From an uncultured Planctomycetales bacterium (GTDB lineage: Bacteria; Omnitrophota; Gorgyraeia; Gygaellales; Profunditerraquicolaceae), in assembly GCA_964354795.1 (NCBI GenBank), contig CAYHBB010000005.1:1-61627 (forward strand): a stretch of 61,627 nucleotides of DNA. The letters are read 5' to 3'. How positions within the stretch are numbered: the first letter of the stretch is position 1; each line of letters starts with the position of its first letter. The notes below the pieces were generated by a model. That model worked only from the letters and a program-made list of their open reading frames with translations, was not told the origin of the DNA and made no database searches. This document shows, in pieces, positions 1 to 61,627 of the stretch. The position numbers and the translations under genes were made by a program.

Positions 1-4
1 CGCT

Positions 5-26
5 ACAGCCCTTGTCGGGCTGTTTT
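5..26 (+). terminator. Hairpin plus T-run at the window edge, possibly the terminator of an upstream plus-strand gene
   Basis: ACAGCCC-ttgtc-GGGCTGT followed by TTTT. Confidence 0.35.
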
Positions 27-74
27 ACGCTCGCTTGAGTGCACTTTAAAATTCCCTTATCGGGAATTTTAAAG

Positions 75-147
75 TGGAGCTGAGGGGATTTGAACCCCTG
101 ACCCCTTGCATGCCATGCAAGTGCTCTCCCAGCTGAGCTACAGCCCC
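75..147 (-). tRNA. tRNA-Ala (anticodon GGC)
   Basis: The reverse complement reads GGGGCTGTAGCTCAGCTGGGAGAGC...CTTGC-ATGGCAT-GCAAG...GGTTCAAATCC...CAGCTCCA. It has a G3:U70 pair and a 7-nt anticodon loop with GGC. CCA is not encoded. Confidence 0.9.
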
Positions 148-301
148 AATATCATTTTACTTCTAGTTGGGGCGCCCTGCCTAATTTCACTAGTCGAAGG
201 GCAGCCCCGAAGCTAATTTTAATTGCCTGAGGGGCGTCCCAAGTCATTTTACTTCAGGGGACAGCCCACCGCAATAATTCATTTACACGCTACGATATCT
301 A

Positions 302-330
302 TTGACCTTTGCTATTTTAGACTATAAAAT
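302..330 (+). promoter_or_regulatory. Sigma70-like promoter for tRNA-Leu
   Basis: TTGACC (302-307), a 17-nt spacer, then TAAAAT (325-330), about 27 nt upstream of the tRNA 5' end. Confidence 0.5.
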
Positions 331-356
331 AACTTACGTCAATAAATTAAATTCTT

Positions 357-439
357 GCCGGAGTGGCGGAATGGCAGACGCAGCAGCCTCAAAAGCTGCC
401 GAGGGCAACCTCATGGGGGTTCAAGTCCCTTCTCCGGCA
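357..439 (+). tRNA. tRNA-Leu (anticodon CAA), class II with a long variable arm
   Basis: Acceptor GCCGGAG/CTCCGGC, anticodon stem GCAGC/GCTGC with loop CTCAAAA, long variable arm, T-loop TTCAAGT. CCA is not encoded. Confidence 0.9.
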
Positions 440-446
440 CTTAATA

Positions 447-1112
447 ATGCCTACCTTTAATTCTTATAAGTGGACTCCGGAACTTGCATACATAGTAGGA
501 CTGATCACCACTGACGGATCTCTCTCAAAAGATAAAAGACATATTGATTTTACATCCACAGACCTGCAGTTATTAAGAACTTTCAGAAAATGCCTATCTT
601 TAAAAAACAGGATCTGCAGAAAATCAAATTCTCACAATCCCGAAAAGAAATATTACCATGTGCAGTTTGGAAATGTCAGGTTTTATAACTGGTTGCTAAG
701 TAAAGGGCTTAGATCAAATAAAACATACAATATAGGAAGAATCGATGTCCCAAAATCATACTTCAGAGATTTTCTACGGGGCCACATAGATGGGGATGGC
801 TCAATATTCACTTATGTCGACAGATATCTTGTGTACAAGAAAAAGCGGTATTCTTATAAAAGGCTCTATACTACCCTTAACTCAGCCAGCCCTAAACATT
901 TAAAGTGGATTCAAACAAATATAAAATTGCAATTAGGTATTAAAGGTGCCCTTGGTTCACACTTAAGAAAAAACAGAAAGTTTCCTGCCTGGAAACTAAG
1001 GTTTGCAAAGAATGACTCATTAAAACTTCTTGCTTGGATTTATTATAAAAACGACATCCCCTCATTAAACCGTAAAAGAAAAATAGCTGAACAGTTCTTA
1101 AATAACGCCTGA
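447..1112 (+). CDS. LAGLIDADG-family homing endonuclease (two motifs in a single chain)
   Basis: Motifs LAYIVGLITTDGSL and FLRGHIDGDGSI lie about 100 aa apart. The tracked ORF start at 363 lies inside tRNA-Leu, so the ATG at 447 was chosen. Confidence 0.8.
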   Translation: MPTFNSYKWTPELAYIVGLITTDGSLSKDKRHIDFTSTDLQLLRTFRKCLSLKNRICRKSNSHNPEKKYYHVQFGNVRFYNWLLSKGLRSNKTYNIGRIDVPKSYFRDFLRGHIDGDGSIFTYVDRYLVYKKKRYSYKRLYTTLNSASPKHLKWIQTNIKLQLGIKGALGSHLRKNRKFPAWKLRFAKNDSLKLLAWIYYKNDIPSLNRKRKIAEQFLNNA

Positions 1113-1113
1113 C

Positions 1114-1851
1114 TTACTTCCTCGTAATCACCAGCTTGCTCCACAAAGCCGGCATTTCCAGCTTAAGCGGCACCCTTTTCTCTTTATCCAGCTCCAGCAC
1201 AATCCTCTTGGGGCTGACCTCACAGACATAAAATTCTCTTTCCCCCTGGCTGGTTTGCCCCTTACGCAGTTCCTTTACCTTGATCTTTACTTTTTCTAAA
1301 GGCAAATTAAAATCCAACTGAGCCCCGATCTTATTCTCTAAAGCTAAAGGATAAATAAAAAACAGGCTGTGGGAATTGTGAATCGGAGGAGCCTGAGGGA
1401 TGATCCGATTTTTAATCTTGCCGCCTTTTTCCTGGATGACGTTCACCCAACCGTCTTTCTGGTTATACTCTTCGATTATATGCTCAGGCTTGCCGAAAAA
1501 CACCACGTCTCTTTCCACCCTTTGAGGTAGGCAGGTAGCGGCGTCGATATACACCGAATCCTTGCTGTCGATCCGGAATATATTCAAGACGTTGACTTTG
1601 GTGGTCACTACTACAAGATCCAGATTATCTTTGCGGCTGAGGTATTCAAAATCGATAGTACCGGCTTTAAGGCCGTTAAAAGTCACTTCGTAAGAAAGCT
1701 TCTCTCCCGGGCTGATAGGAAGCTGCTGCGGGATGGTTTCCGTGACTGAGGGGTTATTCTCCTTAAAATTACGAAGACCGCAGAATAATGCTCCGCTTAT
1801 AAGCGCAGCGCATAAAAGGATAAAAGCCAAAAGGATAGATCTTTGCCGCAA
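1114..1851 (-). CDS. Signal-anchored hypothetical protein, DUF3108-like
   Basis: N-terminal hydrophobic signal or anchor. The beta-rich composition resembles DUF3108. The family assignment is from memory only. Confidence 0.35.
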   Translation of the reverse strand: MRQRSILLAFILLCAALISGALFCGLRNFKENNPSVTETIPQQLPISPGEKLSYEVTFNGLKAGTIDFEYLSRKDNLDLVVVTTKVNVLNIFRIDSKDSVYIDAATCLPQRVERDVVFFGKPEHIIEEYNQKDGWVNVIQEKGGKIKNRIIPQAPPIHNSHSLFFIYPLALENKIGAQLDFNLPLEKVKIKVKELRKGQTSQGEREFYVCEVSPKRIVLELDKEKRVPLKLEMPALWSKLVITRK

Positions 1852-1854
1852 ATC

Positions 1855-2460
1855 TTACTCCTTATTTTCTTTAAGATAGGGCTTTATGGCGTTATAAATC
1901 CTGCCGGCGATAACCGTATAACCGCTAGCGTTAGGATGCAGAAAGTCGCTTTTCATGGAAGGGTTGGTAAGGATTCCATTAAGTATCGCCGGGACGAATA
2001 TCACCCCTTCTTCCCGGGCCAACTTCCTAAAGGCGAGGCGGTAGTCCCTCAAAAAGAACCCCGCGCTGATATCCACCAGCGCCACTATCGCCCCCTTTTC
2101 CTGGCTCTTACGTATGATCTGGCGCAGGTTGCGGATTGTGGCCTCCATCGGAACCTTCTTTATAAAATCATTTCCGCAAAACTCAACAATTACTAAGTAG
2201 GGATCCTTATCTAATACGTCCTCCTGCAAGCGCCTGAAAGCAAGAATAGTAGTATCTCCGTCCACTCCGGAATTGATCACCGGCATACGCACATATTTCT
2301 TAAGAGCAGTGGGATAGTCTTCCGCCGGGGCTGCGCCATAACCAAAGGTCAGGCTGTCGCCGAAACAGATTATCTCTTTACCCTTAGCTGTGCCGGCATT
2401 CTTAATCTCTTGTTTAGCGCAGCCAAAAAATAATCCCGCCGCCAGGAGACAAACAACCAT
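1855..2460 (-). CDS. SGNH/GDSL esterase-lipase (TesA-like) lipoprotein
   Basis: FGDSLTFGYG (block I), SGVDGDT, CGNDF, and a lipobox LFFGC. The tracked ORF extends to 2604 only by translating the family A repeat, so the ATG at 2460 was chosen. Confidence 0.75.
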   Translation of the reverse strand: MVVCLLAAGLFFGCAKQEIKNAGTAKGKEIICFGDSLTFGYGAAPAEDYPTALKKYVRMPVINSGVDGDTTILAFRRLQEDVLDKDPYLVIVEFCGNDFIKKVPMEATIRNLRQIIRKSQEKGAIVALVDISAGFFLRDYRLAFRKLAREEGVIFVPAILNGILTNPSMKSDFLHPNASGYTVIAGRIYNAIKPYLKENKE

Positions 2461-2463
2461 CGC

Positions 2464-2590
2464 TTGACACCCTGACACCCACTTGAGTTTTCCGGTCCTT
2501 GACACCCCCTGCAATTTTACGAACCGCTGATACCCGCATAATTTTCCGGAGCTTTGACACCCACTTGAGTTTTCCGGTCCTTTGACACCC
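2464..2590. repeat. Family A tandem repeat array, locus 1 (27/28-nt units)
   Basis: TGACAC(C/T)C octamers start at 2465, 2473, 2500, 2528, 2555 and 2583. The unit is TGACACCCACTTGAGTTTTCCGGTCC(T)T. The array fills the whole gap between rlmN and the SGNH gene. Confidence 0.9.
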
Positions 2591-3616
2591 TTATCTTTTC
2601 TCATACTTAAGCCTCAGTTGCCCACACGCAGCGTCGATATCCTGGCCGCGGGACTTACGCAAAGTCACCTGGATCCCTTGCTTGATCAGGTAATCCTTGA
2701 AATACAAGACCTCCAACTTCCCCGGCGGCTGGACATTCATCTCTTTGATGGGATTAGAAGGAATAAGGTTTACCTTGGCTAAACGTAACGGCTTTAATAT
2801 TTTAGCCAAATCCTTGACACTTTGCAAATCCGAATTAAATCCTTTGATCAAAACATACTCAAAAGTGATCTGGCGGTCGGTCTTTTTGATATAATCCTGA
2901 CATGCGGCCATCAACGCTTTAAGCGGATACTTCTTGTTCACCGGCATAAACCGAGAGCGGATTAAATCACTCGCGGCATGCAAGGAAATGGATAGCTCTA
3001 TCTGCAATTTTTCCTGCGCCAGCTTTTTCATTGCGGGAATCACCCCGCATGTGGATATCGTGATCCGGCGCGCGCCTATCCCAATTCCGTCAGGAGAATT
3101 GATCACCCTGATCGCCTTCAGGACTTCATCATAATTATCCAGTGGCTCGCCTGTGCCCATAAAAACTATATGCGTAAGTTTTTTTACGAAGTTCAGAAGC
3201 AGTATCTCTTCCAGAATTTCCCCGCTGGCCAGATTACGCTTAAACCCCGATTGCCCGCTGGCGCAAAAAGTGCAAGCGTACTTACACCCCACCTGGCTGG
3301 ATATGCAACCGGTCACCCTGCCTTCAGCCGGAATAATCACTGCCTCAATTAGATTTGCATCAGGCAGCCGGATGAGGAATTTCTGAGTCCCGTCTATAGA
3401 ATCTTGCTGCTTGGCGATCTTTGACCCCAAAATAAAGAAATTATCTTCTAGGTGTTTGCGCAAGCCAACGGAAAGATCGCTCATCACAGAAAAATCCCGC
3501 GCGCCTAATTTAAAGATCCAGTTGAATATCTGCTTGGCGTTATATCCAGGCGCGCCCCAGCCCTTAAGAATGGCCTGCAATTCAATAATATTGAGATTTT
3601 TTAAGTCCTGCTGCAT
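2591..3616 (-). CDS. rlmN: 23S rRNA/tRNA adenine-C2 methyltransferase RlmN (radical SAM)
   Basis: CKYACTFCASG radical SAM motif and RlmN/Cfr-type N- and C-terminal architecture, including the conserved C-terminal Cys (DIDAACGQL). Confidence 0.85.
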   Translation of the reverse strand: MQQDLKNLNIIELQAILKGWGAPGYNAKQIFNWIFKLGARDFSVMSDLSVGLRKHLEDNFFILGSKIAKQQDSIDGTQKFLIRLPDANLIEAVIIPAEGRVTGCISSQVGCKYACTFCASGQSGFKRNLASGEILEEILLLNFVKKLTHIVFMGTGEPLDNYDEVLKAIRVINSPDGIGIGARRITISTCGVIPAMKKLAQEKLQIELSISLHAASDLIRSRFMPVNKKYPLKALMAACQDYIKKTDRQITFEYVLIKGFNSDLQSVKDLAKILKPLRLAKVNLIPSNPIKEMNVQPPGKLEVLYFKDYLIKQGIQVTLRKSRGQDIDAACGQLRLKYEKR

Positions 3617-3644
3617 GATTGTTCTAAAGGGTTATTGCGAAGGG

Positions 3645-5186
3645 TTAGGAAACCGCGACTTTCAGCTTCTCTTTATCGATTTTTCCGACCCGGTTCTTGG
3701 GAAGGACCTTGGTAAACTCAAAATGATGGGGTATTTTAAAATGGGCCAGGTGCTGACGCAGAAATTCACGCAGCTCCTCCTTTTCCAACACTTCTCCCTC
3801 TTTTAACACAACGAAAGCCTTAGGCACCTCACCGCGCATGGTATCCGCGATGCCGATGACCGCCACTTCGCTTATCTTAGGATGGCGGTGGATGACTTCT
3901 TCCACCTCAGAGGAAAAGACTATTTCACCGGCCACTTTGATCATGTCTTTGATCCTGCCTACGATAGAACACCGGCCGCGCGTGTCAAAACGAGCCACAT
4001 CTCCGGTCCTTAGCCATCCATCACTAGTAATAGCCTGCTTAGTGAGCTCCGGCTCCTTGTAGTATCCGACCATCACGCACTTGCCTTTGATCCACAGTTC
4101 TCCGTCTTCATCCGGACCAAGAGTGTTGCCGTTATCGCCCACGATCTTTGCCTGGCTTTGGGGAGCAAATTCTCCGGTGTGCGGGATCTCCCGGGTATTG
4201 GTGCCGGTAGCAAAAAAGGCGTTGGGTGCAGCGGTCTCAGTCATGCCCCATCCGTTTAAAAGATAGGCATTCGGGCACTGCCTGTGAAAACGCTCCAATA
4301 ACACCGGTGAAGAAGGCGCGCCGAAAACCACGGCATAGCGTAATGACAATAGATCGAACTTATCGTATTCTTTCAATGATAAAACCGCCACATACATCGA
4401 CGGGACAATGACAAAAATACTGATCTTGTGTTTCTCAATGGTCTTTAGAAACTCAAAAGGCTGGAAGCGCTCCATCAAAACCATGGTCATGCCTGAATTC
4501 AACATCAAGAGCACATGATCCAGGCCACCCAGATGAGAAAAAGGGATCGCCGCGCACAAAAGCACATCTTTGTCGCTTAAAGAAATAAAATACTCAAAAG
4601 TATCCAGCGGATTCTTAAGGTGGCCGTAATTAAGCAGTACACCCTTGGGATGGCCGGTAGAGCCGGAGGTGTAAAAAATCGAGGAGTGGTCCAGTTCACT
4701 GATGTTCTTTTCGCAAGCCCCGGGATTCGTAGCTTTAGCGCTGAATTCCTTATCCCAGAAAAGGAAATCCCGCTCATTAAGATTCTGGGCCTCCCCCACC
4801 TCGAATAAGATGACCTCTTTTAAAGATGGACATTTATTCTTTACGTTCATTAAATCAATACTCTTTTTCCCTTGGGCAATAAGGACTTTGCTTTCGCTGT
4901 GATTGATAAAATTGATCACTTCCTCCTCGGTAAGCATGAAATCCAGCGGCACCGCTATACCGCGCAAGAGAAAAATACCCAGGAAGCTGTAAATATATTC
5001 GGGAATATTGGGAAGAAAGATAGCGACTTTATCGGATCTTTTAACTCCGAGTGAAGATAGGCCGCTTGCGACAGAAAGAGCCTGTTCCTTAAGCGCCCTA
5101 AAGGTGATTGCGGAGTCGCGAAAGAGTATAGCCGGCTTATCGCAATACTTGCCAGCCTGTTTTTCTAAAAGCCCAAGGAAGTCCAT
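3645..5186 (-). CDS. AMP-dependent acyl-CoA synthetase/ligase
   Basis: YTSGSTGHPKGV AMP-binding motif, plus GWLRTGD and PKNRVGKIDK at the C-terminus. Confidence 0.85.
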   Translation of the reverse strand: MDFLGLLEKQAGKYCDKPAILFRDSAITFRALKEQALSVASGLSSLGVKRSDKVAIFLPNIPEYIYSFLGIFLLRGIAVPLDFMLTEEEVINFINHSESKVLIAQGKKSIDLMNVKNKCPSLKEVILFEVGEAQNLNERDFLFWDKEFSAKATNPGACEKNISELDHSSIFYTSGSTGHPKGVLLNYGHLKNPLDTFEYFISLSDKDVLLCAAIPFSHLGGLDHVLLMLNSGMTMVLMERFQPFEFLKTIEKHKISIFVIVPSMYVAVLSLKEYDKFDLLSLRYAVVFGAPSSPVLLERFHRQCPNAYLLNGWGMTETAAPNAFFATGTNTREIPHTGEFAPQSQAKIVGDNGNTLGPDEDGELWIKGKCVMVGYYKEPELTKQAITSDGWLRTGDVARFDTRGRCSIVGRIKDMIKVAGEIVFSSEVEEVIHRHPKISEVAVIGIADTMRGEVPKAFVVLKEGEVLEKEELREFLRQHLAHFKIPHHFEFTKVLPKNRVGKIDKEKLKVAVS

Positions 5187-5241
5187 AGGTCAAATTCTAC
5201 TAGTCTTTAAGGAGAGTGTCAAGGGGTTTGAAGCGGAAGAA

Positions 5242-5781
5242 TTACTGTGCTTTAACGAACCTGGTATAGCGCATGTCTTGATCCGTATAGATAATGGTTT
5301 CCAAGTCTGGGTAATACTTGAGGATAGCCTGACGGATATCGGACTCCGCAGTATGATACAATTTCTGATTGGAAATAAAGCTGATATTGCCGGCAGCATC
5401 CTTCCAGACACAAACGGCATGGGAAATGGAAATGCCTCTGAATTTTAAAATCACTACATCGCTCTTAATGCCGATCTCTTTTAATATCGCCTGAGCCAAG
5501 ACGGCAAAATCATCGCAATCTCCCTTCTTAAGCTTAATGATCTCTTCAGGCGCCTGCCAGCCGTCACCCATGGCGAACTCATAGCGAACATTGCTGCTCA
5601 ACCATCCAGCCAGCGCTTCCGGAGTCTTGACTCTCGAAGCTATGTCAACCAGCGACAGACTTTGCGCCGCCATGCTTAAACCTAAAAGCGCAAAAAATAT
5701 AACCAGGCAAATCACCGCTACCCGCACCAAATTGTTGATGAATTTTATCTTCATAAAGAAAGCGTTTTCTTTTTTTTCCAT
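5242..5781 (-). CDS. Transglutaminase-like (BTLCP/LapG-type) cysteine peptidase, secreted
   Basis: GDCDDFA Cys motif followed by SHAVCVW (His), with an N-terminal TM or signal segment. The start may be the internal ATG at 5754. Confidence 0.5.
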   Translation of the reverse strand: MEKKENAFFMKIKFINNLVRVAVICLVIFFALLGLSMAAQSLSLVDIASRVKTPEALAGWLSSNVRYEFAMGDGWQAPEEIIKLKKGDCDDFAVLAQAILKEIGIKSDVVILKFRGISISHAVCVWKDAAGNISFISNQKLYHTAESDIRQAILKYYPDLETIIYTDQDMRYTRFVKAQ

Positions 5782-5911
5782 AAAAAACCACGTTCAAAAG
5801 GGCATATTCTGACCCTTCATCCCGTGGCATGGATGAAACGTGCTACCTCCACAAATCAGAATAAGTATACATTATTTATTACCGGATTTCAAGGCGGGGA
5901 AGAAAGATTTT

Positions 5912-7402
5912 TTAGAATCCGTACCAGTAATTGACCAGGGGTTTTGCGTCCTTGGTTTTATCGACGATAACATCCTTAAGGCGGGTGTATTCGAGGAAGC
6001 CTTCCTTGCCTAACTCCTTGCCAAAACCGCTCTGCTTAAAGCCGCCGTAAGGCAGCTCATTGAAAAACATCCCGTAGGTGTTGACCCAGACAGTACCGGC
6101 ATTAAGCTGCCTGGAAATTTCCGCGGCTTTTACCTCATCCTTAGTCCAGACGCAGGCAGCCAAAGCAAAATCTGTCGCGTTTGCCAGGGATATTGCCTCA
6201 TCTAGCTTTACGAACTTACTAATGCAAACCACCGGACCGAAAACCTCTTCCTTAAATATGTTGGATTGAGGATTGACCTCCGTAATCACTGTCGGCTCAA
6301 AAAAGAATCCATTCTTAAGGGGCTCTGCTACAGGGACCTTGCCTCCGCAGATTATCCTGGCGTCATCTTTCTTGGCCTGCTCCAAATACGCCATAACCCG
6401 TTTACGCTGACTATCAGAAATCAACGGCCCCATCTGGGTTTCAAAATCCCCTCCTACCCCAAGTTTTATCCTCTGGGCCTTATTGGCGAAGTCATTAACG
6501 AACTGATCATATATATCCGCTTCAACCAAAATGCGCGACATAGCTGTACACATCTGGCCCTGGTTCAGAAATATCGAACAAAGCGAGCTATTCACCGCTG
6601 CCTCAATATCCGCGTCATTACAGATGATGCTTGCTGATTTTCCTCCCAGCTCCATGATCAGCTTCTTGACGTTTTCAGAAGTGTATTCCAGTATTTTCTT
6701 ACCCACCTCATTACTTCCGGTGAATGAGATCATATCCACCCGCTTATCCGCACAAAGGGCCTTGCCGATTTTCTCACCGCTACCCACGATCACATTGACC
6801 ACGCCATTGGGAAGCCCAGCGTCTTTGATGATCTGGGCTAACTCCAAAACGCTTAAAGGTGTCAGACTCGATGGCTTAAGCACAACAGTGTTTCCGGCAG
6901 CTAAAGCTTGAGCCAGTTTCCAACAGGCGATCAACAAAGGATAGTTCCAGGGCACGATCAAGACAACTACGCCCAAAGGTTCGCGTAAAAGTTGAGCCTG
7001 AACTTGGGCGATTTGCGTCGAAACATTCTTAGTCTCTGATTTAAGAAACTTTTCTAAATTCTCGGCAAAGTAGCGGAATGTTTCCGCCGCCGAGGGAATA
7101 TCCATAAAAGTAGATTCCTTGATCGGCTTTCCGGTGTTTAAGGTCTCAAGGTTTGCCAACTCTCCTGCTTTATCCAGGATGCCCTGCGAGATCTTTAAGA
7201 GAAAATCTTTACGCTCTCCCAGGCTTAAGCCGGTCCAATCCTTATTGTCAAAGGCAATACACGCAGCGCTCACTGCAGAAAGCACATCGTACTCCGAGGC
7301 CAGAGAGACTTCGGCAATCACCTCTCCTGTCGAGGGGTTGACTACCTTCTGCAACTCTTCGCTTTCCTTAAATTCCCCGTTTATAAATAATTTTGTATTC
7401 AT
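5912..7402 (-). CDS. NAD(P)-dependent aldehyde dehydrogenase
   Basis: ELGGKS, FLNQGQMCTA (catalytic Cys) and VPWNYP motifs. Confidence 0.9.
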   Translation of the reverse strand: MNTKLFINGEFKESEELQKVVNPSTGEVIAEVSLASEYDVLSAVSAACIAFDNKDWTGLSLGERKDFLLKISQGILDKAGELANLETLNTGKPIKESTFMDIPSAAETFRYFAENLEKFLKSETKNVSTQIAQVQAQLLREPLGVVVLIVPWNYPLLIACWKLAQALAAGNTVVLKPSSLTPLSVLELAQIIKDAGLPNGVVNVIVGSGEKIGKALCADKRVDMISFTGSNEVGKKILEYTSENVKKLIMELGGKSASIICNDADIEAAVNSSLCSIFLNQGQMCTAMSRILVEADIYDQFVNDFANKAQRIKLGVGGDFETQMGPLISDSQRKRVMAYLEQAKKDDARIICGGKVPVAEPLKNGFFFEPTVITEVNPQSNIFKEEVFGPVVCISKFVKLDEAISLANATDFALAACVWTKDEVKAAEISRQLNAGTVWVNTYGMFFNELPYGGFKQSGFGKELGKEGFLEYTRLKDVIVDKTKDAKPLVNYWYGF

Positions 7403-7451
7403 TTTTAGTTCTCCTTTTCCGCCTGAGAGGCGGAATCGGCATATTTAATGA

Positions 7452-8480
7452 TCAGGATTTATGCGGCTCGACGATCACTTTGATGCATTCCCTCCCCGAA
7501 GCCATAAGCGCAAAACCAAGGCCTGCCTCTTTAAGGCTTAAACGGTGAGTGATCAGCTTATGCACAGGTATTTTTCCAGCGCCAAGCAAATCTACCGCCG
7601 CGGCTAAATCCGAGGGACTGGCTCCGTAAGAATGCATGATCCTTATGCTCTGGCGCCAGAAATCGTTTACCGGGATAGGCAGGCTTATTCCGGGGTCTGT
7701 CGGAGCAAAAAACAACAACGTGCCTGCGCGGTCAACGCATTGTAATGCCTGCTGAAAAGCCGAGAAGCTGGAAGCACAAACAATCACCAGGTCCGCAAGC
7801 CTTCCTTCGTTTGCCTCTCGCAGCCTGGCAACCAGGTCATCTTTGGCGTTGAGGGCGTCATCAGCCCCTAATTCTTTGGCCGCCTTTAGCCGGTATTCAT
7901 TTATATCCGTGATGATCACGCGCTCGACCCCTTGCGCGACCGCTGTTAAAAGATGGAGTAACCCGGAAATTCCCGCTCCCAGGATAAGCACAGTCTGACC
8001 GGGTCCAAGGCGCGCCATTTTCTGGCCGCGCAATACGCAGGCTAAAGGCTCGATAAAAGTCCCGTCTTCAAAAGATACCCCCTCCGGCAGTAAAAATACT
8101 CCGCGCTCCACATTGATCTGCGGGACACGGATATATTCCGAGAAACCTCCGGGATAATAGTTTGTGGTATGCAGTGTTTGGCAAACGGTGTGGTTGCCGC
8201 TTAAGCAATAGCGGCAACTATTGCAAGGCACATGATGCGAAACAAATACCCTGTCCCCGGCCTTATAGCCCCTGACATCCTTTCCCGCTTCCACAATCTC
8301 TCCGGTGATCTCATGTCCCAGGACAAGAGGGGCTCTTTTTACCCGATACCATTCCATACAATCGCTGCCGCAGATGCCGCTGGCTTTTACCTTGACCAGC
8401 AATTCTCCGGGACCGATCTGAGGCTTAGGGATTTCTTCTAAGCGGACATCATTATTCCTGTAATACATTGCCACATACAT
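7452..8480 (-). CDS. Zinc-dependent alcohol dehydrogenase (MDR family)
   Basis: GICGSDCMEW, GHEITGEIVEAG, a structural-zinc Cys cluster CNSCRYC, and GAGISG Rossmann motif. The start may be the ATG at 8468. Confidence 0.85.
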   Translation of the reverse strand: MYVAMYYRNNDVRLEEIPKPQIGPGELLVKVKASGICGSDCMEWYRVKRAPLVLGHEITGEIVEAGKDVRGYKAGDRVFVSHHVPCNSCRYCLSGNHTVCQTLHTTNYYPGGFSEYIRVPQINVERGVFLLPEGVSFEDGTFIEPLACVLRGQKMARLGPGQTVLILGAGISGLLHLLTAVAQGVERVIITDINEYRLKAAKELGADDALNAKDDLVARLREANEGRLADLVIVCASSFSAFQQALQCVDRAGTLLFFAPTDPGISLPIPVNDFWRQSIRIMHSYGASPSDLAAAVDLLGAGKIPVHKLITHRLSLKEAGLGFALMASGRECIKVIVEPHKS

Positions 8481-9295
8481 TATTTTTCCCCTTTACCGCT
8501 CTTGATCTTATTAAACAATTCCTGGGCAGCCTTTACCGTAGCGTTTTCGTGCACTATGGCACGCAGGGCTGCAGCCATTGCTACCGGATGGGGGCTCTGC
8601 CAGACATTCCTTCCCAAATTTATCCCGATAGCGCCTTTTTCCATACCGTCATGGACAAACTCAAACACCTCAGTCTCAGACGCGCATTTTGGGCCGCCGG
8701 CAATGACCACAGGAACCGGGCAGCCACTCACTACTTTTTCAAAACCATCCTCGCACCAGTAGGTTTTTACGATCCGAGCTCCCAACTCTGCGCAGATCCT
8801 GCAGGCAAGCCCCAGATACCGCGCGTCGCGCTTTTCTAATTCTTTTCCCACCGCTGTAACTGCCATTACAGGGATACCGTAATTTTCGCATTCGTTTACC
8901 AGCTCAGAAAGGTTCTTTAGCGTCTGATGTTCGTAATCTCTGCCCACAAAAACAGAAATGCCCACCGCGCTCGCATTCAGCCGGATGATCTCTTCTATTG
9001 AAGTGGTCAGGCACTCATTAGCCAGATCTTTACCCGCCATGCTTGTGCCGCCGGATACCCGCAGGATGATCGGCAGGCTGTTCAGTGCGTCAACCGCTGA
9101 ACGCAAAACTCCTCTGGTGACAAAAAGACCGTCGCAATATTTAAGCAGCGGCTTGATCGTCTCTCCCGGCTTTTCCAAACAACTGGTCGGGCCCTGAAAA
9201 TATCCGTGGTCGATAGGCATAAAGAAACATTTCCCGTCAGGAATCAATCTGTTCAGTCTGTTTTTCATTCCCCAGTCCATGATGACCTCCCTCAC
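8480..9295 (-). CDS. Class I aldolase of the DhnA/LsrF family
   Basis: DWGMKNRLNRL..., PIDHGYFQGP, IVKTYW (Schiff-base Lys region) and CPVPVVIAGGPK. From memory this matches E. coli LsrF along its whole length. Confidence 0.7.
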   Translation of the reverse strand: MREVIMDWGMKNRLNRLIPDGKCFFMPIDHGYFQGPTSCLEKPGETIKPLLKYCDGLFVTRGVLRSAVDALNSLPIILRVSGGTSMAGKDLANECLTTSIEEIIRLNASAVGISVFVGRDYEHQTLKNLSELVNECENYGIPVMAVTAVGKELEKRDARYLGLACRICAELGARIVKTYWCEDGFEKVVSGCPVPVVIAGGPKCASETEVFEFVHDGMEKGAIGINLGRNVWQSPHPVAMAAALRAIVHENATVKAAQELFNKIKSGKGEK

Positions 9296-10293
9296 TTGAA
9301 CTTGACCTGTTTAAATAATGCAAATAGCCGCGTAAAAGGCACATACCACTTGGAGAGCTGCGCTAATTGGCCCTCTAGCTTCATTTTGCCCTGCGTAACC
9401 GCCACAAACGAATCAAGTCTTCCCAAAAATACCTGCTCCCAGATCTCCTTTGGCGCAGAAATCACAAAAGAAGCATTAGCATCAGGGTCTAACCTAATGA
9501 TCCTTCCTTTTTCGAAATTGAATTTGAAGGCCTTATCGGTCCCGTCGAGCTTTATCGCTAATTGCACAGTCAGATCCAGCTCCTTGCCTTTCTGCGCGAT
9601 AAGTTCATCTTTATTTACGAGGTCTACGATCGCCTGGACATGTTCTCTGCTAAACATTGGGTAAGCGATTTCTTCACTGGTCAAGCCTTCTTTTAACGCT
9701 GTATCCAGATCATCGAGGATCTCTTTGTCAAAAAGCCTGGCTACAGCCGCGACCTTTACTGCCTCCTCTAACTCCTCGACTAAATATAAGGCGTCCTTAA
9801 ATTTATCCGCGATAGCGACTACGCCGTGATTCTTCAGCACAACAATATTGCTCATCCTTAAAGCCTCGATTACCGGCTCAAGCCTGGTGATGCTGGGAGT
9901 ATCCTGTCCTAAAACAGGGATATTTCCCAGGAATAGCTTTGTCTCAAAAGTCAGTGTCTTAAGAACTGAAACGGTTGCGAAATAGGCATTAGCCAAAGTG
10001 GGATGACAGTGGATGATCACGTTGTTTATAAAATTTTTGTATATTGTGCTATGCAGGGGGAATTCCGTAGTCAGGCGGCTGTTTTTTATATCCTGTTCAC
10101 TGGCTAAATCAACCTTGATGATATCATCACCGCTTAAGCTTCCGAGGCTTGCGCCGGTAGCGGTAATAAGAATCGTATTTTTATCGACTCGGGCGCTTAA
10201 ATTTCCTGACCGCGCCACAACCAGCCGCAGGCCATATAATTTCTTACCGATATTAATGATCTCATCCTTCAATAAATTTTCATGATCGGACAT
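9292..10293 (-). CDS. Class II aldolase/adducin-domain protein (MtnB/Ald2/FucA-like) fused to a C-terminal SCP2 domain
   Basis: IIHCHPT and LKNHGVV metal-ligand motifs in the N-terminal domain. The C-terminal ~100 aa resemble SCP2 (VTQGKMKLEGQLAQLSKW). Confidence 0.7.
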   Translation of the reverse strand: MSDHENLLKDEIINIGKKLYGLRLVVARSGNLSARVDKNTILITATGASLGSLSGDDIIKVDLASEQDIKNSRLTTEFPLHSTIYKNFINNVIIHCHPTLANAYFATVSVLKTLTFETKLFLGNIPVLGQDTPSITRLEPVIEALRMSNIVVLKNHGVVAIADKFKDALYLVEELEEAVKVAAVARLFDKEILDDLDTALKEGLTSEEIAYPMFSREHVQAIVDLVNKDELIAQKGKELDLTVQLAIKLDGTDKAFKFNFEKGRIIRLDPDANASFVISAPKEIWEQVFLGRLDSFVAVTQGKMKLEGQLAQLSKWYVPFTRLFALFKQVKFK

Positions 10294-11229
10294 TTAAACC
10301 CTCAGATAAATGAGTTTGGTGATCAAATGGCTGGGAGTGACATCAAATGCCGGGTAATATGCCTTTGCCCCTTTGGGTGCCAGGCTTATGCCCTGATACT
10401 CCAGCAATTCATGGTCAGGGCGGATTTCGATCAAGATGTCTTTGCCGCTTCTGGCTTCAGATGCCGGTGGGCAAAGCACATAAAAAGGAATGTTGAAGTG
10501 TTTAGCCAGGATCGCGATCTGATAGGTGCCGACTTTATTAGCGATATCCCCGTTTTGCGCTAAGTTATCCGCTCCGACGATGACTTTATTGATCCTGCCT
10601 TCGAACATCACTTGGGCCACCATGTTATCGCAGATGATAGTCACATCAAACCCCTCGCGCTTTAATTCCCAGGCAGTCAGGCGCGACCCTTGCAGATACG
10701 GCCTGGTCTCGGTAGCGTAGAAACGCACGCGCTTATTTTCTTTTTTAGCAAACTGCGCGATCAAAGGCATCTGCCCTGAGATATTACAGTGGGTAAGCAC
10801 AGCGTCGCCGTCATTTAAAAATTTGCTCATCTCCTCCGCCTGCTGGATGCGCTTATGTCTTAAGTTCTCCAGGAAACCTTTGATGCAACGCTCAAGGTCA
10901 ATATTAGACTTGGCCCAGTTCAAGACCATAGTGGTAAGGAACTTAAAAGACAGGGTTGGCCGGGTAGCATTGATAGCTTTAGCCACTTTCTCAAGCACTA
11001 CCAATAGCTTCTTTTTGTCTTTGGTCTGCTGGATGACTTGCAGGAAGATGCAGAAAACCAGGATCACCTGTCCCACTGCCCGGGTCTTCATCTCTTTTAT
11101 CGCTAGGCACGCCTGCTTATAATTTCTTACTTTTACATAAACAAGCTTATGCGGCAACTTGGTCTCATCAAGGATGTAGATTGTGCTGCCCTTTAATTGA
11201 ATCGGCCAAAATAACGGCGAAAACTTCAT
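10294..11229 (-). CDS. mtnA: S-methyl-5-thioribose-1-phosphate isomerase (eIF-2B alpha/beta/delta family)
   Basis: ATETRPYLQGSRLTAWEL, VIVGADNLAQNGDIANKVGTY and PFYVLCP. Confidence 0.8.
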   Translation of the reverse strand: MKFSPLFWPIQLKGSTIYILDETKLPHKLVYVKVRNYKQACLAIKEMKTRAVGQVILVFCIFLQVIQQTKDKKKLLVVLEKVAKAINATRPTLSFKFLTTMVLNWAKSNIDLERCIKGFLENLRHKRIQQAEEMSKFLNDGDAVLTHCNISGQMPLIAQFAKKENKRVRFYATETRPYLQGSRLTAWELKREGFDVTIICDNMVAQVMFEGRINKVIVGADNLAQNGDIANKVGTYQIAILAKHFNIPFYVLCPPASEARSGKDILIEIRPDHELLEYQGISLAPKGAKAYYPAFDVTPSHLITKLIYLRV

Positions 11230-11328
11230 CTTTCTCCTTATTCAGGGACGGTTCTCAAACCGAAGCAAAACTGTCCCTCTTTAAGGGACAGTTTAAGATT
11301 AAGTTGAGAACCGTCCCTGATTTATTAA

Positions 11329-12078
11329 TTATTTTCCTTCCAGCTTTTTCACTGCCTCTAACGCAATCGTAATCAGATTTGACTCCGCCATGTAATATAG
11401 GGGATTCATAAATCCCATCTCTCCAGTGATGACATTGTCGCTGATTGCCAGGATCGAGCCTGCCTTTATTTTGTAAGTCTGGGCGATAGTAAGCAGGGTC
11501 GAAGAGACCATGTCCACTACTTTTGCGCCTTCTTTGCGCTTGACTTCCACTATTTCGCGTGTCTCACGAAGAAGCGCGTCAGTGGTCCAAGCCACGCCGC
11601 GGTGCACATTCAGGCCCATGCTTTTTGCGATATCATACATGGTGTCGGAGATCTTTTTATCGGCAACTGTCTTGAAATCTTTATCCACGTAATACGGGGT
11701 GACCCCGTCGCCGCGGATTACTTCATCTACAATAAATAAATCTCCGACTTTAATAAACTCATCCAAAGAGCCCGCGGTGCCGATACGAATAATATTCTGG
11801 ATCTCGGCATTGCACATCACTTCCGCGGTGATGGCGGTGTCAGTAGAGAACCTTCCGCCGTTCATGGCCGTGATCTTGATGCCGTTGAACATGCCGGTGT
11901 ACATATTATACTCCATGAAAGAGAAGTTCTTCACGGGATTTTCTATTTTTTTCAAAAGCACATCCAGCCTGTCTTTTGGCCCTGGGACAATGGCGTATTT
12001 ACCCACATCCTGCGGCCTGAGCTGCACCATCTGCGTCAGGTCCTTACCCGTCATATGCACATCTTTTTGCATCTGCAT
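11329..12078 (-). CDS. PNP/UDP-family nucleoside phosphorylase (candidate MTA/5'-dA phosphorylase)
   Basis: RIGTAGSL motif and VDMVSST. The ATG at 12078 was chosen because AGGAGAG lies 6 nt upstream. The longer tracked ORF only translates the family B leader. Confidence 0.65.
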   Translation of the reverse strand: MQMQKDVHMTGKDLTQMVQLRPQDVGKYAIVPGPKDRLDVLLKKIENPVKNFSFMEYNMYTGMFNGIKITAMNGGRFSTDTAITAEVMCNAEIQNIIRIGTAGSLDEFIKVGDLFIVDEVIRGDGVTPYYVDKDFKTVADKKISDTMYDIAKSMGLNVHRGVAWTTDALLRETREIVEVKRKEGAKVVDMVSSTLLTIAQTYKIKAGSILAISDNVITGEMGFMNPLYYMAESNLITIALEAVKKLEGK

Positions 12079-12090
12079 GTTTACTCTCCT

Positions 12091-12133
12091 TTCACAGTAA
12101 GTGAAACACTGGCCTATCCTATAAGGCCAGGTG
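12091..12133 (-). promoter_or_regulatory. Family B leader element (hairpin 1 plus hairpin 2, abutting the SD)
   Basis: Minus-strand RNA: CACCTGGCCT-TATAGGAT-AGGCCAGTG, then TTTCAC-TTACT-GTGAAA, then GGAGAG. Confidence 0.7.
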
Positions 12134-12162
12134 TTAAAAATTCCTGTTTCTCGCGGGCTATA

Positions 12163-12253
12163 GTTAGCGGGCACCTGCCGAAGACAGGGTGGCTTGGCTT
12201 GTCCTGCGCGCGGCTTATGGCCGTGCTCGGATCAAGCCAAGCCACCCGCTAAC
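12163..12253. repeat. Family C inverted-repeat element, copy 1
   Basis: GTTAGCGGG...GGTGGCTTGGCTTG pairs with CAAGCCAAGCCACCCGCTAAC. A 60-nt core is identical to 59433-59492. Confidence 0.85.
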
Positions 12254-12262
12254 ATGCATTCC

Positions 12263-13174
12263 TCACGAAGTAAATATTCTATCTAAATTCCCGCCTAAAA
12301 TACTTTCTTTATCTTCTTCCGACACCTCTAAACTCCGCACCGCGTTAATCGAGCTAAGGATGTCCTTCTTTGCCGGCCAGTCGCTGCCCCACAATAAATG
12401 CTTTGGACCTAAGAGTTCCAGCGCGGCAAGAAAATTAGCCTTGCGGATATCTCCGCTGGTATCCACATATATATTCTTCAGGAAATCCGTCGGATTGCCT
12501 TTTAAATCTTTGACAAAATCGACCCCGCGAAGCATTTGATATGTCGCATCAAATCGATGAGACAGATTTGGGATGACTCCGCCAAAATACCCAAAGATAA
12601 ATTTCACGCTATAATCACGCAGGATATCCGACATCAGGAGTTTACCAATACAAATCGTGGTGTCGAAAACATACTCGATCACCGGGGTCAGAAGTGGATC
12701 CTGCACCCGCTCAAAACCTATAGGATTGACTATCTGCGAATGCACGAAAATAGGGATAGCCTTCTCCTGCGCCAGCTTATACAAGATAAGGAATCTTGAA
12801 TCTTCAAGATATATCCCGTTATAGCTTGTGGCCAGCGAAATCGCCCTGAATCCAAGCTCTTCGGTAGCGCGCTTAAACTCCCACAACATCTCTTCCTCGT
12901 TATCAATAGGTAAAACAGCTGCCCCGATAAAACGCGAAGGATGATCTTTCAATATTCTGGCGACGTTATTATTAAAGGCCTTTGCTACCGCGCCGTGGCC
13001 ACCAAGCTTTACAAAAGCGTCAGAAGTTGGATACGAAAGTACCGCCTGATCGATTCCGGCCTCATCCATTGCCTTAAGCTGTGCCTCGATCATGCCCCAA
13101 CCCTTATGGTAAAAATGGGCGTTGAGAATCACCTCTTCCGGCAGCCAGTGGCTGTGCGCGTCGATTATCTTCAT
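12263..13174 (-). CDS. Amidohydrolase-2 (ACMSD/decarboxylase-type TIM-barrel metal hydrolase)
   Basis: IIDAHSHW N-terminal His-x-His, GSDWP near the C-terminus. Confidence 0.7.
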   Translation of the reverse strand: MKIIDAHSHWLPEEVILNAHFYHKGWGMIEAQLKAMDEAGIDQAVLSYPTSDAFVKLGGHGAVAKAFNNNVARILKDHPSRFIGAAVLPIDNEEEMLWEFKRATEELGFRAISLATSYNGIYLEDSRFLILYKLAQEKAIPIFVHSQIVNPIGFERVQDPLLTPVIEYVFDTTICIGKLLMSDILRDYSVKFIFGYFGGVIPNLSHRFDATYQMLRGVDFVKDLKGNPTDFLKNIYVDTSGDIRKANFLAALELLGPKHLLWGSDWPAKKDILSSINAVRSLEVSEEDKESILGGNLDRIFTS

Positions 13175-13239
13175 TGTAGTAACCTTTTTATGAAATCCGC
13201 AATCCTTCTACAGTTCAAAAGATACCGCATACTTCATGG

Positions 13240-13638
13240 CTAAAGCTTTTGCTCCCGCTCTTGGAGGATGCGCCGAATCATCTCCTGCTCATAAAAAACT
13301 TCGATCTCTTCCAGGCCCTTCTTGCCAAACTCTTTCTCAATCGACTTCTCAATAGCCTGAAGCTTCAGCTGCAGGAAATAATATTCCGGCTTCAGCTCCT
13401 TACCTTCGTATTTGCGGCCCAAAGCATCCTTTTCTTTATTCTGGATATATACCTTGAATTCCTCAATATAATTTTTGGCGGCTCTGCTTGTATCAAATTT
13501 ACGCATCTGCTCCAAAATATACTGATCGATTTCAAGTTGGGTGAACTTACGATCTATCTTATCCAGAGATTCCCTGACCTGCTTATAAAACCAGATCAGG
13601 TATCGTTTTTTAAGGCTTTTGCTGTCTTGCTTCTTCAT
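13240..13638 (-). CDS. Hypothetical coiled-coil protein
   Basis: Lys/Glu-rich helical composition with no recognisable motif. It abuts the upstream gene (2-nt gap). Confidence 0.5.
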   Translation of the reverse strand: MKKQDSKSLKKRYLIWFYKQVRESLDKIDRKFTQLEIDQYILEQMRKFDTSRAAKNYIEEFKVYIQNKEKDALGRKYEGKELKPEYYFLQLKLQAIEKSIEKEFGKKGLEEIEVFYEQEMIRRILQEREQKL

Positions 13639-13639
13639 A

Positions 13640-14248
13640 TTATTTCTTCACCAATTCCACTGTGTCAAAGTAAAGCGTACCCTTGGATTCAGGTAAAGGC
13701 TCAAACTGGAACACTTTGATGGGGTAATCAATGTTACCGTTATTGTCGGAGTTCTGAGGCTGCCAGTCGGTACGCAGGACAAATTTATCAAAGCTGCAGA
13801 CGATCTGTTTCCATCCAGTGAAGTCGTCTACAACGATGAAGCGCCACAGCTCATTACCGTTATCCTTGATATCAAAAGCCACCTGTGCCTTAGAGTCAGT
13901 GCCATACATAAAAAAGGAGATTGCGCTATACTCTTCCCATTTGATATCCTCGGGGCTTATCTGCCAGCTGGCATTCTTAGCGTCAAGGGCAGAACCCTTA
14001 GCAATATACATATACCCACCCTTAACCGCATCATATACTACTTTGATCGACTGATTTCCGCTATTCTTCGTATTTTTATCTGCGGTAACTACCACTGATG
14101 AGCCGTTACCAGAGCCAAAATCAAAAGTACCCGCAGGGCCTCCGGAAACATCCACCTCAAAATCATCTACCAACAAATTGTCCGCGGCAAAACAGACTAA
14201 AAATGTTACAAGGACAAAACTTAGAACTAAAAATAACGGCTTTCTCAT
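13640..14248 (-). CDS. Secreted beta-rich protein (CBM/CIA30-like fold suspected)
   Basis: Signal peptide MRKPLFLVLSFVLVTFLVCFA. The family guess is weak. Confidence 0.4.
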   Translation of the reverse strand: MRKPLFLVLSFVLVTFLVCFAADNLLVDDFEVDVSGGPAGTFDFGSGNGSSVVVTADKNTKNSGNQSIKVVYDAVKGGYMYIAKGSALDAKNASWQISPEDIKWEEYSAISFFMYGTDSKAQVAFDIKDNGNELWRFIVVDDFTGWKQIVCSFDKFVLRTDWQPQNSDNNGNIDYPIKVFQFEPLPESKGTLYFDTVELVKK

Positions 14249-14267
14249 TCTTCCTCCTTAGTTGTTA

Positions 14268-14378
14268 GGTTATCAGTATATCGGAATATCAGTTGGCGGA
14301 ATATCAGGATAGCAGGTTTAGTTTTCTCTGATTCCCTGATATTCTGAACGCTGATTCTCTAATTCCCTGATAATCTGG
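14268..14378. repeat. Family D inverted-repeat element (TATCAG/CTGATA arms), copy 1
   Basis: The left arm carries repeated (A/T)ATCAG and the right arm repeated CTGAT(A/T). It is collinear with 39824-39928 (GGTTATCA..ATATCGG..ATATCAG....CTGATATTC...CTGATAATCTG). Confidence 0.8.
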
Positions 14379-14393
14379 CTTACATATTCTAAG

Positions 14394-15167
14394 CTACTTA
14401 TCCGGATGCTGTTGTTTAAAGGGAATCACCGGAGCCGTCCACGGCGTCTGCTGATTGATCACCGAGATCTCCAAAGGACAGACATTCTGCGGAACCGTAA
14501 GCGCGAATTTTACCGCATTTTCAATTGCCTCAGTAGTCATCAGACGCGATGTGTTAGAGGTAATCTCGCTTAGCTTCCCGGTTAAATCGGTATCCGTAAC
14601 TCCTGGCAAGATGGAAGTCACCTTTATTCCATGGTCGCGCAACTCCCAAAATAACCCCTTAGAAAAAGCGCGTAACCCCACCTTTAAAGAGCTATAAACA
14701 ATAAAATTCCTCGGAAGCGGATCGCACAAGGTCGAACCGGAAACCATGTTGATGATCGCTCCGGATTTGTTTTTGATCATATCGTTGATCACCAGCCGTA
14801 TCAAGCGCACATACCCCAGATAATTGGTATGCGCCAGCCTCTCAAAATCCTCAATGGGCTGCTCCTGAAACGGATATTGGGAAGATACCCCCGCATTATT
14901 GATCAGGATGTCTATCCTGCCGTATTTCTCCTTGGTTTTGTTGACCAAGTTCTCCAAATCCTCTAATTTTGTGACATCACAGACAACCGGCAAGACTTCG
15001 ACCTTATACTTTTTAGCGATCTCTTCCGCCGTTTCTTTAAGCGGACCTTCCTGGCGCGCAGCAATCACCAAATTTATCCCGAGGCCCGCAGCTGTGCATG
15101 CCAGAGCCTTACCGATCCCGCGGCTGGCACCGGTTATAATCGCTGTCTTTCCTTTTAAGTTTTCCAT
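14394..15167 (-). CDS. Short-chain dehydrogenase/reductase (candidate ketoreductase)
   Basis: TGASRGIG, NNAG, and the YSSLK catalytic Tyr-x3-Lys. Confidence 0.85.
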   Translation of the reverse strand: MENLKGKTAIITGASRGIGKALACTAAGLGINLVIAARQEGPLKETAEEIAKKYKVEVLPVVCDVTKLEDLENLVNKTKEKYGRIDILINNAGVSSQYPFQEQPIEDFERLAHTNYLGYVRLIRLVINDMIKNKSGAIINMVSGSTLCDPLPRNFIVYSSLKVGLRAFSKGLFWELRDHGIKVTSILPGVTDTDLTGKLSEITSNTSRLMTTEAIENAVKFALTVPQNVCPLEISVINQQTPWTAPVIPFKQQHPDK

Positions 15168-15197
15168 CTTTACCCCCTTAATTTGCCATTATTTTTC

Positions 15198-15264
15198 AGC
15201 TCTGCAAATACCCCGAAGCCTACGCATGAAATTCTTGAGGCAACCCACAAGAATTTCAAAGTGA
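15198..15264. repeat. Family E intercistronic element, copy 1 (hairpin B module)
   Basis: CCCCGAAGCCTACGCATGAAATTCTTG...CAAGAATTTCAAAGTGATTAGGCAAGGGGCAA. It shares TTAGGCAAGGGGCAA with 23707-23722. Confidence 0.7.
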
Positions 15265-16383
15265 TTAGGCAAGGGGCAACCTTTTACTTAAGAATAATAA
15301 CCCGATAAGACAAAATCCAAAAACCGTAAAGCCCAAAGCAAAACTTTGTTGCATAACTAATCCACCCAAAGCTACACCTAAGCCCCCGGAAATAAAACGC
15401 ACGCTGCTGTTAAGGCTAGCTGCCTCATTCAAATATTCCTTAGGCAAATCAGTCAATAACGTAGAGAGCCCGGCATGATTAAAGGTCCAACCCACCCCCC
15501 AGACAATCATTAATAACGCCAACACCAGAAATGGCGATTGCAACATCAATAAAGACACGCTGATTACCATCAAGACTATTCCGATATTAAGAGTTCTAAC
15601 CCTGCCCAGAGAATCGGAAAACTTTCCCCCGATTACCTCACCAAATACTCCACTTAAGCTAGTCAGCGTTATCAGCATGCTGATATAAAATTGCGAAAGA
15701 ACGAAACTTTTTGAAAAATACACTGCCAGCCACTGCTGCACCCCGTGATAAAACAGGCTGACCATAAATATATAGGTAAATACTATTAAGACGTTTTTGT
15801 TCTTAAGCGCCCGACCGTAATTTACCCTGAATCCGGTGGCATCTTGCTTAAAGCTGGGTAGGAATAAATACATCGCCAGCATCAAAATGAATCCGGCTAT
15901 TCCAGGGAGCAGGAAAATGAGGCGCCAATGGATGAAGCTGCTTAGCAGGAGCCCAAGTAAGGACGCTACAAATGTAGCGCCGAAAAAAAATCCTACATAC
16001 TCACCGCGTTTCTTAGGCTCAATATGCTCGCCGATCAAGATCAAGCCAAGAGGTATAACTGATGCGCCGAACACCCCCATCAGCACCCGCGCGGTAAAGA
16101 GCGCGCCGATATTCTGCGCTAGAGCCGCCAGAATATTCGCGCAGGAGAAAAAAAACAAACAAGCCAGCTCTACTTTCTTGGCATCATATGCCCGCACCAG
16201 TGGGCCGTAGAAAAGCGCGGATACTCCGTATGGCAGCATATAAAACCATACGATTTTACCTACTAAAAACTGAGAAAGAGCAAATTCTTTTGCAACCGAG
16301 GGAACCAAAGCCGCGGCTGCCGCTACGTTGAATGATAATACCGCGCTTTCAAGGCAAAGAATTATAAAAGTTAAATTGCTCAA
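15265..16383 (-). CDS. MFS transporter
   Basis: About 12 predicted TM segments. An MFS motif-A-type loop lies at GPLVRAYDAKKV. Confidence 0.75.
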   Translation of the reverse strand: MSNLTFIILCLESAVLSFNVAAAAALVPSVAKEFALSQFLVGKIVWFYMLPYGVSALFYGPLVRAYDAKKVELACLFFFSCANILAALAQNIGALFTARVLMGVFGASVIPLGLILIGEHIEPKKRGEYVGFFFGATFVASLLGLLLSSFIHWRLIFLLPGIAGFILMLAMYLFLPSFKQDATGFRVNYGRALKNKNVLIVFTYIFMVSLFYHGVQQWLAVYFSKSFVLSQFYISMLITLTSLSGVFGEVIGGKFSDSLGRVRTLNIGIVLMVISVSLLMLQSPFLVLALLMIVWGVGWTFNHAGLSTLLTDLPKEYLNEAASLNSSVRFISGGLGVALGGLVMQQSFALGFTVFGFCLIGLLFLSKRLPLA

Positions 16384-16384
16384 C

Positions 16385-16867
16385 TTATTTCTTTGCTTCC
16401 CGCTCTATGATCTCTTTAAATATCTTCAAATTATGCTGCGAGCCTTCGTTAATGAACCCTTCGATCTGGGTATCATTAAATTTAAAAGTTTTTTCCATTT
16501 CAAAATCTTGAATCCAAGTCAGCTTAACAGGACAGAAGTCCGTAGTTTGGCCTCCATTAGCCAAAGCCATACCTTCCTGGACAAGCGTATAAAGCCAGAT
16601 AATTTTCATGTACTTAAAAGGAAATACTGGCTCATGACGCTGAGCATAGGTAAAATATTTATCCTTGAATAGCAACCTCCAGGAAACCCAGGACTTATCG
16701 TCTTCGTCAGTCAGGCGGAAAGTGATCTTATTATCTTTCTTTTCTAAAACCTCTGCCTTCTTATATTCAGTGCCGAATAATTCTGTCCAGCGAGTAATGT
16801 CGTTAGAAATATCGAAAACTAGATCATAAGGCGCGTTAATGATTATAGAATTACATGTATGGCCCAT
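16385..16867 (-). CDS. SRPBCC-superfamily protein (polyketide aromatase/cyclase-like)
   Basis: N-terminal IIINAPYDLVFDISNDITRWTELF is typical of Polyketide_cyc2/TcmN-like proteins, and the size (160 aa) fits. Confidence 0.6.
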   Translation of the reverse strand: MGHTCNSIIINAPYDLVFDISNDITRWTELFGTEYKKAEVLEKKDNKITFRLTDEDDKSWVSWRLLFKDKYFTYAQRHEPVFPFKYMKIIWLYTLVQEGMALANGGQTTDFCPVKLTWIQDFEMEKTFKFNDTQIEGFINEGSQHNLKIFKEIIEREAKK

Positions 16868-16877
16868 ATTTTCTCCT

Positions 16878-17675
16878 TTATAAAATCGCCACTACTCGCG
16901 CCCAGGCAGCACCGGTTTGCCTGATGCGCACCGGAAAACAAATGATCTTAAATCCGGAATCCGGCAACTTTTCTAAATTAGCCAGACGCTCGATATGAAT
17001 AAATTCTCGTTTGCGGCCATAAAAATGCGCCGGGTAAAACTTTTTCGGATTTTTTTCCTCTAAAAACTCTTTAAGCATAAAACGGTACGGCCGATCAATA
17101 CCCATAGTATCTACGCCAAAAACCTTAATCCCCTTGTCCATAAGATAATCAATTGCCGAGACATCTATTCCGGGATAATCGGTGAAATACTTCGGTCCGC
17201 CGTAAAACTTATCCGCGCCTGTACGCAATAAAACTATATCCAAAGCTTTAAGTGTATAGCTGATTTTCTTTAAGGCCTCTTCTATATCTTGGGAGGTGAT
17301 GGACTCAGCCGGTTTTTTATGCGACATATCCAGCTTCACGCCGTCCTGATAACAATACTCTAGAGGGATCTCATCCGCGGTTTTTGAAGGCCGGCCCTCA
17401 GATTTTGTGCCATAATGGAAAGAGTAATCCAGGTGGGTGCCTACATGCACCGGCGCATGTACCACTTCAAGGGAAAGAAACTCTTCATCCGGCAGATCTT
17501 CTTTTCTTAAGATGCGTTTACCCAGAAGATACTGAATCCTGCCTTTTAAGGTCTTCCCCATGATCACCCGGTTGAATTTCTCCACCCCGGCGGCATGCGT
17601 TACCCGCTCGATTTGGACACGGTGGACCTCAAAAGCCTTTTCGTCTATGGGCAGGCTTAAATCTACTATCTTCAT
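16878..17675 (-). CDS. Cyclase-family protein (PF04199, kynurenine formamidase-like fold)
   Basis: HVGTHLDYSFH matches the HxGTHxDxPxH-type metal motif. Confidence 0.7.
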   Translation of the reverse strand: MKIVDLSLPIDEKAFEVHRVQIERVTHAAGVEKFNRVIMGKTLKGRIQYLLGKRILRKEDLPDEEFLSLEVVHAPVHVGTHLDYSFHYGTKSEGRPSKTADEIPLEYCYQDGVKLDMSHKKPAESITSQDIEEALKKISYTLKALDIVLLRTGADKFYGGPKYFTDYPGIDVSAIDYLMDKGIKVFGVDTMGIDRPYRFMLKEFLEEKNPKKFYPAHFYGRKREFIHIERLANLEKLPDSGFKIICFPVRIRQTGAAWARVVAIL

Positions 17676-17905
17676 TATTTTACCAGTTTTGACTGAATAA
17701 CTGCATCTATCTCATTGATGGTCGAGAACTTAGTGATCTCTTTAGGGCTAAACTTAGTGCCAAAAGCCTTTTCCAAAGCAATCACGGACTCAACCATCTC
17801 GGTTGAGTCAACGCCAATACTATCTTGCAGGCTGACATCGTCTTTTAATTCTTCAACCTTAACTTTCAGAAGATTACTCAACACTCCTTTGATCTTTTCT
17901 TTCAT
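17675..17905 (-). CDS. Acyl carrier protein
   Basis: 76 aa, acidic, with a GVDSTEM phosphopantetheine-attachment Ser motif. It shares one base with the start of the downstream cyclase gene. Confidence 0.8.
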   Translation of the reverse strand: MKEKIKGVLSNLLKVKVEELKDDVSLQDSIGVDSTEMVESVIALEKAFGTKFSPKEITKFSTINEIDAVIQSKLVK

Positions 17906-17973
17906 AAACGCCTCCTATAAATTTCCGCCTCATAAATGCCGCAAAGCTTTCTGGCGCTTCGCATCTAAAAACT

Positions 17974-19434
17974 TTAAATCAACACTTCTCCATTGACCGC
18001 TGCCGCTTCCCACTTGTTAAGGTTATCCAACTGGTCCTTGAAACACAGCTTGGCAAGCGGGTCGAAATTACTCTCCATGATGCGGTTGATGCGTCCGGGC
18101 TTGGAGAAGAATTCACGCATGCACCAGGAACCCAGACGACCAAGGTCTTCCGTAGTCAGATGATCAGTGGGGATGACCGGATGCAAGAAATCCCAGGTAG
18201 AGAAATCCACTTTCTTCGGATCGATCCAGCCTTTCTTAAGCGCAATCCTCCACATCGGAGAGTTCGGGGCAGGAGTAACGTAACCTAACCACAGAATATC
18301 CGGATCCACCGCGTCGCTATACTCAAAACGCTTCTTGATAATAGCTTCGGTATCATGGTCAAAACCCATCATGATATCCGCGACAATAGCAATATCGTTT
18401 TTACGCAGGATATCAATGGTCTTTTGTATCTGATCAAGAGTGGTGCCTTTAGCTATTTTCTTAAGCTCTGATTGGGTGGTCACCTCGATGCCGAAAACGC
18501 CCATAAACAAACCATTTTCTTTCATCAGGGGCAGGATGGATTCGCAATTGACCCAGTCAATGGCCCGTCCCAAAGACACCCATTTGATGGGATTATTAGA
18601 TGCTTTTTTAAGTTCACAGAACTTCTGCACCCTGGCAGGGTCGACATTAAAATTATCGTCCTGAATGACCACAACCTTAACTCCATACTTTTTGTGCAGA
18701 AGATTCAGTTCCTCCATCACCCTTTCCGGAGACTTAGCGCGCCACTTTAAAAAGTCTGAGGGGGAACGCGGATCAAATTGATCCCACTCATAGCAAAATG
18801 TACAAGCTGAGGGGCATCCGCGGGAAGTGACCATATCCACAAACGGCTTCCAATAGGTGTGGCCCACGTATTTATCCATCGGGAACAGGTCATACGCCGG
18901 CAAAGGAAGCTTATCCAGATCCTCCATGAGCGGCTTATGCGGCCCCATGATTATCTCGCTGCCTACGCGTGAGGTTACACCACCCACATCCTTAAGCGGC
19001 TTATTCTTATCTATGGCTTCGATCAGGTCTCCGAAAGACTCCTCTTCCCCCATGACCACAAAATCAACTGCTGGATTCTCTTCCAGCGTCGGCACAGGCA
19101 TGGCTGAATACCACAACCCGCCAAGCACTATCTTTGTCTTAGGCAGCGCTTTTTTAATTCCTGCTGCCGCATCTTTAAAGTGGCGCAAAACTCCATAGCC
19201 ACCATAGCCGTGCAGCTGCTCACCCATTACTACCACATCCGGCGCTTTTTCTTTTACTTTTTCAATAAGCTGGTCCATGGGGATCTGCTCAGCCCTGCCG
19301 TCTATGACCGACACATCCTCATATCCTCTTTCCCGCACATATGCGGCCCAGTGCGCATAAAGCTGATTTGGCGAGCGGTGTATTCCGTGTGATGCCCAGG
19401 CGCCGACTTTCGGCATTACAAAAAGAATCTTCAT
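17974..19434 (-). CDS. B12-binding-domain radical SAM enzyme (class B)
   Basis: N-terminal Rossmann-like B12 domain (KILFVMP..., VVVMGE), then TSRGCPSACTFC (CxxxCxxC). Confidence 0.8.
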   Translation of the reverse strand: MKILFVMPKVGAWASHGIHRSPNQLYAHWAAYVRERGYEDVSVIDGRAEQIPMDQLIEKVKEKAPDVVVMGEQLHGYGGYGVLRHFKDAAAGIKKALPKTKIVLGGLWYSAMPVPTLEENPAVDFVVMGEEESFGDLIEAIDKNKPLKDVGGVTSRVGSEIIMGPHKPLMEDLDKLPLPAYDLFPMDKYVGHTYWKPFVDMVTSRGCPSACTFCYEWDQFDPRSPSDFLKWRAKSPERVMEELNLLHKKYGVKVVVIQDDNFNVDPARVQKFCELKKASNNPIKWVSLGRAIDWVNCESILPLMKENGLFMGVFGIEVTTQSELKKIAKGTTLDQIQKTIDILRKNDIAIVADIMMGFDHDTEAIIKKRFEYSDAVDPDILWLGYVTPAPNSPMWRIALKKGWIDPKKVDFSTWDFLHPVIPTDHLTTEDLGRLGSWCMREFFSKPGRINRIMESNFDPLAKLCFKDQLDNLNKWEAAAVNGEVLI

Positions 19435-19445
19435 ATCCTACCTCC

Positions 19446-19489
19446 TTGCGCAGAAAGCGCAACACTGGCTTATCCTTTAAAGCCAGGTG
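19446..19489 (-). promoter_or_regulatory. Family B leader element (intercistronic, between CLF and the rSAM gene)
   Basis: Minus-strand RNA: CACCTGGCTT-TAAAGGAT-AAGCCAGTG, then TTGCGC-TTTCT-GCGCAA, then GGAGG, then 6 nt, then ATG. Confidence 0.75.
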
Positions 19490-19498
19490 CATTCATTA

Positions 19499-20728
19499 TT
19501 ATGCTTTTTCTACTACCAATACTGAATTTATCCCGCCTCTGCCGCGCGAAATGATCAGCGCTTTATTGATCTTATGCTCTCTGGCTTCCTTACCTACATA
19601 TAGCAGACCTTCTACAGCCGGGCTCTCCAGATTAATAGTCGGCGGAACCAAGCTGTGCTCCATGGCATGGATCGCAATGACCATATCTACAACTCCGCTG
19701 GCACCCAAAAGATTTCCAAACATGGACTTGGGGCAGCTTACAGGAATATCTTTTATGCGCGCGCCAAAGACGCTTCTTATGGCGTCAATCTCTGAATTAT
19801 CCCAGATATCTACAGCCAAACCATCCAAAGAAATGTAATCAATTTTATCGGGTGAAATCTTTGCCTCATCCAAAGCCATCCTGATCGCCCGGGCTAATTC
19901 TTTTCCGTCGCCAGCAGGATTGATCCTGTCCACTCCGTCGCAGGTAGTACCAAAACCGGTAATATACGCCAGGGATTTAGCGCTACGCGACTTGACACGA
20001 TCTAGGCCCTCCAACACTACGATTGCCGCGCCCTCACCTATTACAAAACCATTACGCTTTTTATCAAAAGGCCGGTAAGCTTCCTGTGGATGCGCGTTAT
20101 CTACAGAAAGCGCGCCATAGGTATTGCAGCATAATAAGGCATATGGCGTAACCGGCGCTTCCATGCCTCCGGCTAAGATCATGTTCAGCTTATTCTTTGC
20201 CAGAACTTTGCGCGCATAACCAAGGGCCATCAAAGAACTTGCCCGGTCAGATACAACTGTCTTAGAAAACCCCTTGATCCCGTAATAAATAGACACCTGG
20301 CCTTGAGGAGCAGCGGGAAACCAGGCAGAAGCCATGTAAGGAGAAACCCCCTCCCTGCCTTCCATGTACATATCACGCAATTCTGTCTCGGCATACAACC
20401 ATCCTCCAATAGCATTACCTAAAAATATACCCACTAGATTAGGGTCTTCTTTTTTAATATCGACCCCCGCATCCTGCAGAGCCAGCTCCGAGGCGATCAG
20501 AGCCATGTGCGAGAAAGCGTCGATCTTCTTCAAAAGCCTCTCAGAAATTGTAGAATACTTATCCAGGTCGTCGATTTGCCCCGCGATATGCGAAGGATAA
20601 AGGGATGCGTCAAAACGGGTGATCTCTTTGACAAAAGAGCGTCCGCTTTTAATATTCGCCCAGAACTGGCGTTTGCCTATTCCAGAGGGGGTGACTACGC
20701 CGACACCAGTGATTGCAATCTTGCTCAC
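19499..20728 (-). CDS. Ketosynthase beta / chain-length-factor-like subunit
   Basis: WFPAAPQGQVSIYYG is CLF-like. The active-site position reads VVSDRASS (no Cys, and Arg where CLFs carry Gln). There is no NAHG His motif. The GTG start overlaps the KS-alpha stop (GTGA). Confidence 0.75.
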   Translation of the reverse strand: MSKIAITGVGVVTPSGIGKRQFWANIKSGRSFVKEITRFDASLYPSHIAGQIDDLDKYSTISERLLKKIDAFSHMALIASELALQDAGVDIKKEDPNLVGIFLGNAIGGWLYAETELRDMYMEGREGVSPYMASAWFPAAPQGQVSIYYGIKGFSKTVVSDRASSLMALGYARKVLAKNKLNMILAGGMEAPVTPYALLCCNTYGALSVDNAHPQEAYRPFDKKRNGFVIGEGAAIVVLEGLDRVKSRSAKSLAYITGFGTTCDGVDRINPAGDGKELARAIRMALDEAKISPDKIDYISLDGLAVDIWDNSEIDAIRSVFGARIKDIPVSCPKSMFGNLLGASGVVDMVIAIHAMEHSLVPPTINLESPAVEGLLYVGKEAREHKINKALIISRGRGGINSVLVVEKA

Positions 20729-21984
20729 TCATATCTCCTTAATACTAACGAGGAATGGATCCCGGAAAAACCGCTGCTTGTTTTAAGAATAGTGTTTACT
20801 TTCTTGGCTCGCGCGACATTGGGGATATAATCCAGATCACACAATGGATCCTTTTCTTCCTGATTGATCGTGGGAGGAAGAATATTCTTCTCAAAGATCA
20901 TTGCGCATACCGTAAACTCTACCGCGTTCGCCGCGGCCAGAGGGTGACCAATCATGGATTTTAAGGAGCTGATCGGTAATTTATAGGCGTAATCTCCAAA
21001 AATCATTTTATAGGCATTAGTTTCAAAGATATCATTCATACGCGTAGATGAACCGTGGGCATTGATATATTCGATTTCCCTTGGCTTCATCCCCGCATCT
21101 TTCAAGGCCAGACTTATGCAATTAGCCATGGCTTGGCCATCCGCGGGAAGATCGGTCATATGAAAGGCATTACAGCTTGTGCCAAAACCAAGGACTTCCG
21201 CATAAATATGCGCACCGCGCTTTAAGGCGTGATTCAATTCTTCCAAAATCAAAATTCCTGCGCCCTCCGATAAAACAAAACCGTCACGCTTTTTGTCAAA
21301 TGGCCGCGATGCTTTTTCCGGCTCATCATTTCTTGCTGACAAAACACTCACTACATCAAACGCGCCAAAGGTAATGGGGGTAATAGGAGCCTCTGCCGCG
21401 CCACATACCATCACATCATGCTCGCCGTCCTGAATAGTCTCCATGCCAAAACCCATGGAATCTGTCCCGGCGGTGCAGCCTGTGGAAAGCGTGTCACAAA
21501 TACCTTTAAATCCGTACCTGGCGCTGATTTCAATGGACGGCGTGTTAAACATCGCCGCGTCATACAGATCCGGCCGCACTTTGCTGGGATCTATCGGCTT
21601 TTTGCCGTTATCAGTGACCAAAGCAAACTCCTCTTCCATATATTTTGTACCGCAAATAGCATTGGCCAAACACACACCGATACGTTCCGGATCTTCTTTG
21701 GAGAAATTCAGTCCGCTATCTTTTATGGCCATATCGCCTGCCACCACGCCAAACTGCACATACCTATCCATGCGCATGACCTCTTTATGAGTAAGGCCCA
21801 ATTTAAAAGGATCAAAATCCCGCACCTCGGCGGCGATCTTGGTGTTAAATATGGAAACATCAAAACCATCCACCAACTTGACTCCGGAGACTCCGCCCGA
21901 CATGCCTTTCCAGATGTTATCCTTGCCAATGCCGTTGGGAGCCACTACTCCTATGCCGGTGATCACTACACGTCTTTTTGACAT
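20725..21984 (-). CDS. Type II PKS ketosynthase alpha subunit
   Basis: LSTGCTAGTDS (catalytic Cys), SCNAFHMT and INAHGSST (His-His), SMIGHPLAAA. The ATG at 21984 was chosen because AAGGAG lies 9 nt upstream. Confidence 0.8.
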   Translation of the reverse strand: MSKRRVVITGIGVVAPNGIGKDNIWKGMSGGVSGVKLVDGFDVSIFNTKIAAEVRDFDPFKLGLTHKEVMRMDRYVQFGVVAGDMAIKDSGLNFSKEDPERIGVCLANAICGTKYMEEEFALVTDNGKKPIDPSKVRPDLYDAAMFNTPSIEISARYGFKGICDTLSTGCTAGTDSMGFGMETIQDGEHDVMVCGAAEAPITPITFGAFDVVSVLSARNDEPEKASRPFDKKRDGFVLSEGAGILILEELNHALKRGAHIYAEVLGFGTSCNAFHMTDLPADGQAMANCISLALKDAGMKPREIEYINAHGSSTRMNDIFETNAYKMIFGDYAYKLPISSLKSMIGHPLAAANAVEFTVCAMIFEKNILPPTINQEEKDPLCDLDYIPNVARAKKVNTILKTSSGFSGIHSSLVLRRYE

Positions 21985-22001
21985 CAGATAATTCTCCTTG
22001 A

Positions 22002-22592
22002 TCATTCTTCCACTCTCTTGACTTTAAAAACAATATTTCCTCCGTCAGGGCAAGTGACGGTATCGATAGAGTCAGGGTCCGGCATAAAGAAAAACTTCGC
22101 TCCGAAATTAAGCGCGAACAGCGCCGGAAACGCGGTATGGAATGCCGCACCGCAGAAACCCGGAATACATTTTAACCCCTGCGTCTCCCACTTATCCCCC
22201 ACCTTATAACCAAAGGTACATTTGCCTTTTGCCTGCACTACTTCAATGACCATTTTTTTCGGATTCGGACCCTTGAAATTCGCATCCTTTGGGATCACCT
22301 GGACCAAGCCGCCCTTATCCAAAATCTCCGCTTTAAACTCTAATTTTCCTCCGTCAGGGCAAGTCACTAAAAGCGAGCGCTGATTATCGCGAAAAGGAAA
22401 ACAGGCCCCGAAACTTAAAGCATAGATCAACGGAAACAAAGCATGGGCCAAACCTAAACAAAAATGCTTAGGCGGATGAGTGAAATCCTCAAGAATTATC
22501 TCATCGCCGATCTCATAGCCGTGATAACAAAGGCCAAATACTCCGGTTACAGTGAGTTTTAATTTCGGAAAAGGGGTATTTACTTCGCCCAT
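22002..22592 (-). CDS. Tandem-duplicated TIGR04076-like protein (two CPDGG modules)
   Basis: Two ~95-aa halves, ending VTCPDGGKLEFKAE and VTCPDGGNIVFKVKR. Each has a GDE/GDK...FC...F(P)xxxAL core. The family name is recalled from memory. Confidence 0.5.
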   Translation of the reverse strand: MGEVNTPFPKLKLTVTGVFGLCYHGYEIGDEIILEDFTHPPKHFCLGLAHALFPLIYALSFGACFPFRDNQRSLLVTCPDGGKLEFKAEILDKGGLVQVIPKDANFKGPNPKKMVIEVVQAKGKCTFGYKVGDKWETQGLKCIPGFCGAAFHTAFPALFALNFGAKFFFMPDPDSIDTVTCPDGGNIVFKVKRVEE

Positions 22593-22593
22593 A

Positions 22594-23595
22594 TTAATAT
22601 AATCCTTTCGTATTATCCAGAAGCTCCTGCTTAGAGAAAAATTTACCGGCAGGCTCTACCTGATGCACCATTCTAACCAGTTTTTCATTTAAAGGAGCGC
22701 TGACGTTATTCTTCTTGGCCAAAGCCACAAATTCTCCGTTTATATAATCTATCTCGCTGGCCTTGCCTCTTTTGATGCTCTGCAGAATCGAGCCGTACAT
22801 CGGCTCGCGGCTAAGACTAGTCATGATTCCGGAGAATATTTTCGCTGCTTCTGGCAGGCTAAGCGCAGCGAGCTTAATCACCCTTTCCAGAGGAAAATCC
22901 GGAAGTGAAGATAAATTGACCCCTGCCTTCTCTACAACAGTTAAGCCCTCTTTCCAAATAGCCACACTTACGGCGCAGATATCAGTATCAGAAAAAGCTT
23001 CCTGCATACTTACGCCCAATATCGCCGGAATACAGTTGTTGGAATTTACAAAAACCTTCAAATATTTCATCCCCAGAATATCCTCGCTGACTATTGTGGG
23101 AAAAATAGTATTAAGAACGTGGCTTACCTTGACCACTGAATCGTCATTCCTGCCAAAGGCCTTGCCGATGATCCAGCTTTTGTCAAAGTTGTGCACAATC
23201 TCACCGGGCTTTAGATAAGTAGATCCAAACATCACGATGCTGGAGATGATCTTCTCTTTTGGGATAAACTCGGCAGCAATGCTATCTGCCTGCAAGCCGT
23301 TTTGAGTGGTAAGGACAAGCGCGTCGCGGATAAAATCTATATTGGCTTTAAGCGCGCTCTCTAAATCCTGGGTCTTGGTGGCTAAAATCACTAAATCTAC
23401 TTTCTCGCTTAAAGTCTCGCAAACCGGCAGGCTGATATCCAGCTCTCCGCGCACCCCGGAGATCTTTAATCCGTCGGCCTTAATAGCTTTAACCGCATCC
23501 TGCCTGCCGACCAAAACTACATCATTGCCTTTAAGTTTTAGATATCCAGCGACCAGTCCGCCAATGGCCCCTGCACCGATAACCGCAATTTTCAT
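22594..23595 (-). CDS. ApbA/PanE-family 2-dehydropantoate reductase-like oxidoreductase
   Basis: MKIAVIGAGAIGG Rossmann start, about 330 aa, with a C-terminal KPR-type helical domain. Confidence 0.7.
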   Translation of the reverse strand: MKIAVIGAGAIGGLVAGYLKLKGNDVVLVGRQDAVKAIKADGLKISGVRGELDISLPVCETLSEKVDLVILATKTQDLESALKANIDFIRDALVLTTQNGLQADSIAAEFIPKEKIISSIVMFGSTYLKPGEIVHNFDKSWIIGKAFGRNDDSVVKVSHVLNTIFPTIVSEDILGMKYLKVFVNSNNCIPAILGVSMQEAFSDTDICAVSVAIWKEGLTVVEKAGVNLSSLPDFPLERVIKLAALSLPEAAKIFSGIMTSLSREPMYGSILQSIKRGKASEIDYINGEFVALAKKNNVSAPLNEKLVRMVHQVEPAGKFFSKQELLDNTKGLY

Positions 23596-23606
23596 TTAAT
23601 GAGCGC

Positions 23607-23722
23607 ATAACTTACGGAGCACTCGTTTTGCTCGCTGCGACGTAAGTTATTTGCGCGAATTAACCCCGCAGCCTGCCACAAAAATATCGAAGAGATTTTT
23701 GGGGCGCTTAGGCAAGGGGCAA
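23607..23722. repeat. Family E intercistronic element, copy 2 (hairpin A, linker and hairpin B)
   Basis: ATAACTTACG...CGTAAGTTAT, GCGCGAATTAACCCCGC, CAAAAATaTC..GAtTTTTGG, CTTAGGCAAGGGGCAAG. It is collinear with 25681-25789. Confidence 0.8.
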
Positions 23723-23737
23723 GACTATACATAATTA

Positions 23738-24007
23738 TTATTTCTTTGCGTTTTTAGGATACCCATACTTCTTATAATCAAATCCAGTCTGCTCCAGGAG
23801 GCGGATCATCATGCTGTAAAACGGAGAAGGCACATCGGAGAAAAAAGCCGCTACCACATCCTGCTCCTGAACCTGATTTGAATTTCTGCCTTTGGCTAAC
23901 TCCTGAGCTACTTTAGTCACCGCCACCTCGGTAATGTGGCGGTGAAACACCGGTATCTTAGCGATAAAAACCCTGAACCTCTCTTTGACTTCCGGATTCC
24001 AATCCAT
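23738..24007 (-). CDS. Small PCP-reductase-domain-like protein
   Basis: WNPEVKERFRVFIAKIPVFHRHITEVAV resembles the W..EA...L..IP.F.R pattern of PF08369. The ATG at 24007 was chosen because GGAGAG lies upstream. Confidence 0.4.
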   Translation of the reverse strand: MDWNPEVKERFRVFIAKIPVFHRHITEVAVTKVAQELAKGRNSNQVQEQDVVAAFFSDVPSPFYSMMIRLLEQTGFDYKKYGYPKNAKK

Positions 24008-24021
24008 ATCTAGAGCTCTCC

Positions 24022-24065
24022 TTACGCAGAAAGCGTAACACTGGCCCATCCTTTAGGGCCAGGTG
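24022..24065 (-). promoter_or_regulatory. Family B leader element (first gene of the PKS-like operon)
   Basis: Minus-strand RNA: CACCTGGCCC-TAAAGGAT-GGGCCAGTG, then TTACGC-TTTCT-GCGTAA, then GGAGAG. Confidence 0.75.
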
Positions 24066-24085
24066 AAATCTTAGTTTAATTTAAT

Positions 24086-24101
24086 TAGTAAAATTTTACT
24101 A
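24086..24101. promoter_or_regulatory. Perfect 16-bp palindrome (candidate operator)
   Basis: TAGTAAAATTTTACTA lies immediately downstream of the -10 box of the minus-strand promoter. Confidence 0.5.
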
Positions 24102-24102
24102 T

Positions 24103-24130
24103 ATTATAGGCTTAAAACTCCCCCTGTCAA
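24103..24130 (-). promoter_or_regulatory. Near-consensus sigma70 promoter of the PKS-like operon
   Basis: On the minus strand: TTGACA (24130-24125), a 16-nt spacer, then TATAAT (24108-24103). Confidence 0.65.
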
Positions 24131-24201
24131 GAAAAACCTGAGGTTTTTACAAGAAGAAATCTTACGTATTCACAATGAGTTATGTATTCAAAGAAGGGTT
24201 T

Positions 24202-24723
24202 CTAGACGGACTTGATCAGGTCGATGAGGAAATCCGACTCTGCCTGCACCTGACGCCTGTTATGCTCCAGAATGCGGGCAAGGGAAGAAGGCTTTTTTTT
24301 GGACTGCTCTTTGATCATCTGCTCAAGGCCTTTAGAGACCCTGTTAAGGATAGAAAGCCTGGCGCGCATCCTGCGCTTGGCTACCGCAGGTTTCATGAAG
24401 TGCAGGAAATAAAGGCTTAAATCCAGGCTGAATTGTGGCCGCTTAAAATTAAGAAAACTTTTGTTAAGCAAATCGTCAAAGTAGGATTCGCCCTTGGGGG
24501 TGAGCTCATAAACAATGCGTTCGGGCCGGTTGCCGGGCTTGGTGGTACGTTTGATCACCAAACCGTCTCTTTCCAGGACCTGCAAAGGATAATATATGGA
24601 CTTTAAATCTACACCGGCAAATAAAGAAAGTATTTCTTTGATCTTGCGCTTGATATCGTAGCCGTGCTTGGGGCTTTCCTTAAGTAAACCTAATAACAGC
24701 AATTCTTTTTCGATCATGCGCAC
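24202..24723 (-). CDS. PadR-family transcriptional regulator
   Basis: [21 protein letters not shown]... and [13 protein letters not shown] form the winged-helix core, with a long C-terminal helical domain. Confidence 0.8.
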
Positions 24724-25682
24724 ACTCCCATGCTGCGGAATTTCTTATAACGGGCTTTAAGCAACTCTTCGGGCGGCTCTGCTTTTAATTCTTTCAGGTT
24801 CTTAAGCAACACTTCTTTTATATTCTGCGCCATGGCCTGCGGGTCGCGATGCGCTCCGCCCAGCGGCTCAGGAATAACTCCATCAATAATCCCCATCTTA
24901 ATCAGGTCCTGACCGGTAAGTTTTAAGACTGCCGCAGCATCCGGCGCCCGGGCGCCGTCTTTCCAGAGTATCGCCGCACACCCTTCCGGCGATATAACCG
25001 AATAATAAGAATTCTCAAACACAAATACACGGTCAGCGACTCCGATACCTAATGCGCCGCCTGAGCCGCCCTCGCCTATGACTGTAGCGATTATAGGAGT
25101 GGCTATTTGCATCATCTCTCTGAGATTATATGCGATGGCCTGAGACTGTCCGCGCTCTTCAGCTCCTATCCCCGGATATGCACCGGGCGTATCGATAAAA
25201 ATCACAATAGGTAGCCCGAATTTATCGGCCAGCTGCATCACCCTCAAAGCCTTGCGGTATCCCTCAGGATGGGCGCAGCCAAAATTACGCTTTAAATTCT
25301 CTTTAGTGTCCCGGCCCTTCTGATGCCCCATCACTACGACCTTTTGATTATCCAGCTTTGCCAGGCCGCAGATCATAGCCTTATCGTCGCTAAAGCCCCG
25401 ATCCCCATGCAGCTCTATAAAGTCCGTCATCAGCATGCTGATATAATCCAGGGTATAGGGACGTTTGGGGTGGCGGGCCAACTGGACTTTCTGCCAGGCA
25501 GTAAGATTACTATAGGTGGTTTTCTTCTTCTGCTCCAGCTTTTCTTCAAGGCGCTTAAGCTCGGCGGAAAGGTCGATCTTACGGCTGGCGGAAAAATGCT
25601 TCAGCTCGTTAATTTTTTTCTCAAGCTCGACAATATCTTTTTCGAAACTTAATCCAATGGTAGTCATTTTTAATGAGCCCAC
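24714..25682 (-). CDS. accA: Acetyl-CoA carboxylase carboxyltransferase alpha subunit
   Basis: [40 protein letters not shown]. The true start may be the ATG at 25667. Confidence 0.9.
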
Positions 25683-25789
25683 AATTTATGGAGCCCTTCT
25701 CTGGGCGACATAAATTGTATGGGCGAATTACCCCCGCCGAATGCGCTAAAAATTCCAAAGGAATTTTTAGCAGCGTTTATGAGGCGGGG
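25681..25789. repeat. Family E intercistronic element, copy 3
   Basis: ACAATTTATG...CATAAATTGT, GGGCGAATTACCCCCGCC, GCTAAAAATTCC-AAA-GGAATTTTTAGC, GTTTATGAGGCGGGG. Confidence 0.8.
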
Positions 25790-25808
25790 AATCTTATCAT
25801 CACCTCGC

Positions 25809-26630
25809 TTAATCAACAATGGTCACTTCCGTGCCAACGGGGATGATAGTGTAAAGCTCCTCGACATCGCTGTTTAACATGCGCACGCACCCAGAGGTAG
25901 ACTGCTTGCCGATACTCTGCGGCTCGGTAGTGCCGTGAATACCATAACTAGGAGCGACGTCAAAACCCATCCAACGCGATCCCAGGATATTCCTGGGGTC
26001 TCCCGCAGGGATGACTTCATTATCCTTAAACCAAGTGGGATTTACCAGTTTAGTGGCGATCTTAAAAGTACCTACGGGTGTACAGTTATCCCTGCCTGTC
26101 GCCACCACATAACTCTTAAAGATATCTTCATCAGTCTTTAAATAAAGGCTATTCTGGGATTTATCCACAAAAATAGTAAATGCAGCGGTCCAGATTTTGA
26201 TCTTCTTACCGGGAGAAATAGCGTCATTGGAAAGATTGTTGCTTTTCTTGATCAGCTCGACGGTGGTCTTATGTTCCTTGGCTATTTTTGTCAGAGTGTC
26301 CCCAGGCTTGATCTCATACAAAACGCTCTTAAGGGTGATAGCAGTTGAAAAAAGCAACTTCATATTCAGCTCTTCCAGGCGTTTTTGCCAGTTCATCACT
26401 TCGGGAGAATTAGAGAAATCGCTGACCAGCTTCTGGTAAACAGACCTTGCTTCCACAAGGTTACCCTTTGCCTCCAGCTCCTTTGCCTGATTGATCAAGG
26501 GTAGAGCCTGCGAAAGATTGCTCCCTGCTACAGACAGGCCTATCCGGCATTTCTTGATATTCAAAACCAACACGCCTACAATAACCAACACAATGAGAGT
26601 AGGTATTATAATCAACAGCTTCTTATTCAC
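25809..26630 (-). CDS. LysM-domain L,D-transpeptidase (YkuD family)
   Basis: LysM segment YEIKPGDTLTKIAKEH; YkuD catalytic segment YGIHGT...STSGCVRM. Confidence 0.85.
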   Translation of the reverse strand: MNKKLLIIIPTLIVLVIVGVLVLNIKKCRIGLSVAGSNLSQALPLINQAKELEAKGNLVEARSVYQKLVSDFSNSPEVMNWQKRLEELNMKLLFSTAITLKSVLYEIKPGDTLTKIAKEHKTTVELIKKSNNLSNDAISPGKKIKIWTAAFTIFVDKSQNSLYLKTDEDIFKSYVVATGRDNCTPVGTFKIATKLVNPTWFKDNEVIPAGDPRNILGSRWMGFDVAPSYGIHGTTEPQSIGKQSTSGCVRMLNSDVEELYTIIPVGTEVTIVD

Positions 26631-26640
26631 ACATCCTCCT

Positions 26641-27087
26641 CTAACCCGCTACAAAAGCAATGACTACGCCCAGAAGAAATCCCATGATCACTTCCATGGG
26701 CGTATGCCCGATAAGTTCGCGCAGTTGGCCGTCTTTGATGCGGCCCTTCCAATAGATATCATCGGTAATCTTATTCAAAATACGCGCCTGTCTGCCGGTG
26801 GCCCGACGCACGCCCTGCGCGTCGAACATCACCACTAGAGCAAATGCGGCGGCAAGCGCAAAATATACACTGTCAAAACCGTAATTTATGCCTATAGAGG
26901 TGCCCAGACACGAAGCCCCCGTGGCGTGACTCGAGGGCATTCCGCCTGTACCCACAAACCAGCGAAAATCAAAACGCTTCAAGCGAAAGATGCCAATGAT
27001 CACCTTGATGGTCTGGGCAATAAGCCAACCAGATATAGTTATGATCAGAATTTTATTCTTAAAAAACTGGGCAAAAATATCGTTCAT
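26641..27087 (-). CDS. Divergent PAP2 family membrane protein (DUF212)
   Basis: GGMPSSHA motif and 4 TM segments. Confidence 0.7.
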   Translation of the reverse strand: MNDIFAQFFKNKILIITISGWLIAQTIKVIIGIFRLKRFDFRWFVGTGGMPSSHATGASCLGTSIGINYGFDSVYFALAAAFALVVMFDAQGVRRATGRQARILNKITDDIYWKGRIKDGQLRELIGHTPMEVIMGFLLGVVIAFVAG

Positions 27088-27716
27088 TATTCTTTTCCCG
27101 GAGCCGGGGCAGGAGCAGGGGTTACTTCTATTTTGATTACCTTAGGGATAAGTGTAGGCTGGCCGTCTTTAATGACAAAACCGCGGTTGCCTTCCGCGAC
27201 CTGATTGGCGTTGACCTGATGCTTGATCTCCTTACCGACTTTGCCCATCTGCTTGCGGAACTCGCGGATAGCCTTTTTCATCTCGGAAACAGAGCTAAGC
27301 TTCGCCTTCATTGACTCATTCTCAGAAGACATCTTAGCGGTCTGGTCTTTTAAAACGGTGTTCTCCGCTTTAAGCAGTGAGAATTGCGCGCGCATATCTT
27401 CCAAAGACTTCTGAGTATTCTCCGCATCCGTAAAAAGCCTAGTCAGCCTGGTAATACTGGCCCTTAAGTTATCTTTTAAGCCGGCGTTCTGTTCGCTAAG
27501 CTTATCCGCAAGCTGTTTTTCCTTCTCCAGCTCAAGCGAAAGGTTCTGTTTGTCATTTTCCAAGACCTGGACCTGCTGTTTGATCTCGTTCAGGGCGTTC
27601 AGGAGCTCGTACTTCTCCTTTAAAGCAGAAACGTATTTATATACGCTAAAGATAGTTATAGTAAGGAGTAATACGAAAATAGCGATCTTTGCGTTCTTGG
27701 GAATATTCAGGTCCAT
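27087..27716 (-). CDS. Membrane-anchored coiled-coil protein
   Basis: N-terminal TM segment, then heptad-rich Glu/Lys/Leu sequence. No enzymatic motif. Confidence 0.5.
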   Translation of the reverse strand: MDLNIPKNAKIAIFVLLLTITIFSVYKYVSALKEKYELLNALNEIKQQVQVLENDKQNLSLELEKEKQLADKLSEQNAGLKDNLRASITRLTRLFTDAENTQKSLEDMRAQFSLLKAENTVLKDQTAKMSSENESMKAKLSSVSEMKKAIREFRKQMGKVGKEIKHQVNANQVAEGNRGFVIKDGQPTLIPKVIKIEVTPAPAPAPGKE

Positions 27717-27763
27717 AGGCTAATATTATATTGATATAGACCCAATATTGCAAGGTTTTTTTC

Positions 27764-27884
27764 GTTAGCCCCTGCGCTTAGCACCTTGGCATAAATGGCA
27801 CCTTTGCCTATAGGAGGGCAAAGTACGCCTCTTGCGAGGCGTTGCCTAGTGCGCCCCTTCTGGGGCGGAAAGGCGCGGGGCTAC
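27764..27884 (+). ncRNA. Family B nested multi-hairpin element (long form) upstream of comM
   Basis: GCACCTTGGCA...TTGCCTAGTGC encloses CTTTGCC-tatagga-GGGCAAAG and ACGCCTC-ttgc-GAGGCGT, followed by GCGCCCC-ttct-GGGGCG. The outer stem is GCCCCTGCGC/GCGCGGGGC. It is about 85 percent collinear with the reverse complement of 34714-34828. Confidence 0.7.
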
Positions 27885-27939
27885 ACTTTTTGTGTTAGAT
27901 TTTGCCACCCCTTACGTCTATTATAGTAGGAGGTGTTAA

Positions 27940-29466
27940 ATGTTAGCAAAAACGCATAGTTTCGGTCTTTTGGGAATTGAGGCATATCCGGTTGAAATAG
28001 AAGTGGATGTCTCACGTGGCCTGCCGGCAGTCACGCTGGTGGGGATGGCGGACACCGCCATTCGAGAGAGCAAGGAGAGGGTAAGGGGCGCGATCAAGAA
28101 CTGCGGCTTCAACTGGCCGCAGGAGCGGCTGACCATCAGCCTAGCTCCATCGGATATACGTAAAGAGGGATCCTGCTTTGACCTGGCCATTGCTTTAGGA
28201 GTGCTGGCTGCGACCGATCAGCTGGATAAAGAAAAACTTAAAAATCACTACATACTCGGAGAGCTTTCCCTGGACGGAACACTTAGGCCGGTGCGCGGAG
28301 CCCTGCCCATAAGCATTGCCGCAGCAAAGAACGAGCTCAAGAATATACTTCTACCTTTAGCCAATGCCCGGGAAGCAGGGATTGTTTCCGGGGTAGATAT
28401 TTGGCCGGTACGAAGCCTGAAAGAGGCGGTAGAATTATTATCCAACCCACAAGGGTATACGCCTTTTAAACTTGACCTAAAGAGCATTTTTCAAGAAAGT
28501 CTGGCTTATCCGCTGGACTTCTCCGAGGTCAAAGGCCAGTATCTGGCCAAGCGCGCGCTGGAGGTGGCGGTTTCCGGAGGGCACAATATCGCCATGATCG
28601 GGCCCCCGGGAAGCGGAAAAACTATGCTAGCTAAGAGAATCCCGACCATAATGCCGCAGGTGACCATTGAAGAAGCGCTAGAAGTAACCAAGGTGCATTC
28701 CACGGTAGGAACGCTTACAGATAAAACCGGCCTGATCGGCATCCGGCCTTTTCGTTCACCCCATCACAGCATCTCCTCTGTGGCGCTAGTAGGCGGAGGC
28801 TCTATGCCACAACCGGGCGAGATCAGCCTGGCCCATCGCGGAGTCCTATTTTTGGATGAGCTCCCAGAATTCCGGCGCGACTGTCTGGAGGCACTAAGAC
28901 AGCCGCTGGAAGATGAATTCATCCGGGTATCCAGGATATTTAGGTCTTTCACCTTTCCTGCAAGCTTCATGTTGGTCGCGGCCATGAACCCCTGCCCGTG
29001 CGGATACTACACTGACCCCAAAAAAACCTGCCGCTGTCACCCCAACCAGATTGCAAAATACATGGGCAAGATCTCAGGGCCACTACTAGACAGAATCGAT
29101 ATCCACATCGATATCCCAGCGGTAAAATACAAAGAGTTGACTGAGGCTAAAGACGCCGAGCCTTCAGCCGCGATCAAGGAGCGGGTGGAAAAAGTTCGCA
29201 GACTGCAGCTGGAAAGATTCAAAGAAGACAGGATTTATTTTAACGCCCAAATGAACACTAAGCTGATAAAAAGATACTGTTCCCTAAACGCTGAGGCAAG
29301 GGAATTGCTGAAGCTGGCTATGCATGAGCTGGGGTTGTCGGCAAGGGCCTATGATAAGATCCTACGTGTCAGCCGCACGGTAGCGGATCTAGCGGGAAGC
29401 AACACCATCGAAGCACCACATATTTCGGAGGCGATACAATACAGGAGCCTGGACAGACAGTGGTAA
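27940..29466 (+). CDS. comM: YifB/ComM-family Mg-chelatase-like AAA+ ATPase
   Basis: N-terminal Lon-protease-like domain, GPPGSGKTMLAKR Walker A, VLFLDELPEF Walker B, and a CPCG zinc motif. Confidence 0.85.
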   Translation: MLAKTHSFGLLGIEAYPVEIEVDVSRGLPAVTLVGMADTAIRESKERVRGAIKNCGFNWPQERLTISLAPSDIRKEGSCFDLAIALGVLAATDQLDKEKLKNHYILGELSLDGTLRPVRGALPISIAAAKNELKNILLPLANAREAGIVSGVDIWPVRSLKEAVELLSNPQGYTPFKLDLKSIFQESLAYPLDFSEVKGQYLAKRALEVAVSGGHNIAMIGPPGSGKTMLAKRIPTIMPQVTIEEALEVTKVHSTVGTLTDKTGLIGIRPFRSPHHSISSVALVGGGSMPQPGEISLAHRGVLFLDELPEFRRDCLEALRQPLEDEFIRVSRIFRSFTFPASFMLVAAMNPCPCGYYTDPKKTCRCHPNQIAKYMGKISGPLLDRIDIHIDIPAVKYKELTEAKDAEPSAAIKERVEKVRRLQLERFKEDRIYFNAQMNTKLIKRYCSLNAEARELLKLAMHELGLSARAYDKILRVSRTVADLAGSNTIEAPHISEAIQYRSLDRQW

Positions 29467-29472
29467 AAGAAT

Positions 29473-31137
29473 CTATTTGTTAAATACTTCTTTGAGTATG
29501 GTATTAGCAATGCTCTCTGCGAGAAGACGATTGCCTTTTCCTGTACAGTGACCGAAGTCGCCGCCGAACATATCATTAAAGTATTCTCGGTAATCGGTTT
29601 TCTTAAGAGCATCTTTAAATATCTTTTCGTTATCTACAAACATAATGCCTTCTGCATTACCTTGGAATATCCTCTTAAGCGTCTCTAAATTTCGCATGGG
29701 ATACTGCACACAAACATACGCTATACCTCTTTTGTCTAAGATCGCTTTAAGCTTATTATAATTGTCAGTTGTAATTGGATAATAGTAGCTTGATCTTAAT
29801 TCCTTGGCCTTTTTACCATATTCCCTAGCAAGCCTTAGGCTATCCATTTCTCCAAATAATAACTCTAGCGCTCCATATATCCTATCGTCTTTAGGGTCGA
29901 GTTCTAGAGCCTTTTTGAATAACTCCTCAGCCTCAAGAAATCTATTTTGGGCTTGATAAAACTTTCCCAGCCCAAAATATACCAACTCGTTTTTGGGGTT
30001 GAGCTCTATAGCCTTCTTAAATGACTCCTCAGTCTCAGGGAATCTACCCCAGCTTAGATAAAAATTTCCCAGCTCATAATATGCCCAATCGTCTTTAGGG
30101 TTAAGCTCTATAGCTTTCTTGAATAACACCTCAGCCTCAGAGAATCTGCCCTTGCGCTGATAAGAAATCCCTAGCCCAATATATGCCCACTCGTTATTAG
30201 GGTTGAGCTCTATGGCTCTCTTGAATAACTCCTCAGCCTCGGAGAATCTGCCCTTGCTTTTATAAAGCCTTCCCAGCCCAAGATATGCCCAATCGTTTGT
30301 GGGCTTAAGCTCTATAGCCTTCCTGAATAACTCCTCAGCCTCAAATAATCTACCCATGTTTTGATAAGAATCACCTAGCCCAAAATATACATAATCGTTT
30401 TTGGGATCGAGCTCTATGGCTTTCTTGAATAACTCCTCAGCCTCAGAGAATCTACCCTTGTTTTGATAAAGCTTTCCCAGCTCAATATATGCCCACTCGT
30501 TTTTGGGGTTGAGCTCTATAGCCTTACTGAACTTTAATAATGCTTCACTTGACGGAGCATCCTTGTCTTCTGCATAAACCTGTTGTAATTCGACTCTTTG
30601 AAGGAGAGGCTTAGGCTGTTTTGAATCTTTTAATTTGGTTACAATATGTAACCAAAGGAGCCTGCTTAATTTATAGGTTCTAAAAGACTTTAAAAAATTT
30701 ATAAACTTCGAATCAGAAATAGCCTCATAAGGCAGATGCGGACCCATGTCATTAATCCCCATCATAGTAATGACCATATCCGGATGGTATGTCTCGAGAT
30801 CAGATTCAAGCATGGATAATATAGCGGCTGTACTTGTTCCGATAATACCCTTGTCTATCACGCTGAATTTTATGCCGATATTGCGCTGATTGAGTATTTC
30901 TTCCAGAAAAAGCGGATACTGCCCTGCGGTGGTGGATTCACCCAGGCACATAATACGATAAGTCCCTTTTTTGCTGATAGAGGCCCTGTTGCTGTGCTCC
31001 TGGATTGACAACAATACAAACCCTCCCAGGCGTAATCCTATCTCAAGGATAACAACAGTCAAAAATAACCCGAATATTATCAGAGCTATTTTTTGCCAAA
31101 ACGAAGTTTTAGTTAGGGTTTGATTGTTTCGGCTCAT
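29473..31137 (-). CDS. Membrane-anchored SGNH hydrolase interrupted by a TPR array
   Basis: IMCLGESTTAG (block I), MMGINDM (block III), then about 8-9 TPRs (KAIELNPKN...AY..LG), then GGDFGHCT (block V, DxxH). Confidence 0.65.
   Translation of the reverse strand: MSRNNQTLTKTSFWQKIALIIFGLFLTVVILEIGLRLGGFVLLSIQEHSNRASISKKGTYRIMCLGESTTAGQYPLFLEEILNQRNIGIKFSVIDKGIIGTSTAAILSMLESDLETYHPDMVITMMGINDMGPHLPYEAISDSKFINFLKSFRTYKLSRLLWLHIVTKLKDSKQPKPLLQRVELQQVYAEDKDAPSSEALLKFSKAIELNPKNEWAYIELGKLYQNKGRFSEAEELFKKAIELDPKNDYVYFGLGDSYQNMGRLFEAEELFRKAIELKPTNDWAYLGLGRLYKSKGRFSEAEELFKRAIELNPNNEWAYIGLGISYQRKGRFSEAEVLFKKAIELNPKDDWAYYELGNFYLSWGRFPETEESFKKAIELNPKNELVYFGLGKFYQAQNRFLEAEELFKKALELDPKDDRIYGALELLFGEMDSLRLAREYGKKAKELRSSYYYPITTDNYNKLKAILDKRGIAYVCVQYPMRNLETLKRIFQGNAEGIMFVDNEKIFKDALKKTDYREYFNDMFGGDFGHCTGKGNRLLAESIANTILKEVFNK
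29899..30545. repeat. 102-nt periodic DNA repeats encoding the TPR units
   Basis: (G/A)AGCTCTATAGC-like anchors occur at 29899, 30001, 30103, 30205, 30307, 30409 and 30511, an exact 102-nt spacing. Confidence 0.9.
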
Positions 31138-31161
31138 GGAGATGGCCCATCAGGGATGAAT

Positions 31162-32148
31162 CTAAGGTATAACTTTATCTGATTTCAGAATACCGTAAAT
31201 ATATTCTGCAGAGATTCTAAGGGTAGCCGCGTTTTTATGGCTCTCGTCGTGATAATAATCAATAGAGACCTTTACCGGGTCAAGACCCAAGCGGTTAAAC
31301 TCATCCATCAGATCGATAAAAATAATATTATCCGAAGAAATGCTTTTTATCAGCTTATGCACTCCGGTAAAAGGATACTTTTCCTTGAAATCCTCTACCC
31401 CTTTTCCGGAAGAAGGAAATATCACCACCACAAATTTGTTCCCCCGGTCCTTTGCGATATCCGCGATCTCTAGCATAGCCCGCTGCACAGGAAGAAAATA
31501 TTTCGGCTGATGAAGGTAGAGAATGAAATCCGACTCGTTTTTTATATTGGATTTTTTGCGCTCTTTTTTTATGGAGGCTTTTTTAATACGCGTAGAAAAA
31601 TAGCGCGCCAAAGCGCTGTGGCGCATCCAAAAAGAATCAGAAAAATAATATTCCGCAGGGTCAGGATCGTTCAGGCAATAATTCAGAATGATCAGATCAG
31701 GATCATACTTAAGTCCCTTCACCTTAAGCTGCTCTAGCTCCGAGAAAGTATTGTACCCTTCGACTCCGAAATTAAGCACCTCATAGCGCAAGCCGGTGGA
31801 TTTAGCATTTAGAATATTTTCCAGCTGCGCGACAAGAGTATCCTGTTCAGAAGTCAGGAGAGACAGAGTCTCAGAATCCCCTAGCATTAAAACGCGAAAA
31901 GTATTGGCGGGTTTTCTTACTGGACGAACCGGACCACGGTATCCATCGGAATTTACCTCGACACAGGCATGACGAGAGCCGGGCTTAAGCTCCCAGCGCA
32001 GATACGGATCGGAACTTCTCTGGTACAAAGGCCGGTCAGGGAGCTTGCCCATCTTCCAGGCAAAGCGCATGATGATTTCCGCGGCACCCAGGACCAAAGA
32101 AACTGTAACCAGCGCCAAACCGATATTGATGAAGATATTTTTCTTCAC
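31162..32148 (-). CDS. SGNH/GDSL-family hydrolase, membrane anchored
   Basis: VLMLGDSETL (block I), YCLNDPD (block III), and HDESHKN near the C-terminus. Confidence 0.65.
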   Translation of the reverse strand: MKKNIFINIGLALVTVSLVLGAAEIIMRFAWKMGKLPDRPLYQRSSDPYLRWELKPGSRHACVEVNSDGYRGPVRPVRKPANTFRVLMLGDSETLSLLTSEQDTLVAQLENILNAKSTGLRYEVLNFGVEGYNTFSELEQLKVKGLKYDPDLIILNYCLNDPDPAEYYFSDSFWMRHSALARYFSTRIKKASIKKERKKSNIKNESDFILYLHQPKYFLPVQRAMLEIADIAKDRGNKFVVVIFPSSGKGVEDFKEKYPFTGVHKLIKSISSDNIIFIDLMDEFNRLGLDPVKVSIDYYHDESHKNAATLRISAEYIYGILKSDKVIP

Positions 32149-32165
32149 CCGAAGGATATTGACGC

Positions 32166-32636
32166 TTATTTCTTGGTGGCCTTGGTACTTTCGGCCTTAA
32201 GCTTATCCAAAGAGGAAAGCTGGATATCCTGCCACTTCTTCATCTGGGCGGGAGTAAGCACGCCTTCGATCTTACGGGCGGTCTCAATATCAGAGTAAGA
32301 TATATCCACCTGAAGGTCGGCTATTTTTTTAAGCTGAGGACGGATAGTACTGAGTGGATCCTTATTCTTGATCATCTGTGAAAGGCCTTGACGCAGCTCG
32401 CTGATCTCCTTGCCTTTTTCATTAAGGGTAGTCTGCAATTTTGAAACAAGAGTTTTCATATCCTCGGACTGCTTGTCAGTAAGCCCCAGCTCGCTTTTAT
32501 AATTAAATATGGTCTTGACTTCCTGCTTCTGCGCTTCCTGAGCCGGCTTCGTTGCTTTAGTCTCAGCAAAAGAACTAAGCGCTGACAACTGCAGGCCGAC
32601 GGCCGCGATAAATGCGATTTTTAACAGCTTTCTCAT
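32166..32636 (-). CDS. Periplasmic LTXXQ-motif (Spy/CpxP-like) protein
   Basis: Signal peptide MRKLLKIAFIAAVGLQLSALSSFA; LTDKQ and LTPAQ motifs. The ATG at 32636 was chosen because AAGGAGGAA lies upstream. Confidence 0.65.
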   Translation of the reverse strand: MRKLLKIAFIAAVGLQLSALSSFAETKATKPAQEAQKQEVKTIFNYKSELGLTDKQSEDMKTLVSKLQTTLNEKGKEISELRQGLSQMIKNKDPLSTIRPQLKKIADLQVDISYSDIETARKIEGVLTPAQMKKWQDIQLSSLDKLKAESTKATKK

Positions 32637-32652
32637 CGTGTTCCTCCTTTTA

Positions 32653-32723
32653 CACTGGCTTATCCGTGCCCACAAGGCACGCACTTGGCAATCCATTATG
32701 CCAAGGTGCTATAAAGCCAGGTG
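32653..32723 (-). promoter_or_regulatory. Family B leader element, once-nested form
   Basis: Minus-strand RNA: CACCTGGCTTTATAG[CACCTTGGCA-TAATGGAT-TGCCAAGTG][CGTGCC-TTGT-GGGCACG]GATAAGCCAGTG, then AAAAGGAGG. Confidence 0.7.
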
Positions 32724-32747
32724 TTATTGATTCTACAAGGTTATCCC

Positions 32748-33482
32748 CTAGTTTTCAATGCCCTGTTCGTTAGCTTTGTCCTTGACAAAGGCGTCGATAT
32801 CTTTGGTCGCCTGCCAGATCTCACGGATCTTGTTCTTGCATTTTAAAAAAACTTTTACCACATCCGGATCAAAATGCTTTCCCGACTCTACCTTTACCAT
32901 CTCTACTGCCTCATCAAATCCGTACGCTTCTTTATAAGGACGTTGTGAAGTCAAGGCGTCAAATACATCCGCCAAGGCGACTATTCTGCCGAAAAGCGGG
33001 ATATCCTTGCCCTTAAGGCCGCTAGGATAACCCGTCCCGTCGTAACGCTCATGATGGGTCAGAGCGATAAGCTTGGCTACTTTTAAAAGCGGAGAGCGGC
33101 TGCCTTTAAATATATTCGCTCCTAGGGCCGCGTGCTTCTTGATCACCTCCCGCTCTTCGGGAGTCAAACCACTTGGCTTCTTCAATATCGCATCCGGCAC
33201 CACCAGCTTTCCAATATCATGCATGACGCTGGCGTATTTAAGGTAATTCACGTCTTTGGCCGATAGATTCATGGCCCGGGCGATCTCGGTGGAATAATCG
33301 GCAATGCGCACCAGATGTGTTCCGGTAGAATCGTCCTTATATTCAGCCACCAGGGCCAAACGAAAGACCATCTCGGCGTAAGAGTCCTGGACTTCCGCGT
33401 AAGCCTTCTTTAACTCGAGGTAGCTCTTGCGGATGCGCTCTTCGTATTCAAAAAAACGGCTCTTGCGCTCTTTAGTAGCCAT
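32748..33482 (-). CDS. HD-GYP domain phosphodiesterase (c-di-GMP)
   Basis: HDIGK and HHERYDGTGYP motifs. The ATG at 33482 was chosen; it overlaps the STAS gene by 11 nt. Confidence 0.8.
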   Translation of the reverse strand: MATKERKSRFFEYEERIRKSYLELKKAYAEVQDSYAEMVFRLALVAEYKDDSTGTHLVRIADYSTEIARAMNLSAKDVNYLKYASVMHDIGKLVVPDAILKKPSGLTPEEREVIKKHAALGANIFKGSRSPLLKVAKLIALTHHERYDGTGYPSGLKGKDIPLFGRIVALADVFDALTSQRPYKEAYGFDEAVEMVKVESGKHFDPDVVKVFLKCKNKIREIWQATKDIDAFVKDKANEQGIEN

Positions 33483-33813
33483 AAAAATTCTTGAGCGCTT
33501 CCTCTTCGGTATCAAAGATCCGGAATACCTTATCCAGTTTGGTGATGCTGAAGATCGAGCTGACCTTAGGCGAAAGTTCGGATATAAAAACCATACCCTG
33601 TGTCACCTTAAGGTTACGCGAAAGGTCGATCAACGAGGCAAGGCCTGAGGAATCGATATAATCAACCCCGCGAAAATCTAAAAGCACCTTGCGGGTCTTA
33701 TTATCGATGATCTTCTTAAAGGTTTTCTTCAGCTCAGGAGCAGTATCTATGGTGATCTCGCCACTAATACAACAGATCGCCACCCCATCAGAATCCTTAA
33801 GTTTTATCTGCAT
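33472..33813 (-). CDS. STAS-domain anti-sigma-factor antagonist
   Basis: 113 aa, with DYIDSSGLASL (a phosphorylatable Ser context). Confidence 0.8.
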   Translation of the reverse strand: MQIKLKDSDGVAICCISGEITIDTAPELKKTFKKIIDNKTRKVLLDFRGVDYIDSSGLASLIDLSRNLKVTQGMVFISELSPKVSSIFSITKLDKVFRIFDTEEEALKNFYGY

Positions 33814-33815
33814 GA

Positions 33816-34286
33816 TTATTTATTTTTATGCCGGATCTCCTGCGCGCGGGCCTGAAGCTTTGCCGCTTCATCGTCTTTACCGATCTTACGGTAGAAATCC
33901 GATAGATAATTTAGGAATATCGCGGTGTATTCACTTTCCTTACCGAAACTCTTCTCTATGATCACCAAGGCTTTACGATAGAGTTCTTCTGCTTCAATAT
34001 ATTCACCTTCGGCAGTCAGGTAGGTAGCCAGATTATCCATGGACTCGGCGACATTGGGATTTTCCGGACCGAATTTTTCAGTAGCATAATCCAGAGCCTT
34101 GCGCGCCAAAGCAATTGCTTCTTTATGCTTACGCTGCTGATACAGAACAATGGCGTCATCAGTCATCTTTACCCAGGTATCCAGCGCGATGTCTCCGGAT
34201 TTTGTTTCAGGAAACTGCTGCTGGGCGCAGGCAGGTATGGTTAAAACAAATATTAAATAGATAATGACAAAAAATATTTTTCTCAT
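33816..34286 (-). CDS. TPR-repeat lipoprotein
   Basis: Lipobox LTIPAC; TPR_12-like repeats (NVAESMDNLATYL..., AEELYRKAL). Confidence 0.65.
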   Translation of the reverse strand: MRKIFFVIIYLIFVLTIPACAQQQFPETKSGDIALDTWVKMTDDAIVLYQQRKHKEAIALARKALDYATEKFGPENPNVAESMDNLATYLTAEGEYIEAEELYRKALVIIEKSFGKESEYTAIFLNYLSDFYRKIGKDDEAAKLQARAQEIRHKNK

Positions 34287-34293
34287 TTTAAAT

Positions 34294-34327
34294 AAAAACT
34301 GCCAGCAGGGACAACCCCTGCCGGCAG
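34294..34327 (-). terminator. Rho-independent terminator after the DUF4870 gene
   Basis: Minus-strand RNA: CTGCCGGCAGGGG-TTGT-CCCTGCTGGCAG followed by TTTTTATTT. Confidence 0.6.
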
Positions 34328-34357
34328 AAGTTTAACTTATTTTGCTTCGCATCCGGA

Positions 34358-34696
34358 TTAAGAATTCTTCTCGGCGATGTCGCCGGCAATCGGAAGCTTG
34401 AAATACTCGCCCTGATAGGCCTTGACCATCAAAAATATCCACAGGATCAGGCTTACCACGCCCACAATAGGCATGATCGCCCAGCCGATCACCGGAATGA
34501 TCGCCAGGACCGCGTTCAACACCCAAAGAAATCCAAAGGCTATGATAGATTGCATGGCATGAAAACGCACAAACTTATTTTCTTTCTCGACTAAGTAGAA
34601 AATTATCCCAGTAATAGGGCCGACCAGGTAGCTTAAAAGCGCAGCTAAATTGGGCTGCATTCCGGTTGAAGTATTGCCCAAACTACTATTTTCCAT
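34358..34696 (-). CDS. DUF4870-family small membrane protein
   Basis: LLSYLVGPITGIIFYLVEKENKFVRFHAMQS signature and 3 TM segments. The ATG at 34696 was chosen because GGGAGGG lies upstream. Confidence 0.65.
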   Translation of the reverse strand: MENSSLGNTSTGMQPNLAALLSYLVGPITGIIFYLVEKENKFVRFHAMQSIIAFGFLWVLNAVLAIIPVIGWAIMPIVGVVSLILWIFLMVKAYQGEYFKLPIAGDIAEKNS

Positions 34697-34713
34697 ATTA
34701 CCCTCCCTTTGTG

Positions 34714-34828
34714 CTGCTGGCCTATCCTGCCCAGAAGGGGCGCACTTGGCAATTGCCTCACAAGAGGCATACTTTGCCATCAAATAGGCAAAGGTACCTT
34801 TTATGCCAAGGTGCTTTAAGGCCAGGTG
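34714..34828 (-). ncRNA. Family B nested multi-hairpin element (long form)
   Basis: Minus-strand RNA: CACCTGGCC TTAAAG [CACCTTGGCATAAAAGG[TACCTTTGCC..GGCAAAGTA][TGCCTC-TTGT-GAGGCA]ATTGCCAAGTG][CGCCCC-TTCT-GGGCAG] GATAGGCCAG, then the SD. Confidence 0.7.
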
Positions 34829-34880
34829 TATCTTTTAATAATTATAAACCAAATCGCCCTTTATTCAAGCAAATTTATCT

Positions 34881-35438
34881 TTACCCTTTTATAAGCGCCA
34901 GGGTCTCGGAACGGGTCTTCTGGTCTTCCTTAAAGATTCCGCGCACTGCCGAAGTCACGGTCAGAGTGCCGGGCTTTCTCACTCCCCGCATGGACATGCA
35001 TAAATGCTCTGCCTCGATCACCACCATTACACCCAGCGGCTTAAGTTTGCCCATAATGATCTCGGCGATCTGTGTGGTCAAGCGCTCCTGTACCTGAGGC
35101 CTGCGCGACAGGATATCCACTACCCTGGCCAACTTGCTTAAGCCGGTGACCCGGCCTGCCTTAGGAATATATGCGATATGCGCCTTGCCGATAAAGGGGA
35201 GCAGATGATGCTCGCAGGTAGAGTACAAAGGAATGCCCTTCAAAAGCACGATCTCGTGATGCTTCTGGTCGAGAATGACCTCAAGCTCCTTCTCCGGGTC
35301 CTGGCCAATGCCGGCAAAGATCTCCTCGAACATCTCGGCTACCCGCGCGGGAGTCTCCTGCAGGTCTTTTTTATTAGGGTTCTCTCCGATCGCTTCCAGA
35401 ATATCCCTGACCGCTTTTTCGATTTTCTTCTTATCCAT
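34881..35438 (-). CDS. folE: GTP cyclohydrolase I
   Basis: CEHHLLPF and [15 protein letters not shown] motifs. The start is ambiguous (35438 or 35462). Confidence 0.9.
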
Positions 35439-35446
35439 ATAAGGTC

Positions 35447-36829
35447 TCACTTTCCTATACAAAATTTAGAAAATATCCTATCTAATAAACCCTCTGAAAA
35501 CTTCTTTCCCAATAATTCGTCTAAATATCCCAGGCTGTCTTTAACATCCTGGGCAATAAGCTCTATAGACGCTTTATTATCCACTGAACCGGCAGATTGC
35601 GCAATAAGTTTTTGGGCTTCCCGCAGGCAGGAGACATGCCTGAGGTTTCCCACCACCACCGATTCCGGGCCGATGACCTTACCTTTATATACCAACTCTA
35701 CGATTTTATCTTCCAAAAGATTTATATTCCTGGCTTTCTTTGCCGAAAGAGAGATCGTATGAATAAACTGCTTAGTGATCTTTTCCCTTTCAATCTTTTG
35801 TTTTAAATCCATCTTATTGATAATGGCGATGGCCTGTTTGCCCTTTAACGATCTAATAATATCCCTGTCCTGCGCTGATAATTTTCTGCTTCCGTCAAAA
35901 AGGATTACAACGATATCCGCCTGGGCAATATGCTTCTTTGAGCGCTGGACAGCTTTCTTCTCGACTAAACCCCGCGGATTAAGCATCCCTGCGGTATCCA
36001 CGATGCGGACCGGAATACCTTTTATGTCGATAATCTCCTCGATAGCATCGCGAGTGGTGCCGGCAACATGCGTGACAATAGAACGCTCATGCTTAAGCAG
36101 GGCATTCAATAACGAGGACTTGCCCACATTAGGCTTACCGCAGATAACCACGTATATCCCTTCACGAAAGATCCTGCCGCGCCTTGAGCTTGCCAGCATG
36201 GCTTTCAGTTTACCGTCGCACTCTCTTAAGCCTGCACCAACGCTATTAAAATCTACAGTGTCGTTTGCATCTTCGGGAAAATCAATGCTCGCTTCAAGTT
36301 GAGTAAGGATATCCAAAAGAACATCCCTGATTTTATTAAGTTCTGCCGACAGCGCCCCTTTTAGCTGCCCAAGGCCGATCCTTAAGGCAGAATCAGTCTT
36401 GGCGCGGATAATATCCAGAACCGCCTCGGCCTGGGCTAAATCAATCCTGCCATTTAAAAACGCCCGCTTGGTGAATTCACCCGGCTCAGCTAAACGCGCT
36501 CCGTTTACCAAAGCTAGGTCCAAAACATCCCGCAAAGCCACTATCCCGCCGTGGCAATTGATTTCCACTACGTCTTCTTTAGTATAGGAGCGGGGAGCGC
36601 GCATCACCGTAAGGATCACCTCATCGATTATTTCCCCGCCGTTCTTTATTAAACCGTAATGGATAGTGTAGCTCTTAAAATCCGATGGCTTTATCTTTCC
36701 TTTAGAAAAAAATATTTTATCTGTAATTGCCAACGCACCCTTGCCGCTTAAGCGCACGATCCCGATCCCGCCAACGCCCACAGGCGTAGAAATCGCAGCG
36801 ATGGTATCATCGATATTATACTTATGCAT
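35447..36829 (-). CDS. mnmE: tRNA modification GTPase MnmE
   Basis: [13 protein letters not shown]1 motif, DTAG, and the C-terminal CIGK. Confidence 0.9.
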
Positions 36830-38213
36830 TTCTCAGCTCTCCCACCACAAATAGAGACCCTGTCCCAAGGATAAGGTCGTCTTTTGCAGCAAGCTGTATT
36901 GCTTCCTGCTTCGCCTCTTTTACGCTGCTAGTTAAAAGATAATTCCTGCCTTTAAAATATCGGCTTAAAACCTTGGGGTTTTCTGCTCGCGGATTATCGG
37001 CGCAGGTCAAGATAACCTGATCAGCTAAACTATAAAGCTCATTACAAATCCCTTTAATATCTTTGTCCTTGGATATTCCTAGCACTAGGATCAATTTCTT
37101 ATATTTAAAATTGTTCCTGATGGTTTCTTTTAATGCTTTTACGGAAGCGATATTCTGAGCTCCGTCGAGCACAACCAAAGGATTCCTGGACACAACCTCA
37201 AACCTGCCCGGCCATTGAGTATTCAAGAGCCCTCTTCGTATTATCTTTTGGCTTATCCCTGACTTAAGCGCCTTGACTGCGCTAACCGCAACCGCAGCGT
37301 TTATCCGCTGATGCTTTCCAAACAAAGGAAGCTTTATCCCCATTAAAGGCTTATTTATTTCCTGTAACACTACCCCGACTTCTTTACATCTATTACGGAT
37401 TACAATTGCCGCTTCTTTTTCCTGCGGCGCACTTATCACAATCGCCTGACACCCACTTGAGCTTTCCGGTCCTTTGACACCCACTTGAGCTTTCCGGTCC
37501 TTTGACACCCATTCGAGCTTTCCGGTCCACTGATACCCTTTAATAATCCCCGCCTTCTCCCTTGCGATCTCTCGCAAGGTTTTCCCCAGCTTCTGGGTAT
37601 GCTCGTAGCTGATGGGCGTGATCACGCTTACCAGGGCATTGGCGGTATTAGTCGCATCCAGCCTTCCGCCTAAACCAGTCTCCAGCACCGCGAAATCCGT
37701 CTTCTGCTCCTTAAAATACACAAAGGCTAAAGTAGTATACACTTCAAAAAATGACAGCGGCCCGTATTTTGAGCCTTGATTATACCTATCTATCTCCGGC
37801 TTTAATTTGCTAACTATCCTAGCCAATTCAAGCTTGGCAACCATCCCCTCAAACGGATCTGACACTTTGACACCAACTTCAGCTTTCCGGACTTTTGACA
37901 CCAACTTCAGCTTTCCGGCTTTTTGACACTCTAATATACGAATTCTCTCCCGAAAGTCGGATAAATGCGGAGAGGTATAAAGCCCGACCCTGAACCCCGC
38001 TTCCCGCAATATATAGGTAATGAAGGCACAAGTCGAACCCTTGCCCTTAGTGCCGGCTACATGGATACAACGCAAATGGCTTTGAGGATTGCCGATGAGA
38101 GAAAGAAAATCTTTAATGCGCTCCAGCTTCAGGGATTGTTTATAAGGATAGTCGATGAATTTTTCGTAATTAACAAAACTCTCGAGGTATTTTATTGTCT
38201 GAGGGTAGGTCAT
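36822..38213 (-). CDS. folC: Folylpolyglutamate synthase / dihydrofolate synthase carrying two repeat-encoded insertions
   Basis: VAGTKGKGST P-loop, ETGLGGRLDATN, IAREKAGIIK. At 463 aa it is about 45 aa longer than I recall for typical FolC. The excess coincides with the family A arrays. Confidence 0.85.
   Translation of the reverse strand: MTYPQTIKYLESFVNYEKFIDYPYKQSLKLERIKDFLSLIGNPQSHLRCIHVAGTKGKGSTCAFITYILREAGFRVGLYTSPHLSDFRERIRILECQKAGKLKLVSKVRKAEVGVKVSDPFEGMVAKLELARIVSKLKPEIDRYNQGSKYGPLSFFEVYTTLAFVYFKEQKTDFAVLETGLGGRLDATNTANALVSVITPISYEHTQKLGKTLREIAREKAGIIKGYQWTGKLEWVSKDRKAQVGVKGPESSSGCQAIVISAPQEKEAAIVIRNRCKEVGVVLQEINKPLMGIKLPLFGKHQRINAAVAVSAVKALKSGISQKIIRRGLLNTQWPGRFEVVSRNPLVVLDGAQNIASVKALKETIRNNFKYKKLILVLGISKDKDIKGICNELYSLADQVILTCADNPRAENPKVLSRYFKGRNYLLTSSVKEAKQEAIQLAAKDDLILGTGSLFVVGELRNA
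37447..37538. repeat. Family A tandem repeat array, locus 2 (inside folC)
   Basis: Three 28-nt units start at 37447, 37475 and 37503, plus a terminal octamer TGATACCC at 37531. The three units total 84 nt, or 28 codons. Confidence 0.9.
37860..37931. repeat. Family A variant array, locus 3 (inside folC)
   Basis: TGACAC octamers at 37860, 37868, 37896 and 37924. Two 28-nt units read TGACACCAACTTCAGCTTTCCGG(A/C)(C/T)TTT. Confidence 0.9.
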
Positions 38214-38235
38214 AAACCGAGAGGGGATAAAACGA

Positions 38236-39792
38236 TCAATGTTTGAAGTGCCGCATGCCGGTCAGAACCATGGCGATTTTATGTTTATCCGCCATCTTGA
38301 TGATCAATTCATCGGCAATGGAGCCGCCCGGCTGGATAATGGCTTTGATCTTATATTTTGCGGCTAATTGGATCGCATCTTCCTTGGGGAAAAACGCGTC
38401 TGAGGCCATCACGGACCCAGCAGCGAGTTTCCCGGCTTTTCTCGTCGAGATAAACACGGAGTCAACCCTGGACATTTGTCCCGCGCCGATACCCACGGTC
38501 TTGGTGCCACGGCAAAGGATGATGGCGTTGGACTTGACGTGTTTTGCCACTTTCCAGGCAAAAATCAGGCAAGCCATTTCGCTTTTGGTCGGCTTCTTCT
38601 TGGTCACGACTTTGAGCTCATTCATATTCAGGGTATCCAGATCCTTGTCCTGCAAAAGCAACCCACCGCTGACCCGCTTAAAATCCGTTTCTTTTATCGA
38701 CTCAAGATCATACGACTCTAATAGACGAAGGTTCTTCTTCTCTTTAAATAATGCCTTGGCCCCTTTATCAAAACCGGGCGCGATAACGCACTCCAGGAAT
38801 CCACTTTTTAAAACAACACTCGCGGTTTTTAGATCCATCATCCTGTTTAAAGCCACGATCCCGCCGAAAGCGGAAAGTTTGTCGCACTTCCAGGCTTCAA
38901 GATAAGCTTTATCCAGGGTTTTATCCTCGGCAGCGCCGCAGGGGTTGTTGTGCTTGACGATCACTGCCGCCGGATTCTTAAATTCTTTCACCAGCTCAAA
39001 AGCCGAATTAAGGTCAAGGATGTTATTGAAGGATAATTCTTTTCCCTGCAGCTGCTTGGCGTTGATGATACCGCTGGCCTTGCCTTTTTCCCGGTAAAAC
39101 GCGGCTTTCTGGTGCGGATTTTCCCCGTAACGCAGCTCCTGGATCTTCTCAAAGCTCACCGTTAAATCATGGGGAAAACCGGCGGACTCTTTCTGGACCT
39201 TAAAATGATTGCTCAAGTAACTATTGATCGCCGCATCATACCGGCTGGTATACGCGAACACCTCGATGCCCAACTCGCGCATCAGCGCCTCAGACAACGC
39301 CCCGTTATTAACTTTAAGCTCTTCAATCACCTGTGGGTAGCGGCCGGGATGACAGATCGCTGCCACTGACTGATGGTTCTTGGCCGCAGAACGCAGCATG
39401 GATGGGCCGCCGATATCGATATTCTCGATCACCTCGAGAATTGAAACCCCGGGCTTCTGGGTAGTCTTCTCAAAAGGATACAGATTCACCACCACCATAT
39501 CAATCAAACCGATGTCATGCTTTTTCAAGGTCTCCATGTGCTCGTTGTTTTCCCGTAAAGCCAAAAGCCCGGCATGTATTTTAGGATGCAAAGTCTTTAC
39601 TCTGCCGTCGAGCATCTCGGGAAATCCGGTGTAATCTGAGACCTCTTGAACCGGGATATTATTCTCTCTAAGCAATTTCGCCGTGCCACCGGTAGAAAGA
39701 ATTTCAACGCCTAGCTTCTTTAACTCCCTGGCAAAATCCAGTATTCCTGCCTTGTCCGAGACGCTTATCAGCGCGCGCCGAATCTTGACCAT
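38236..39792 (-). CDS. purH: Bifunctional AICAR transformylase / IMP cyclohydrolase
   Basis: ALISVSDK, GGTAKLL, GRVKTLHP, and IQPGGS near the C-terminus. Confidence 0.95.
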   Translation of the reverse strand: MVKIRRALISVSDKAGILDFARELKKLGVEILSTGGTAKLLRENNIPVQEVSDYTGFPEMLDGRVKTLHPKIHAGLLALRENNEHMETLKKHDIGLIDMVVVNLYPFEKTTQKPGVSILEVIENIDIGGPSMLRSAAKNHQSVAAICHPGRYPQVIEELKVNNGALSEALMRELGIEVFAYTSRYDAAINSYLSNHFKVQKESAGFPHDLTVSFEKIQELRYGENPHQKAAFYREKGKASGIINAKQLQGKELSFNNILDLNSAFELVKEFKNPAAVIVKHNNPCGAAEDKTLDKAYLEAWKCDKLSAFGGIVALNRMMDLKTASVVLKSGFLECVIAPGFDKGAKALFKEKKNLRLLESYDLESIKETDFKRVSGGLLLQDKDLDTLNMNELKVVTKKKPTKSEMACLIFAWKVAKHVKSNAIILCRGTKTVGIGAGQMSRVDSVFISTRKAGKLAAGSVMASDAFFPKEDAIQLAAKYKIKAIIQPGGSIADELIIKMADKHKIAMVLTGMRHFKH

Positions 39793-39823
39793 CGATCTTT
39801 CTCCCGTAAAAACAATTAACTGC

Positions 39824-39928
39824 GGTTATCATCATATCGGGATATCAGTAGGCAGAATATTAGGTATCAGCGGATCAGGTTAAATCTGATACCCTGATTT
39901 TCTGATATTCTGCCTACTGATAATCTGA
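39824..39928. repeat. Family D inverted-repeat element, copy 2
   Basis: A 17-bp perfect arm, ATCAGTAGGCAGAATAT, pairs with ATATTCTGCCTACTGAT. Flanking TATCAG/CTGATA repeats are collinear with 14268-14378. Confidence 0.85.
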
Positions 39929-39945
39929 TTTTCTGATACCCACAT

Positions 39946-40647
39946 TTACTTATTAAACCTGAAGTTAACCAAGTCCGCATCCTGCATCACGTATTCTTTT
40001 TGCTCCAAGCGCTGTTTGCCTGCCTGCTTGGCCTGGTTCTCTCCTCCGCATTTTATAAAATCATCAAAGCTGATGATCTCCGCCCGGATAAAACCCTGCT
40101 GGATATCCGAGTGTATGGCACCTGCGGCTTCCCAGGCAGTAGTGCCCTTGCGGATCAGCCAGGCCCGGGTCTCTTTTTCTCCGGTAGTAAAAAAGCTGAT
40201 GTACCCGCCCTCGCGCACTGCGCGGCTAAGCAAAGCGTTCGGCTCTTCAGCCTCCGACTTCTCGGAGGTGATCACCGGCCGGCTAGTGAGCATCCCGTAC
40301 TTGATCAGCGCTTTCTTTTCCTCTTCGCTTAAGGCCACATTACAAACTAGCTGTTCCTTCTCAAGTGAGACCTTTACTTTATTCAACAGCGTTTTTTCCG
40401 CCTCATCCGCCGAGCGGGAAAACCGGGTCTCCGCAAATTCCAAATCTTTTAGAATCAAATCTGCGGCAGAATCTCTTGCCACTAGTATTGCGTCGGAATC
40501 AAGCGCCGCATCTTCGGCAACCGCCTCGATCTGTATATAAGTCTTTTTCTTGGCTTTGGTAATGGAGTCCACCTGGTCAAGGCGGGCGTCCTTAATATTA
40601 TGCTTGCCCGGGTTTATCTCGGGAATAGAAATAATACTGATCTTCAT
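39946..40647 (-). CDS. YchF/OLA1-like protein lacking the P-loop G domain
   Basis: The C-terminal half matches YchF (ETRAWLIRKGTTAWEAAGAIHSDIQQGFIRAEII...VNFRFN). The N-terminus (MKISIISIPEINPGKHN) has no GxxGxGKS and the protein is only 233 aa. Confidence 0.6.
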   Translation of the reverse strand: MKISIISIPEINPGKHNIKDARLDQVDSITKAKKKTYIQIEAVAEDAALDSDAILVARDSAADLILKDLEFAETRFSRSADEAEKTLLNKVKVSLEKEQLVCNVALSEEEKKALIKYGMLTSRPVITSEKSEAEEPNALLSRAVREGGYISFFTTGEKETRAWLIRKGTTAWEAAGAIHSDIQQGFIRAEIISFDDFIKCGGENQAKQAGKQRLEQKEYVMQDADLVNFRFNK

Positions 40648-40655
40648 TTTAAGAT

Positions 40656-42611
40656 TTACTCCTCTTCGTGTTTGCGGCTAGACTGGTACTGGGTGATGAT
40701 AGACTGCGCTACTTTATGCGGGACTTCCTCGTAATGGGAAAAGCGCATAATATAAGAACCCCTTCCGCCGGTGATGGAGCGCAGATCATTGGCGTATTTG
40801 AACATTTCAGAAAGAGGTATCTGGGCTTTGACGATCTGATTCCTTCCCTTGACATCCATACCCATCACCCGGCCGCGCCGGGAATTGACATCTCCGGAAA
40901 TGGCACCCAGAAAATCTTCGGAGATAGTGATATCTACATCCATGATCGGCTCTAAAAGTACCGGCCCGGCTTCACTCACTGCCTTACGTAAAGCCATAGA
41001 TCCGGCTTTCTGAAAAGCCATATCCGAGGAATCGACATCATGATAAGAGCCGTCAACCAAAGTGACACGCAGATCCTCAATCGGATAACCGGCAACCGCC
41101 CCTTCACTGACTGCCTGGCGCACCCCTTTTTCCACCGAAGGGATAAAGTTCCGGGGTATAGCGCCGCCGAATATTTTATCCACAAACTCAAGGCCCTTGC
41201 CTCTTTCCAGGGGCTGCACCTCGATCCAACAGTCACCATACTGGCCGCGGCCTCCAGACTGACGCTTGAATTTACCCTGGACCTTTAAAACCTTAGTAAT
41301 GGTTTCTTTGTAGGAAACTTTAGGCGTGCCCAGATCCACATTGACATTGAAACGCTTTTTCAGTCGCGTGACCATGACCGTCAAATGCAGGTCGCCCATG
41401 CCGGAAATAATCAGCTCCTTGGTCTGCGGATCATGGCGCACGGTAAACGTGGGGTCTTCCGCCGCAAGCTTATGCAGGGCATCAGATATTTTCTCTTCGT
41501 CCTCGCGAGAATGCGGCTTCACCGAAGCAGAAATGGCTGCTTCCGGGAAAGCCAGCGGATCATACAAAAACTGTTCTTTATCATTAGACAGGGAATCCCC
41601 GACCTCTGTCTCCTTAAGCTTGGCAATGGCCACGATATCTCCGCAGGAAGCGGCGTCAGTGGCCCTTTGTTCTTTCCCCTGCAGATTAAAGATAGTGCCT
41701 ATTCTCTCCTTGGTCTTTTTGTTGACGTTATAGAATCCAGTGTTCGAAGCGAGGATGCCGGAAAACACCCTTAATAAAGTAAGCTGCCCGACATAAGGAT
41801 CGGAAATATTCTTAAAGACAAAAGCGGAAAACGGGGCTTCCGCGGTCAAAACAACCTCTTTTATGGTGTCCAGCTTTGCTGGGTCAGCTGCCTTCACCTT
41901 TAACCGCGACTGCGGATCAGGAAAGTATTTTATAACTGCCTCCAACAACTCCGGCAAACCCTTATCCGCCAGAGCCGAGCCGGCCACAACCGGAAAGATC
42001 TTACGCTTGATCACCGCCTGCGTAAGCGCGGACTTTACTTCTTCCGCAGACAAACTCCCGCTCTCAAGGAATTTCTCAAGCAACTTATCGTCGCTTTCCG
42101 CCACTGCCTCGATCAACTCCGGGTTATCGGCATTATCAATGAAAAAAGCCTTTTTGGAAAGAGTATTTCTTATATTCTCTAAAACCTTGGGGACATCCGA
42201 GGCTTCTTTATCGGTCTTGCTGACAAAAATCATGCAAGGCAGGTCATTCTCTTCCAGAATTTGCCAGGCGCATTCCGTGCCTACTTCCACCCCGCTTGAC
42301 ACATCCACTACCAAAACCGCGCCGTCAACAGCGCGTATACCCTGGATGACCTCGCCGTAAAAATCAGCGTATCCGGGAGTGTCCACTATCTGAATGCGGT
42401 TACCTTTATAATCGCAAAATAACAGGCTTAAGTTTATAGAGCTCTTGCGCTCGATCTCGTCAAAGCTATAATCGCTGACTGTGGTGCCGTCGGATACGCT
42501 ACCTTTGCGGGAGATGGCCTTGCAAAAATACAGCAGCGATTCGGCAAGAGAAGTTTTTCCTGACTGGGCGTGGCCTAAAAGAATAAAGTTTCTTTTATTT
42601 AACACTGCCAT
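40656..42611 (-). CDS. Elongation factor G paralog (EF-G2-like)
   Basis: GHAQSGKTSLAESLL G1 motif, DTPGYADF G3 motif, and domains II-V recognisable. At 651 aa it is shorter than canonical FusA. Confidence 0.8.
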   Translation of the reverse strand: MAVLNKRNFILLGHAQSGKTSLAESLLYFCKAISRKGSVSDGTTVSDYSFDEIERKSSINLSLLFCDYKGNRIQIVDTPGYADFYGEVIQGIRAVDGAVLVVDVSSGVEVGTECAWQILEENDLPCMIFVSKTDKEASDVPKVLENIRNTLSKKAFFIDNADNPELIEAVAESDDKLLEKFLESGSLSAEEVKSALTQAVIKRKIFPVVAGSALADKGLPELLEAVIKYFPDPQSRLKVKAADPAKLDTIKEVVLTAEAPFSAFVFKNISDPYVGQLTLLRVFSGILASNTGFYNVNKKTKERIGTIFNLQGKEQRATDAASCGDIVAIAKLKETEVGDSLSNDKEQFLYDPLAFPEAAISASVKPHSREDEEKISDALHKLAAEDPTFTVRHDPQTKELIISGMGDLHLTVMVTRLKKRFNVNVDLGTPKVSYKETITKVLKVQGKFKRQSGGRGQYGDCWIEVQPLERGKGLEFVDKIFGGAIPRNFIPSVEKGVRQAVSEGAVAGYPIEDLRVTLVDGSYHDVDSSDMAFQKAGSMALRKAVSEAGPVLLEPIMDVDITISEDFLGAISGDVNSRRGRVMGMDVKGRNQIVKAQIPLSEMFKYANDLRSITGGRGSYIMRFSHYEEVPHKVAQSIITQYQSSRKHEEE

Positions 42612-42890
42612 GGCAAGACTCCTTTCGCAGAAAGCGAAACACCAACCTTTCCTATAAGGTTGGGTGTTACAGTAAGCTACGCCCTATAAAGCCAGGTGTA
42701 AGCAGTAAGCAAAACACCAACTTTTCCTATAAAGTTGGGTGTTGCAGTAAACTACACCCCAGCTATAAGGTATGCTGGGTGTGTCCTTTTTAGGACTACA
42801 CCCCAGCTATAAGGTATGCTGGGTGTGTCCTTTTTAGGACAAAACACCGGCCTTTCCTATAAAGCCAGGTGTTTGCTTTAAAGGTAAGAG
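42612..42890 (-). ncRNA. Long structured leader of the EF-G2-like gene (array of family B hairpins)
   Basis: Hairpins lie at 42623-42639, 42639-42667, 42714-42742, 42844-42872 and in the two units at 42752-42839. Three have AGGA in the loop in the mRNA sense. Confidence 0.6.
42752..42839. repeat. Exact 44-nt direct tandem duplication (two hairpins per unit)
   Basis: CTACACCCCAGCTATAAGGTATGCTGGGTGTGTCCTTTTTAGGA occurs at 42752-42795 and again at 42796-42839. Confidence 0.95.
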
Positions 42891-42898
42891 GAAGCCTT

Positions 42899-42927
42899 AT
42901 TATATAATACCTGTATGGGAGGGTCAA
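42899..42927 (-). promoter_or_regulatory. Consensus-like sigma70 promoter for the EF-G2-like gene
   Basis: On the minus strand: TTGACC (42927-42922), a 17-nt spacer, then TATAAT (42904-42899). Confidence 0.65.
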
Positions 42928-43028
42928 GGCTAAATTGGCGTACACCCGGCCTTATGGGAAAGGCCGGTGTGTGGTCCAGAAAGGACACACCCGCTGAACC
43001 TTTAAAGCGGGGTGTAGCTTTCTGCCAC

Positions 43029-43072
43029 AAAAAAGCGCGAAACCCTCAAGGCTTTCCTTTAGAGTTTCGCGC
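43029..43072 (-). terminator. Rho-independent terminator of the kamA / ATP-grasp operon
   Basis: Minus-strand RNA: GCGCGAAAC, a 20-nt loop, GTTTCGCGC, then TTTTTTGTGG. It lies 15 nt after the stop codon. Confidence 0.75.
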
Positions 43073-43086
43073 CTGAATAAATACGG

Positions 43087-44286
43087 TTATTCGAGGTAAG
43101 TATAGATCTTTCCCTTGTAATTGCGCAAGACGAACTTCCCCTTGGCCTGGGAAAGTATATAATTTGGGCCGACTGGGATCTTGCCGCCACCGCCTGGCCC
43201 GTCGATGACATAAGTCGGGACAGCGTAGCCTGAAGTATGTCCGCGCAGCTTTTCCATGATGTTTATGCCGACGGAAACCGGGGTGCGAAAATGCTGAGTG
43301 CCGCGAACGGGATCGCACTGGTAAATATAATATGGCCGCACCCGTATCTGAAGCAACTCATGCAACAGCTTTTTCATGATATAGGGACGATCGTTAATAC
43401 CTTTTAAAAGCACAGTCTGACTACCCAGCGGAACTCCGGACTCGGAAAGCATATCGCAGGCTATTTTGCAGCGCTTAGTGATCTCTTTGGGGTGGTTAAA
43501 ATGGATGCTCATCCAGATAGGCGAATAAATCTTTAGCATATTCACCAAACTCTCGGTGACTCTTTGCGGCAAGGTGACAGGAATACGCGTGCCTATCCTT
43601 AAAAATTCCACATGGGAAATAGAGCGGATCTTCTGCAGTAGATTTTCCAGTTCTTCGTCTTCAAGCAGAAGCGGATCTCCGCCGGAAATCAGAACATCGC
43701 GGATCTTACGGTTCTGACGGATATACTCAATCGCCGCGTCAAAACGAGTTGCTCCGGACTCTCCCTTGGGCTCATGGTCACCTACCAGGCGACGGCGAGT
43801 GCAGTGACGGCAATACATAGCACAGGCTTCGGTGGCCAATAATAGTACTCTATCCGGATAACGATGAACCAAGTGCGGCGCCGGAGAATCCCGATCCTCG
43901 GCACACGGGTCAGTCATCTCGTGCGGTGAAACAGCAGATTCCTCTGCCACCGGCACTGCCTGACGACGAATAGGACAAGTGGCATCCTCTTGATCCATCA
44001 AGGCTGCCCAGTAAGGAGTGATAGCCATAGAAAGCCTGCCCTTAGCCTTATCAATCCCCTTTTCTTCCTCAGGTGTAAGTTTAATGATCTGAGAAAGCAG
44101 CTCCTTGTTGCAAACTCTGTTTTTCAGCTGCCAACGCCAATCTTCCCAATCCAGAGGATTCACATCCTTATATAGTGAGATCTGCTGGTAATCGCGCGGC
44201 CTTCTGATAATGCGCGGCGTGCTTTGCGTTTCCTGCTGCTGGCTTAGAGTTTTATGGTTTTCGATTAGCGACTGAGGATGACTCAA
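43087..44286 (-). CDS. KamA-family radical SAM aminomutase (lysine 2,3-aminomutase-like)
   Basis: CAMYCRHCTRR cluster motif, N-terminal WEDWRWQLKNR, and ISGGDPL. Confidence 0.85.
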   Translation of the reverse strand: MSHPQSLIENHKTLSQQQETQSTPRIIRRPRDYQQISLYKDVNPLDWEDWRWQLKNRVCNKELLSQIIKLTPEEEKGIDKAKGRLSMAITPYWAALMDQEDATCPIRRQAVPVAEESAVSPHEMTDPCAEDRDSPAPHLVHRYPDRVLLLATEACAMYCRHCTRRRLVGDHEPKGESGATRFDAAIEYIRQNRKIRDVLISGGDPLLLEDEELENLLQKIRSISHVEFLRIGTRIPVTLPQRVTESLVNMLKIYSPIWMSIHFNHPKEITKRCKIACDMLSESGVPLGSQTVLLKGINDRPYIMKKLLHELLQIRVRPYYIYQCDPVRGTQHFRTPVSVGINIMEKLRGHTSGYAVPTYVIDGPGGGGKIPVGPNYILSQAKGKFVLRNYKGKIYTYLE

Positions 44287-45284
44287 TTTAACTTTTTCCT
44301 TTCTGAGGCACTTTTAAGTATAGCCTCAATAAGTTCTTCGTATTTCATCCCCGCGGCATAAGCCATGATCGGGAAATTCGACTCCCGGGGGTTTAACCCC
44401 GGCAATGGGTTGATCTCCAAGACATAGGGGACACCATTACTATCCAAGCGTATATCGGTGCGCGAAATATCCAGGCAGCCGACGGCGCGGTGCGTGCGCA
44501 CCACTACATCCTTAACGCGCTCCTCTGTCTCCTTATCCAGGCGCGCCGGGCAATGGAATGTGGGCACCAGCCCCATCTCCCGATTACCCTGATACTCTTT
44601 CATTCTCCAGGAATAAAAATATTCTCCGCTTTGCCTGCAGCTTTCGAAATCGATTTCCAAAATAGGCAGAACGCTGGTCTTTCCGTTTTCCAAAATTCCA
44701 ACGGTAAGCTCCTTACCTTCGATGAATTCCTCGACCAGAGCCTCCTGCTTATATACCTCGATTATCTCTTTGGCCTTGGCCTCAAGCTCTTCGATATTGC
44801 GCACCACATTGGATTTATTGATGCCCTTTGCAGAACCCTCACAGTTGGGCTTGACGATCATGGGAAATCTTAATGAGGGATCCAGAGTTTCTTTGCCGGT
44901 TGAGAAAACCTGAAAATTGGGAGTAGGGATACCTTCGGCTTTCAATATTTTTTTGGTAAGGGCCTTGTTCAAAGCCAGGGCAAGCGAAAAAGTGTCGGAG
45001 CCCGTATAAGGAATATTCAAGTAATCCAGCACTGCCGGAACTTCCGATTCACGGAACTTGCCGCATTTACCTTCAGCGATATTAAAAACCATATCTACCC
45101 GATTTTTACGAAAATACGAAAAAAGACCGGGATACTCCACGTCGATAGTATCCACGCTATGGCCTTTATTTTTAAGGGCTGAGGTAATGGCGTTGATAGT
45201 TTCCTCGGAGTCCCACTCCGAGAAATAATCCGCCGGAAGGTTTGAATCTTTCTTTTTTAGATTACAAGTCAGGGCAATTTTCAT
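44283..45284 (-). CDS. D-Ala-D-Ala ligase-family ATP-grasp enzyme, copy 1
   Basis: ATP-grasp fold (IVKPNCEGSAKGI, EEFIEGKELTVG, EINPLPGL). It overlaps the kamA-like start by 4 nt. Confidence 0.75.
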   Translation of the reverse strand: MKIALTCNLKKKDSNLPADYFSEWDSEETINAITSALKNKGHSVDTIDVEYPGLFSYFRKNRVDMVFNIAEGKCGKFRESEVPAVLDYLNIPYTGSDTFSLALALNKALTKKILKAEGIPTPNFQVFSTGKETLDPSLRFPMIVKPNCEGSAKGINKSNVVRNIEELEAKAKEIIEVYKQEALVEEFIEGKELTVGILENGKTSVLPILEIDFESCRQSGEYFYSWRMKEYQGNREMGLVPTFHCPARLDKETEERVKDVVVRTHRAVGCLDISRTDIRLDSNGVPYVLEINPLPGLNPRESNFPIMAYAAGMKYEELIEAILKSASERKKLN

Positions 45285-45287
45285 TTA

Positions 45288-46310
45288 TTAATTCAGGTTG
45301 TGGCGCTTAAGAGCGCTCTGCAGGATCTTTCCGATCATCTGCTCGTAAGTGATGCCGATACTTTCGGCAATAAGCTTAAATACGTCTTCGGTAGAAAGTG
45401 ACGGCAGCGGATTTATCTCAAGGACATAAGGCTTGCCCTCATTATCTACCCTAAAATCCACCCGGCCAAAATCTTTGCACTCTACCGATTTATAAACCTT
45501 TAGCGCCAAAGCACTCAAGCTATTCCGCAGTTCCGCGGAGATCTTTGCCGGACAGATATATTCCAACCTATTGGAGGTGATACGGGCAAAGGTATAAAAC
45601 TTGTCGTTAAGCTTAAGTTTCCCGTCGATCTTGATCTGCACCACCGGCATCACCTCGGGGCGATCATTGCCGACAATAGCCACGGTAAACTCCTGGCCGG
45701 ATATAAACTCTTCCACCAGCGCCGGTTGTTTGTAAGTATTGACCACAAAATCGATCTGCTTCATCAGCTCTTCCCGGTTTTCTACGCGGGAACTCTCACT
45801 CAATCCCTTGGAAGAGCCCTCAAAGCGCGGCTTGACTATAAGTGGATAGCGGTGATGGTTCATGTTGCGAATTTCTTGACTAGAGTTTGCTTCGAAAAAT
45901 TTCGGGGTAGGGATTCCGTCGGCGATAAAGATCTTCTTGGCCATCACTTTATCTAAAGTCAAGCCAAGGGTCAAGGCGTCTGCGCCAACAAAAGGGATGC
46001 GGGCCATCTCAAGCAACATAGGCACTTGAGATTCACGGTTACGTCCGGTAAGGCCTTCAGAAATATTGAAGACGATATCAGCTTTAAGCGAACCGATTTT
46101 ATCCATAAGATTGACCACGTTGCCAATGCGCTCTACCTTGAAACCGTTGGCTTCGATCGCTTTGGCGATAACGCCTATCGTCGATGGATGGTCAAACTCA
46201 GCATTGGCATCCGGAGGATCTCCGGGCTTAAATTTGTATTCTGACCTTAAATCGTATGTTAAGCCTACTGTTTTCATAAATGAGCACTGGTAGTCCCCAC
46301 CTCGCACCAT
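45288..46310 (-). CDS. D-Ala-D-Ala ligase-family ATP-grasp enzyme, copy 2
   Basis: A paralog of the preceding gene (IVKPRFEGSSKGL, EEFISGQEFTVA, EINPLPSL). An alternative start is the ATG at 46277 (MKTVGLTYDL, parallel to MKIALTCNL). Confidence 0.75.
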   Translation of the reverse strand: MVRGGDYQCSFMKTVGLTYDLRSEYKFKPGDPPDANAEFDHPSTIGVIAKAIEANGFKVERIGNVVNLMDKIGSLKADIVFNISEGLTGRNRESQVPMLLEMARIPFVGADALTLGLTLDKVMAKKIFIADGIPTPKFFEANSSQEIRNMNHHRYPLIVKPRFEGSSKGLSESSRVENREELMKQIDFVVNTYKQPALVEEFISGQEFTVAIVGNDRPEVMPVVQIKIDGKLKLNDKFYTFARITSNRLEYICPAKISAELRNSLSALALKVYKSVECKDFGRVDFRVDNEGKPYVLEINPLPSLSTEDVFKLIAESIGITYEQMIGKILQSALKRHNLN

Positions 46311-46620
46311 GTGTCAAAATTCTCTTCGATAATTTTGACACGCTCGGTGGGGTTAATTCGGGTATATAACTTACCCCACAGGGGTAGGCCTTCCTATACC
46401 TTTTAAGGAAGGGCCTTATGTCGCCTATAATTAAATAATTTCTCCATAAGTTATGCCCTCATTAAAAATAAAGGGCCCAATTCCTTTCTGAGCCCTTAAA
46501 AGATTTCGCCTTATTTTTCAAAGTTGGTTTAAATCCTCCTCACGCGTTACTCTATATATTGTATCTACACTTATTTTTATCACAACCTGTAGTCAATGTC
46601 AAGAAGATTCTGCTTAATAA

Positions 46621-46647
46621 CCGCCGCGCGCGGCGCGGCGCCGCGCA
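46621..46647 (-). terminator. GC-only palindrome cluster after the UPF0280-like gene (weak terminator candidate)
   Basis: CCGCCGCGCGCGGCGCGGCGCCGCGC contains the perfect palindrome GCGCGGCGCCGCGC. In the RNA sense it is followed by TTATTAAG, which is not a clean T-run. Confidence 0.3.
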
Positions 46648-46668
46648 ATTTCACCGACGGAGATATGC

Positions 46669-47406
46669 TTATTTATCAAATTCCACTTTCCCCCAGCTGA
46701 TCATATTGTTTTTTAAGATGATCACCACGCCCACAATACCTTTTATGACGCGGGCGAAATCCACCGCCTTCTGCAAATCTTTCTTGGAATGAACTAGATT
46801 GCCTACGGCAGTAGCCACAGCATCGGCAAGCGCGGTATTCTTGGAAAGAATGATCACGCTATCGGCAGAACCGAAACTCAAAGAATGGCCGACAGTTCCG
46901 CTTGAAGTGCAGACTCCGATAGGCGTATCTTTGGGGAATATTTTTAGCCTCAGGGTATTCCATAATTTAGATTTCCCAGCGTAAATACCGATAGTGCGCA
47001 TCTTACGGGTTTTTAAGAAGATATCTCCGCCATTTTCTATGATCACGTCCTTGTGCCCGGCTTTCAGCAGGTCCCTGCCTATATACTCAGAGATTGCTCC
47101 GGCAATCGTAGCCATCGGCCCGACATTGGCGATTTTTGCCGCCTCAGCCATAGCCTGAATTATCGGCGGAGCGGTCAGCTCCACGGCGATAGGCTTAAGG
47201 GCAACCAGGAACCTTCTATCTTTAGAAATGTAACTCTCGATATCCCAGCGGTAATGCCGGATCCGCTCCTCGATAAAATCCTTAGGAATGATCTTATTGG
47301 TAAGGATCTGCAGGTCGGTTTCCCGGGCGATAATATGCATTAAATGCAGATCTTTAGCGTTCACCCAGTCACGATAGAACCGCCTTTGATATTTTTGTGA
47401 TTTCAT
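46669..47406 (-). CDS. UPF0280 (ApbE-like superfamily) protein
   Basis: VGPMATIAGAISEY, IENGGDIF, and CTSSGTVGHSLSFGSADSV, as recalled for UPF0280 members. Confidence 0.55.
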   Translation of the reverse strand: MKSQKYQRRFYRDWVNAKDLHLMHIIARETDLQILTNKIIPKDFIEERIRHYRWDIESYISKDRRFLVALKPIAVELTAPPIIQAMAEAAKIANVGPMATIAGAISEYIGRDLLKAGHKDVIIENGGDIFLKTRKMRTIGIYAGKSKLWNTLRLKIFPKDTPIGVCTSSGTVGHSLSFGSADSVIILSKNTALADAVATAVGNLVHSKKDLQKAVDFARVIKGIVGVVIILKNNMISWGKVEFDK

Positions 47407-47407
47407 T

Positions 47408-48415
47408 TCAACAAATCCTCGGCAGCGGCTCGCTGGTCAACATATCTACGATGCGCTGAGTCCCCAGAATCGTGTTCATTACTACCCTACCCTTTTGCTC
47501 TTTGCTTACCTCGCCGATTATCTTTGCGTTGCGGCCTAAGGAGTGTTTCTTGAGTAAGCTTAAGATTTTCTTCTCGCTACCATTCTTTACGATCAATATC
47601 GCCCGGCCCTCATTAGCCACATACAAAGAATCGATCCCCAGCAGCTCACAAGCAGTGCGCACTTTATCCGAGATCGGAATATTCTTCTCATCGATTAAAA
47701 TCCCTAAACCCGTCTGCTCTGCCACTTCATTCAACGCCGTAGCTAGGCCGCCGCGCGTAGGGTCGCGCATGAACTTTACCACATCGGTTTTTTTAAGAAC
47801 TGGAATAAGCAAAACGTTTAAAGCCGCGCAGTCGCTTTGGATATTAAACCCCAGATCCAGCTCTTTACGTTTGGCTAAAACACTTAAGCCGTGCTGGCCT
47901 ATCTCGCCGGTAATAATGATTTTATCCCCCGGCAAAATATTCTTTACCGAGAGCGCTGTGTTCTTAAGCACCCTTCCGATACCGGAGGTATTTATGAATA
48001 TTTTATCACAAGCAGACTTCTCTACAACCTTTAAATCCCCGGTTACAATGCGTACACCGGCCTTACGCGCCTCAAGACTTATGGAGCGAACTATCTTCTC
48101 AAACAGTTTCTGCTCCAGGCCCTCTTCAATAATAAAAGCAAGAGAGAGGTATTCTGGAACGGCCCCGCACATCACCAGGTCATTGACCGTGCCGCAGACC
48201 GCAAGCTTGCCGATATCCCCTCCGGGAAACTCCAGAGGACTGACCACGAAAGAATCGGTGGTAAAAGCTAACTTTTCTTTGTAATTTATGGATGCCCCGT
48301 CGGCAAGCTCTCGAAGTATGGGGTTGTCAAACTCTTTTAAAAGCAGGCCCTTGATCAGATTATGAGCGAGCCTGCCTCCGCTTCCGTGAGCAAGAAGTAT
48401 ATTTTCACCGGACAT
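47408..48415 (-). CDS. hypE: Hydrogenase maturation carbamoyl dehydratase HypE
   Basis: AIR-synthase-like fold and the diagnostic C-terminal PRIC. Confidence 0.9.
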   Translation of the reverse strand: MSGENILLAHGSGGRLAHNLIKGLLLKEFDNPILRELADGASINYKEKLAFTTDSFVVSPLEFPGGDIGKLAVCGTVNDLVMCGAVPEYLSLAFIIEEGLEQKLFEKIVRSISLEARKAGVRIVTGDLKVVEKSACDKIFINTSGIGRVLKNTALSVKNILPGDKIIITGEIGQHGLSVLAKRKELDLGFNIQSDCAALNVLLIPVLKKTDVVKFMRDPTRGGLATALNEVAEQTGLGILIDEKNIPISDKVRTACELLGIDSLYVANEGRAILIVKNGSEKKILSLLKKHSLGRNAKIIGEVSKEQKGRVVMNTILGTQRIVDMLTSEPLPRIC

Positions 48416-48416
48416 G

Positions 48417-49031
48417 TTAATTTACCATGACTCCCACGCTGGCTAAATCCTGCTTCAATTGCTCAGGACTGGTAAAAAGAAAACTGTTGATGCCAAGACC
48501 TTTAGCGCTATCCACCAACTCCTGCCGGTCATCGGTGTAAAAAACATTTTCCGGCTGAGCCTTTAACTCCTCAAGTACTTTTCTATAGATATCCTGATCG
48601 GGCTTGATCATACCCATTTCATAAGAAGCAAAAACCCGGTGAAAAACATTAAAAACCGGAAAATACTGCTTCAAGTACTCATGGTGCAAGACGTTGATGT
48701 TGGACAATAACGCCACCTGATAATGGGCATGCAGGTTATTCGCCAGGCTGTATACCGCGCGGTTGGTGGCGGTAAGAAAGAATATATCGTTCCATATCGG
48801 GACAAAGGATTGATACTCCAGCCTCAGATCAAGAGTCTCTTTTACCCGGCGAAAAAACTCCTCTGGGGTGATCTTACCCTCCTCAAAAAGAATAGTGGCC
48901 TCGGAAAGGAAAAAAAGGTCGAATATTTCCCTGGGAGTCTTGTTGCAAAAATTAGAGATGCGCTCGGCAGCCCGCAGGTGATCGAAGTCGATCAAAACCT
49001 TGCCCAAATCTAAGATTATAGCGTGGATCAA
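48417..49031 (-). CDS. HAD-superfamily phosphatase (YihX-like DLG variant)
   Basis: Motif I reads ILDLGKVLIDFD, as in YihX FDLGNVIVDID. Motif IV reads FYTDD. Confidence 0.6.
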   Translation of the reverse strand: MIHAIILDLGKVLIDFDHLRAAERISNFCNKTPREIFDLFFLSEATILFEEGKITPEEFFRRVKETLDLRLEYQSFVPIWNDIFFLTATNRAVYSLANNLHAHYQVALLSNINVLHHEYLKQYFPVFNVFHRVFASYEMGMIKPDQDIYRKVLEELKAQPENVFYTDDRQELVDSAKGLGINSFLFTSPEQLKQDLASVGVMVN

Positions 49032-50041
49032 TTTCCTTTATCCTTGGCGTTGCGGAAAAGGTCGAGAAATCGGTCCTCGTAATCCTTATACACGTTCCAT
49101 TTATCCAGCTCAGCCTTAAGCTCGTGGGCTTTTTTAAGGTCAGATGTAGCCTCGGCAAATAATTTCTCTATCTTGTCTTTTACCGACGCGGGAAGCTTGG
49201 TCAGCTGGGATAAAGCCCTCTTGATCTTCTCGATCTCTTCCTCGTTTATGGGCGTGGGTTGTCCCGGAGTGCCGGTCTTAAGATAGTCCATGAGTTTATT
49301 GATCTCCACTTCTATGGCATGGACCTGCTCTTGGAGGCCGGCAAAATCGATCTTGATATCGTAGATCTTGGAGAAAACCGTAAGCACCGCCTGCGCTGCC
49401 TTAGGATTCTCGATCTGGATGGTATAAAGCGGCATCTCCCCTAACAAACAGAAGCCCTTAAACCCTTCCTGTTTGGCAATCCCTAAAAATAATCCATTCA
49501 TTCCGCTTACCTGGCCCTCATTAAGCATGTTCAGGTTGTATTTCTTCAAACTCTCCCGGATCTGCGGATGGGTCGCGGCAAACCAGACCGCCGGATTCTG
49601 GGTGTGGTCAATAGGAAGAGGCATGGAGGCAAATCCCACCAAGGTATCGGCCTTGAAAAGTTTGGCCACATAAAGGATGCGCTTAGAGTATTCTTCGGCT
49701 TTAGCCAGGTCAGGCTGGGCATTACTGATAAAAACGATCAGGTCGTGCTCGCCGGCCTTTCCGCCAAAATACTTGGCGGACCCGCCACGCCTTGTGGCGG
49801 GATTTTTCCAGAAATAAAACTTCCCCAAGGGTAGATCCGGAACGCTTAATATGCCTTCCTTAATCATGCTTCCTGTAAGATAAAAGAACTCTTCGGCCGG
49901 TATAGCGGCGAACTCCTCGGCTTTTAATTTCTCGACCAGGTAACTTGCCGCTTTAAAGGCCACCTCCCCCATCCCCGGCCAGGCGACGATCATGTATGGT
50001 TTCTTTAGTTTAGGTCTTTTGGTGATTTTTACGCCATCCAT
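49028..50041 (-). CDS. PAC2 (proteasome assembly chaperone 2-like) family protein
   Basis: PYMIVAWPGMGEVAFKAASYL start and GMNGLFLG are typical of PF09754. There is a C-terminal coiled-coil tail. Confidence 0.5.
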   Translation of the reverse strand: MDGVKITKRPKLKKPYMIVAWPGMGEVAFKAASYLVEKLKAEEFAAIPAEEFFYLTGSMIKEGILSVPDLPLGKFYFWKNPATRRGGSAKYFGGKAGEHDLIVFISNAQPDLAKAEEYSKRILYVAKLFKADTLVGFASMPLPIDHTQNPAVWFAATHPQIRESLKKYNLNMLNEGQVSGMNGLFLGIAKQEGFKGFCLLGEMPLYTIQIENPKAAQAVLTVFSKIYDIKIDFAGLQEQVHAIEVEINKLMDYLKTGTPGQPTPINEEEIEKIKRALSQLTKLPASVKDKIEKLFAEATSDLKKAHELKAELDKWNVYKDYEDRFLDLFRNAKDKGN

Positions 50042-50053
50042 AGCAATTACTCC

Positions 50054-51193
50054 TTAATTAAAATTATAATTCTTTAAAAACTCCTCTAACAACAACGTTC
50101 CCTTATACAAACTATCGATTTTAACAAATTCATCGGCGGCATGCGCGCATCCGCCAGAACCAAATCCCGTGGCTACCGCCGGGATATTTTTTTGCTGAAA
50201 AAAGGTGATCACTGTTGCGCCCTCCGAGCCTTTGGCCCTGGCGATTACTTTGGCTTTCCTGGCCGCCTTTTTTAAACAGCTCACCAGCTCATGGGCCTCC
50301 TCGATATTATACGGCTGCTGGATACCCTGGACCTCGACCTTATACTTTTTGGTGTATGAGCTTAAAATCTTCTTTACCTTGCTGATGATCTCAGGCGCGT
50401 GGCTGCCGGGAAGAAAACGGAAATCCAACTCAAACTCGCACCAGTCCGCCACGATGTTCACCTTGTCCCCGCCCCTGATAGTGCCCACATTAATCGTAGG
50501 AGGTCGCAGATATTTATGCCGGGTGCGGGAAAACTTGATCTTTTTGATTTCCTTAATAGCATTGATTGCGATATCGATAGCGTTTATCCCGCGCCAGGGA
50601 TATGCCCCGTGCGCCCGCTTGCCGGTTATCTTGACGGTCATATGCATGAGGCCCTTTTGGGAAACGATGATATCGAAATCATCGGCATCCAGGACCACCG
50701 CGGCATCCGGTCTTAAAATATTTCTATTCAATAGCGGGATCAGGCCTAAGTCCGAACCGGTTTCTTCATCAGCGGTGGCGGCGAAAATCAGAGTATATGG
50801 CAAAACCACGCCTTCTTCAATTAAACTGTTGATGGCTTCTAAAGCAGTTGAGATATTGCACTTGCAATCCGTTGCCCCCAAGCCGTAAATCTTATTTCCC
50901 TTGATCCTTGCCGATAGCGGACCCATTGTCCAGCTTCTTCCCGCAGGAACAGTATCCAGGTGCGGAGTGATCAGAAGAGACTTAGAACCACTGCCCTTGA
51001 TCATCGCGATGACATTAGGCCGATTCTTCTTAAACTCATAAACCCTGGAGTTTATCCCTAAGCGTTTTAAGTAATCCGCCACAAAACCCGCGATCTTTTT
51101 TTCGTCTCCGGGAGGATTCTGGGAATCTATCTGGACAAGCTTACGGGTAAGCTGTATTAAACGCTTCTTATTGACCATGACCCACCAAATCAA
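50054..51193 (-). CDS. M20-family metallopeptidase (ArgE/DapE-like deacylase)
   Basis: LITPHLDTVP, ATDCK, and ADEETGS metal-ligand motifs. The start may be the ATG at 51178. Confidence 0.75.
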   Translation of the reverse strand: MIWWVMVNKKRLIQLTRKLVQIDSQNPPGDEKKIAGFVADYLKRLGINSRVYEFKKNRPNVIAMIKGSGSKSLLITPHLDTVPAGRSWTMGPLSARIKGNKIYGLGATDCKCNISTALEAINSLIEEGVVLPYTLIFAATADEETGSDLGLIPLLNRNILRPDAAVVLDADDFDIIVSQKGLMHMTVKITGKRAHGAYPWRGINAIDIAINAIKEIKKIKFSRTRHKYLRPPTINVGTIRGGDKVNIVADWCEFELDFRFLPGSHAPEIISKVKKILSSYTKKYKVEVQGIQQPYNIEEAHELVSCLKKAARKAKVIARAKGSEGATVITFFQQKNIPAVATGFGSGGCAHAADEFVKIDSLYKGTLLLEEFLKNYNFN

Positions 51194-51830
51194 TCCTTAA
51201 CGGGCACACTGCGCACTTAGGCTTTGACTTAAGGCAATACTCCTTGGCCAGCCTCACGATAAGCGCGTGATACTCATTAAATAATTGTACACTGGATTCG
51301 AGGTTTTGGGTAAAAAATCTTTGCACTGCCTGATAATCGCTATCCTCAGGGGTAAGCCCGTGCCGAGAGCTAAATCTTTTGGTATAGGCATCCACCACGA
51401 ACACCGGTTTATTCAACGCATAAAGCAGTATGGAATCCGCGGTCTCCTCCCCTATGCCGTTGACCGAGAGCAACTGACCGCGCAAAACATCTGTGTTAGC
51501 CGCACGCATCTTGCGCATATTAGCACTATAACTATCCAGATAAAACTTAAGGAAATTCTTCAATCGCTTAGCCTTGATATTAAAATACCCGGCAGGACGC
51601 AATAGCTTAGCCAATTTCTTTTGCGGCATGCGGTAAAGCTTACGCGCATCCAGCGCTTTGGCTTTTTTGATATTGACGATAGCCCGCTCTACATTCTGCC
51701 AATTAGTGTTCTGGGTGAGGATCGCGCCCACTATCACCTCTAACGGCGTTTTACCCGGCCACCAATGCTGCGGACCGAAACTCTTATAGAGTTTTTGATA
51801 GATCAAATTAAGCTTGCGGGATTTTGTCAT
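51168..51830 (-). CDS. Endonuclease III-like HhH-GPD protein with an Fe-S cluster loop
   Basis: LTQNTNW, the HhH segment LLSVNGIGEETADSILLY, and C-x6-C-x2-C (CLKSKPKCAVCPL). Confidence 0.7.
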   Translation of the reverse strand: MTKSRKLNLIYQKLYKSFGPQHWWPGKTPLEVIVGAILTQNTNWQNVERAIVNIKKAKALDARKLYRMPQKKLAKLLRPAGYFNIKAKRLKNFLKFYLDSYSANMRKMRAANTDVLRGQLLSVNGIGEETADSILLYALNKPVFVVDAYTKRFSSRHGLTPEDSDYQAVQRFFTQNLESSVQLFNEYHALIVRLAKEYCLKSKPKCAVCPLRIDLVGHGQ

Positions 51831-51836
51831 CCTGGA

Positions 51837-53717
51837 TCAATCTTCTAAAACCAGCGGATTGTAATTATGGAAAGCAAAAATCGCATAGGCTGTACCGGCA
51901 ACTGAACCAGTGGATGTGCCTTTAGGAGTGTTCCAGCCATGTCCTGTATCCACGGAATCCTGAGTGGCATATGGAAGGCACCCTGCGCCCTCACCCGAAG
52001 CGGAAGGGCTGGAGATGATCATCTTTTCCAGCTCATCGATATAATCATTGGCTTTGACGCTGTAGCTAAGCGCCTTAAGGCTATCGCCTTTGGCCTTATA
52101 ATAAGCGCTCATAATCTTAAAAGAAACGATCATCTGCGCTGTCCACTCCGAAGATACCACTCCGCCACGGCCCAGGTGCTTTTCCGGCGCGAAATCAAAT
52201 CCTTTAATGCGCACGCTGCGTCCGTCAGGACGGATATAAGTCACTTCTGCTACACAATTTGCCTCGGCAAATTCCATGATTTTATCCGGATTCATGCCTA
52301 TTTCCCGCAGCTTAGCCGGCCCGATGGCCGCTATTGACCAGGCATAGGTGTCGGTAGCGATAGTGGAATCTCCCTTGCCGCGCTGGATAGGAATATCGCT
52401 TTGGTCATAAGTATGCTGTTTGAGCCAATCCAGGACATTCTCTGCCACAAGGCGGTAAACGCGTTTATTGGTCATAGAGTAAAGCATATTAAAAAACGCG
52501 TAGGCATCCTGGTTATGCTCGGTAGCATACCAGGTAGTATCCGGCCCGCCGCGGATCCCGCCTTCTTTATCCTGAAAGGTCATAATGCTCTGGGCGATCT
52601 CCTCAGCCAAATACAAGTAACCTGAATCCCGGGATTCTTTAATGTAGTGCAGAATAGCGATACCCAACCAGATATTCGGGCCGCAATGAACAGTATATTC
52701 TGCGGGTGAGCCGTCGTTTGCGTAATAAGCATTGTAAAATAAACCACCTGAGCGTTCGGCGCTGCGGCTAAAAAATTCCAGGACTTTGCGCGCCCGGCCG
52801 TAATCAGAGGCATTATTATAAACCTGGGCAACCAGAGACTGGTCATAAGTAAAAGCCCAGTTCTTAATATCGCCGTCTCCCTCAAAGCTCATCACCAGCC
52901 CGGTGCGGGGATTCTGATGGACGCTCAGCCACCGGTACATCTTGTCGAAATTTATCTTCTCAAGCTCCCCGCGCTCTTTTCCTAGGCGCTGCAGCTCATC
53001 GGCAATAGCACTTTCCTTACGCTGCAAAGCTGACAGCTGCTCCTGCAACCCGGACTTATCCTGGGTAAGCTTATCGATAAGCGGGCGGTCTTCCTGCGCG
53101 CCCTGAATACGCGACTGAAGTGACTGGAGGCTCTCCTCGAGGTCCTGGCGCTCCCTGGCCACCTGCCCAGAGCGCTCTTTTGCGGCACTTGCCTCCTGAG
53201 AGATTTCTATCAGCTGCTCAACCAGCGCTTTATTACTTTTAATGAGCCTGGCGGTAATAAAACTGTTGATCATAAAACCGCTCCCTAACAAAAGGAATAG
53301 AGCAATCACCGCGGGAACAAATAATTTCCTGGTCCAGGCGTAACGCATGATCGTGGAATTTTGCCCCTGATCGATATCTTCATAGGTCAAGCCGATCAGG
53401 TAACGGGTGGGATTGCCGGGAGAATCCTTGACCCAGGCAATATTAGCCCTGGCGACTGCCGGGCCCCTTAATAAAGGCATCTCAATTTCCAGGGCGACTT
53501 TAGCGCTCTTATTCCTGACCAGCTGCACGCATTTTTCATCCAGAGCATTTGCCGACAGGCATATTCCTCCGTGGCTTACGTCAGAGGTGAATCCCAGAAG
53601 CCACCCCGACAGAAAACTCCTGCCGTCGAGAGACACCAGCCGAAACTGCACCGGGAAGACCGTATCTAGACGGATATATTTACGCCGCTCCTCAATTTTC
53701 TGCTCTTCGTGCGACAT
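51837..53717 (-). CDS. PilZ-domain protein with TM helix, coiled coil and a large C-terminal (alpha/alpha)-toroid-like domain
   Basis: PilZ motifs RRKYIR and DVSHGG; a TM segment at about residues 131-150; a coiled coil; the C-terminal ~370 aa are unassigned. Confidence 0.6.
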   Translation of the reverse strand: MSHEEQKIEERRKYIRLDTVFPVQFRLVSLDGRSFLSGWLLGFTSDVSHGGICLSANALDEKCVQLVRNKSAKVALEIEMPLLRGPAVARANIAWVKDSPGNPTRYLIGLTYEDIDQGQNSTIMRYAWTRKLFVPAVIALFLLLGSGFMINSFITARLIKSNKALVEQLIEISQEASAAKERSGQVARERQDLEESLQSLQSRIQGAQEDRPLIDKLTQDKSGLQEQLSALQRKESAIADELQRLGKERGELEKINFDKMYRWLSVHQNPRTGLVMSFEGDGDIKNWAFTYDQSLVAQVYNNASDYGRARKVLEFFSRSAERSGGLFYNAYYANDGSPAEYTVHCGPNIWLGIAILHYIKESRDSGYLYLAEEIAQSIMTFQDKEGGIRGGPDTTWYATEHNQDAYAFFNMLYSMTNKRVYRLVAENVLDWLKQHTYDQSDIPIQRGKGDSTIATDTYAWSIAAIGPAKLREIGMNPDKIMEFAEANCVAEVTYIRPDGRSVRIKGFDFAPEKHLGRGGVVSSEWTAQMIVSFKIMSAYYKAKGDSLKALSYSVKANDYIDELEKMIISSPSASGEGAGCLPYATQDSVDTGHGWNTPKGTSTGSVAGTAYAIFAFHNYNPLVLED

Positions 53718-53718
53718 A

Positions 53719-56064
53719 TTATTTTACCTTCTCAAAAACCACCCTTTGCTTGATTTTTTTCGCCAGGCCCTCGTAAAACTTTTTAAATTCCGCGTACTCG
53801 CTTTCGAGGATAGCCTGTTTCTTAAACACCGTATCCTGCCTGAAAAACAAAAGATTATTCTTAAAACTGTACTCTACGCTCACACCCATCCAAGGGCTAT
53901 CCTCGGATATATTGCCGGGAATAAATTTAGCTGTATAAGTTTTTGGCACAGCGATCTCAAAAATCGTTTCCTTCTTATCTAAGACGCTGAAATCCAATGC
54001 ATAAAACCGTTTATCTTTAGCGACCAACGCTGTGTCAAGGCCAGCCAGCTGCGGCATAAGGCGCAAGCTACCGGCAACGGTAAAATATTCCGGGCCGGAA
54101 AAAGAGTATTTCAGCTCCACCGGCTTATTCAGGTCATTAAGATTAGCGATAGCGTAGTCTTTAAGCGTGGCTCCGATAGAAAATTCCTGGATCCTTTCTT
54201 TTAATTGCGCCTCGATCAGCTCCGGCTGGGTATAAAGCAGCCAATAGCGTTGACCCTGATCATAAATCCCGTAGGTAAAAATATCTTTCTTTGCCAGAAT
54301 AGTCTCATCATCATTGATGCTGATGCGTGTGGATTGTCTGACCAGATTGTGCTCTGGCTCATAAAGCGGCGTAGTCTCTATACGGAATTTATCCTCTTGG
54401 CAGATGAATACCGTGCGCGCCTGATCGCCAGCCGGGAGATCTGCGAAAGAACAGGTCTGGGCCGTGGGATCAAGAAAAATGATCCTGTCATTTAGCAATA
54501 CGCTTGCAATACAGTGGTCGAAAAGCATCGCCGGAAAATCCGGGTTCAGGTTGTAGTAATCTTTAGTGGGGATAAGCACCGGCCAGGCCTTAAAGCCGGC
54601 ATCTTTTAACATAGTTACCAATAATATCGCCTGGTCTTTACAATCGCCGTATTTATTACGAAATATATCCGCTGCCTGATGCGGCTCAAATCCCGCCTGT
54701 CCGTATTCCACCGCCACATAGCGGATATCTTTGGCGCAAAAATTGTAAATGGAACGGACTTTTTCCTCATCAGTCTTAAGGCCGCGGATCAATTGTTGCA
54801 CCTTGTCTTTTATAGCGGCATCCGCCTGGATTTTATCCTTAGCTAGCTTCCACCACCAATCGTATAACTCCTGCCACTCTTTAAAAGAAGACAAAATCAC
54901 GGTGGGAGTGATCTCTACCACAGGAGGCATATCCGCTTCGCTGATTATTTGAGGAATGTCTTTGAACTTCCAACGCAAAGTGACGATGCCATCTTTTTCC
55001 TCTTTCTCAGGAGTAAGCTTAGCTCCAAAAGTATTATACCGCTCATTAATGATCTTAAGGTTAGCGGGATTTTCTTTAGGAAAGCTCACGATAAAATCCG
55101 CGGAAATTATCGGATCAGCTGACTGCAGCGAATAAGGGACCCCATAATCCTTCTTATTTACCAGCTGGTTGCGGTAAACTTTAAGCTTATACTCCACGCT
55201 TACGCCATCGGCAATCTCAGGGAATGAAATAATAAAAACGCGGGCGTTGCTGTAGAGGGGAAAATTAAGATACTTGGATACGTCGCGAATATGACGCGCG
55301 CCCACATCTACCACCGTACCGTCGCGCTTGATGGTACGGGCGTATTCCAGCTCGACTTTCTCGTAAGTGGAATCATACTCGATCTTGGCCTCGGAAAAAT
55401 CTTCTTTACCGCGCTCATTAAGGATCTTTACCAGATAATGCAAGCGTGAAACTTCGGTATTTTCCCGGGTGACCTCGATACTTTCATTACACAGAAGGAT
55501 CAATGCCCCTGCCTGCGGATAAAGCTCCTCGCTTGGCGCATTGGCGATTGCCTGATACGACTCCGGGCTCAGCTCCCTGATATTGCGACCGACAGCCAAC
55601 CGCTCTATAGCCTCAATACGCTCTGCGGCAAGGAAAGCAAATTCTTTTTCTTTTATCTTCTTGTAAGCAGCAAGAGCAGGATCAAAAAGATTTAACTTTT
55701 CGCAAGTCAATCCCTTATAATACAGACATTCGTCGTCAGAACTGTCGATCTTGTCAAGGACCTCCAGCGCGTCGGTAAACTCTTGGCTGCGATAAAATGA
55801 TATCCCCAAAAACTTTTTCGCCTGAGGCAGGCCGCTCTTGGCAAAACACTCTGTGGCTTCTTTAAACGCGCCATGGCCAAGATACAGTTTACCGAGGTCA
55901 AAATAAAGCTGATCAACATTCTGCCCCTTTATTATCTCCTGCTTGTAACCGGCAAGCGCCTCCTGGTAATATTGTTCTGATTTTCTAGCCAGCTGCTGCG
56001 CTTCAGTGCCAGCATTCGCCCCGCATCCGGCTATAAACAACGCCACTAAAATGACCCCTGACAC
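53719..56064 (-). CDS. TPR + DUF3857-like + transglutaminase-like domain lipoprotein
   Basis: Lipobox LFIAGC, and YGDCKDQAILLVTML transglutaminase core Cys. The GTG start lies inside a family A repeat, so the start is uncertain. Confidence 0.65.
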   Translation of the reverse strand: MSGVILVALFIAGCGANAGTEAQQLARKSEQYYQEALAGYKQEIIKGQNVDQLYFDLGKLYLGHGAFKEATECFAKSGLPQAKKFLGISFYRSQEFTDALEVLDKIDSSDDECLYYKGLTCEKLNLFDPALAAYKKIKEKEFAFLAAERIEAIERLAVGRNIRELSPESYQAIANAPSEELYPQAGALILLCNESIEVTRENTEVSRLHYLVKILNERGKEDFSEAKIEYDSTYEKVELEYARTIKRDGTVVDVGARHIRDVSKYLNFPLYSNARVFIISFPEIADGVSVEYKLKVYRNQLVNKKDYGVPYSLQSADPIISADFIVSFPKENPANLKIINERYNTFGAKLTPEKEEKDGIVTLRWKFKDIPQIISEADMPPVVEITPTVILSSFKEWQELYDWWWKLAKDKIQADAAIKDKVQQLIRGLKTDEEKVRSIYNFCAKDIRYVAVEYGQAGFEPHQAADIFRNKYGDCKDQAILLVTMLKDAGFKAWPVLIPTKDYYNLNPDFPAMLFDHCIASVLLNDRIIFLDPTAQTCSFADLPAGDQARTVFICQEDKFRIETTPLYEPEHNLVRQSTRISINDDETILAKKDIFTYGIYDQGQRYWLLYTQPELIEAQLKERIQEFSIGATLKDYAIANLNDLNKPVELKYSFSGPEYFTVAGSLRLMPQLAGLDTALVAKDKRFYALDFSVLDKKETIFEIAVPKTYTAKFIPGNISEDSPWMGVSVEYSFKNNLLFFRQDTVFKKQAILESEYAEFKKFYEGLAKKIKQRVVFEKVK

Positions 56065-56122
56065 CCACTTGAGCTTTCCGGTCCATTGACACCCACTTGA
56101 GCTTTCCGGTCCGCTGACACCC
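56059..56122. repeat. Family A tandem repeat array, locus 4
   Basis: 28-nt units start at 56059 and 56087, with a terminal octamer at 56115. The array fills the gap between the hypD stop and the next start. Confidence 0.9.
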
Positions 56123-57213
56123 TATCTATGATATTTATAGTAAGCATTACACGCTCCTTCATGCGAAACCATGCACGGGCCCACCGGATTATCCGGAGTG
56201 CAGGCCCTGGCAAACAGCGGGCAAAGATCAGGCCGGATCAGGCCTTTTAAAACTTCCCCGCAAAGGCATTTCTTTATCTTTGCGTCATACTTTGTGACCC
56301 GCTTAAAAACAAATTTCTTCGAGGCGTCGAACCCGGAAAATTCTTGTCTTAACGTCAGGCCGCTTTTAGGGATCTTTCCCAGTCCACGCCAGGAAGCACC
56401 TGCAGGCTGAAAAACCCGATTGATAATCTTTACGCCTTTAGGATTCCCTTGTTTCTTTACTACCCGGATGTATTGATTATCCACCCGCGGCTTGTTTTGT
56501 GCCAATTGACGCATCAATAGATAAATACCTTCCAAAATATCCAGCGGCTCAAATCCAGCGACACAGCTGCCGATACGGTATTTCTTCACCAGGAATTCGT
56601 AAGGCCGGGTGCCGATGATGCTGGAGACATGTCCGGGGCAAAGAAAACCGTCGAGCTTAAGCCTTTTATCCCGGCATAAATATTCCATAGCCGGAGTGAT
56701 CAATTTTAAAGCGCACGAAAATGTAAGGTTGGGGATCTTTTCTTTCTTGGCGGCAAGGATAGTCAGAGCGATGGTGGGAATAGTAGTCTCAAACCCCACC
56801 GCCAGAAATACTACCGACTTATCAGGGTTAGCCCGGGCCACACTGATGCTCTCAAGCGGCGAATATACCACCCGGATACTTCCTGAACGAGCCCTCTCCT
56901 TTTCCAGCGTAGAAAACGTACCCGGAATACGCAGCATATCCCCGAAGGTAAGGATGAGCGCGTCTTTTCTTTTGGCCAAAGCAATGGCCGCGTCGATATA
57001 CTCCTGGCTGCTTACGCACACCGGGCATCCCGGCCCGGCGATAAGCCGTAGGTTTGCGGGAAGCATCTTATCCAGCCCGAAGCGGAAGAAATTCTGAGTA
57101 TGTGTGCCGCAGACCTCCATGATATTCACCTGCCTAGGAGGCGTAACTGCGCGGATACCTTCCGCAACTTTCCTGACTAACTTTATATCGCGGTATTCGT
57201 CAACGAATCTCAT
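56122..57213 (-). CDS. hypD: Hydrogenase maturation protein HypD
   Basis: MEVCGTHT, GPGCPVCV, FETT, and the C-terminal Cys cluster PVGPCMVSHEGAC. Confidence 0.9.
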   Translation of the reverse strand: MRFVDEYRDIKLVRKVAEGIRAVTPPRQVNIMEVCGTHTQNFFRFGLDKMLPANLRLIAGPGCPVCVSSQEYIDAAIALAKRKDALILTFGDMLRIPGTFSTLEKERARSGSIRVVYSPLESISVARANPDKSVVFLAVGFETTIPTIALTILAAKKEKIPNLTFSCALKLITPAMEYLCRDKRLKLDGFLCPGHVSSIIGTRPYEFLVKKYRIGSCVAGFEPLDILEGIYLLMRQLAQNKPRVDNQYIRVVKKQGNPKGVKIINRVFQPAGASWRGLGKIPKSGLTLRQEFSGFDASKKFVFKRVTKYDAKIKKCLCGEVLKGLIRPDLCPLFARACTPDNPVGPCMVSHEGACNAYYKYHR

Positions 57214-57409
57214 CTACCATCCTCAGCGTTTCCTTAGCGCTTTCAGGGTCAATTCTCTGAATAGCAAAACCGGCATGCACCAAAACATACTCTCCCAACT
57301 TGAGATGGGGCAGCATTTGGATATTGATGGTACGGATCAACCTGCCAGATTCCACCTCGGCAAATTCACCCTTAAGCTTCTTTATTTTCATAGGAATTGC
57401 TAAACACAT
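57200..57409 (-). CDS. hypC: Hydrogenase maturation chaperone HypC
   Basis: MCLAIPMKI N-terminus and a size of 69 aa. It overlaps the hypD start. Confidence 0.9.
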   Translation of the reverse strand: MCLAIPMKIKKLKGEFAEVESGRLIRTINIQMLPHLKLGEYVLVHAGFAIQRIDPESAKETLRMVDEIR

Positions 57410-57410
57410 T

Positions 57411-57500
57411 GAGCGCCTCTTTTTACGAGTGTCCGCGAAACCCCGCCGAGTGCCTGCAAAGTTTATGAAAGAAACTTTGCGGCGTTTATGAGGCGGGGCA
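57411..57500. repeat. Family E intercistronic element, copy 4
   Basis: CGCGAAACCCCGCC, CTGCAAAGTTT-atgaaag-AAACTTTGCGG, GTTTATGAGGCGGGG. Confidence 0.75.
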
Positions 57501-57504
57501 CTCC

Positions 57505-58587
57505 TTACCTCATGCCTGCGACCACTGCCTGGCCAAGAGACAGGCCGGAATCATTACAGGACAATTTTTTGTTTATAAAGACCTTAAACCCTTCCTTATA
57601 TAATAAATCCAAACTCAGGCGTAGCAAAAGGTTATTTTGGAACACTCCGCCCGACAAAACCACATTGCTGATCTTAAATTTTCTTTTTAAGCGGATGCAA
57701 ACCTCAGTGATCATCTGGGCCACAGCCAGATGAAAGCGATAGGCGATCTCAGGTTTTACCTCTTTGGCTTTCAGGTCTTTTATTATCTGCCGGAATACTG
57801 GCGTCGGGTCAATGATATAGCTTCCTTTGTCTTTTATGACTTTGAATTTATAGCTTATGGATGACGCCTCAAAGTTAAAAGCTTTTTTTCCAAGCTCAAT
57901 AGCCAATTCCGCCTCAAAATTCGCCTGGCATTTCCCCAATATCAATACCGCCGCCGCATCAAATAATCTTCCCATGCTGCTGCTTAAGGGAGAGTTAAAT
58001 GCTTTTGCCTGCACCCTTTTCACCAAGCCCCACTCTTTTCTTTTAACTAAAGCGGGCCTATCCAAACCTAAAGCTGCCAACAGCCTCCATGGCTCAAGTA
58101 TGGCTTTTTCTCCTCCGATAAGCGCAACCTCTTTTAAATGCGCGGCTCGGATAAAGTTTTTATAATCGCAAACCAAAAACTCCGCTCCCCAAAGGCTGCC
58201 GTCGCGGCCTAAGCCGGTTCCGTCAAAAGCTACGCCTATCACTAACTTGTTCTTCAGCCCGTTCTCAGCCATGCAGCCGGCGATATGCGCATGGTGATGC
58301 TGCACTTCTGATACGCTGATCCCCTGATTCTCTGATACGCATTCACGCGCATATTTACTTGAGAAATACTCCGGATGTAAATCGCAGGCGACCATTCTTG
58401 GCTTTTTCTTCAAAAAGCATTTCGCATCTTTTTCGAATGCCGAAAGGTCCCTTGGGTCGCTTAAGTCTTTGTGCACTGCGCTGATATAGGCGGTTTTATT
58501 CTGGGCAAAGCAAACGGTATTCTTGACCTGACTTCCCAGGGCCAAAATCGAACGCTTGAGAGAAACCGGAAGGGCGATTTTTATCAC
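57505..58587 (-). CDS. hypF: HypF C-terminal (Kae1/YrdC-associated) half only, lacking the acylphosphatase and zinc-finger domains
   Basis: LALGSQVKNTVCF, VQHHHAHIAGCMAENGL, GVAFDGTGLGRDGSLWGAEF. The GTG start at 58587 has GGAGAT 5 nt upstream and overlaps the preceding stop (GTGA). Confidence 0.7.
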   Translation of the reverse strand: MIKIALPVSLKRSILALGSQVKNTVCFAQNKTAYISAVHKDLSDPRDLSAFEKDAKCFLKKKPRMVACDLHPEYFSSKYARECVSENQGISVSEVQHHHAHIAGCMAENGLKNKLVIGVAFDGTGLGRDGSLWGAEFLVCDYKNFIRAAHLKEVALIGGEKAILEPWRLLAALGLDRPALVKRKEWGLVKRVQAKAFNSPLSSSMGRLFDAAAVLILGKCQANFEAELAIELGKKAFNFEASSISYKFKVIKDKGSYIIDPTPVFRQIIKDLKAKEVKPEIAYRFHLAVAQMITEVCIRLKRKFKISNVVLSGGVFQNNLLLRLSLDLLYKEGFKVFINKKLSCNDSGLSLGQAVVAGMR

Positions 58588-59405
58588 AATATCTCCAAAT
58601 GCAATATTCCGTCCAAACGAAAAATACGCTCTTCGCAGCGCATACAGCAATACCCCACCAGATAATCGCGCTTATTATCCTGCTTGAGCTCCTTAGGGAT
58701 GATCTCCCGCTCTGAAAGGTCTCCTCCTGTCGAGGGAAGATAACGTATGCGTATCCTCACTCCCAAATCTATGGCTTCCTGTATTTGCGCCAGCTTCTGG
58801 GTATTGATGTCTTCCAAAAGTTTCGGGTTAATAGTGAACAAGTGCGAGAAGCTGGTAAAATCCGAGATCCCCTTACTAAGAAGCAGGGCCTTAAGCCGGA
58901 AAAATACTTCCAAAGTCATCTCCACGTCTGAGAATGCCCGGTGCGCCTGCTGGGTCTTGATCCCCAAGCTATCCGAGACAAACCATAGCGCGTAACGCTC
59001 TAATCCCGGAAGCAGGCGGCGGGACATCTTCAGCGCATCCACAACCACAACATTTTCCAAATGCGACCGGCCCAAAAGCGTCAGCTCATTATTTAAAAAC
59101 TCCATATCGAATCCCGCATTGTAAGAACACAAACAGCTATCCTTGATAAACTTCAAGAATTTCGGCATCACTGTCTTCATATCCGCAGCATCCTGCAACA
59201 TTTCTGCTGATATGCGGTTGACCTTGTACGCTGCCTCCGAAATCTCGCGATGAGGGTTGACTAATTTCTGAAAAGTCGCCAAGCGCTGACTACCTTTAAA
59301 GCGCACAGCCGCGATCTCCACGATCCTGTCCCCCGACGCCGGATCCAACCCGGTAGTCTCGGTATCAAAAATCGTAAATTCTACATCATTAATGTGCTGT
59401 GTCAT
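58584..59405 (-). CDS. DEDDh (DnaQ-like) 3'-5' exonuclease fused to a C-terminal WYL domain
   Basis: Exo I FDTETTG, Exo II YNAGFDMEFL, Exo III HRAFSDV. The C-terminus, RIRIRYLPSTGG...REIIPKEL...DYLVGYC...RIFRLDGI, is a WYL pattern. Confidence 0.7.
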   Translation of the reverse strand: MTQHINDVEFTIFDTETTGLDPASGDRIVEIAAVRFKGSQRLATFQKLVNPHREISEAAYKVNRISAEMLQDAADMKTVMPKFLKFIKDSCLCSYNAGFDMEFLNNELTLLGRSHLENVVVVDALKMSRRLLPGLERYALWFVSDSLGIKTQQAHRAFSDVEMTLEVFFRLKALLLSKGISDFTSFSHLFTINPKLLEDINTQKLAQIQEAIDLGVRIRIRYLPSTGGDLSEREIIPKELKQDNKRDYLVGYCCMRCEERIFRLDGILHLEIL

Positions 59406-59417
59406 ATTTGTCTATTG

Positions 59418-59493
59418 TTTAGCGGGTCCTGCCTTGGCTTGTCCTGCGCGCGGCTTATGGCCGTGCTCGGATCAAGCCAAGCCACCCGCTAAA
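59418..59493. repeat. Family C inverted-repeat element, copy 2
   Basis: TTTAGCGGGT..CTTGGCTTG pairs with CAAGCCAAG..ACCCGCTAAA. The core is identical to the copy at 12193-12252. Confidence 0.85.
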
Positions 59494-59518
59494 CCTACCA
59501 TTTATCAGCAAGCTTGTT

Positions 59519-59688
59519 GTTAGCGGCTGACTTGGACTGATTTCGAGCGGGGCGTCCGAGGACCGAGCGGGCATGGATCACCCGCTATCACTTGCAGGTG
59601 AGAGCGAGGTCCGCAGGCCGAGCGAAGTTTTGCCTCGCAGGGGCAAAACGAGCGCCCCCGCGAGAAACAGGCCAAGGCAGACGCTAAC
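59519..59688. ncRNA. Family C-related 170-nt multi-hairpin element closed by GTTAGCG/CGCTAAC
   Basis: Closing stem GTTAGCGGCTGACTTGG / CCAAGGCAGACGCTAAC. Inner hairpins are GAGCGGG-catggatc-ACCCGCT and GTTTTGCC-tcgcag-GGGCAAAAC. A TTTCGAGCGGGGCG / CGCCCCCGCGAGAAA pairing is also present. Confidence 0.5.
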
Positions 59689-59694
59689 TAAGGT

Positions 59695-60594
59695 TTAGAA
59701 AGCAGCTCGTTTTGCGATATATGCCGGGACGAGCTTGACCGGATGATACGACATCTTTACTTTCTTAAGACTCTCCAGCCCCGAATCATCCATGATATTT
59801 ATGTACGTATAGTCTTTTAACTCCGAGCAGAATTCTCGGAAAATAAACTGCGCCAGGCCCTTGACCATCAGGTCGGTTATCTCATACAGAATGCAGAAAG
59901 TATTATTATTTACCCGATATCCGAAAGTAAACGCCCGCAGCTGATCGCCAATCAGCACCACCCTGCCCGTGTAATCAAGCTTTGAAAAATTATCCAGCAG
60001 GACCTGAAAACTCTTCAAACTATCCTGCATCATACCCTGATAGAAACATTCGTTATTTTTACTTAAACGCTGCTCCATCCAGTACTCATACAACCACAGA
60101 CAGCCATCTTTGTGCTTTGGAGAATACGGCAGATACTCAAAGTTATTGTGCTTTATGAAATGATTGTGGCTAGCGCGTTTTGATTTAAACTTATCTCCCT
60201 TAAGATGTGCCAGATCCGTCCTACGGCACAGATAATCCAGAGACTTTTCTTTACAAGTGTAACCTAAATCGCTGTAAAAATCGAGCTCAGGCTCCTGCAC
60301 ATTCTCAACCCGGGAGATCTCCTTGTTTTTATTACAGCTGTCCATGATCTCAAACGCCACCTTTACTGCCTCGGGACTTTTAACTTTCCCGATGGGAGAA
60401 AAATAAAGAAAACATCCCATGGAATCGCAAAAGAACAGGCAGAGATTTCCGTCGATCACCTGCCAGCGGATATCAAAAAGGCTAATCCATATAAAGATAT
60501 TCTCAAAAGAATACACCGACAGTTCATGTCCGGATAAAGCAAGATAGCGTCGAAAAAGTGCTCGGTCTTTAAGGGTAAGCTTATTAAGTTTCAC
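59695..60594 (-). CDS. DUF2156-like protein (LPG-synthase C-terminal / acyltransferase-like fold)
   Basis: The N-terminal L.L.D...F..YL......S.YSFENIFIW pattern and the ~300-aa size match my recollection of DUF2156. Confidence 0.45.
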   Translation of the reverse strand: MKLNKLTLKDRALFRRYLALSGHELSVYSFENIFIWISLFDIRWQVIDGNLCLFFCDSMGCFLYFSPIGKVKSPEAVKVAFEIMDSCNKNKEISRVENVQEPELDFYSDLGYTCKEKSLDYLCRRTDLAHLKGDKFKSKRASHNHFIKHNNFEYLPYSPKHKDGCLWLYEYWMEQRLSKNNECFYQGMMQDSLKSFQVLLDNFSKLDYTGRVVLIGDQLRAFTFGYRVNNNTFCILYEITDLMVKGLAQFIFREFCSELKDYTYINIMDDSGLESLKKVKMSYHPVKLVPAYIAKRAAF

Positions 60595-60595
60595 T

Positions 60596-61108
60596 TTAGT
60601 AATGCGAGGTGTCCGGGAAGTTCAGCTCCACAATATCCTTGACCTCTTCGTAGGCCTGCAGAATATGCGGGTTGTCCTTTAAAATTTCCATCTGGACTGG
60701 CGAATTAAGGAACACAGTCAGATAATCAACGTACTCCTTGAATTCCGGAGCGTTCATCTTCTCTTTCACGTAAGGACAGTTAAGATCAATGGTCAGGATG
60801 ACCTTATTGTGCCTGAGGTTCAGTAAAAACGGATACAGCTGACATTCAAATGGCCGCTGCAGATATGCTTTGCAAATATTGTCCGCGGGATTCAGAAAAG
60901 GACAAAGGTACCCCTCTTCGCCAGGGGTAAGCACCAGATCCAGATGCTTAGTCAAAGAAACGGAAACCGCTGGAATATCCTTGTTGTCGGCAAAATCCAC
61001 GATTTCTTCATCTAAAAGACAGGGAGACCACACCGAGTTCTGGTCGCGAAACCTGCAGCAACCCCGGCATTTCAGGCAATATTCTGAAGGGACTAGCTGC
61101 CGGATCAT
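60596..61108 (-). CDS. YkgJ-family CxxCxxCC zinc/iron-chelating protein
   Basis: CLKCRGCCRF motif near the N-terminus, and a second Cys group (CPF...C). Confidence 0.6.
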   Translation of the reverse strand: MIRQLVPSEYCLKCRGCCRFRDQNSVWSPCLLDEEIVDFADNKDIPAVSVSLTKHLDLVLTPGEEGYLCPFLNPADNICKAYLQRPFECQLYPFLLNLRHNKVILTIDLNCPYVKEKMNAPEFKEYVDYLTVFLNSPVQMEILKDNPHILQAYEEVKDIVELNFPDTSHY

Positions 61109-61425
61109 TTAACCGTGCTCCCAAGCTTTAATTTTCTCTCAGGGCTTACGACAAACACCCCGCTTTCATCACTGCCAGCCAGGATCATCCCCTGGCTTTC
61201 CACACCGCGCAACGCGATATGGTCCAGATTATCCACGACCACCACCTGCTTACCGATCAACTCTTCCTTCTGGTATGAGCCCTTTATCCCGGCTACCACC
61301 TGTTTAGTCCTATCGCCTAAATCCACAATAATTACATACAGCCGGTCAGCATCAGGGTGGTCGTTGACTTCTTTGATTTCACCGACTTTCAGCTCTATTT
61401 TCCTGAAATCATCTATGGTTGCCAT
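61105..61425 (-). CDS. tRNA-binding domain protein (CsaA/Trbp111-like)
   Basis: FRKIELKVGEIKEVNDHPDADRLYVIIVDLG...VVAGI is the OB-fold EMAP/MetRS C-terminal-like signature. Confidence 0.8.
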   Translation of the reverse strand: MATIDDFRKIELKVGEIKEVNDHPDADRLYVIIVDLGDRTKQVVAGIKGSYQKEELIGKQVVVVDNLDHIALRGVESQGMILAGSDESGVFVVSPERKLKLGSTVK

Positions 61426-61439
61426 GTCTTATGACCTCC

Positions 61440-61627
61440 TCAGAATACCTTTGTAATTACGCGAAACAATAGATAGGCCGACGCTGAGATCAGCGCAGCG
61501 CAGGGGATCGTTAATACCCAGGCCCATACAATTCTGCCGGCAACGCCCCATTTAACCGCGCTCAGGCGCTTAAGCGAACCGATACCCATAATGGAGCCGG
61601 TGATAGTATGGGTGGTAGAGACCGGAA
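61440..61627 (-). CDS. Inorganic phosphate transporter (PiT/PHO4 family), C-terminal fragment running off the window
   Basis: This ORF is not in the supplied track. The minus-strand translation reads ...PVSTTHTITGSIMGIGSLKRLSAVKWGVAGRIVWAWVLTIPCAALISASAYLLFRVITKVF, with the stop at 61442-61440. Confidence 0.75.
   Translation of the reverse strand, partial: PVSTTHTITGSIMGIGSLKRLSAVKWGVAGRIVWAWVLTIPCAALISASAYLLFRVITKVF

Follow-up and report, generated by a model that had tools for sequence, protein, structure and literature searches.

Several described repeat systems come close to the sequence family reported here. In cyanobacteria, SDR elements of 21-27 nt are said to lie within tandem heptamers (STRR) or within the HIP1 octamer, as reportedly described by Elhai and colleagues in 2008, and the RPE of Rickettsia, attributed to Ogata and colleagues in 2000, are reportedly selfish DNA inserted in frame into protein-coding genes. 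The CTCTT repeats in the signal-peptide coding region of Neisseria opa make a contingency locus. The SDR work (Elhai 2008) is cited in PMC3116915, and RPEs are mentioned in PMC1779305 and PMC10969869. Heptanucleotide repeats, e.g., TAACTGA in Beggiatoaceae, and long SSRs of 5-11 nt are mainly intergenic, and units that are multiples of a triplet dominate coding regions (PMC4679880, summarising Mrazek et al. 2007). In oipA of Helicobacter pylori, CT repeats in the signal-peptide region switch the reading frame (PMC10564699).

Family A occurs in four tandem arrays in the window, by which we mean the whole 61,627-nt stretch analysed; the DNA examined comprises about 61 kb of this genome and fragments of its relatives. 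Its nearest analogue is SDR within STRR. Like the cyanobacterial element, Family A is an insert of about 20 nt nested between copies of a 7-8-nt repeat, dispersed, apparently confined to a clade and without an encoded enzyme; filled sites read octamer-20 nt-octamer, and empty sites hold three heptamers, two octamers or four octamers. Unlike SDR, an element of Nostocales, it belongs to an Omnitrophota host and forms tandem 28-mers, and its copies are seen mostly inside ORFs and are apparently translated. SDR4-6 have a conserved secondary structure, whereas no hairpin was found in the unit or array of Family A, and the arrays fold no better than shuffles.

With RPE, Family A shares in-frame, stop-free insertion into housekeeping genes, peptides outside the folded core and copies that also lie outside genes; such insertions were found twice in folC and in lpxK, queC and the signal peptide of an SGNH lipoprotein. 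RPE are single palindromes of 100-150 bp, whereas the 28-nt unit of Family A is not palindromic, stands in tandem and is read successively in each of the three frames. As with the long SSRs, non-triplet tandem repeats are abundant in certain lineages, some right at gene starts, with slippage as the presumed driver; unlike them, units of 7, 8 and 28 nt lie within essential genes and add up to whole codons. Arrays 1 and 4 resemble opa and oipA in that the start codon of an exported protein is separated from its body by a non-triplet repeat, with alleles one unit and one frame apart; unlike those loci, the unit has 28 nt, is present in only 2-4 copies, also occurs in cytosolic enzymes and is known here from consensus assemblies. 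REP and REPIN are palindromic extragenic units of 20-40 nt, often arranged as inverted doublets, whereas the Family A unit is non-palindromic and lies within genes in the window, although doublets on related contigs (L013-L015) do fold (z = -4.5). A MITE has terminal inverted repeats, a TSD and a length of 50-500 bp; inverted ends are lacking in the 20-nt insert, and although the octamers beside it might pass for an 8-bp duplication, such octamers also occur at sites without the insert. Unlike a CRISPR array, the units stand head-to-tail without unique spacers. Family A departs in at least one defining property from each of RPE, SDR4-6, MITE and CRISPR, and apparently also from REP.

The 28-nt unit and its arrays in the window

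The Family A unit is 28 nt long and consists of the 8-nt TGACACCC and a further 20 nt; in gene sense (- strand) it reads as the conserved octamer GGGTGTCA and the 20-nt insert AAGGACCGGAAAGCTCAAGT. When up to 3 mismatches were allowed, the unit TGACACCCACTTGAGCTTTCCGGTCCTT matched the window 6 times on the + strand and not at all on the - strand, and 100 shuffles gave 0 matches. With up to 9 mismatches, nine units were found, all on the + strand, and the octamer TGACACCC is present in 11 copies on + and 0 on -. TRF reported a period of 27/28 at 2473-2590, 37447-37538, 37866-37929 and 56058-56122. A preliminary description had proposed a 27/28-nt tandem unit at four loci, and this is borne out by the mismatch search, the shuffles and TRF. 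The arrays are as follows:

2465..2590, - strand: array 1, an octamer, four units and an extra terminal octamer in gene sense; 126 nt, or 42 codons
37447..37538, - strand: array 2, three units and a TGATACCC octamer; in frame in folC, at site 2 after EKAGIIK
37860..37931, - strand: array 3, an octamer, two variant units (of the CCAACTTCAG type) and an octamer; 72 nt, or 24 codons; in frame in folC, at site 1 after RERIRIL
56059..56122, - strand: array 4, two units and an octamer, at the hypD/lipoprotein junction

Array 1, earlier placed at 2464-2590, was confirmed, with its start shifted to 2465. Its units measure 28, 27, 28 and 27 nt, the middle two having diverged, and because two of the four are one base short the array amounts to whole codons. 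The layout of n units plus one octamer recurs at every locus. Insertion edges fall exactly at octamers, and the flanks beyond the octamers are not shared. The earlier statement that every array starts and ends with TGACAC(C/T)C holds approximately, the departures being the TGATACCC at the end of array 2 and the TGACACTT at the start of array 3. In array 4, the leading G of the first octamer doubles as the final base of the hypD TAG stop, and the last octamer is the source of a GTG at 56064.

In gene sense, none of the three frames of the unit AAGGACCGGAAAGCTCAAGTGGGTGTCA contains a stop (KDRKAQVGV, RTGKLKWVS and GPESSSGCQ), and the opposite strand does contain stops; on both points the preliminary description was right. 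Once at least two units are joined, stops appear in every frame of the opposite strand. Since 21% of random 28-mers of the same base composition are likewise open in three frames, this openness is a precondition, not a signal. All genes near the arrays lie on the - strand, and the GC skew of the + strand is uniformly negative in the window. The arrays share their orientation with the genes and with the G-rich strand, which confounds the orientation rule within the window.

The blocks CCGGAAA and GGTGTCA are the best conserved over about 40 units. Arrays 2 and 4 have an identical 25-nt core, and the core of array 1 differs by 1 base, unlike the orthologous arrays of relatives, which diverge; this implies that the loci have exchanged sequence or that insertion was recent. 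Folding the RNA of both strands of every array detected no structure (z from 0.06 to 1.99 against shuffles), a promoter and terminator scan found no consensus in the arrays, and the Rfam search of the window returned no family at the arrays, its only hits being two tRNAs at 75-147 and 357-439.

Coding context in folC and two lipoprotein genes

Two of the arrays are read through by a single gene:

36822..38213, - strand: folC, 463 aa, with an ORF that reads straight through arrays 2 and 3

Array 2 encodes ...YQWTGKLEWVSKDRKAQVGVKGPESSSGCQ... in folC, and the array peptides of the gene are ...ILECQKAGKLKLVSKVRKAEVGVKVSD... and ...KGYQWTGKLEWVSKDRKAQVGVKGPESSSGCQAIV.... Along three consecutive 28-nt units the reading passes through each frame once, returning to the original frame after 84 nt. 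The closest protein matches to the window FolC are FolC of Candidatus Omnitrophota, 419-494 aa long, and their alignment places the arrays as insertions after RERIRIL (site 1) and EKAGIIK (site 2). In an AlphaFold model of the window FolC (mean pLDDT 77.8), values below 50 occur only at residues 17-28, 99-120, 181-183, 205-208 and 228-255; the two long stretches, 99-120 (array 3) and 228-255 (array 2), are the array peptides and have no secondary structure. In a comparison with the solved Thermotoga FolC (PDB 1O5Z), hardly anything corresponds to query residues 96-124, and only with gaps can the site-2 stretch be aligned, both array peptides being insertions. The model predicts that the folC array peptides are disordered loops. 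That both folC arrays are insertions of translated sequence had not been brought out in the preliminary description.

At the nucleotide level, folC of L001 and L005 is 0.87-0.88 identical to the window and that of L003 is 0.80 identical. The states at the two sites are as follows:

folC site 2: in L001 and L005, three heptamers (GATCAAG or GGGCAAG); in the window and L003, an octamer followed by three copies of 20 nt plus octamer
folC site 1: in L001 and L003, one degenerate unit; in the window, two units and an extra octamer (+36 nt); in L005, three units (+57 nt)

At site 2, L003 and the window have in common the unit-1 signature CGA, and a GC versus AT difference between them is present in all three units. 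Other variants are likewise common to all units of an array: every one of the three units of L003 has AAAATTC, and GCGAAGCCC marks the units of L005 and AAAATGGAAGTT those of L022. These array-specific variants uphold the earlier suggestion of local amplification, or else point to homogenisation.

The other two arrays were described initially as filling the intercistronic gaps between rlmN and the SGNH gene and between hypD and the transglutaminase-like gene, where they would create artificial N-terminal ORF extensions. The genes concerned are:

1855..2604, - strand: SGNH/GDSL lipoprotein gene, from ATG 2604, with a 14-nt overlap with the end of rlmN
2591..3616, - strand: rlmN, whose TAA stop abuts the first octamer of array 1
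53719..56064, - strand: DUF3857/transglutaminase-like lipoprotein, main part of the gene, which in the window is cut off from the conserved start
56046..56147, - strand: start frame of that lipoprotein, with the conserved ATG at 56147-56145; out of frame through the 2-unit array, with a stop after 33 aa (MLTINIIDRVSADRKAQVGVNGPESSSGCQGSF*)
56122..57213, - strand: hypD, whose 3' end overlaps the conserved lipoprotein start
hypD junction by contig: L019, no repeat; L020, four octamers; window and L021, two units; L009 and L022, three units

In the SGNH gene, ATG 2604 is in frame across the 126-nt array 1 to MVVCLLAAGLFFGC. The N-terminus reads MRKDK, the array peptide and AMVVCLLAAGLFFGC, and the array is located between the MRKDK start and the hydrophobic core of the signal peptide. 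Array-free alleles of at least 90% identity begin with MRKNKRVSGCQAAVVFFLGAILLSGC (P0394) and MRKNKWVSGCQAMIVCFLAAGLFFGC (P0398); they open as MRKNK-RVSGCQ-AAVV..., have only two octamers and use the same start as ATG 2604. The 4-unit array is present in the window, P0397 and L023, the last of which matches the window at 98.2% identity. In more distant SGNH homologs, some 10 residues precede the position of the internal ATG. SGNH calls of 199-201 aa were considered as off alleles, and this was ruled out, the upstream ATG being in frame in L023. An exact look-up of the window RlmN sequence returned no record.

At the hypD junction, the lipoprotein ATG lies 25 nt upstream of array 4, and six orthologous junctions conserve it. 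In L019, where there is no repeat, this ATG opens the canonical lipoprotein signal peptide MHISSIVNRASWWIIAVILLIVGCG, and in L020 it is in frame through four pure octamers (MRTLNIANNKVSKCQSVRASGVIVVALLMVGCG). The frame from the conserved ATG is open in the 3-unit alleles (L009, L022 and P0392), and the 2-unit alleles (the window and L021) are out of frame. In the public call, the window lipoprotein begins at an internal start (MALFIAGC..., 775 aa), which leaves an implausibly short signal peptide.

Because the ATGs are conserved and relatives without arrays share the same starts, both arrays fall in signal-peptide coding sequence. Gene comparison thus assigns arrays 1 and 4 to the signal-peptide n-region of two lipoprotein genes, and they are not intergenic filler. 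The idea of artificial extensions is contradicted by the ATG conserved in the six hypD junctions and by the identical start of the SGNH relatives.

Frame, copy number and short repeats among relatives

Multi-unit arrays vary among close relatives. Over 1360 nt, L009 and the window agree at 97% identity but have 3 and 2 units, respectively; the comparison of orthologous loci advised earlier therefore did reveal copy-number differences, which are differences between consensus assemblies. Across 35 kb of synteny with the window, the genome GCA_026387455.1 (L001 and L019) lacks multi-unit arrays at the sites where the window has three. An assembly artefact, which the preliminary description had named as a possible refutation, is contradicted by orthologous arrays in independent JGI, ENA, Logan and NCBI assemblies, and it can be ruled out. 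The constant orientation relative to genes claimed at first holds in the window, but related contigs also have intergenic head-to-head units: in L013/L015 and L014, sense units are followed by antisense units, together forming the long imperfect hairpin with z = -4.5.

The usual coding state is three units (84 nt, or 28 codons). The frame is almost always kept, by three units, by a unit plus an octamer (28 + 8 = 36) or by 1-nt losses. Three units lie in frame in lpxK of L011 and in queC of L012, both found by DNA pattern alone. Counting the arrays that were first located by DNA and not by protein homology, 6/7 are in frame, whereas one third would be expected (binomial p about 0.007). This conservation of frame suggests that the arrays are apparently translated in three frames. 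Essential genes normally do not admit tandem repeats of non-triplet length, yet in this uncultured phylum such repeats are in frame in folC, lpxK, queC and the signal peptides of lipoproteins.

The distribution of the 28-mer appears narrow. A degenerate 23-nt core gave only 3 chance-level matches in 185,579 GTDB species-representative genomes and none in viral contigs, and it matched 7 metagenome contigs. A protein search with an 84-aa translated-array query yielded 145 word-sharing candidates, none with E of 10 or below. Array-derived peptides were found only in FolC or lipoprotein homologs that are about 68% or more identical to the window proteins, and the 28-mer would therefore be confined to a narrow Omnitrophota clade of roughly genus level.

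Shorter repeats reach much further. Dictionaries of all 10-aa peptides that tandem k-mers can encode were matched to homologs, with a mechanical chance rate of about 1e-6 per window of residues. The set of 120 FolC homologs from Omnitrophota includes 33 with tandem heptamers in translated form and 19 with tandem octamers, and a period-5 dictionary gave 0 matches in the same 120. These segments, of many unit sequences, are all confined to a handful of insertion sites, mainly residues 93-100 and 209-232. Lipoprotein homologs contain heptamer segments in 19/120 and octamer segments in 2/120, almost all at residues 7-47, and shuffled lipoprotein sequences gave 0 dictionary matches. TRF on the DNA of L001, L016, L017 and L018 found period-7/8 arrays inside folC and mnmE. 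Judged by these translated segments, 7/8-nt repeats read in three frames occupy the same hot spots in many distant Omnitrophota homologs. Family A would therefore be a composite unit that arose within such short repeats and still sits among them.

The period-8 repeats of mnmE lie at 11804-11828 in L017 and 12512-12585 in L018, two other Omnitrophota lineages, and MnmE ranges from 460 to 480 aa across loci. In the hypF-like gene of the window, four tandem octamers (NNNNATCA) at 58308-58338 are in frame as CVSENQGISVSE. The hypF-like gene and its upstream ORF were also considered as frameshift fragments, and this was rejected because relatives have the same gene structures.

The empty, short-repeat and 28-mer states at orthologous sites offer a natural series for the spread of tiny repeats, the tolerance of proteins to three-frame insertions and the co-option of repeats as phase switches. 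For annotation, the arrays cause mis-called starts (the window lipoproteins are called as 775 and 201 aa from internal codons) and inflate the length variation of Omnitrophota protein families.

Origin of the arrays and other repeats

The most probable reading, at roughly 0.6, is that Family A is a lineage-restricted dispersed minisatellite, nested in 7/8-nt repeats, resized by slippage and filtered for an open frame. Within ORFs the arrays are in sense orientation, they are present, absent or resized among close relatives, and their units are homogeneous within each array. Short 7/8-nt repeats would occupy coding positions that tolerate insertion, namely loops at the surface of enzymes and the n-region in the signal peptides of lipoproteins. 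Arrays would grow and shrink by slipped-strand mispairing or by unequal recombination between the flanking octamers, and selection would purge antisense or out-of-frame versions in essential genes. The 20-nt insert may reach new octamer sites by microhomology-dependent copying or by a trans-acting activity, and the array peptides would be tolerated as disordered passengers, not as functional domains. Several points weigh against this reading. Slippage covers the size changes but not the arrival of the same 20-nt insert at 8 or more unrelated loci, the 25-nt core common to window arrays contrasts with the divergence of their orthologs in relatives, and the two out-of-frame lipoprotein alleles are a misfit with simple purifying selection for frame. 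Splicing and ribosomal bypass were rejected, as under either of them the frame would need no compensating changes.

A bolder version can be put forward only tentatively. An active, sequence-directed process in Omnitrophota, SDR-like and possibly templated or enzyme-driven, might seed non-triplet repeats of 7, 8 and 8+20 nt into coding DNA, leaving three-frame insertions at hot spots across the phylum; in the present lineage, the 28-nt unit might in addition serve as an on/off counter of exported lipoproteins.

A contingency (phase-variation) switch, in which a change of one unit turns two exported lipoproteins on or off, is unlikely to be what the family is for. Since 28 equals 1 modulo 3, the gain or loss of one unit shifts the frame, and arrays 1 and 4 are suitably placed between the start codon and the core of a lipoprotein signal peptide. 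The 97%-identical contigs one unit apart show the predicted pair of states, L009 being in frame with 3 units and the window, with 2, meeting its stop after 33 aa; L021 (2 units, out of frame) and L022 and P0392 (3 units, in frame) follow the same pattern, and 7/8-nt repeats lie in the same N-terminal region of many distant homologs. However, the same family is found in folC, lpxK and queC, where on/off switching is implausible, and the GTG of the last octamer is in frame with the lipoprotein body at any copy number. Moreover, the 2-unit arrays could be collapsed assemblies, and the SGNH array does not change between contigs that are 98% identical. Phase variation of the lipoproteins is nevertheless a live secondary hypothesis, as a secondary use of a repeat that is at base a dispersed minisatellite.

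Less probable still is a very small mobile element, in which a dedicated enzyme would insert the 20-nt piece at GGGTGTCA and duplicate the 8-bp target, as for a MITE, REPIN or SDR. Such insertion would yield n units plus one octamer, the layout seen at every locus, and it would agree with edges exactly at octamers, flanks with nothing in common beyond them and empty alleles that still have tandem octamers. The head-to-head doublets of related contigs, with their long hairpin, are arranged as in REPINs, and a Y1 transposase flanked by hairpin repeats is present in the relative L018. The 20-nt piece, however, has neither a terminal inverted repeat nor a hairpin, a single 28-nt insertion would frameshift an essential gene, and the variants that run through every unit of an array point to local amplification rather than to repeated insertion. 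In addition, tblastn found no Y1 transposase in the 61.6-kb window. An array of cis-acting DNA or mRNA binding sites (GGA or Shine-Dalgarno-like motifs for a CsrA-type protein or the ribosome, or antisense TTGACA -35-like boxes) is very improbable: the conserved CCGGAAA and GGTGTCA blocks, and the AAGGA and GGGTG in sense and TTGACA in antisense of each unit, would suit it, but copies lie inside coding loops of unrelated enzymes, they are absent from close relatives with the same gene order, and the arrays have no promoter or terminator consensus and no structure.

Other repeats were observed in the window and in related contigs. Intergenic imperfect palindromes of NNNNATCA octamers (CTGATACC and similar) lie at 39816-39941 and 14268-14372 of the window; the former folds with z = -7.6 and has a related copy at L011:3961-4092. 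They probably represent another repeat family, palindromic in this case, with an octamer of the same kind as its building block. The 233-aa protein encoded at 39946-40647, after an EF-G-like gene, has the YchF C-terminal domain only; this ychF-like gene was rejected as a frameshift fragment, the same short form being present in relatives. Between 42612 and 43045 are about seven REP-like hairpins of the form ACACC-stem-TATAA-stem-GGTGT, with a perfect 44-nt tandem duplication at 42751-42840. Their relatives lie at 12076-12134 and at L011:597-656, and their stem ends resemble the Family A octamer. A 43-nt tandem repeat at L001:9600-9682 resembles these hairpins in appearance. In L018, a 159-aa Y1 transposase (PF01797) at 18319-18923 has 23-nt hairpin repeats (TTTCCGAT...ATCGGGAAA) on both sides, a typical RAYT-REP layout; the 23-nt repeat is different from Family A, and a 53-nt tandem repeat of 4.1 copies lies nearby at 17056-17271. 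Finally, TRF found a 102-nt tandem repeat of 6.3 copies at 29884-30525 of the window, inside a 554-aa ORF; its period of 34 codons suggests ordinary protein repeats such as TPR units.

Follow-up and report, generated by a model that had tools for sequence, protein, structure and literature searches.

The cluster at 5912..12078 raises the question of which reactions are brought together when an LsrF-like enzyme and a Zn-dependent alcohol dehydrogenase (Zn-ADH) are encoded among genes resembling those for 5'-deoxyadenosine (5'-dA) and MTA breakdown. It has been established experimentally that a phosphorylase or kinase, an MtnA-like isomerase plus an aldolase of class II convert 5'-dA or MTA to DHAP and an aldehyde, and further disposal routes must exist according to the same study (Beaudoin 2018, PMC6079011). 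The window analysed here is a stretch of 61,627 nucleotides from an uncultured bacterium of the Omnitrophota.

Gene Content of the Cluster

What could be read directly from the data is which genes are present, the families they belong to, their catalytic residues and the statistics of synteny. The six minus-strand ORFs of the first-pass annotation are present at the coordinates and with the domains given there, and the close packing it described is borne out by the measured spacing. The phosphorylase and isomerase genes are separated by 99 nt, the isomerase and aldolase genes by 0 nt, and the Zn-ADH and aldehyde dehydrogenase (ALDH) genes by 49 nt, while the LsrF stop and the Zn-ADH start share one nucleotide (TAATG). 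The distance from the aldolase to the LsrF-like gene is 11 nt with an ATG start, or a 4-nt overlap if a GTG start is taken. The ATG at 9280 is the most likely start, having a GGGAGG Shine-Dalgarno sequence 5 nt upstream and giving the 266 aa of the database orthologues. Two points had been overlooked, an SCP2 domain on the aldolase and an acyl-CoA ligase gene downstream of the ALDH gene. In relatives the unit reaches past the earlier limits at both ends, with the ligase after the ALDH and an Amidohydro_2 gene before the phosphorylase. The same gene set turns up in dozens of metagenome and MAG contigs that are independent of one another, and the arrangement is not a chance one. The sequencing runs containing this sequence are DNA runs only. 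The three radical-SAM enzymes reported earlier were also found, namely RlmN (2591-3616), a B12-rSAM protein (17974-19434) and a KamA-like protein (43087-44286).

The Amidohydro_2 protein (12263..13174, minus strand; PF04909) is similar to ACMSD/LigW-type decarboxylases; the solved structures nearest to it, at ~66 bits, are those of 5-carboxyvanillate, ACMS and gamma-resorcylate decarboxylases. The gene is found upstream of the phosphorylase in most relatives, but its membership is uncertain, and it may alternatively belong to the upstream KS-KS/B12-rSAM/cyclase cluster. In the window a structured spacer of 184 nt (12079..12262, minus strand; MFE -81.9 kcal/mol, z = -5.9), made up of repeated hairpins followed by a Shine-Dalgarno sequence, lies between the two genes. 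No Rfam family matched it. The same hairpins occur at other places in the window, which makes the spacer a REP-like or shared leader element and not a dedicated riboswitch.

From Phosphorylase to Acyl-CoA Ligase

As had been proposed, the first three genes correspond in composition to the published pathway of phosphorylase, isomerase and class II aldolase (PMC6079011), and with the ALDH added they match the phosphorylase variant described for the 5-deoxyribose/DHAP-shunt pathway. The phosphorylase (11329..12078, minus strand) starts at the ATG at 12078, which is preceded by AAGGAGAG. It matches Pfam PNP_UDP_1 (1.5e-32) and reaches none of the cutoffs of the NCBIfam models against which it was scored. 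When aligned with E. coli DeoD and MTAN, its Ser-Asp lines up with Asp204 and Asp197, respectively, and it keeps two of the three phosphate arginines of DeoD (the equivalents of Arg24 and Arg87), which are absent from MTAN. The universal ribose motif E-M-E is, however, D-M-V in this protein and in ten aligned orthologues (ORF cluster 9). The universal Glu that binds ribose and one phosphate Arg are missing, which was counted against the pathway proposed below, and the enzyme is best described as purine-type with a divergent ribose pocket. A uridine phosphorylase beside unrelated genes would have been another explanation, but the protein obtains 111.8 bits where the cutoff is 280.3, the uracil-binding GQER insertion is absent, the purine-type Ser-Asp is present, and MtnA adjoins the gene in 29 of 34 loci.

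The isomerase (10294..11229, minus strand) is of the MtnA type, a type that converts aldose-1-P to ketose-1-P, and resembles 5-(methylthio)/5-deoxy-ribose-1-P isomerases. It matches IF-2B (7.8e-58), exceeds the TIGR00524 cutoff (213.6 bits, cutoff 185.9) and obtains 255.9 against 271 on PRK05720, but merely 116 bits on the ribose-1,5-bisphosphate isomerase model. Among solved structures T. maritima MtnA (1t9k) comes closest, and the protein carries the Cys of the THCN and the Asp of the GAD motif.

The class II (metal) aldolase (9292..10293, minus strand) combines Aldolase_II (7.8e-33) with a C-terminal SCP2 domain (5.2e-5; 23.9 bits against a Pfam cutoff of 21.3), for which the confidence of the AF2 model is low. 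The fusion is kept in 1315 homologues, those with names all being Omnitrophota. Among 22 sequences G30, N31, S33, E77, H95, H97 and H156 are invariant, corresponding to the phosphate, Glu and His3 sites of FucA-type enzymes, and the structural neighbours are YgbL/OtnC, FucA and DrdA. It had been suggested that this enzyme could be an MtnB-type dehydratase feeding LsrF. This is unlikely, considering the conserved FucA-type residues and the scores of 114, 89 and 91 bits for the aldolase, FucA and OtnC models against 56-57 bits for the MtnB models. Furthermore, MtnB yields an alpha-(2,3)-diketone, but the diketone cleaved by LsrF is of the beta-(2,4) type.

The ALDH (5912..7402, minus strand) is a non-acylating, NAD(P)+-dependent type with the catalytic motifs ELGGKS and GQMCTA. 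It matches Aldedh (4.3e-168) and is closest to the BADH and aminobutyraldehyde dehydrogenase models, no cutoff among the NCBIfam equivalogs being reached. The AMP-forming ligase (3645..5186, minus strand; AMP-binding, AMP-binding_C), which probably completes the aldolase branch, scores best with long/medium-chain fatty-acid-CoA ligases (418 bits, cutoff 476); acetyl-CoA synthetase was rejected at 233 bits. Such a ligase, taken together with the lipid/acyl-CoA-type SCP2 domain, hints at a 5'-substituent bulkier than H or SCH3, and this was counted against the pathway proposed below.

The LsrF-ADH Pair

The LsrF-like protein (8480..9280, minus strand; DeoC/LsrF) belongs to the class I (Schiff-base) enzymes and is a putative CoA-dependent thiolase. 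It obtains 357.8 bits on the NCBIfam equivalog NF006081 (cutoff 297), against 200 for ADH synthase, 130 for archaeal FBP aldolase and 61 for FbaB, and its top PDB match is E. coli LsrF (48% identity). Judged by these scores it is a true LsrF-family member, placed in the LsrF clade rather than among the FBP aldolases. D57, H58, K203, G226, G227, G253 and R254 are invariant in the LsrF-like sequences. However, D251/M252 of E. coli are replaced by N/L in the 'NL/KTYW' lineage of the window (71 of 72 and 120 of 120 sequences). A catalytic acid/base role has been proposed for Asp251 (Diaz et al., PMC2728841), and the Asn at this position was counted against the pathway proposed below. A second lineage, with merely 60% identity to the window protein, retains D251/M252/KTYY and is likewise paired with a Zn-ADH, which was counted in its favour.

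The Zn-ADH (7452..8480, minus strand; ADH_N, ADH_zinc_N) is an NAD+-type enzyme of the polyol/threonine dehydrogenase subfamily, whose members oxidise CH3-CHOH- and polyol secondary alcohols, and among solved structures it comes closest to sorbitol dehydrogenase, ketose reductase and L-threonine dehydrogenase. The catalytic C37/H56/E57/E144, the structural C86/C89/C92/C100, G168xG170xxG173 with D192, and R46/H82/H83/R276 are conserved in at least 95% of 63 orthologues. LsrF adjoins a Zn-ADH in 71 of 80 species-level loci from roughly eight phyla (labelled Omnitrophota, Syntrophales/Thermodesulfobacteriota, Nitrospirota, Brocadiales, Chloroflexota, Elusimicrobia, Latescibacterota and two archaea), with identities of ~75% for LsrF and ~60% for the ADH. 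The constant partner of LsrF is therefore the Zn-ADH and not the aldolase, and the association is near-obligate and translationally coupled across phyla. Both dehydrogenases had been proposed to process the aldehyde; the ALDH could do so, but the near-obligate LsrF partner does not fit as an accessory aldehyde reductase. The cassette is mostly a stand-alone two-gene operon. Outside the Omnitrophota no mtnA or phosphorylase gene was found within 10 kb of it, which was counted against the pathway proposed below. A class II aldolase is the sole operon partner that recurs there at the Pfam level (7 of 64 loci), which was counted in favour.

Synteny in the Omnitrophota

LsrF-like genes are syntenic with mtnA in 25 of 42 informative Omnitrophota blocks, while 17 blocks have no pair and there the ALDH directly follows the aldolase. 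The six-gene order is not a fixed arrangement but one among several: the pair occurs at four different positions and orientations within the phosphorylase-MtnA-aldolase-ALDH-ligase block, or is absent, and most phyla have a lone LsrF-ADH far from mtnA. In most relatives the gene after the ALDH is the ligase, the order ALDH-ligase-RlmN is kept in at least 13 blocks, and the ligase is also found downstream of ADH-LsrF where the phosphorylase module is missing.

Proposed Pathway

In the favoured reading, to which we assign a probability of about 40%, the cluster joins two units that work on intermediates of one kind. Unit A (PNP-like, MtnA-like, aldolase-SCP2, ALDH and ligase) would be an Omnitrophota version of the 5-deoxyribose/DHAP-shunt. 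A 5'-deoxy purine nucleoside, 5'-dA from radical-SAM enzymes and/or MTA, would be phosphorolysed and isomerised to 5-deoxy(5-methylthio)ribulose-1-phosphate, which would be cleaved to DHAP and an aldehyde; oxidation of the latter would then give the acid, to be activated as an acyl-CoA.

Unit B, the translationally coupled LsrF-Zn-ADH pair, is an independent and widely distributed cassette. Its NAD+-dependent ADH may oxidise the C4-OH of 5-deoxyribulose-1-P, or of a 5-substituted analogue, the former yielding 3-hydroxy-2,4-pentanedione-5-phosphate (P-HPD). P-HPD is the known LsrF substrate, and from the reaction published for LsrF we deduce that the C4 oxidation gives exactly this compound. 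The lysine of the LsrF-type enzyme would then form the Schiff base, and the acyl group would pass to CoA, leaving DHAP and acetyl-CoA (or R-CH2-CO-CoA). Unit B would thus run parallel to unit A and reach the same end products with neither a free aldehyde nor an ATP cost. The order of ADH and LsrF mirrors that of threonine dehydrogenase and the subsequent CoA-dependent cleavage of 2-amino-3-ketobutyrate. What we infer from these data is every one of the substrates, which way the ADH reaction runs, that this LsrF lineage acts as a thiolase, and that the two units are linked.

An origin of P-HPD from AI-2 can be dismissed here, since neither the window nor any of 171 related loci contains a homologue of LsrK, LsrG, LsrR, LsrB or LuxS; the obligate dehydrogenase is consistent with an oxidative origin. 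The co-localisation of the pair with unit A in the Omnitrophota may be inherited synteny. The pair also occupies this chromosomal position (CBM11 ... ligase-MMPL-DUF1329-DUF1302-RlmN) in the absence of unit A, and in one locus (L087) mobile-type genes stand between the units. Counted in favour of the two-unit reading were the four different positions and orientations of the pair within the block, and its persistence in two loci (L020, L035) beside a highly diverged copy of the block, whose MtnA, aldolase and ALDH have only 35-39% identity. That two branches reach the same products looks redundant and was counted against the two-unit reading. The patchy presence of the pair is what would be expected of a branch made redundant by aldolase, ALDH and ligase, and was counted in favour.

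The LsrF-ADH cassette is spread over many anaerobic phyla without quorum-sensing genes. If the two-unit reading is true, LsrF and Zn-ADH may constitute an undescribed route by which such sugar phosphates are split into DHAP and an acyl-CoA.

Organization of the Operon

All six minus-strand ORFs listed in the first-pass annotation were recovered, with the same positions and domains. These encode a PNP_UDP_1 phosphorylase (11329-12078), an IF-2B/MtnA isomerase (10294-11229), a class II aldolase (Aldolase_II, 9292-10293), a DeoC/LsrF-like protein (8480-9295), a Zn-dependent alcohol dehydrogenase (Zn-ADH, 7452-8480), and an aldehyde dehydrogenase of the Aldedh type (ALDH, 5912-7402). Two features had been overlooked, namely a conserved SCP2 domain at the C-terminal end of the aldolase, and an AMP-forming acyl-CoA ligase (3645-5186) that belongs to the conserved gene set of the relatives. 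The phosphorylase, the isomerase, the aldolase-SCP2 fusion, the ALDH, and the ligase are here treated as unit A, while the LsrF-like gene and the Zn-ADH gene make up unit B, the LsrF-ADH pair.

The gene junctions are operon-like. The phosphorylase gene starts at ATG 12078, preceded by AAGGAGAG, and the isomerase gene ends one base ahead of the aldolase start. After the aldolase TGA come GGGAGG, five bases, and then ATG 9280, the likely true start of the LsrF-like gene (orthologues in the databases are 266 aa); the spacer between the two genes is 11 nt. The LsrF stop overlaps the ADH start as TAATG. Scans for promoter and terminator consensus sequences gave background levels only, and the sequencing runs that contain the window sequence are of DNA only (sediment metagenome). 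All named close homologues are proteins from Candidatus Omnitrophota/Omnitrophica MAGs.

Between the ALDH and the ligase genes lies a transglutaminase-like/DUF553 gene (5242-5781) with an N-terminal hydrophobic segment, which tblastn found in one of 166 related loci (56% identity). Upstream of the operon, at 13640-23595, is a cluster of lipid/polyketide-like character whose synteny extends across Omnitrophota. It encodes a secreted CBM_11-like protein, an SDR, an MFS transporter, an SRPBCC/polyketide-cyclase-like protein, a "putative cyclase", a PanE-like reductase, a B12-binding radical-SAM protein (best models BchE and HpnJ, below cutoff), and two tandem ketosynthases; the version found in the relatives has an ACP and a cupin added. 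The Amidohydro_2 protein encoded next to the phosphorylase was considered as a nucleoside deaminase, and this was rejected as it resembles decarboxylases of the ACMSD/LigW type.

Intergenic Hairpins

Control by a riboswitch or another leader element was rejected. The stable hairpins of the leader are repeated intergenic elements that are found also before unrelated genes, and they give no clue about SAM or MTA. Rfam gave no match in the operon at the gathering threshold, and a search with the 184-nt leader at a permissive E-value returned only a chance-level miRNA match. The whole 184-nt spacer between the Amidohydro_2 and phosphorylase genes folds with -81.9 kcal/mol (z = -5.9). It contains a near-perfect long hairpin (12190-12252) with 15-bp arms, GGGTGGCTTGGCTTG and CAAGCCAAGCCACCC, of which a 98% identical copy is found at 59430-59492, near the other end of the window.

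A shorter intergenic repeat hairpin, CACC-N6-TANAGGA-N7-GTGTT, is present in six copies, all on the minus strand (12105-12133, 19461-19489, 24037-24065, 42638-42666, 42713-42741, and 42843-42871), while none were expected by chance. Its stems covary (CTGGCC/GGCCAG, CTGGCT/AGCCAG, CCAACC/GGTTGG) and the loop is conserved. In four copies, a second small hairpin that also covaries comes next, and after it the Shine-Dalgarno sequence of the downstream gene; these genes are the phosphorylase operon, the B12-radical-SAM gene, an EF-G paralogue, and a small ORF resembling DUF2621. The element, which matches no Rfam family, may be REP-like or a shared leader.

The Enzymes of Unit A

Two related routes, 5-deoxyribose salvage (DrdK/DrdI/DrdA) and the DHAP shunt (MtnP or MtnK, MtnA, Ald2), are known, and a variant initiated by a phosphorylase has already been described (PMC6079011). 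The gene set of the shunt is a cluster of a phosphorylase or kinase, an MtnA-family isomerase, plus a class II aldolase (PMC6079011), and such a cluster is present in the window. The predicted outcome, DHAP and an aldehyde, is also the same. However, the window phosphorylase belongs to the hexameric DeoD/UP-like family and has an altered ribose pocket, the aldolase is distant from DrdA (31 bits to 6btd) and fused to SCP2, the operon also includes genes for an ALDH and an acyl-CoA ligase, and the LsrF-ADH pair is embedded in it.

The phosphorylase reaches no curated cutoff. Its top model is that of uridine phosphorylase (TIGR01718, 111.8 bits vs. a cutoff of 280.3), while it scores 20 bits on the MTAP model TIGR01694 (cutoff 275) and is thus not of the MtnP type; there is also a weak match (48.9 bits) to the hopanoid phosphorylase HpnG. 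Uridine phosphorylase binds uracil through Gln166/Arg168 and Arg223. When the protein was aligned with E. coli Udp, DeoD, and MTAN, the uracil-specific GQER insertion was found to be absent and Ser-Asp to occupy the position of Arg223. Together with the score below the TIGR01718 cutoff this speaks against a uridine phosphorylase. The Ser-Asp aligns with DeoD Asp204 and MTAN Asp197, the residue that protonates N7 of the purine. The DeoD phosphate ligands Arg24 and Arg87, both missing from the hydrolase MTAN, are kept, while a third phosphate arginine is missing and the universal ribose-binding motif E-M-E is replaced by D-M-V. With these features, the protein fits best as a nucleoside phosphorylase of the purine type whose sugar pocket is unusual. 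The histidine of a KDVH near the N-terminus aligns with the SDVFH motif of E. coli uridine phosphorylase, in which the histidine contacts the 5'-OH.

Judged from its profile scores, the isomerase is MtnA-type. It obtains 255.9 and 237.9 bits on MtnA models, the latter falling short of the mtnA equivalog cutoff of 279, and is above the cutoff of TIGR00524 (213.6 vs. 185.9), but reaches only 116 bits on the model for ribose-1,5-bisphosphate isomerase. The closest solved structure is T. maritima MtnA (1t9k), and the motifs holding the catalytic Cys (THCN) and Asp (GADN) align.

For the class II domain, aldolase-type models (aldolase 114, OtnC 91, and FucA 89 bits) outscore the AraD and MtnB models, the MtnB scores being 55.9 for TIGR03328 (cutoff 137) and 57.0 for PRK09220 (cutoff 226), although none of the models reaches its cutoff. 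The score on the ribulose-1-phosphate aldolase model NF053831 is 54 bits. The FucA-type phosphate-binding Asn/Ser, Glu77, and the three His are invariant in 22 of 22 aligned sequences. An AF2 model of the fusion has a mean pLDDT of 67.6, with the SCP2 half below 50-60, and Foldseek retrieved generic proteins of the class II aldolase fold, which does not separate aldolases, decarboxylases, and epimerases. The ALDH is of a generic non-acylating type with the motifs ELGGKS and GQMCTA, while the ligase is by model score of the long-chain type. Taken together, these family assignments suggest that in unit A the established 5-deoxyribose/DHAP-shunt pathway is present as a variant where the aldehyde would end up as an acyl-CoA.

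The LsrF-Like Protein

The LsrF-like protein scores 357.8 bits on the NCBIfam equivalog NF006081 (3-hydroxy-5-phosphonooxypentane-2,4-dione thiolase, cutoff 297) and is 48% identical to E. coli LsrF. Among solved structures, those of LsrF (3gkf, 3glc, and 4p2v) are matched with 264 bits, and MJ0400 comes second with 149 bits. The ADH synthases (AroA', MJ0400) and DhnA/FbaB belong, like the window protein, to the DeoC/DhnA TIM-barrel family and have the Lys/Asp catalytic pair in common with it, but the protein is far below their cutoffs (ADH synthase 200 vs. 299, archaeal FBP aldolase 130 vs. 430, FbaB 61 vs. 277). Thus both the scores and the structure matches place it away from the FBP aldolases, and its first-pass assignment as LsrF-like stands. 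The stretch AVTAVGKE aligns with AVTGVGKD of E. coli LsrF and appears to match the Tyr position in the comparison with these families.

In LsrF, Lys203 forms the Schiff base, Asp57 is the general base, and His58, Gly226, Gly227, Gly253, and Arg254 make up the phosphate site (Diaz et al., PMC2728841). All seven are invariant across 72 orthologues. Asp251, beside Lys203, has been proposed as an LsrF-specific acid/base (Diaz et al., PMC2728841); in the lineage of the window protein this position is Asn (71 of 72 and 120 of 120 sequences), and Met252 is replaced by Leu and Tyr206 by Trp. Two points stand in the way of full membership in LsrF, one proposed catalytic residue and the genomic context. 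A CoA-dependent acetyl transfer from 3-hydroxy-2,4-pentanedione-5-phosphate (P-HPD), the LsrF substrate, is a putative activity. A second LsrF lineage, abundant in Omnitrophota and 60% identical to the window protein, has kept the E. coli-type Asp251-Met252 and KTYY.

When it comes to context, the Lsr system of E. coli and Salmonella (LsrK, LsrG, LsrF) differs in that LsrF there is accompanied by the isomerase LsrG, while the partner here is a Zn dehydrogenase. LsrK, LsrG, LsrR, LsrACDB, and LuxS are absent from the vicinity of the window pair, and tblastn with LsrK, LsrR, LsrB, LsrG, and LuxS from E. coli K-12 gave no match at E <= 1e-5 in the window and 171 related loci. Matches to lsrF in MAGs are commonly read as AI-2 quorum sensing, and the LsrF of this pair is currently annotated "autoinducer-2 aldolase/thiolase", but no other Lsr or LuxS component accompanies it here. 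As the hosts belong to strictly anaerobic lineages, a role in quorum sensing is unlikely.

The Zn-ADH and the Distribution of the Pair

The Zn-ADH belongs to the polyol/threonine-dehydrogenase subfamily, with sorbitol dehydrogenase, ketose reductase, and Tdh as the closest solved structures. It has the NAD+-type Asp192. Arg46, His82, His83, and Arg276 are invariant and could bind an anionic substrate.

A scan with the LsrF protein using one genome per species gave 80 loci with LsrF 71-91% identical. According to the record titles, which for MAGs are not always reliable, they belong to Omnitrophota, Syntrophales/Thermodesulfobacteriota, Nitrospirota, Brocadiales, Chloroflexota/Dehalococcoidia, Elusimicrobia, and Latescibacterota, with one unclassified archaeon and Hadarchaeum in addition. 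tblastn and ORF clustering located a Zn-ADH gene in 71 of them, 70 times adjoining LsrF, and in several of the nine loci lacking it the contig ends there. In phyla other than Omnitrophota the pair mostly forms a two-gene operon of its own, and the phosphorylase-isomerase-aldolase-ALDH genes lie beside it in only 16 of the 80 loci, all of the Omnitrophota type. The pair is an autonomous cassette.

A census of the neighbors outside Omnitrophota (70 operon-linked ORFs, de novo clustering, and Pfam) gave only one partner that recurs across phyla, a short class II aldolase that lacks an SCP2 domain. It is found in the operon of the pair in three loci and within a few kb of it in four others, and these short aldolases score 63-119 bits on NF053831. 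In two Nitrospirota loci a PfkB-type sugar kinase gene follows the pair. Eight loci of Brocadiales, anammox-type Planctomycetota, have the pair directly downstream of cysK and cysE, encoding cysteine synthase and serine acetyltransferase, which is probably lineage-specific synteny.

Gene Order in Omnitrophota

A reverse scan of metagenomes with the aldolase-SCP2 fusion as query was used to compare the blocks, i.e., the Omnitrophota gene sets that surround this fusion. In the 34 loci with room for it, MtnA is always found upstream of the fusion, and the phosphorylase in 29. Forty-two blocks were informative. Seventeen are closed without the pair and have the order aldolase-ALDH-ligase-RlmN or a truncated form of it, while 25 contain the pair. 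It is located between the aldolase and the ALDH, as in the window, in 14 blocks, between the ALDH and the ligase or RlmN in seven, and 3' of the ligase in one. The remaining three have it reversed (ADH-LsrF) between the ALDH and the ligase, with LsrF of the second lineage. Elsewhere this lineage is found in the order ADH-LsrF-ligase-MMPL-DUF1329-DUF1302-(RlmN) without the phosphorylase module. Independent recruitment of the pair was considered as proof of a functional link, but that argument is weakened as the pair occupies the same chromosomal position also in genomes without the module.

In eight loci from relatives ADH-LsrF is followed by genes for an acyl-CoA ligase, an MMPL transporter, DUF1329, and DUF1302, and preceded by a MarR/RND efflux set and a CBM_11 protein. 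This neighborhood, putatively involved in lipid export, is conserved in many Omnitrophota but missing from the window. L087/L088 have insertions (11026-12699 and 15096-15735), namely a Schlafen/AlbA_2-HATPase gene and a MazE-PIN toxin-antitoxin pair; in L087 they separate the aldolase, the ALDH, and LsrF in an otherwise syntenic block. L020 and L035 have the pair beside a very diverged block with MtnA, aldolase-SCP2, and ALDH only 35-39% identical. In these two and in L021 and L036 the phosphorylase gene is absent, and a gene resembling class-IV (IlvE/PabC-like) aminotransferases lies between Amidohydro_2 and MtnA. MtnA is in L020 and L035 followed by a 160-aa ORF without a family match.

A Possible Role for the Pair

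LsrF requires a phosphorylated 3-hydroxy-2,4-dione, no AI-2 pathway that could deliver one is present, and the obligate partner is a secondary-alcohol dehydrogenase; this points to an oxidation followed by a retro-Claisen cleavage. Since the phosphate site of LsrF is conserved, the substrate of the pair is predicted to be a sugar phosphate. Going by published LsrF chemistry and the family assignments, the Zn-ADH would oxidize a 1-phospho-2-keto-3,4-diol, and LsrF would then perform a CoA-dependent retro-Claisen cleavage. With 5-deoxyribulose-1-phosphate (CH2OP-CO-CHOH-CHOH-CH3), oxidation of the C4-OH would give CH2OP-CO-CHOH-CO-CH3, which is P-HPD, and cleavage with CoA would give DHAP, acetyl-CoA, and NADH overall. 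The proposed intermediate, DHAP, and acetyl-CoA are identical to those of the Lsr system. By the same chemistry methylthioribulose-1-phosphate would give methylthioacetyl-CoA, and ribulose-1-phosphate glycolyl-CoA. In the Tdh/Kbl system an NAD+-dependent Zn-ADH oxidizes a CH3-CHOH group to a β-dicarbonyl, which is then cleaved with CoA to yield acetyl-CoA. The two-step logic is the same, and Tdh is among the best characterized relatives of the window ADH, which is in the same subfamily; however, the cleaving enzyme here is a Schiff-base TIM-barrel protein (LsrF), while Kbl is a PLP enzyme.

We give the overall model, where unit A and the pair act on the same kind of substrate, a probability of roughly 0.4. 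It accounts for the universal coupling of LsrF and ADH and for the presence of the pair inside an MtnA operon, and the recurring class II aldolase would be another enzyme acting on the substrate of the pair. That the pair is present only patchily could be explained by the aldolase, ALDH, and ligase arriving at identical products while spending ATP and passing through a free aldehyde. Conversion of 5-deoxyribulose-1-phosphate to acetyl-CoA in particular is a more tentative proposal. Several observations count against the model. Among the fetched loci, mtnA is not found near the pair in most phyla, the co-localization in Omnitrophota may be inherited synteny rather than selection, and the window's LsrF lineage has Asn251. 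Furthermore, 5'-deoxyadenosine (5'-dA) or MTA as the starting compound leaves the sugar pocket of the phosphorylase, the SCP2 fusion, and the long-chain-type ligase unexplained. These would allow for a 5'-substituent that is bulkier and possibly lipidic, and lipid-type genes are abundant nearby (KS-KS, BchE/HpnJ-type B12-radical-SAM, and SRPBCC, with MMPL/DUF1302/DUF1329 in the relatives).

The pair might instead be unrelated to unit A, being a self-contained housekeeping module of anaerobes that acts on another phosphorylated 1-deoxy- or deoxy-ketose, such as DXP, fuculose- or rhamnulose-1-phosphate (from which lactoyl-CoA would form), or a damaged-metabolite adduct of DHAP, with an incidental placement in the block. 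In favor of this, the pair is a stand-alone operon in most of the 64 loci without unit A, the same locus may hold it without unit A, 17 of the 42 blocks do without it, the insertions in L087 split the units, and the sugar kinase follows the pair in the two Nitrospirota loci. This is nevertheless judged somewhat unlikely, as the pair takes four positions inside the block, is always co-directional, often with overlaps or short spacers, is translationally packed between aldolase and ALDH in the window, is retained next to the deeply diverged blocks of L020 and L035, and has class II aldolases recurring beside it in other phyla. The first-pass annotation had instead let an MtnB-type dehydratase form a 2,3-diketo-1-phosphate to be cleaved by LsrF, with the ADH and the ALDH only processing aldehydes. 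MtnB is in the same superfamily as the class II enzyme, and the aldolase and LsrF genes adjoin. The MtnB models are, however, outscored by those for aldolase, OtnC, and FucA, and Glu77 and the phosphate and His ligands of FucA are invariant. MtnB forms an α-(2,3-)diketone, while the retro-Claisen cleavage by LsrF takes a β-diketone. The dehydratase scheme also leaves the universal LsrF-ADH coupling unexplained, and in at least 17 blocks without LsrF the ALDH directly follows the aldolase. The dehydratase step, highly improbable on these grounds, has consequently been dropped together with the aldehyde-processing role of the ADH, while an undescribed thiolytic branch with LsrF for salvage of SAM by-products survives, in modified form, as the leading hypothesis.

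Ordinary catabolism of nucleoside ribose would proceed from ribose-1-phosphate via ribulose-1-phosphate to DHAP and glycolaldehyde, which the ALDH would convert to glycolate, while ADH and LsrF would give DHAP and glycolyl-CoA. It resembles the ribulose-1-phosphate aldolase route of halophilic archaea, a non-carboxylating pentose bisphosphate pathway that runs via ribose-1,5-bisphosphate, for which a kinase and a phosphatase are required. These two are absent from the window, the isomerase is MtnA-type, with a score well above that for ribose-1,5-bisphosphate isomerase, the ribose-binding Glu is lost from the phosphorylase, and glycolyl-CoA would be an unusual product. Such catabolism is hence unlikely, even though the KDVH histidine aligns with SDVFH, NF053831 is matched by the aldolase domain as well as by the short aldolases, and E. 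coli LsrF has been crystallized with ribulose-5-phosphate and ribose-5-phosphate bound (PMC2728841). Less probable still is a role in lipid handling. Either an adenosylated lipid is broken down in an HpnH/HpnG-like manner, being de-adeninylated, isomerized, and cleaved to a C2-extended fatty aldehyde that becomes an acid and then an acyl-CoA, or ligase, LsrF, and ADH take part in biosynthesis. In the latter case a Claisen condensation of acyl-CoA and DHAP followed by ketoreduction, as in the first steps of sphingoid-base synthesis, would give a C-C-linked phospho-polyol lipid for export by the neighboring MMPL/DUF1329/DUF1302 system. The fused SCP2 domain (lipid/acyl-CoA-binding), the long-chain-type ligase, the ADH-LsrF-ligase-MMPL-DUF1329-DUF1302 order conserved in Omnitrophota, the KS-KS, B12-radical-SAM (HpnJ/BchE-like), and SRPBCC/cyclase genes upstream, and the weak HpnG match are in favor of this. 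On the other hand, the pair lacks ligase and transporter neighbors in other phyla, no HpnH/MqnE-type radical-SAM enzyme that adenosylates was identified, the SCP2 domain is assigned weakly and modeled with low confidence, and the thiolase equilibrium is expected to lie towards cleavage.

Implications

Returning to the two-unit model, the operon is a previously undescribed version of an established pathway, and the LsrF-ZnADH cassette is a highly conserved cross-phylum module. That this module provides the missing anaerobic fate of MtnP/MtnA products, taking 5-deoxyribulose-1-phosphate that stems from 5'-dA, a by-product of radical-SAM enzymes, via P-HPD to DHAP, acetyl-CoA, and NADH, is possible though doubtful. 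The literature searched contained nothing linking LsrF with 5-deoxyribose, methylthioribulose, or deoxyadenosine, nor with Omnitrophota, anammox bacteria, or Syntrophus.

Anaerobes rich in radical-SAM enzymes must each dispose of 5'-dA. The aldolase route known so far is by no means universal, and those who discovered it stated that there must be others (PMC6079011). A route by way of ADH and LsrF, if true, would keep the C2 unit in the form of a thioester, from which ATP could be gained, and would release no toxic aldehyde. The cassette is a well-defined and easily assayed target even without a connection to 5'-dA. Should the connection hold, there would be a biochemical role for a pair whose ~75% conservation extends over Omnitrophota, anammox bacteria, Syntrophales, Nitrospirota, Chloroflexota, and archaea. 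Annotations as "autoinducer-2 aldolase/thiolase", of which anaerobes have thousands, would then denote salvage of a SAM by-product and not quorum sensing, and the degradation of AI-2 in enteric bacteria would be a later co-option of the ADH/LsrF chemistry.

Follow-up and report, generated by a model that had tools for sequence, protein, structure and literature searches.

Does the run of minus-strand genes at 12,263–24,130 of the window (the whole analysed DNA stretch of 61,627 nucleotides) encode an aromatic polyketide pathway, and what would such a pathway serve in a member of Candidatus Omnitrophota, an uncultured nanobacterial phylum? Our analysis indicates that the region is probably one anaerobe-type type II (iterative, aromatic) polyketide synthase (PKS) operon, vertically inherited as a core trait of the phylum. 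This supports the initial annotation, which had proposed a type II PKS-like cluster: all the genes that it listed were recovered on the minus strand at their annotated coordinates and passed their family thresholds (Table 1). Its suggestion of an anaerobic host likewise fits, because the window holds HypD, HypE-like and HypF-like genes together with several radical SAM genes. New are the Omnitrophota host and the conservation of the operon within it, a gene cassette common to several phyla, and a conserved palindrome as a candidate operator.

Table 1. Positions, strand and basis of assignment of the features of the operon and its upstream region.
Feature	Position	Strand	Basis
Amidohydro_2, non-oxidative aromatic-acid decarboxylase type	12263..13174	-	family threshold
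132-aa charged coiled-coil-like protein	13240..13638	-	sequence
Secreted CBM_11-like protein, 202 aa, accessory	13640..14248	-	CBM_11 78 bits
Classical SDR, candidate ketoreductase	14394..15167	-	176 bits
MFS transporter, accessory	15265..16383	-	family threshold
Single-domain TcmN/WhiE-type aromatase/cyclase (ARO/CYC; SRPBCC fold)	16385..16867	-	PDB TcmN/WhiE match
PF04199 metal-dependent cyclase, HxGTHxDxxxH (HVGTHLDYSFH)	16878..17675	-	107 bits, above HMM threshold
Acyl carrier protein (ACP), serine motif GVDSTEMVE	17675..17905	-	41 bits, above HMM threshold
Class B (B12-binding) radical SAM enzyme, BchE/HpnJ-like	17974..19434	-	model scores
KS-beta, chain-length-factor (CLF)-like partner	19499..20728	-	family threshold, alignment, NJ tree
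KS-alpha, catalytic ketosynthase, Cys-His-His triad	20725..22005	-	PDB scores, alignment, NJ tree
Tandem TIGR04076 protein, two fused paralogous domains	22002..22592	-	97 bits vs cutoff 33, two stretches
ApbA/PanE-family NAD(P)H-dependent ketoreductase	22594..23595	-	TIGR00745 180 bits vs cutoff 141
103-aa helical protein, DUF2621/PCP_red-like superfamily	23738..24049	-	profile matches of orthologues
Perfect 16-bp palindrome, candidate operator	24086..24101	.	directly after -10 box
Sigma-70-type promoter TTGACA-16 nt-TATAAT	24103..24130	-	12/12 vs consensus
PadR-family regulator	24202..24723	-	family threshold
accA	24714-25682	-	family threshold

KS-alpha, with the annotated motifs STGCTAG, CNAFHMT and NAHGSST, is paired and translationally coupled with a catalytically dead KS-beta, the GTG start of KS-beta overlapping the KS-alpha stop codon (GTGA), as follows from the gene coordinates. 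In KS-beta the active-site Cys is replaced by Arg, preceded by Asp (VVSDRASS), and both catalytic His residues by Asp, a loss of the triad that is invariant across orthologues. The FPAAPQGQVS sequence by which KS-beta had been annotated is indeed a conserved motif of this family, located elsewhere than at the active-site position. The database gene call for KS-alpha begins at Met8 and yields a protein of 419 aa.

The best PDB matches of KS-alpha were AntD (389 bits) and the actinorhodin KS-alpha (387 bits), with FabF proteins reaching at most 366 bits. Furthermore, KS-alpha has in common with these two proteins a 5-residue insertion and an SSGFSGIHS motif that are absent from FabF. In a bootstrapped neighbour-joining (NJ) tree that had just two FabF outgroups and did not include Omnitrophota FabF, KS-alpha formed a clade with AntD and the actinorhodin KS-alpha (81%) and KS-beta fell into a separate clade (100%), both clades showing an identical Omnitrophota/Delta/Nitrospirota branching. 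Within the 100% clade, KS-beta is placed with previously known KS-beta proteins from outside the actinobacteria, among them those of clostrubin producers, Ktedonobacter and Archangium; its closest named relatives belong to the PKS locus of two clostrubin producers, Clostridium beijerinckii and C. puniceum. Against the PDB, KS-beta scored higher with a Firmicute FabF (291 bits) than with the actinorhodin CLF (243 bits). KS-alpha passes the NCBIfam subfamily model 'beta-ketoacyl-ACP synthase II' (464 vs cutoff 387) and stays just under the cutoff of the fabF equivalog (474 vs 494); we counted these FabF-type matches against an aromatic PKS.

The FabF-like names that NCBIfam gives to both KS proteins, and the position of accA adjoining the operon, would also suit a fatty-acid or lipid pathway, either the elongation system of the cell's own type II fatty acid synthase, its FabF being a heterodimer, or a radical SAM lipid cluster of the 'ladderane-like' kind, with an unusual membrane lipid as the product. 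In favour of such a pathway, no separate housekeeping FabF or other KS gene was found in any flank of the related loci, and antiSMASH 'ladderane' clusters have been reported as expressed in Omnitrophota metagenome-assembled genomes (MAGs; PMC9902471). We nevertheless regard it as very unlikely, given the grouping and insertion of KS-alpha and the grouping of KS-beta described above. Moreover, the operon contains no FabZ/FabA dehydratase, enoyl reductase, FabH or FabD gene, and the radical SAM enzyme scores 69 bits with the ladderane-associated model TIGR04072, far below its cutoff of 360. The two cyclases described next argue in the same direction.

Both the ACP and the PF04199 cyclase exceed their HMM thresholds, and the latter is 43–47% identical to the cyclases of clostridial and Nitrospirota loci. 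The SRPBCC protein, annotated as ARO/CYC-like, reaches only 25 bits with Pfam, and its match to the TcmN/WhiE ARO/CYC structures in the PDB extends over the full length (E 5e-20). It keeps the residues aligned with the pocket positions of the TcmN structure. The PF04199 cyclase presumably fills the OxyN slot of the published KS-CLF-ACP-TcmN-OxyN architecture. This architecture has been described as 'ancestral', and a TcmN-type ARO/CYC together with a PF04199 cyclase is a hallmark of aromatic pathways (PMC7693217).

These hallmarks also weigh against a non-aromatic type II PKS-like system (polyene, aryl-polyene or cispentacin) in which the KS/KS-beta pair would lead to a reduced or five-membered product. 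The presence of two reductases, ApbA and SDR, would agree with such a system, as would the canonical CLF glutamine missing from KS-beta. Highly reducing type II systems are likewise not known to have this glutamine. The ACP and both KS proteins additionally match the cispentacin models AmcB and AmcF, though far below threshold (AmcF 165 and 137 bits vs cutoff 325; AmcB 35 vs 80). KS-alpha scores 243 bits with the polyene-type KS Iga11 (6kxd) compared to 389 with AntD, and the operon has no dehydratase gene, so that we consider a non-aromatic product highly improbable.

The set of ApbA, two TIGR04076 domains, KS-alpha, KS-beta, ACP, cyclase and ARO/CYC recurs as a cassette in MAGs of Nitrospirota and 'Deltaproteobacteria'. 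TIGR04076 and Amidohydro_2, which had appeared non-canonical in the initial annotation, are found in the PKS locus of clostrubin-producing clostridia as well; seven protein families of the window recur in this locus, two TIGR04076 domains among them, and its Amidohydro_2 homologue is 33% identical. The domain arrangement differs: the two TIGR04076 domains are fused in the window, whereas they are separate genes in Nitrospirota, and in the clostridial locus one is fused to an ACP with a second copy standing alone. The motif DSTE(M/V)VE is common to the window ACP and the clostridial TIGR04076-ACP fusions. In each TIGR04076 domain one His and three Cys residues are invariant, and a search for a fold match to the protein returned none. 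The Amidohydro_2 protein is closest to LigW, ACMSD and gamma-resorcylate decarboxylase.

The radical SAM enzyme scores below the cutoff of the BchE model (207 bits vs 481) and reaches 150 bits with HpnJ. For the 103-aa protein, the annotated likeness to PCP reductase proved weak, with 10/16 orthologues matching PCP_red, all at E >= 0.014, and 15/16 matching DUF2621 (best E 7e-8). Its gene adjoins or overlaps the radical SAM gene in the rearranged loci L095, L108 and L113, the two genes staying linked through rearrangements, and a DUF2621-like gene is also present in the Nitrospirota locus L163; the protein probably partners the radical SAM enzyme. Neither the Delta-type locus L086 nor the Nitrospirota locus L163 yielded an SDR on examination; these loci have genes for AFOR and FMN reductase. 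Of the two proteins annotated as secreted or coiled-coil, the 202-aa secreted one could be refined to a CBM_11 match, and its amino terminus reads as a signal peptide.

Assessing related genomes confirmed the synteny of the block, which is collinear in 80/80 species-level genomes amid housekeeping genes. No core gene is lacking from any locus that spans it (100% presence), with ApbA in 67/67, tandem TIGR04076 in 70/70, radical SAM in 56/56, SDR in 43/43 and Amidohydro_2 in 31/31. The radical SAM gene remains in the neighbourhood and shifts position between lineages. The 132-aa coiled-coil-like protein occurs in 40/43 loci and the CBM_11-like protein in 27/43 only. Mean pairwise identities of KS-alpha (0.82), radical SAM (0.855), SDR (0.85) and TIGR04076 (0.83) compare with 0.78 for accA and 0.81 for PNP. 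The divergence of the operon tracks that of the flanking housekeeping genes (rho 0.3–0.6) at least as well as accA tracks PNP (0.31). Aromatic polyketide clusters seldom show such breadth across species, and we counted this against the main reading.

The same operon could instead be a sporadic, horizontally acquired secondary-metabolite cluster for an exported antibiotic or toxin, perhaps directed against prey or hosts of possibly predatory nanobacteria; the enzymology would be identical and the biological meaning different. Clostrubin and the dendrubins, the known type II polyketides of anaerobes, are antibiotics (PMC7693217), and Omnitrophota show traits suggesting parasitism or predation (PMC10066038). 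An efflux-type MFS transporter gene lies within the operon, and export genes of the MMPL and LolA-like kinds occur in the Delta-type locus; such genes would fit an exported antibiotic as well as the export of a lipid. However, the MFS gene is found in only 31/47 loci spanning its position and is missing from 16/47, and no mobile-element genes were detected among the window ORFs scanned against Pfam. Together with the collinearity, the complete retention of the core genes, the protein identities at or above that of accA and a divergence that follows the flanks, this makes an acquired antibiotic cluster unlikely. In contrast, the gene-for-gene retention of the operon in at least 80 Omnitrophota species suggests a vertically inherited trait whose product therefore looks less like an occasional antibiotic than like part of core physiology.

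For this core aromatic PKS the gene content suggests a possible route. The operon has no gene for a phosphopantetheinyl transferase or a malonyl transacylase, which we counted against this reading. Malonyl units, derived from malonyl-CoA made by the AccA-containing carboxylase, would be transferred to the ACP by the malonyl-CoA:ACP transacylase of the cell itself, in the manner of other type II PKSs. The KS-alpha/KS-beta heterodimer would build an unreduced poly-beta-ketoacyl-ACP, of which the TcmN-type ARO/CYC may fold and aromatise the first ring and the PF04199 cyclase close the later ones. The Amidohydro_2 decarboxylase could then leave an anthrone-like core, or another polyphenolic one, by removing the terminal carboxylate; a terminal decarboxylation has been proposed for the dendrubins (PMC7693217). 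Oxygen-independent tailoring would fall to the BchE-like B12 radical SAM enzyme and its small PCP_red-like partner, either by C-methylation of the core or by turning an anthrone into a quinone, through oxidation of a benzylic carbon with water. ApbA and SDR may reduce carbonyl groups, the two TIGR04076 domains, with their Cys3His sites, might work on ACP-tethered intermediates, and the MFS pump would export the product in some species only. Most likely, the product would be a polyphenol or quinone, redox-active or protective against oxygen, that serves a need of the cell itself.

Upstream of the first gene, the promoter annotated as near-consensus turned out to be a 12/12 match, the sole one of its kind within 11000–28200 (17 kb), and a TTGAC[AT]...TAnAAT site precedes the first gene in 47/63 related loci. 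The adjoining palindrome, TAGTAAAATTTTACTA, is perfect over 16 bp and has one copy in the window, with 0.03 expected by chance. PadR and accA were confirmed upstream as annotated. PadR occupies the same position in 38/80 loci and is a candidate for binding the palindrome; several long loci (e.g. L001, L005) gave no PadR hit and keep the palindrome. The exact palindrome occurs once per locus in 62/80 loci, nearly always ~1.9 kb upstream of KS-alpha.

The genes listed in the initial annotation were all recovered as an uninterrupted run of 14 minus-strand genes at window 12263–24130, and curated thresholds were passed by all family calls except those of the 103-aa and 132-aa proteins. From ApbA through the MFS transporter most neighbouring genes overlap by 1–4 nt or sit ≤10 nt apart, with gaps of 64–68 nt only on both sides of the radical SAM gene, and this tight spacing points to one transcript. 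The proposed promoter with a palindrome ahead of the gene set was confirmed as a sigma-70 promoter at 24130–24103, the sole 12/12 consensus match in the 17 kb scanned, directly followed by a perfect 16-bp palindrome, TAGTAAAATTTTACTA, at 24086–24101. The PadR and accA genes placed immediately upstream were likewise identified there. An Rfam scan of the window did not find a riboswitch near the operon, its sole matches being two tRNA genes at 75–147 (-) and 357–439 (+).

Genes of the operon in the direction of transcription, with mean pairwise identity among the related loci and two flanking genes for comparison
Feature	Window position	Strand	Place in transcription direction	Mean pairwise identity
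103-aa helical protein	23738–24049	-	first
ApbA/PanE reductase	22594–23595	-	second
Tandem TIGR04076 protein	22002–22592	-		0.83
KS-alpha	20725–22005	-		0.82
KS-beta	19499–20728	-
B12-binding radical SAM enzyme (rSAM)	17974–19434	-		0.855
ACP	17675–17905	-
PF04199 cyclase	16878–17675	-
SRPBCC protein (ARO/CYC)	16385–16867	-
MFS transporter	15265–16383	-
SDR	14394–15167	-		0.85
Secreted CBM_11-like protein	13640–14248	-
132-aa coiled-coil-like protein	13240–13638	-
Amidohydro_2 enzyme	12263–13174	-	last
accA				0.78
Nucleoside phosphorylase (PNP)				0.81

KS-alpha (database entry P0001, whose gene model begins at Met8) carries a Cys-His-His triad, and the motifs STGCTAG, CNAFHMT and NAHGSST, read earlier as aromatic-PKS signatures, were unchanged in 81 sequences. 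KS-beta is 33% identical to KS-alpha, to whose gene its own is coupled by a 4-nt overlap of start and stop codons. It has lost the triad, with the Cys replaced by Arg (Asp just before it) and both His by Asp, substitutions that are invariant in ~70 orthologues. The description of KS-beta as a coupled, CLF-like protein therefore holds, whereas the motif quoted for it, FPAAPQGQVS, is a conserved KS-beta family motif located away from the catalytic position. The canonical CLF Gln at the former Cys position is absent, and Asp-Arg is found there in all KS-beta orthologues as well as in the Clostridium beijerinckii KS-beta. The functional CLF AntE is likewise without this Gln and has Asp in its place (PMC6638757), indicating that the Gln is not defining for the non-actinobacterial branch.

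In a comparison with solved structures, the top scores of KS-alpha were 389 bits with AntD, from the anthraquinone PKS of Photorhabdus, and 387 bits with actinorhodin KS-alpha, ahead of FabFs (≤366 bits). A 5-residue insertion, RPDLY, is common to these three proteins, and a C-terminal SSGFSGIHS motif to KS-alpha and AntD; both are absent from FabF and KS-beta. For KS-beta the PDB scores were ambiguous (Firmicute FabF 291 bits; actinorhodin CLF 243 bits, ~30% identity), and its placement was resolved by a search among 1.8 billion cluster representatives. The nearest relatives outside Omnitrophota were 'Deltaproteobacteria' MAG proteins (56% identity), and further ones came from the clostrubin producers C. 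beijerinckii and C. puniceum (about 43–44%), Ktedonobacter racemifer (40%) and Archangium (39%). All of these sit in non-actinobacterial type II PKS loci, of which the clostrubin-producer and Ktedonobacter loci have already been studied.

FabF of type II fatty acid synthesis has fold and triad in common with KS-alpha, which passed the cutoff of the broader PRK07314 subfamily (464 vs 387). Unlike FabF, KS-alpha has the aromatic-KS insertion and is paired with a dead partner, with dehydratase and enoyl reductase absent beside it, and the TIGR03150 fabF equivalog cutoff of 493.75 was reached neither by KS-alpha (474) nor by KS-beta (372). In a bootstrapped neighbour-joining tree, the only type of tree used, rooted on two FabFs and leaving out Omnitrophota FabF, KS-alpha fell apart from both FabFs into a clade with actinorhodin KS-alpha, AntD and clostridial KS-alpha (81% bootstrap), and KS-beta formed a clade at 100%. 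Together with the PDB ranking and the insertion, this places the pair outside FabF as represented by the two outgroup sequences. Both halves of the tree showed the same branching, Omnitrophota, then Delta-type, then Nitrospirota. No housekeeping FabF or second ketosynthase was found within the 10-kb flanks of the 157 loci searched, and the supplement of the main Omnitrophota genomics paper gives KOs for FabD, FabH and FabF that are not assignable to genomes. Under NCBI names the cluster is likely mislabelled as FabF.

The remaining core calls were borne out as well. The ACP scored 41 bits against PF00550 (cutoff 21), with an invariant DS motif containing the phosphopantetheine-attachment serine. 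The SRPBCC protein gave a weak Pfam match (25 bits) and full-length matches to the WhiE and TcmN ARO/CYC (E about 5e-20 to 1e-19). The residues aligned to TcmN W28, F32, Y35, W65, S67, R69, R82, M91, W95, W108, Q110 and N136, which we take to be the pocket numbering of the TcmN structure paper, are kept, identifying the protein as a TcmN/WhiE-type ARO/CYC. Relative to TcmN and WhiE it contains a ~14-residue insertion, MALANGGQTTDFCP, at about residues 99–112, several positions of which are conserved among Omnitrophota orthologues. The PF04199 cyclase scored above its curated threshold, and we assume that it corresponds to the OxyN slot of the architecture KS-CLF-ACP-TcmN-OxyN. This architecture has been described as ancestral for non-actinobacterial aromatic PKSs (PMC7693217). 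The Amidohydro_2 enzyme, initially listed as a possible member, lies in the run, was present in all loci spanning its position and most resembles LigW, ACMSD and gamma-resorcylate decarboxylases, in keeping with the terminal decarboxylation that has been proposed for dendrubins and pyxidicyclines. The KS-alpha triad, the dead KS-beta, the ACP and the TcmN-type ARO/CYC support the type II PKS-like interpretation, and its motifs and family matches assign the operon to the 'ancestral', non-actinobacterial branch of type II aromatic PKSs.

Among the unusual partners noted in the run, the radical SAM enzyme, the tandem CPDGG (TIGR04076) protein and ApbA passed their thresholds, whereas the 103-aa 'PCP-reductase-like' protein remained below threshold. 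Its family was assessed by a Pfam scan of 16 orthologues (DUF2621 match in 15, weak PCP_red match in 10), and its single-sequence structure model (pLDDT 58) was too poor for a fold search. The tandem TIGR04076 protein scored 97 bits (cutoff 33) with two copies of the domain, TCPDGG in both halves and 832 homologue clusters. Three Cys and one His are invariant across all ten TIGR04076 domains compared, which suggests a metal or Fe-S site. A Foldseek search with its AlphaFold2 model (pLDDT 72) returned no fold relative in the PDB at E ≤ 0.001 (best TM-score ~0.2), and titles and abstracts of the two papers naming TIGR04076 in the literature searched contained no polyketide topic.

The best models for rSAM were BchE (TIGR02026; 207 bits, cutoff 481) and HpnJ (150 bits, cutoff 578), and both identities were rejected as the scores lie far under the family cutoffs. 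The enzyme resembles these class B enzymes in its order of B12-binding and radical SAM domains and in its CxxxCxxC motif, but sits in a PKS context and not in chlorophyll or hopanoid synthesis. A ladderane-type lipid cluster (rSAM_ladder_B12, TIGR04072; 69 bits, cutoff 360) and a cispentacin reading (sub-threshold scores) were discarded likewise. Expressed antiSMASH 'ladderane' clusters have been reported from Omnitrophota MAGs of the Cariaco Basin (PMC9902471); these may be operons of the window type, which antiSMASH possibly mislabels as 'ladderane'.

Divergent versions of the cassette were found on metagenome contigs with KS-alpha identities of 59–75%. Most show the order ApbA, TIGR04076x2, KS-alpha, KS-beta, ACP, cyclase, ARO/CYC, with the exception of locus L101, where TIGR04076x2 is separated from KS-alpha by the SDR and Amidohydro_2 genes. 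The rSAM, 103-aa, SDR and Amidohydro_2 genes shift position around this core yet remain near, and in three loci (L095, L108, L113) the 103-aa gene overlaps or directly follows the rSAM gene. The 'Deltaproteobacteria'-type locus L086 additionally contains, within 40–7007 and 13161–17342, MMPL and LolA-like export genes, two tungsten-type aldehyde:ferredoxin oxidoreductases (AFOR), an FMN reductase and an FAD amine-oxidase-like protein. In the Nitrospirota MAG locus L163 the order is DUF2621-like, tungsten-type AFOR (376–2277), ApbA, two separate 90-aa genes, KS-alpha, KS-beta, ACP, cyclase, ARO/CYC, FMN reductase (8147–8872). An SDR homologue was not found in either of these two loci. Of the two 90-aa genes, one corresponds to the N-half of the window tandem TIGR04076 protein (47%) and the other to its C-half (66%), indicating that the Omnitrophota protein is a fusion of two paralogues.

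The clostridial loci L161 and L162 are arranged as KS-alpha, KS-beta, a 175-aa TIGR04076-ACP fusion, PF04199 cyclase, ARO/CYC, PPTase, CMD, DUF362, DUF169, a 96-aa TIGR04076 protein, PPTase, Amidohydro_2, ACP, two FrsA-like hydrolases and KSIII, and the Bacillota MAG locus L164 is similar. The fusion protein, which has no strong Pfam match, was recognized as a TIGR04076 domain joined to an ACP (L161 11260–11787; L164 11272–11781), and a second small protein as a stand-alone TIGR04076 domain (L161 15656–15946; L164 18432–18731). The fusion implies that TIGR04076 acts on carrier-bound intermediates, giving a first functional context for this uncharacterised family; the literature searched contains no mention of it in the C. 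beijerinckii/C. puniceum and Bacillota PKS loci. The same PKS core is found in relatives from Leptolyngbya and Bacillus cytotoxicus, with cupin, CMD and AMP-ligase genes in place of TIGR04076 and Amidohydro_2.

As judged from gene content and protein identities, the closest studied relative of the operon is the PKS locus of the clostrubin-producing clostridia (C. beijerinckii, C. puniceum), which we presume to be the published clr cluster on the basis of the producer species and ClrB of the dendrubin paper. Its hosts are strict anaerobes, a likeness to the window, and both loci combine KS-alpha and KS-beta, then a PF04199 cyclase and a single-domain TcmN-type ARO/CYC, with a discrete ACP, two TIGR04076 domains and a decarboxylase-like Amidohydro_2 enzyme (identities: KS-alpha 45%, KS-beta 43%, cyclase 43%, ARO/CYC 38%, Amidohydro_2 33%); their KS-betas share Asp-Arg at the lost Cys position. 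In contrast, the clostridial locus lacks the B12 radical SAM enzyme, ApbA, the DUF2621-like protein and the SDR, joins one TIGR04076 domain to an ACP instead of to a second TIGR04076 domain, and is confined to a few Clostridium species, whereas the window cassette is phylum-wide. KSIII, two FrsA-like hydrolases, two PPTases, CMD, DUF362 and DUF169 belong to the clostridial locus only. KSIII, FrsA-like hydrolases, DUF362, DUF169 and CMD were found neither in the window operon nor in the Omnitrophota loci, and on this gene content the operon is a relative of the clostrubin-type cluster, not a member. It differs by a conserved accessory set, comprising the B12 radical SAM enzyme with its PCP_red-like partner, ApbA and the SDR, and also by the fusion of the two TIGR04076 paralogues and its fixation across the Omnitrophota genomes recovered.

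The AQ-256 (ant, Photorhabdus) and dendrubin (den, Dendrosporobacter) systems, whose products are already known, have the same minimal set and cyclase types as the window (PMC7693217). The ant system further provides the best PDB match of KS-alpha, AntD, with its SSGFSGIHS motif, and a CLF that, as KS-beta, lacks the Gln (AntE, PMC6638757). The ARO/CYC is single-domain in the window, whereas ant and den have a duplicated TcmN-TcmN (PMC7693217), and partners of the rSAM, TIGR04076, ApbA and Amidohydro_2 types are not described for them. The actinobacterial actinorhodin, tetracenomycin and whiE systems match the window in KS-alpha (actinorhodin) and ARO/CYC (TcmN, WhiE), but KS-beta scores only poorly against the actinorhodin CLF and lacks the Gln. 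Unlike these, the window operon is devoid of oxygenases, has an anaerobic nanobacterial host and is fixed across the Omnitrophota genomes recovered.

The uncultured nanobacteria of the Omnitrophota occur worldwide and have a physiology known from genomes only; type II PKS clusters normally represent patchy secondary metabolism. KS-alpha orthologues of 79–88% identity were present in at least 80 GTDB species-representative genomes (80 of the best 80), nearly all labelled Candidatus Omnitrophota and several Planctomycetales, and more than 120 protein clusters (90% identity level) were at least 84% identical to KS-alpha. By tblastn of 20 window proteins against 80 loci, gene order was found to be maintained throughout the block, between the nucleoside phosphorylase gene at 11329 and a point beyond accA, substantiating the expected synteny in related genomes. 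In loci spanning the respective position, the Amidohydro_2, SDR, ARO/CYC, cyclase, ACP, rSAM, KS-beta, KS-alpha, TIGR04076, ApbA and 103-aa genes were present in 100%, the MFS transporter in 31 of 47 and the CBM_11-like gene in 27 of 43. The divergence of the PKS genes correlated with that of flanking housekeeping genes at rho 0.3–0.6, at least as strongly as that of two housekeeping genes with each other (rho 0.31). The exact palindrome occurs once in 62 of the 80 loci, nearly always ~1.9 kb upstream of KS-alpha, and many of the loci without it end too near KS-alpha to cover its position. Collinearity, presence, identities and flank-tracking divergence give the operon the pattern of a core trait passed on vertically and not that of mobile biosynthetic clusters. 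Housekeeping genes (EF-G, PurH, MnmE, Mur ligase) make up the remainder of the window, and its HypD, HypE-like, HypF-like and several radical SAM genes fit the anaerobic host surmised at the outset.

In the literature searched, Candidatus Omnitrophica is mentioned in a type II PKS context solely in a CLF catalogue of 2023, which includes it among 14 phyla without description (PMC10132072), and polyketides and PKS are absent from the main Omnitrophota genomics paper. A type II PKS kept this strictly over so many species would be unusual, and its strict conservation points to a product of importance to the cell itself. Identification at the sequence and family level covers the minimal PKS, the cyclases and the type of decarboxylase; the order of synthesis steps, the chain length and every tailoring role are inferred. 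The TcmN/WhiE-type ARO/CYC suggests that the polyketide chain would be unreduced. The rSAM could perform C-methylation of the core, the commonest class B radical SAM chemistry, or a BchE-like, water-dependent oxidation of a benzylic carbon that would open an oxygen-free anthrone-to-quinone route, making it a candidate for oxygen-free tailoring. We favour a cell-internal, redox-active or oxygen-protective role of the product because of the strict conservation, the housekeeping setting and the MFS gene being dispensable in a third of species. The cassette illustrates the shape of an anaerobic aromatic pathway where oxygenases are unusable, and the product would offer a chemical biomarker of, and an experimental handle on, Omnitrophota.

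Only tentatively, and with considerable doubt, do we propose that an aromatic polyketide from an oxygen-independent type II PKS is a core, vertically inherited Omnitrophota metabolite (a quinone/redox carrier or an oxygen-protective polyphenol), whose synthesis would need the Cys3His TIGR04076 pair on ACP-bound intermediates and the BchE-like rSAM with its PCP_red-like partner. If true, both pairs would be new to type II PKS biochemistry, the latter doing the job of oxygenases or SAM methyltransferases in aerobes, and the cassette common to Nitrospirota, 'Deltaproteobacteria' and Clostridia would be the anaerobic form of aromatic polyketide synthesis.

Directly downstream of the operon, window 5912–12174 (-) encodes a PNP_UDP_1 nucleoside phosphorylase, an MtnA-like isomerase (IF-2B family), a class II aldolase, an LsrF-like DeoC aldolase, a zinc alcohol dehydrogenase and an aldehyde dehydrogenase. 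With specific-family scores below cutoff, we take this set to resemble a 'DHAP shunt' for salvage of 5'-deoxyadenosine, which radical SAM enzymes release as a by-product. In L086 (17339–20974), too, the cassette is flanked by the phosphorylase, isomerase and aldolase genes. About 7 kb downstream of the operon, window 2591–5186 (-) contains an RlmN-like radical SAM gene and an AMP-forming acyl-CoA ligase, best matched by long-chain-fatty-acid-CoA ligase (418 bits, cutoff 476). A lysine-2,3-aminomutase-like radical SAM gene followed by two D-Ala-D-Ala-ligase-like ATP-grasp genes (43087–46310, -) may form a beta-lysine or peptide-modification module. The hydrogenase maturation (Hyp) genes comprise a HypE-like AIR-synthase-related gene, HypD and a HypF gene with C-terminal Kae1-like domains only (47408–48415, 56122–57213 and 57505–58650, -), and the stretch between them encodes a 626-aa PilZ-domain protein and a DUF3857/transglutaminase protein of 781 aa.
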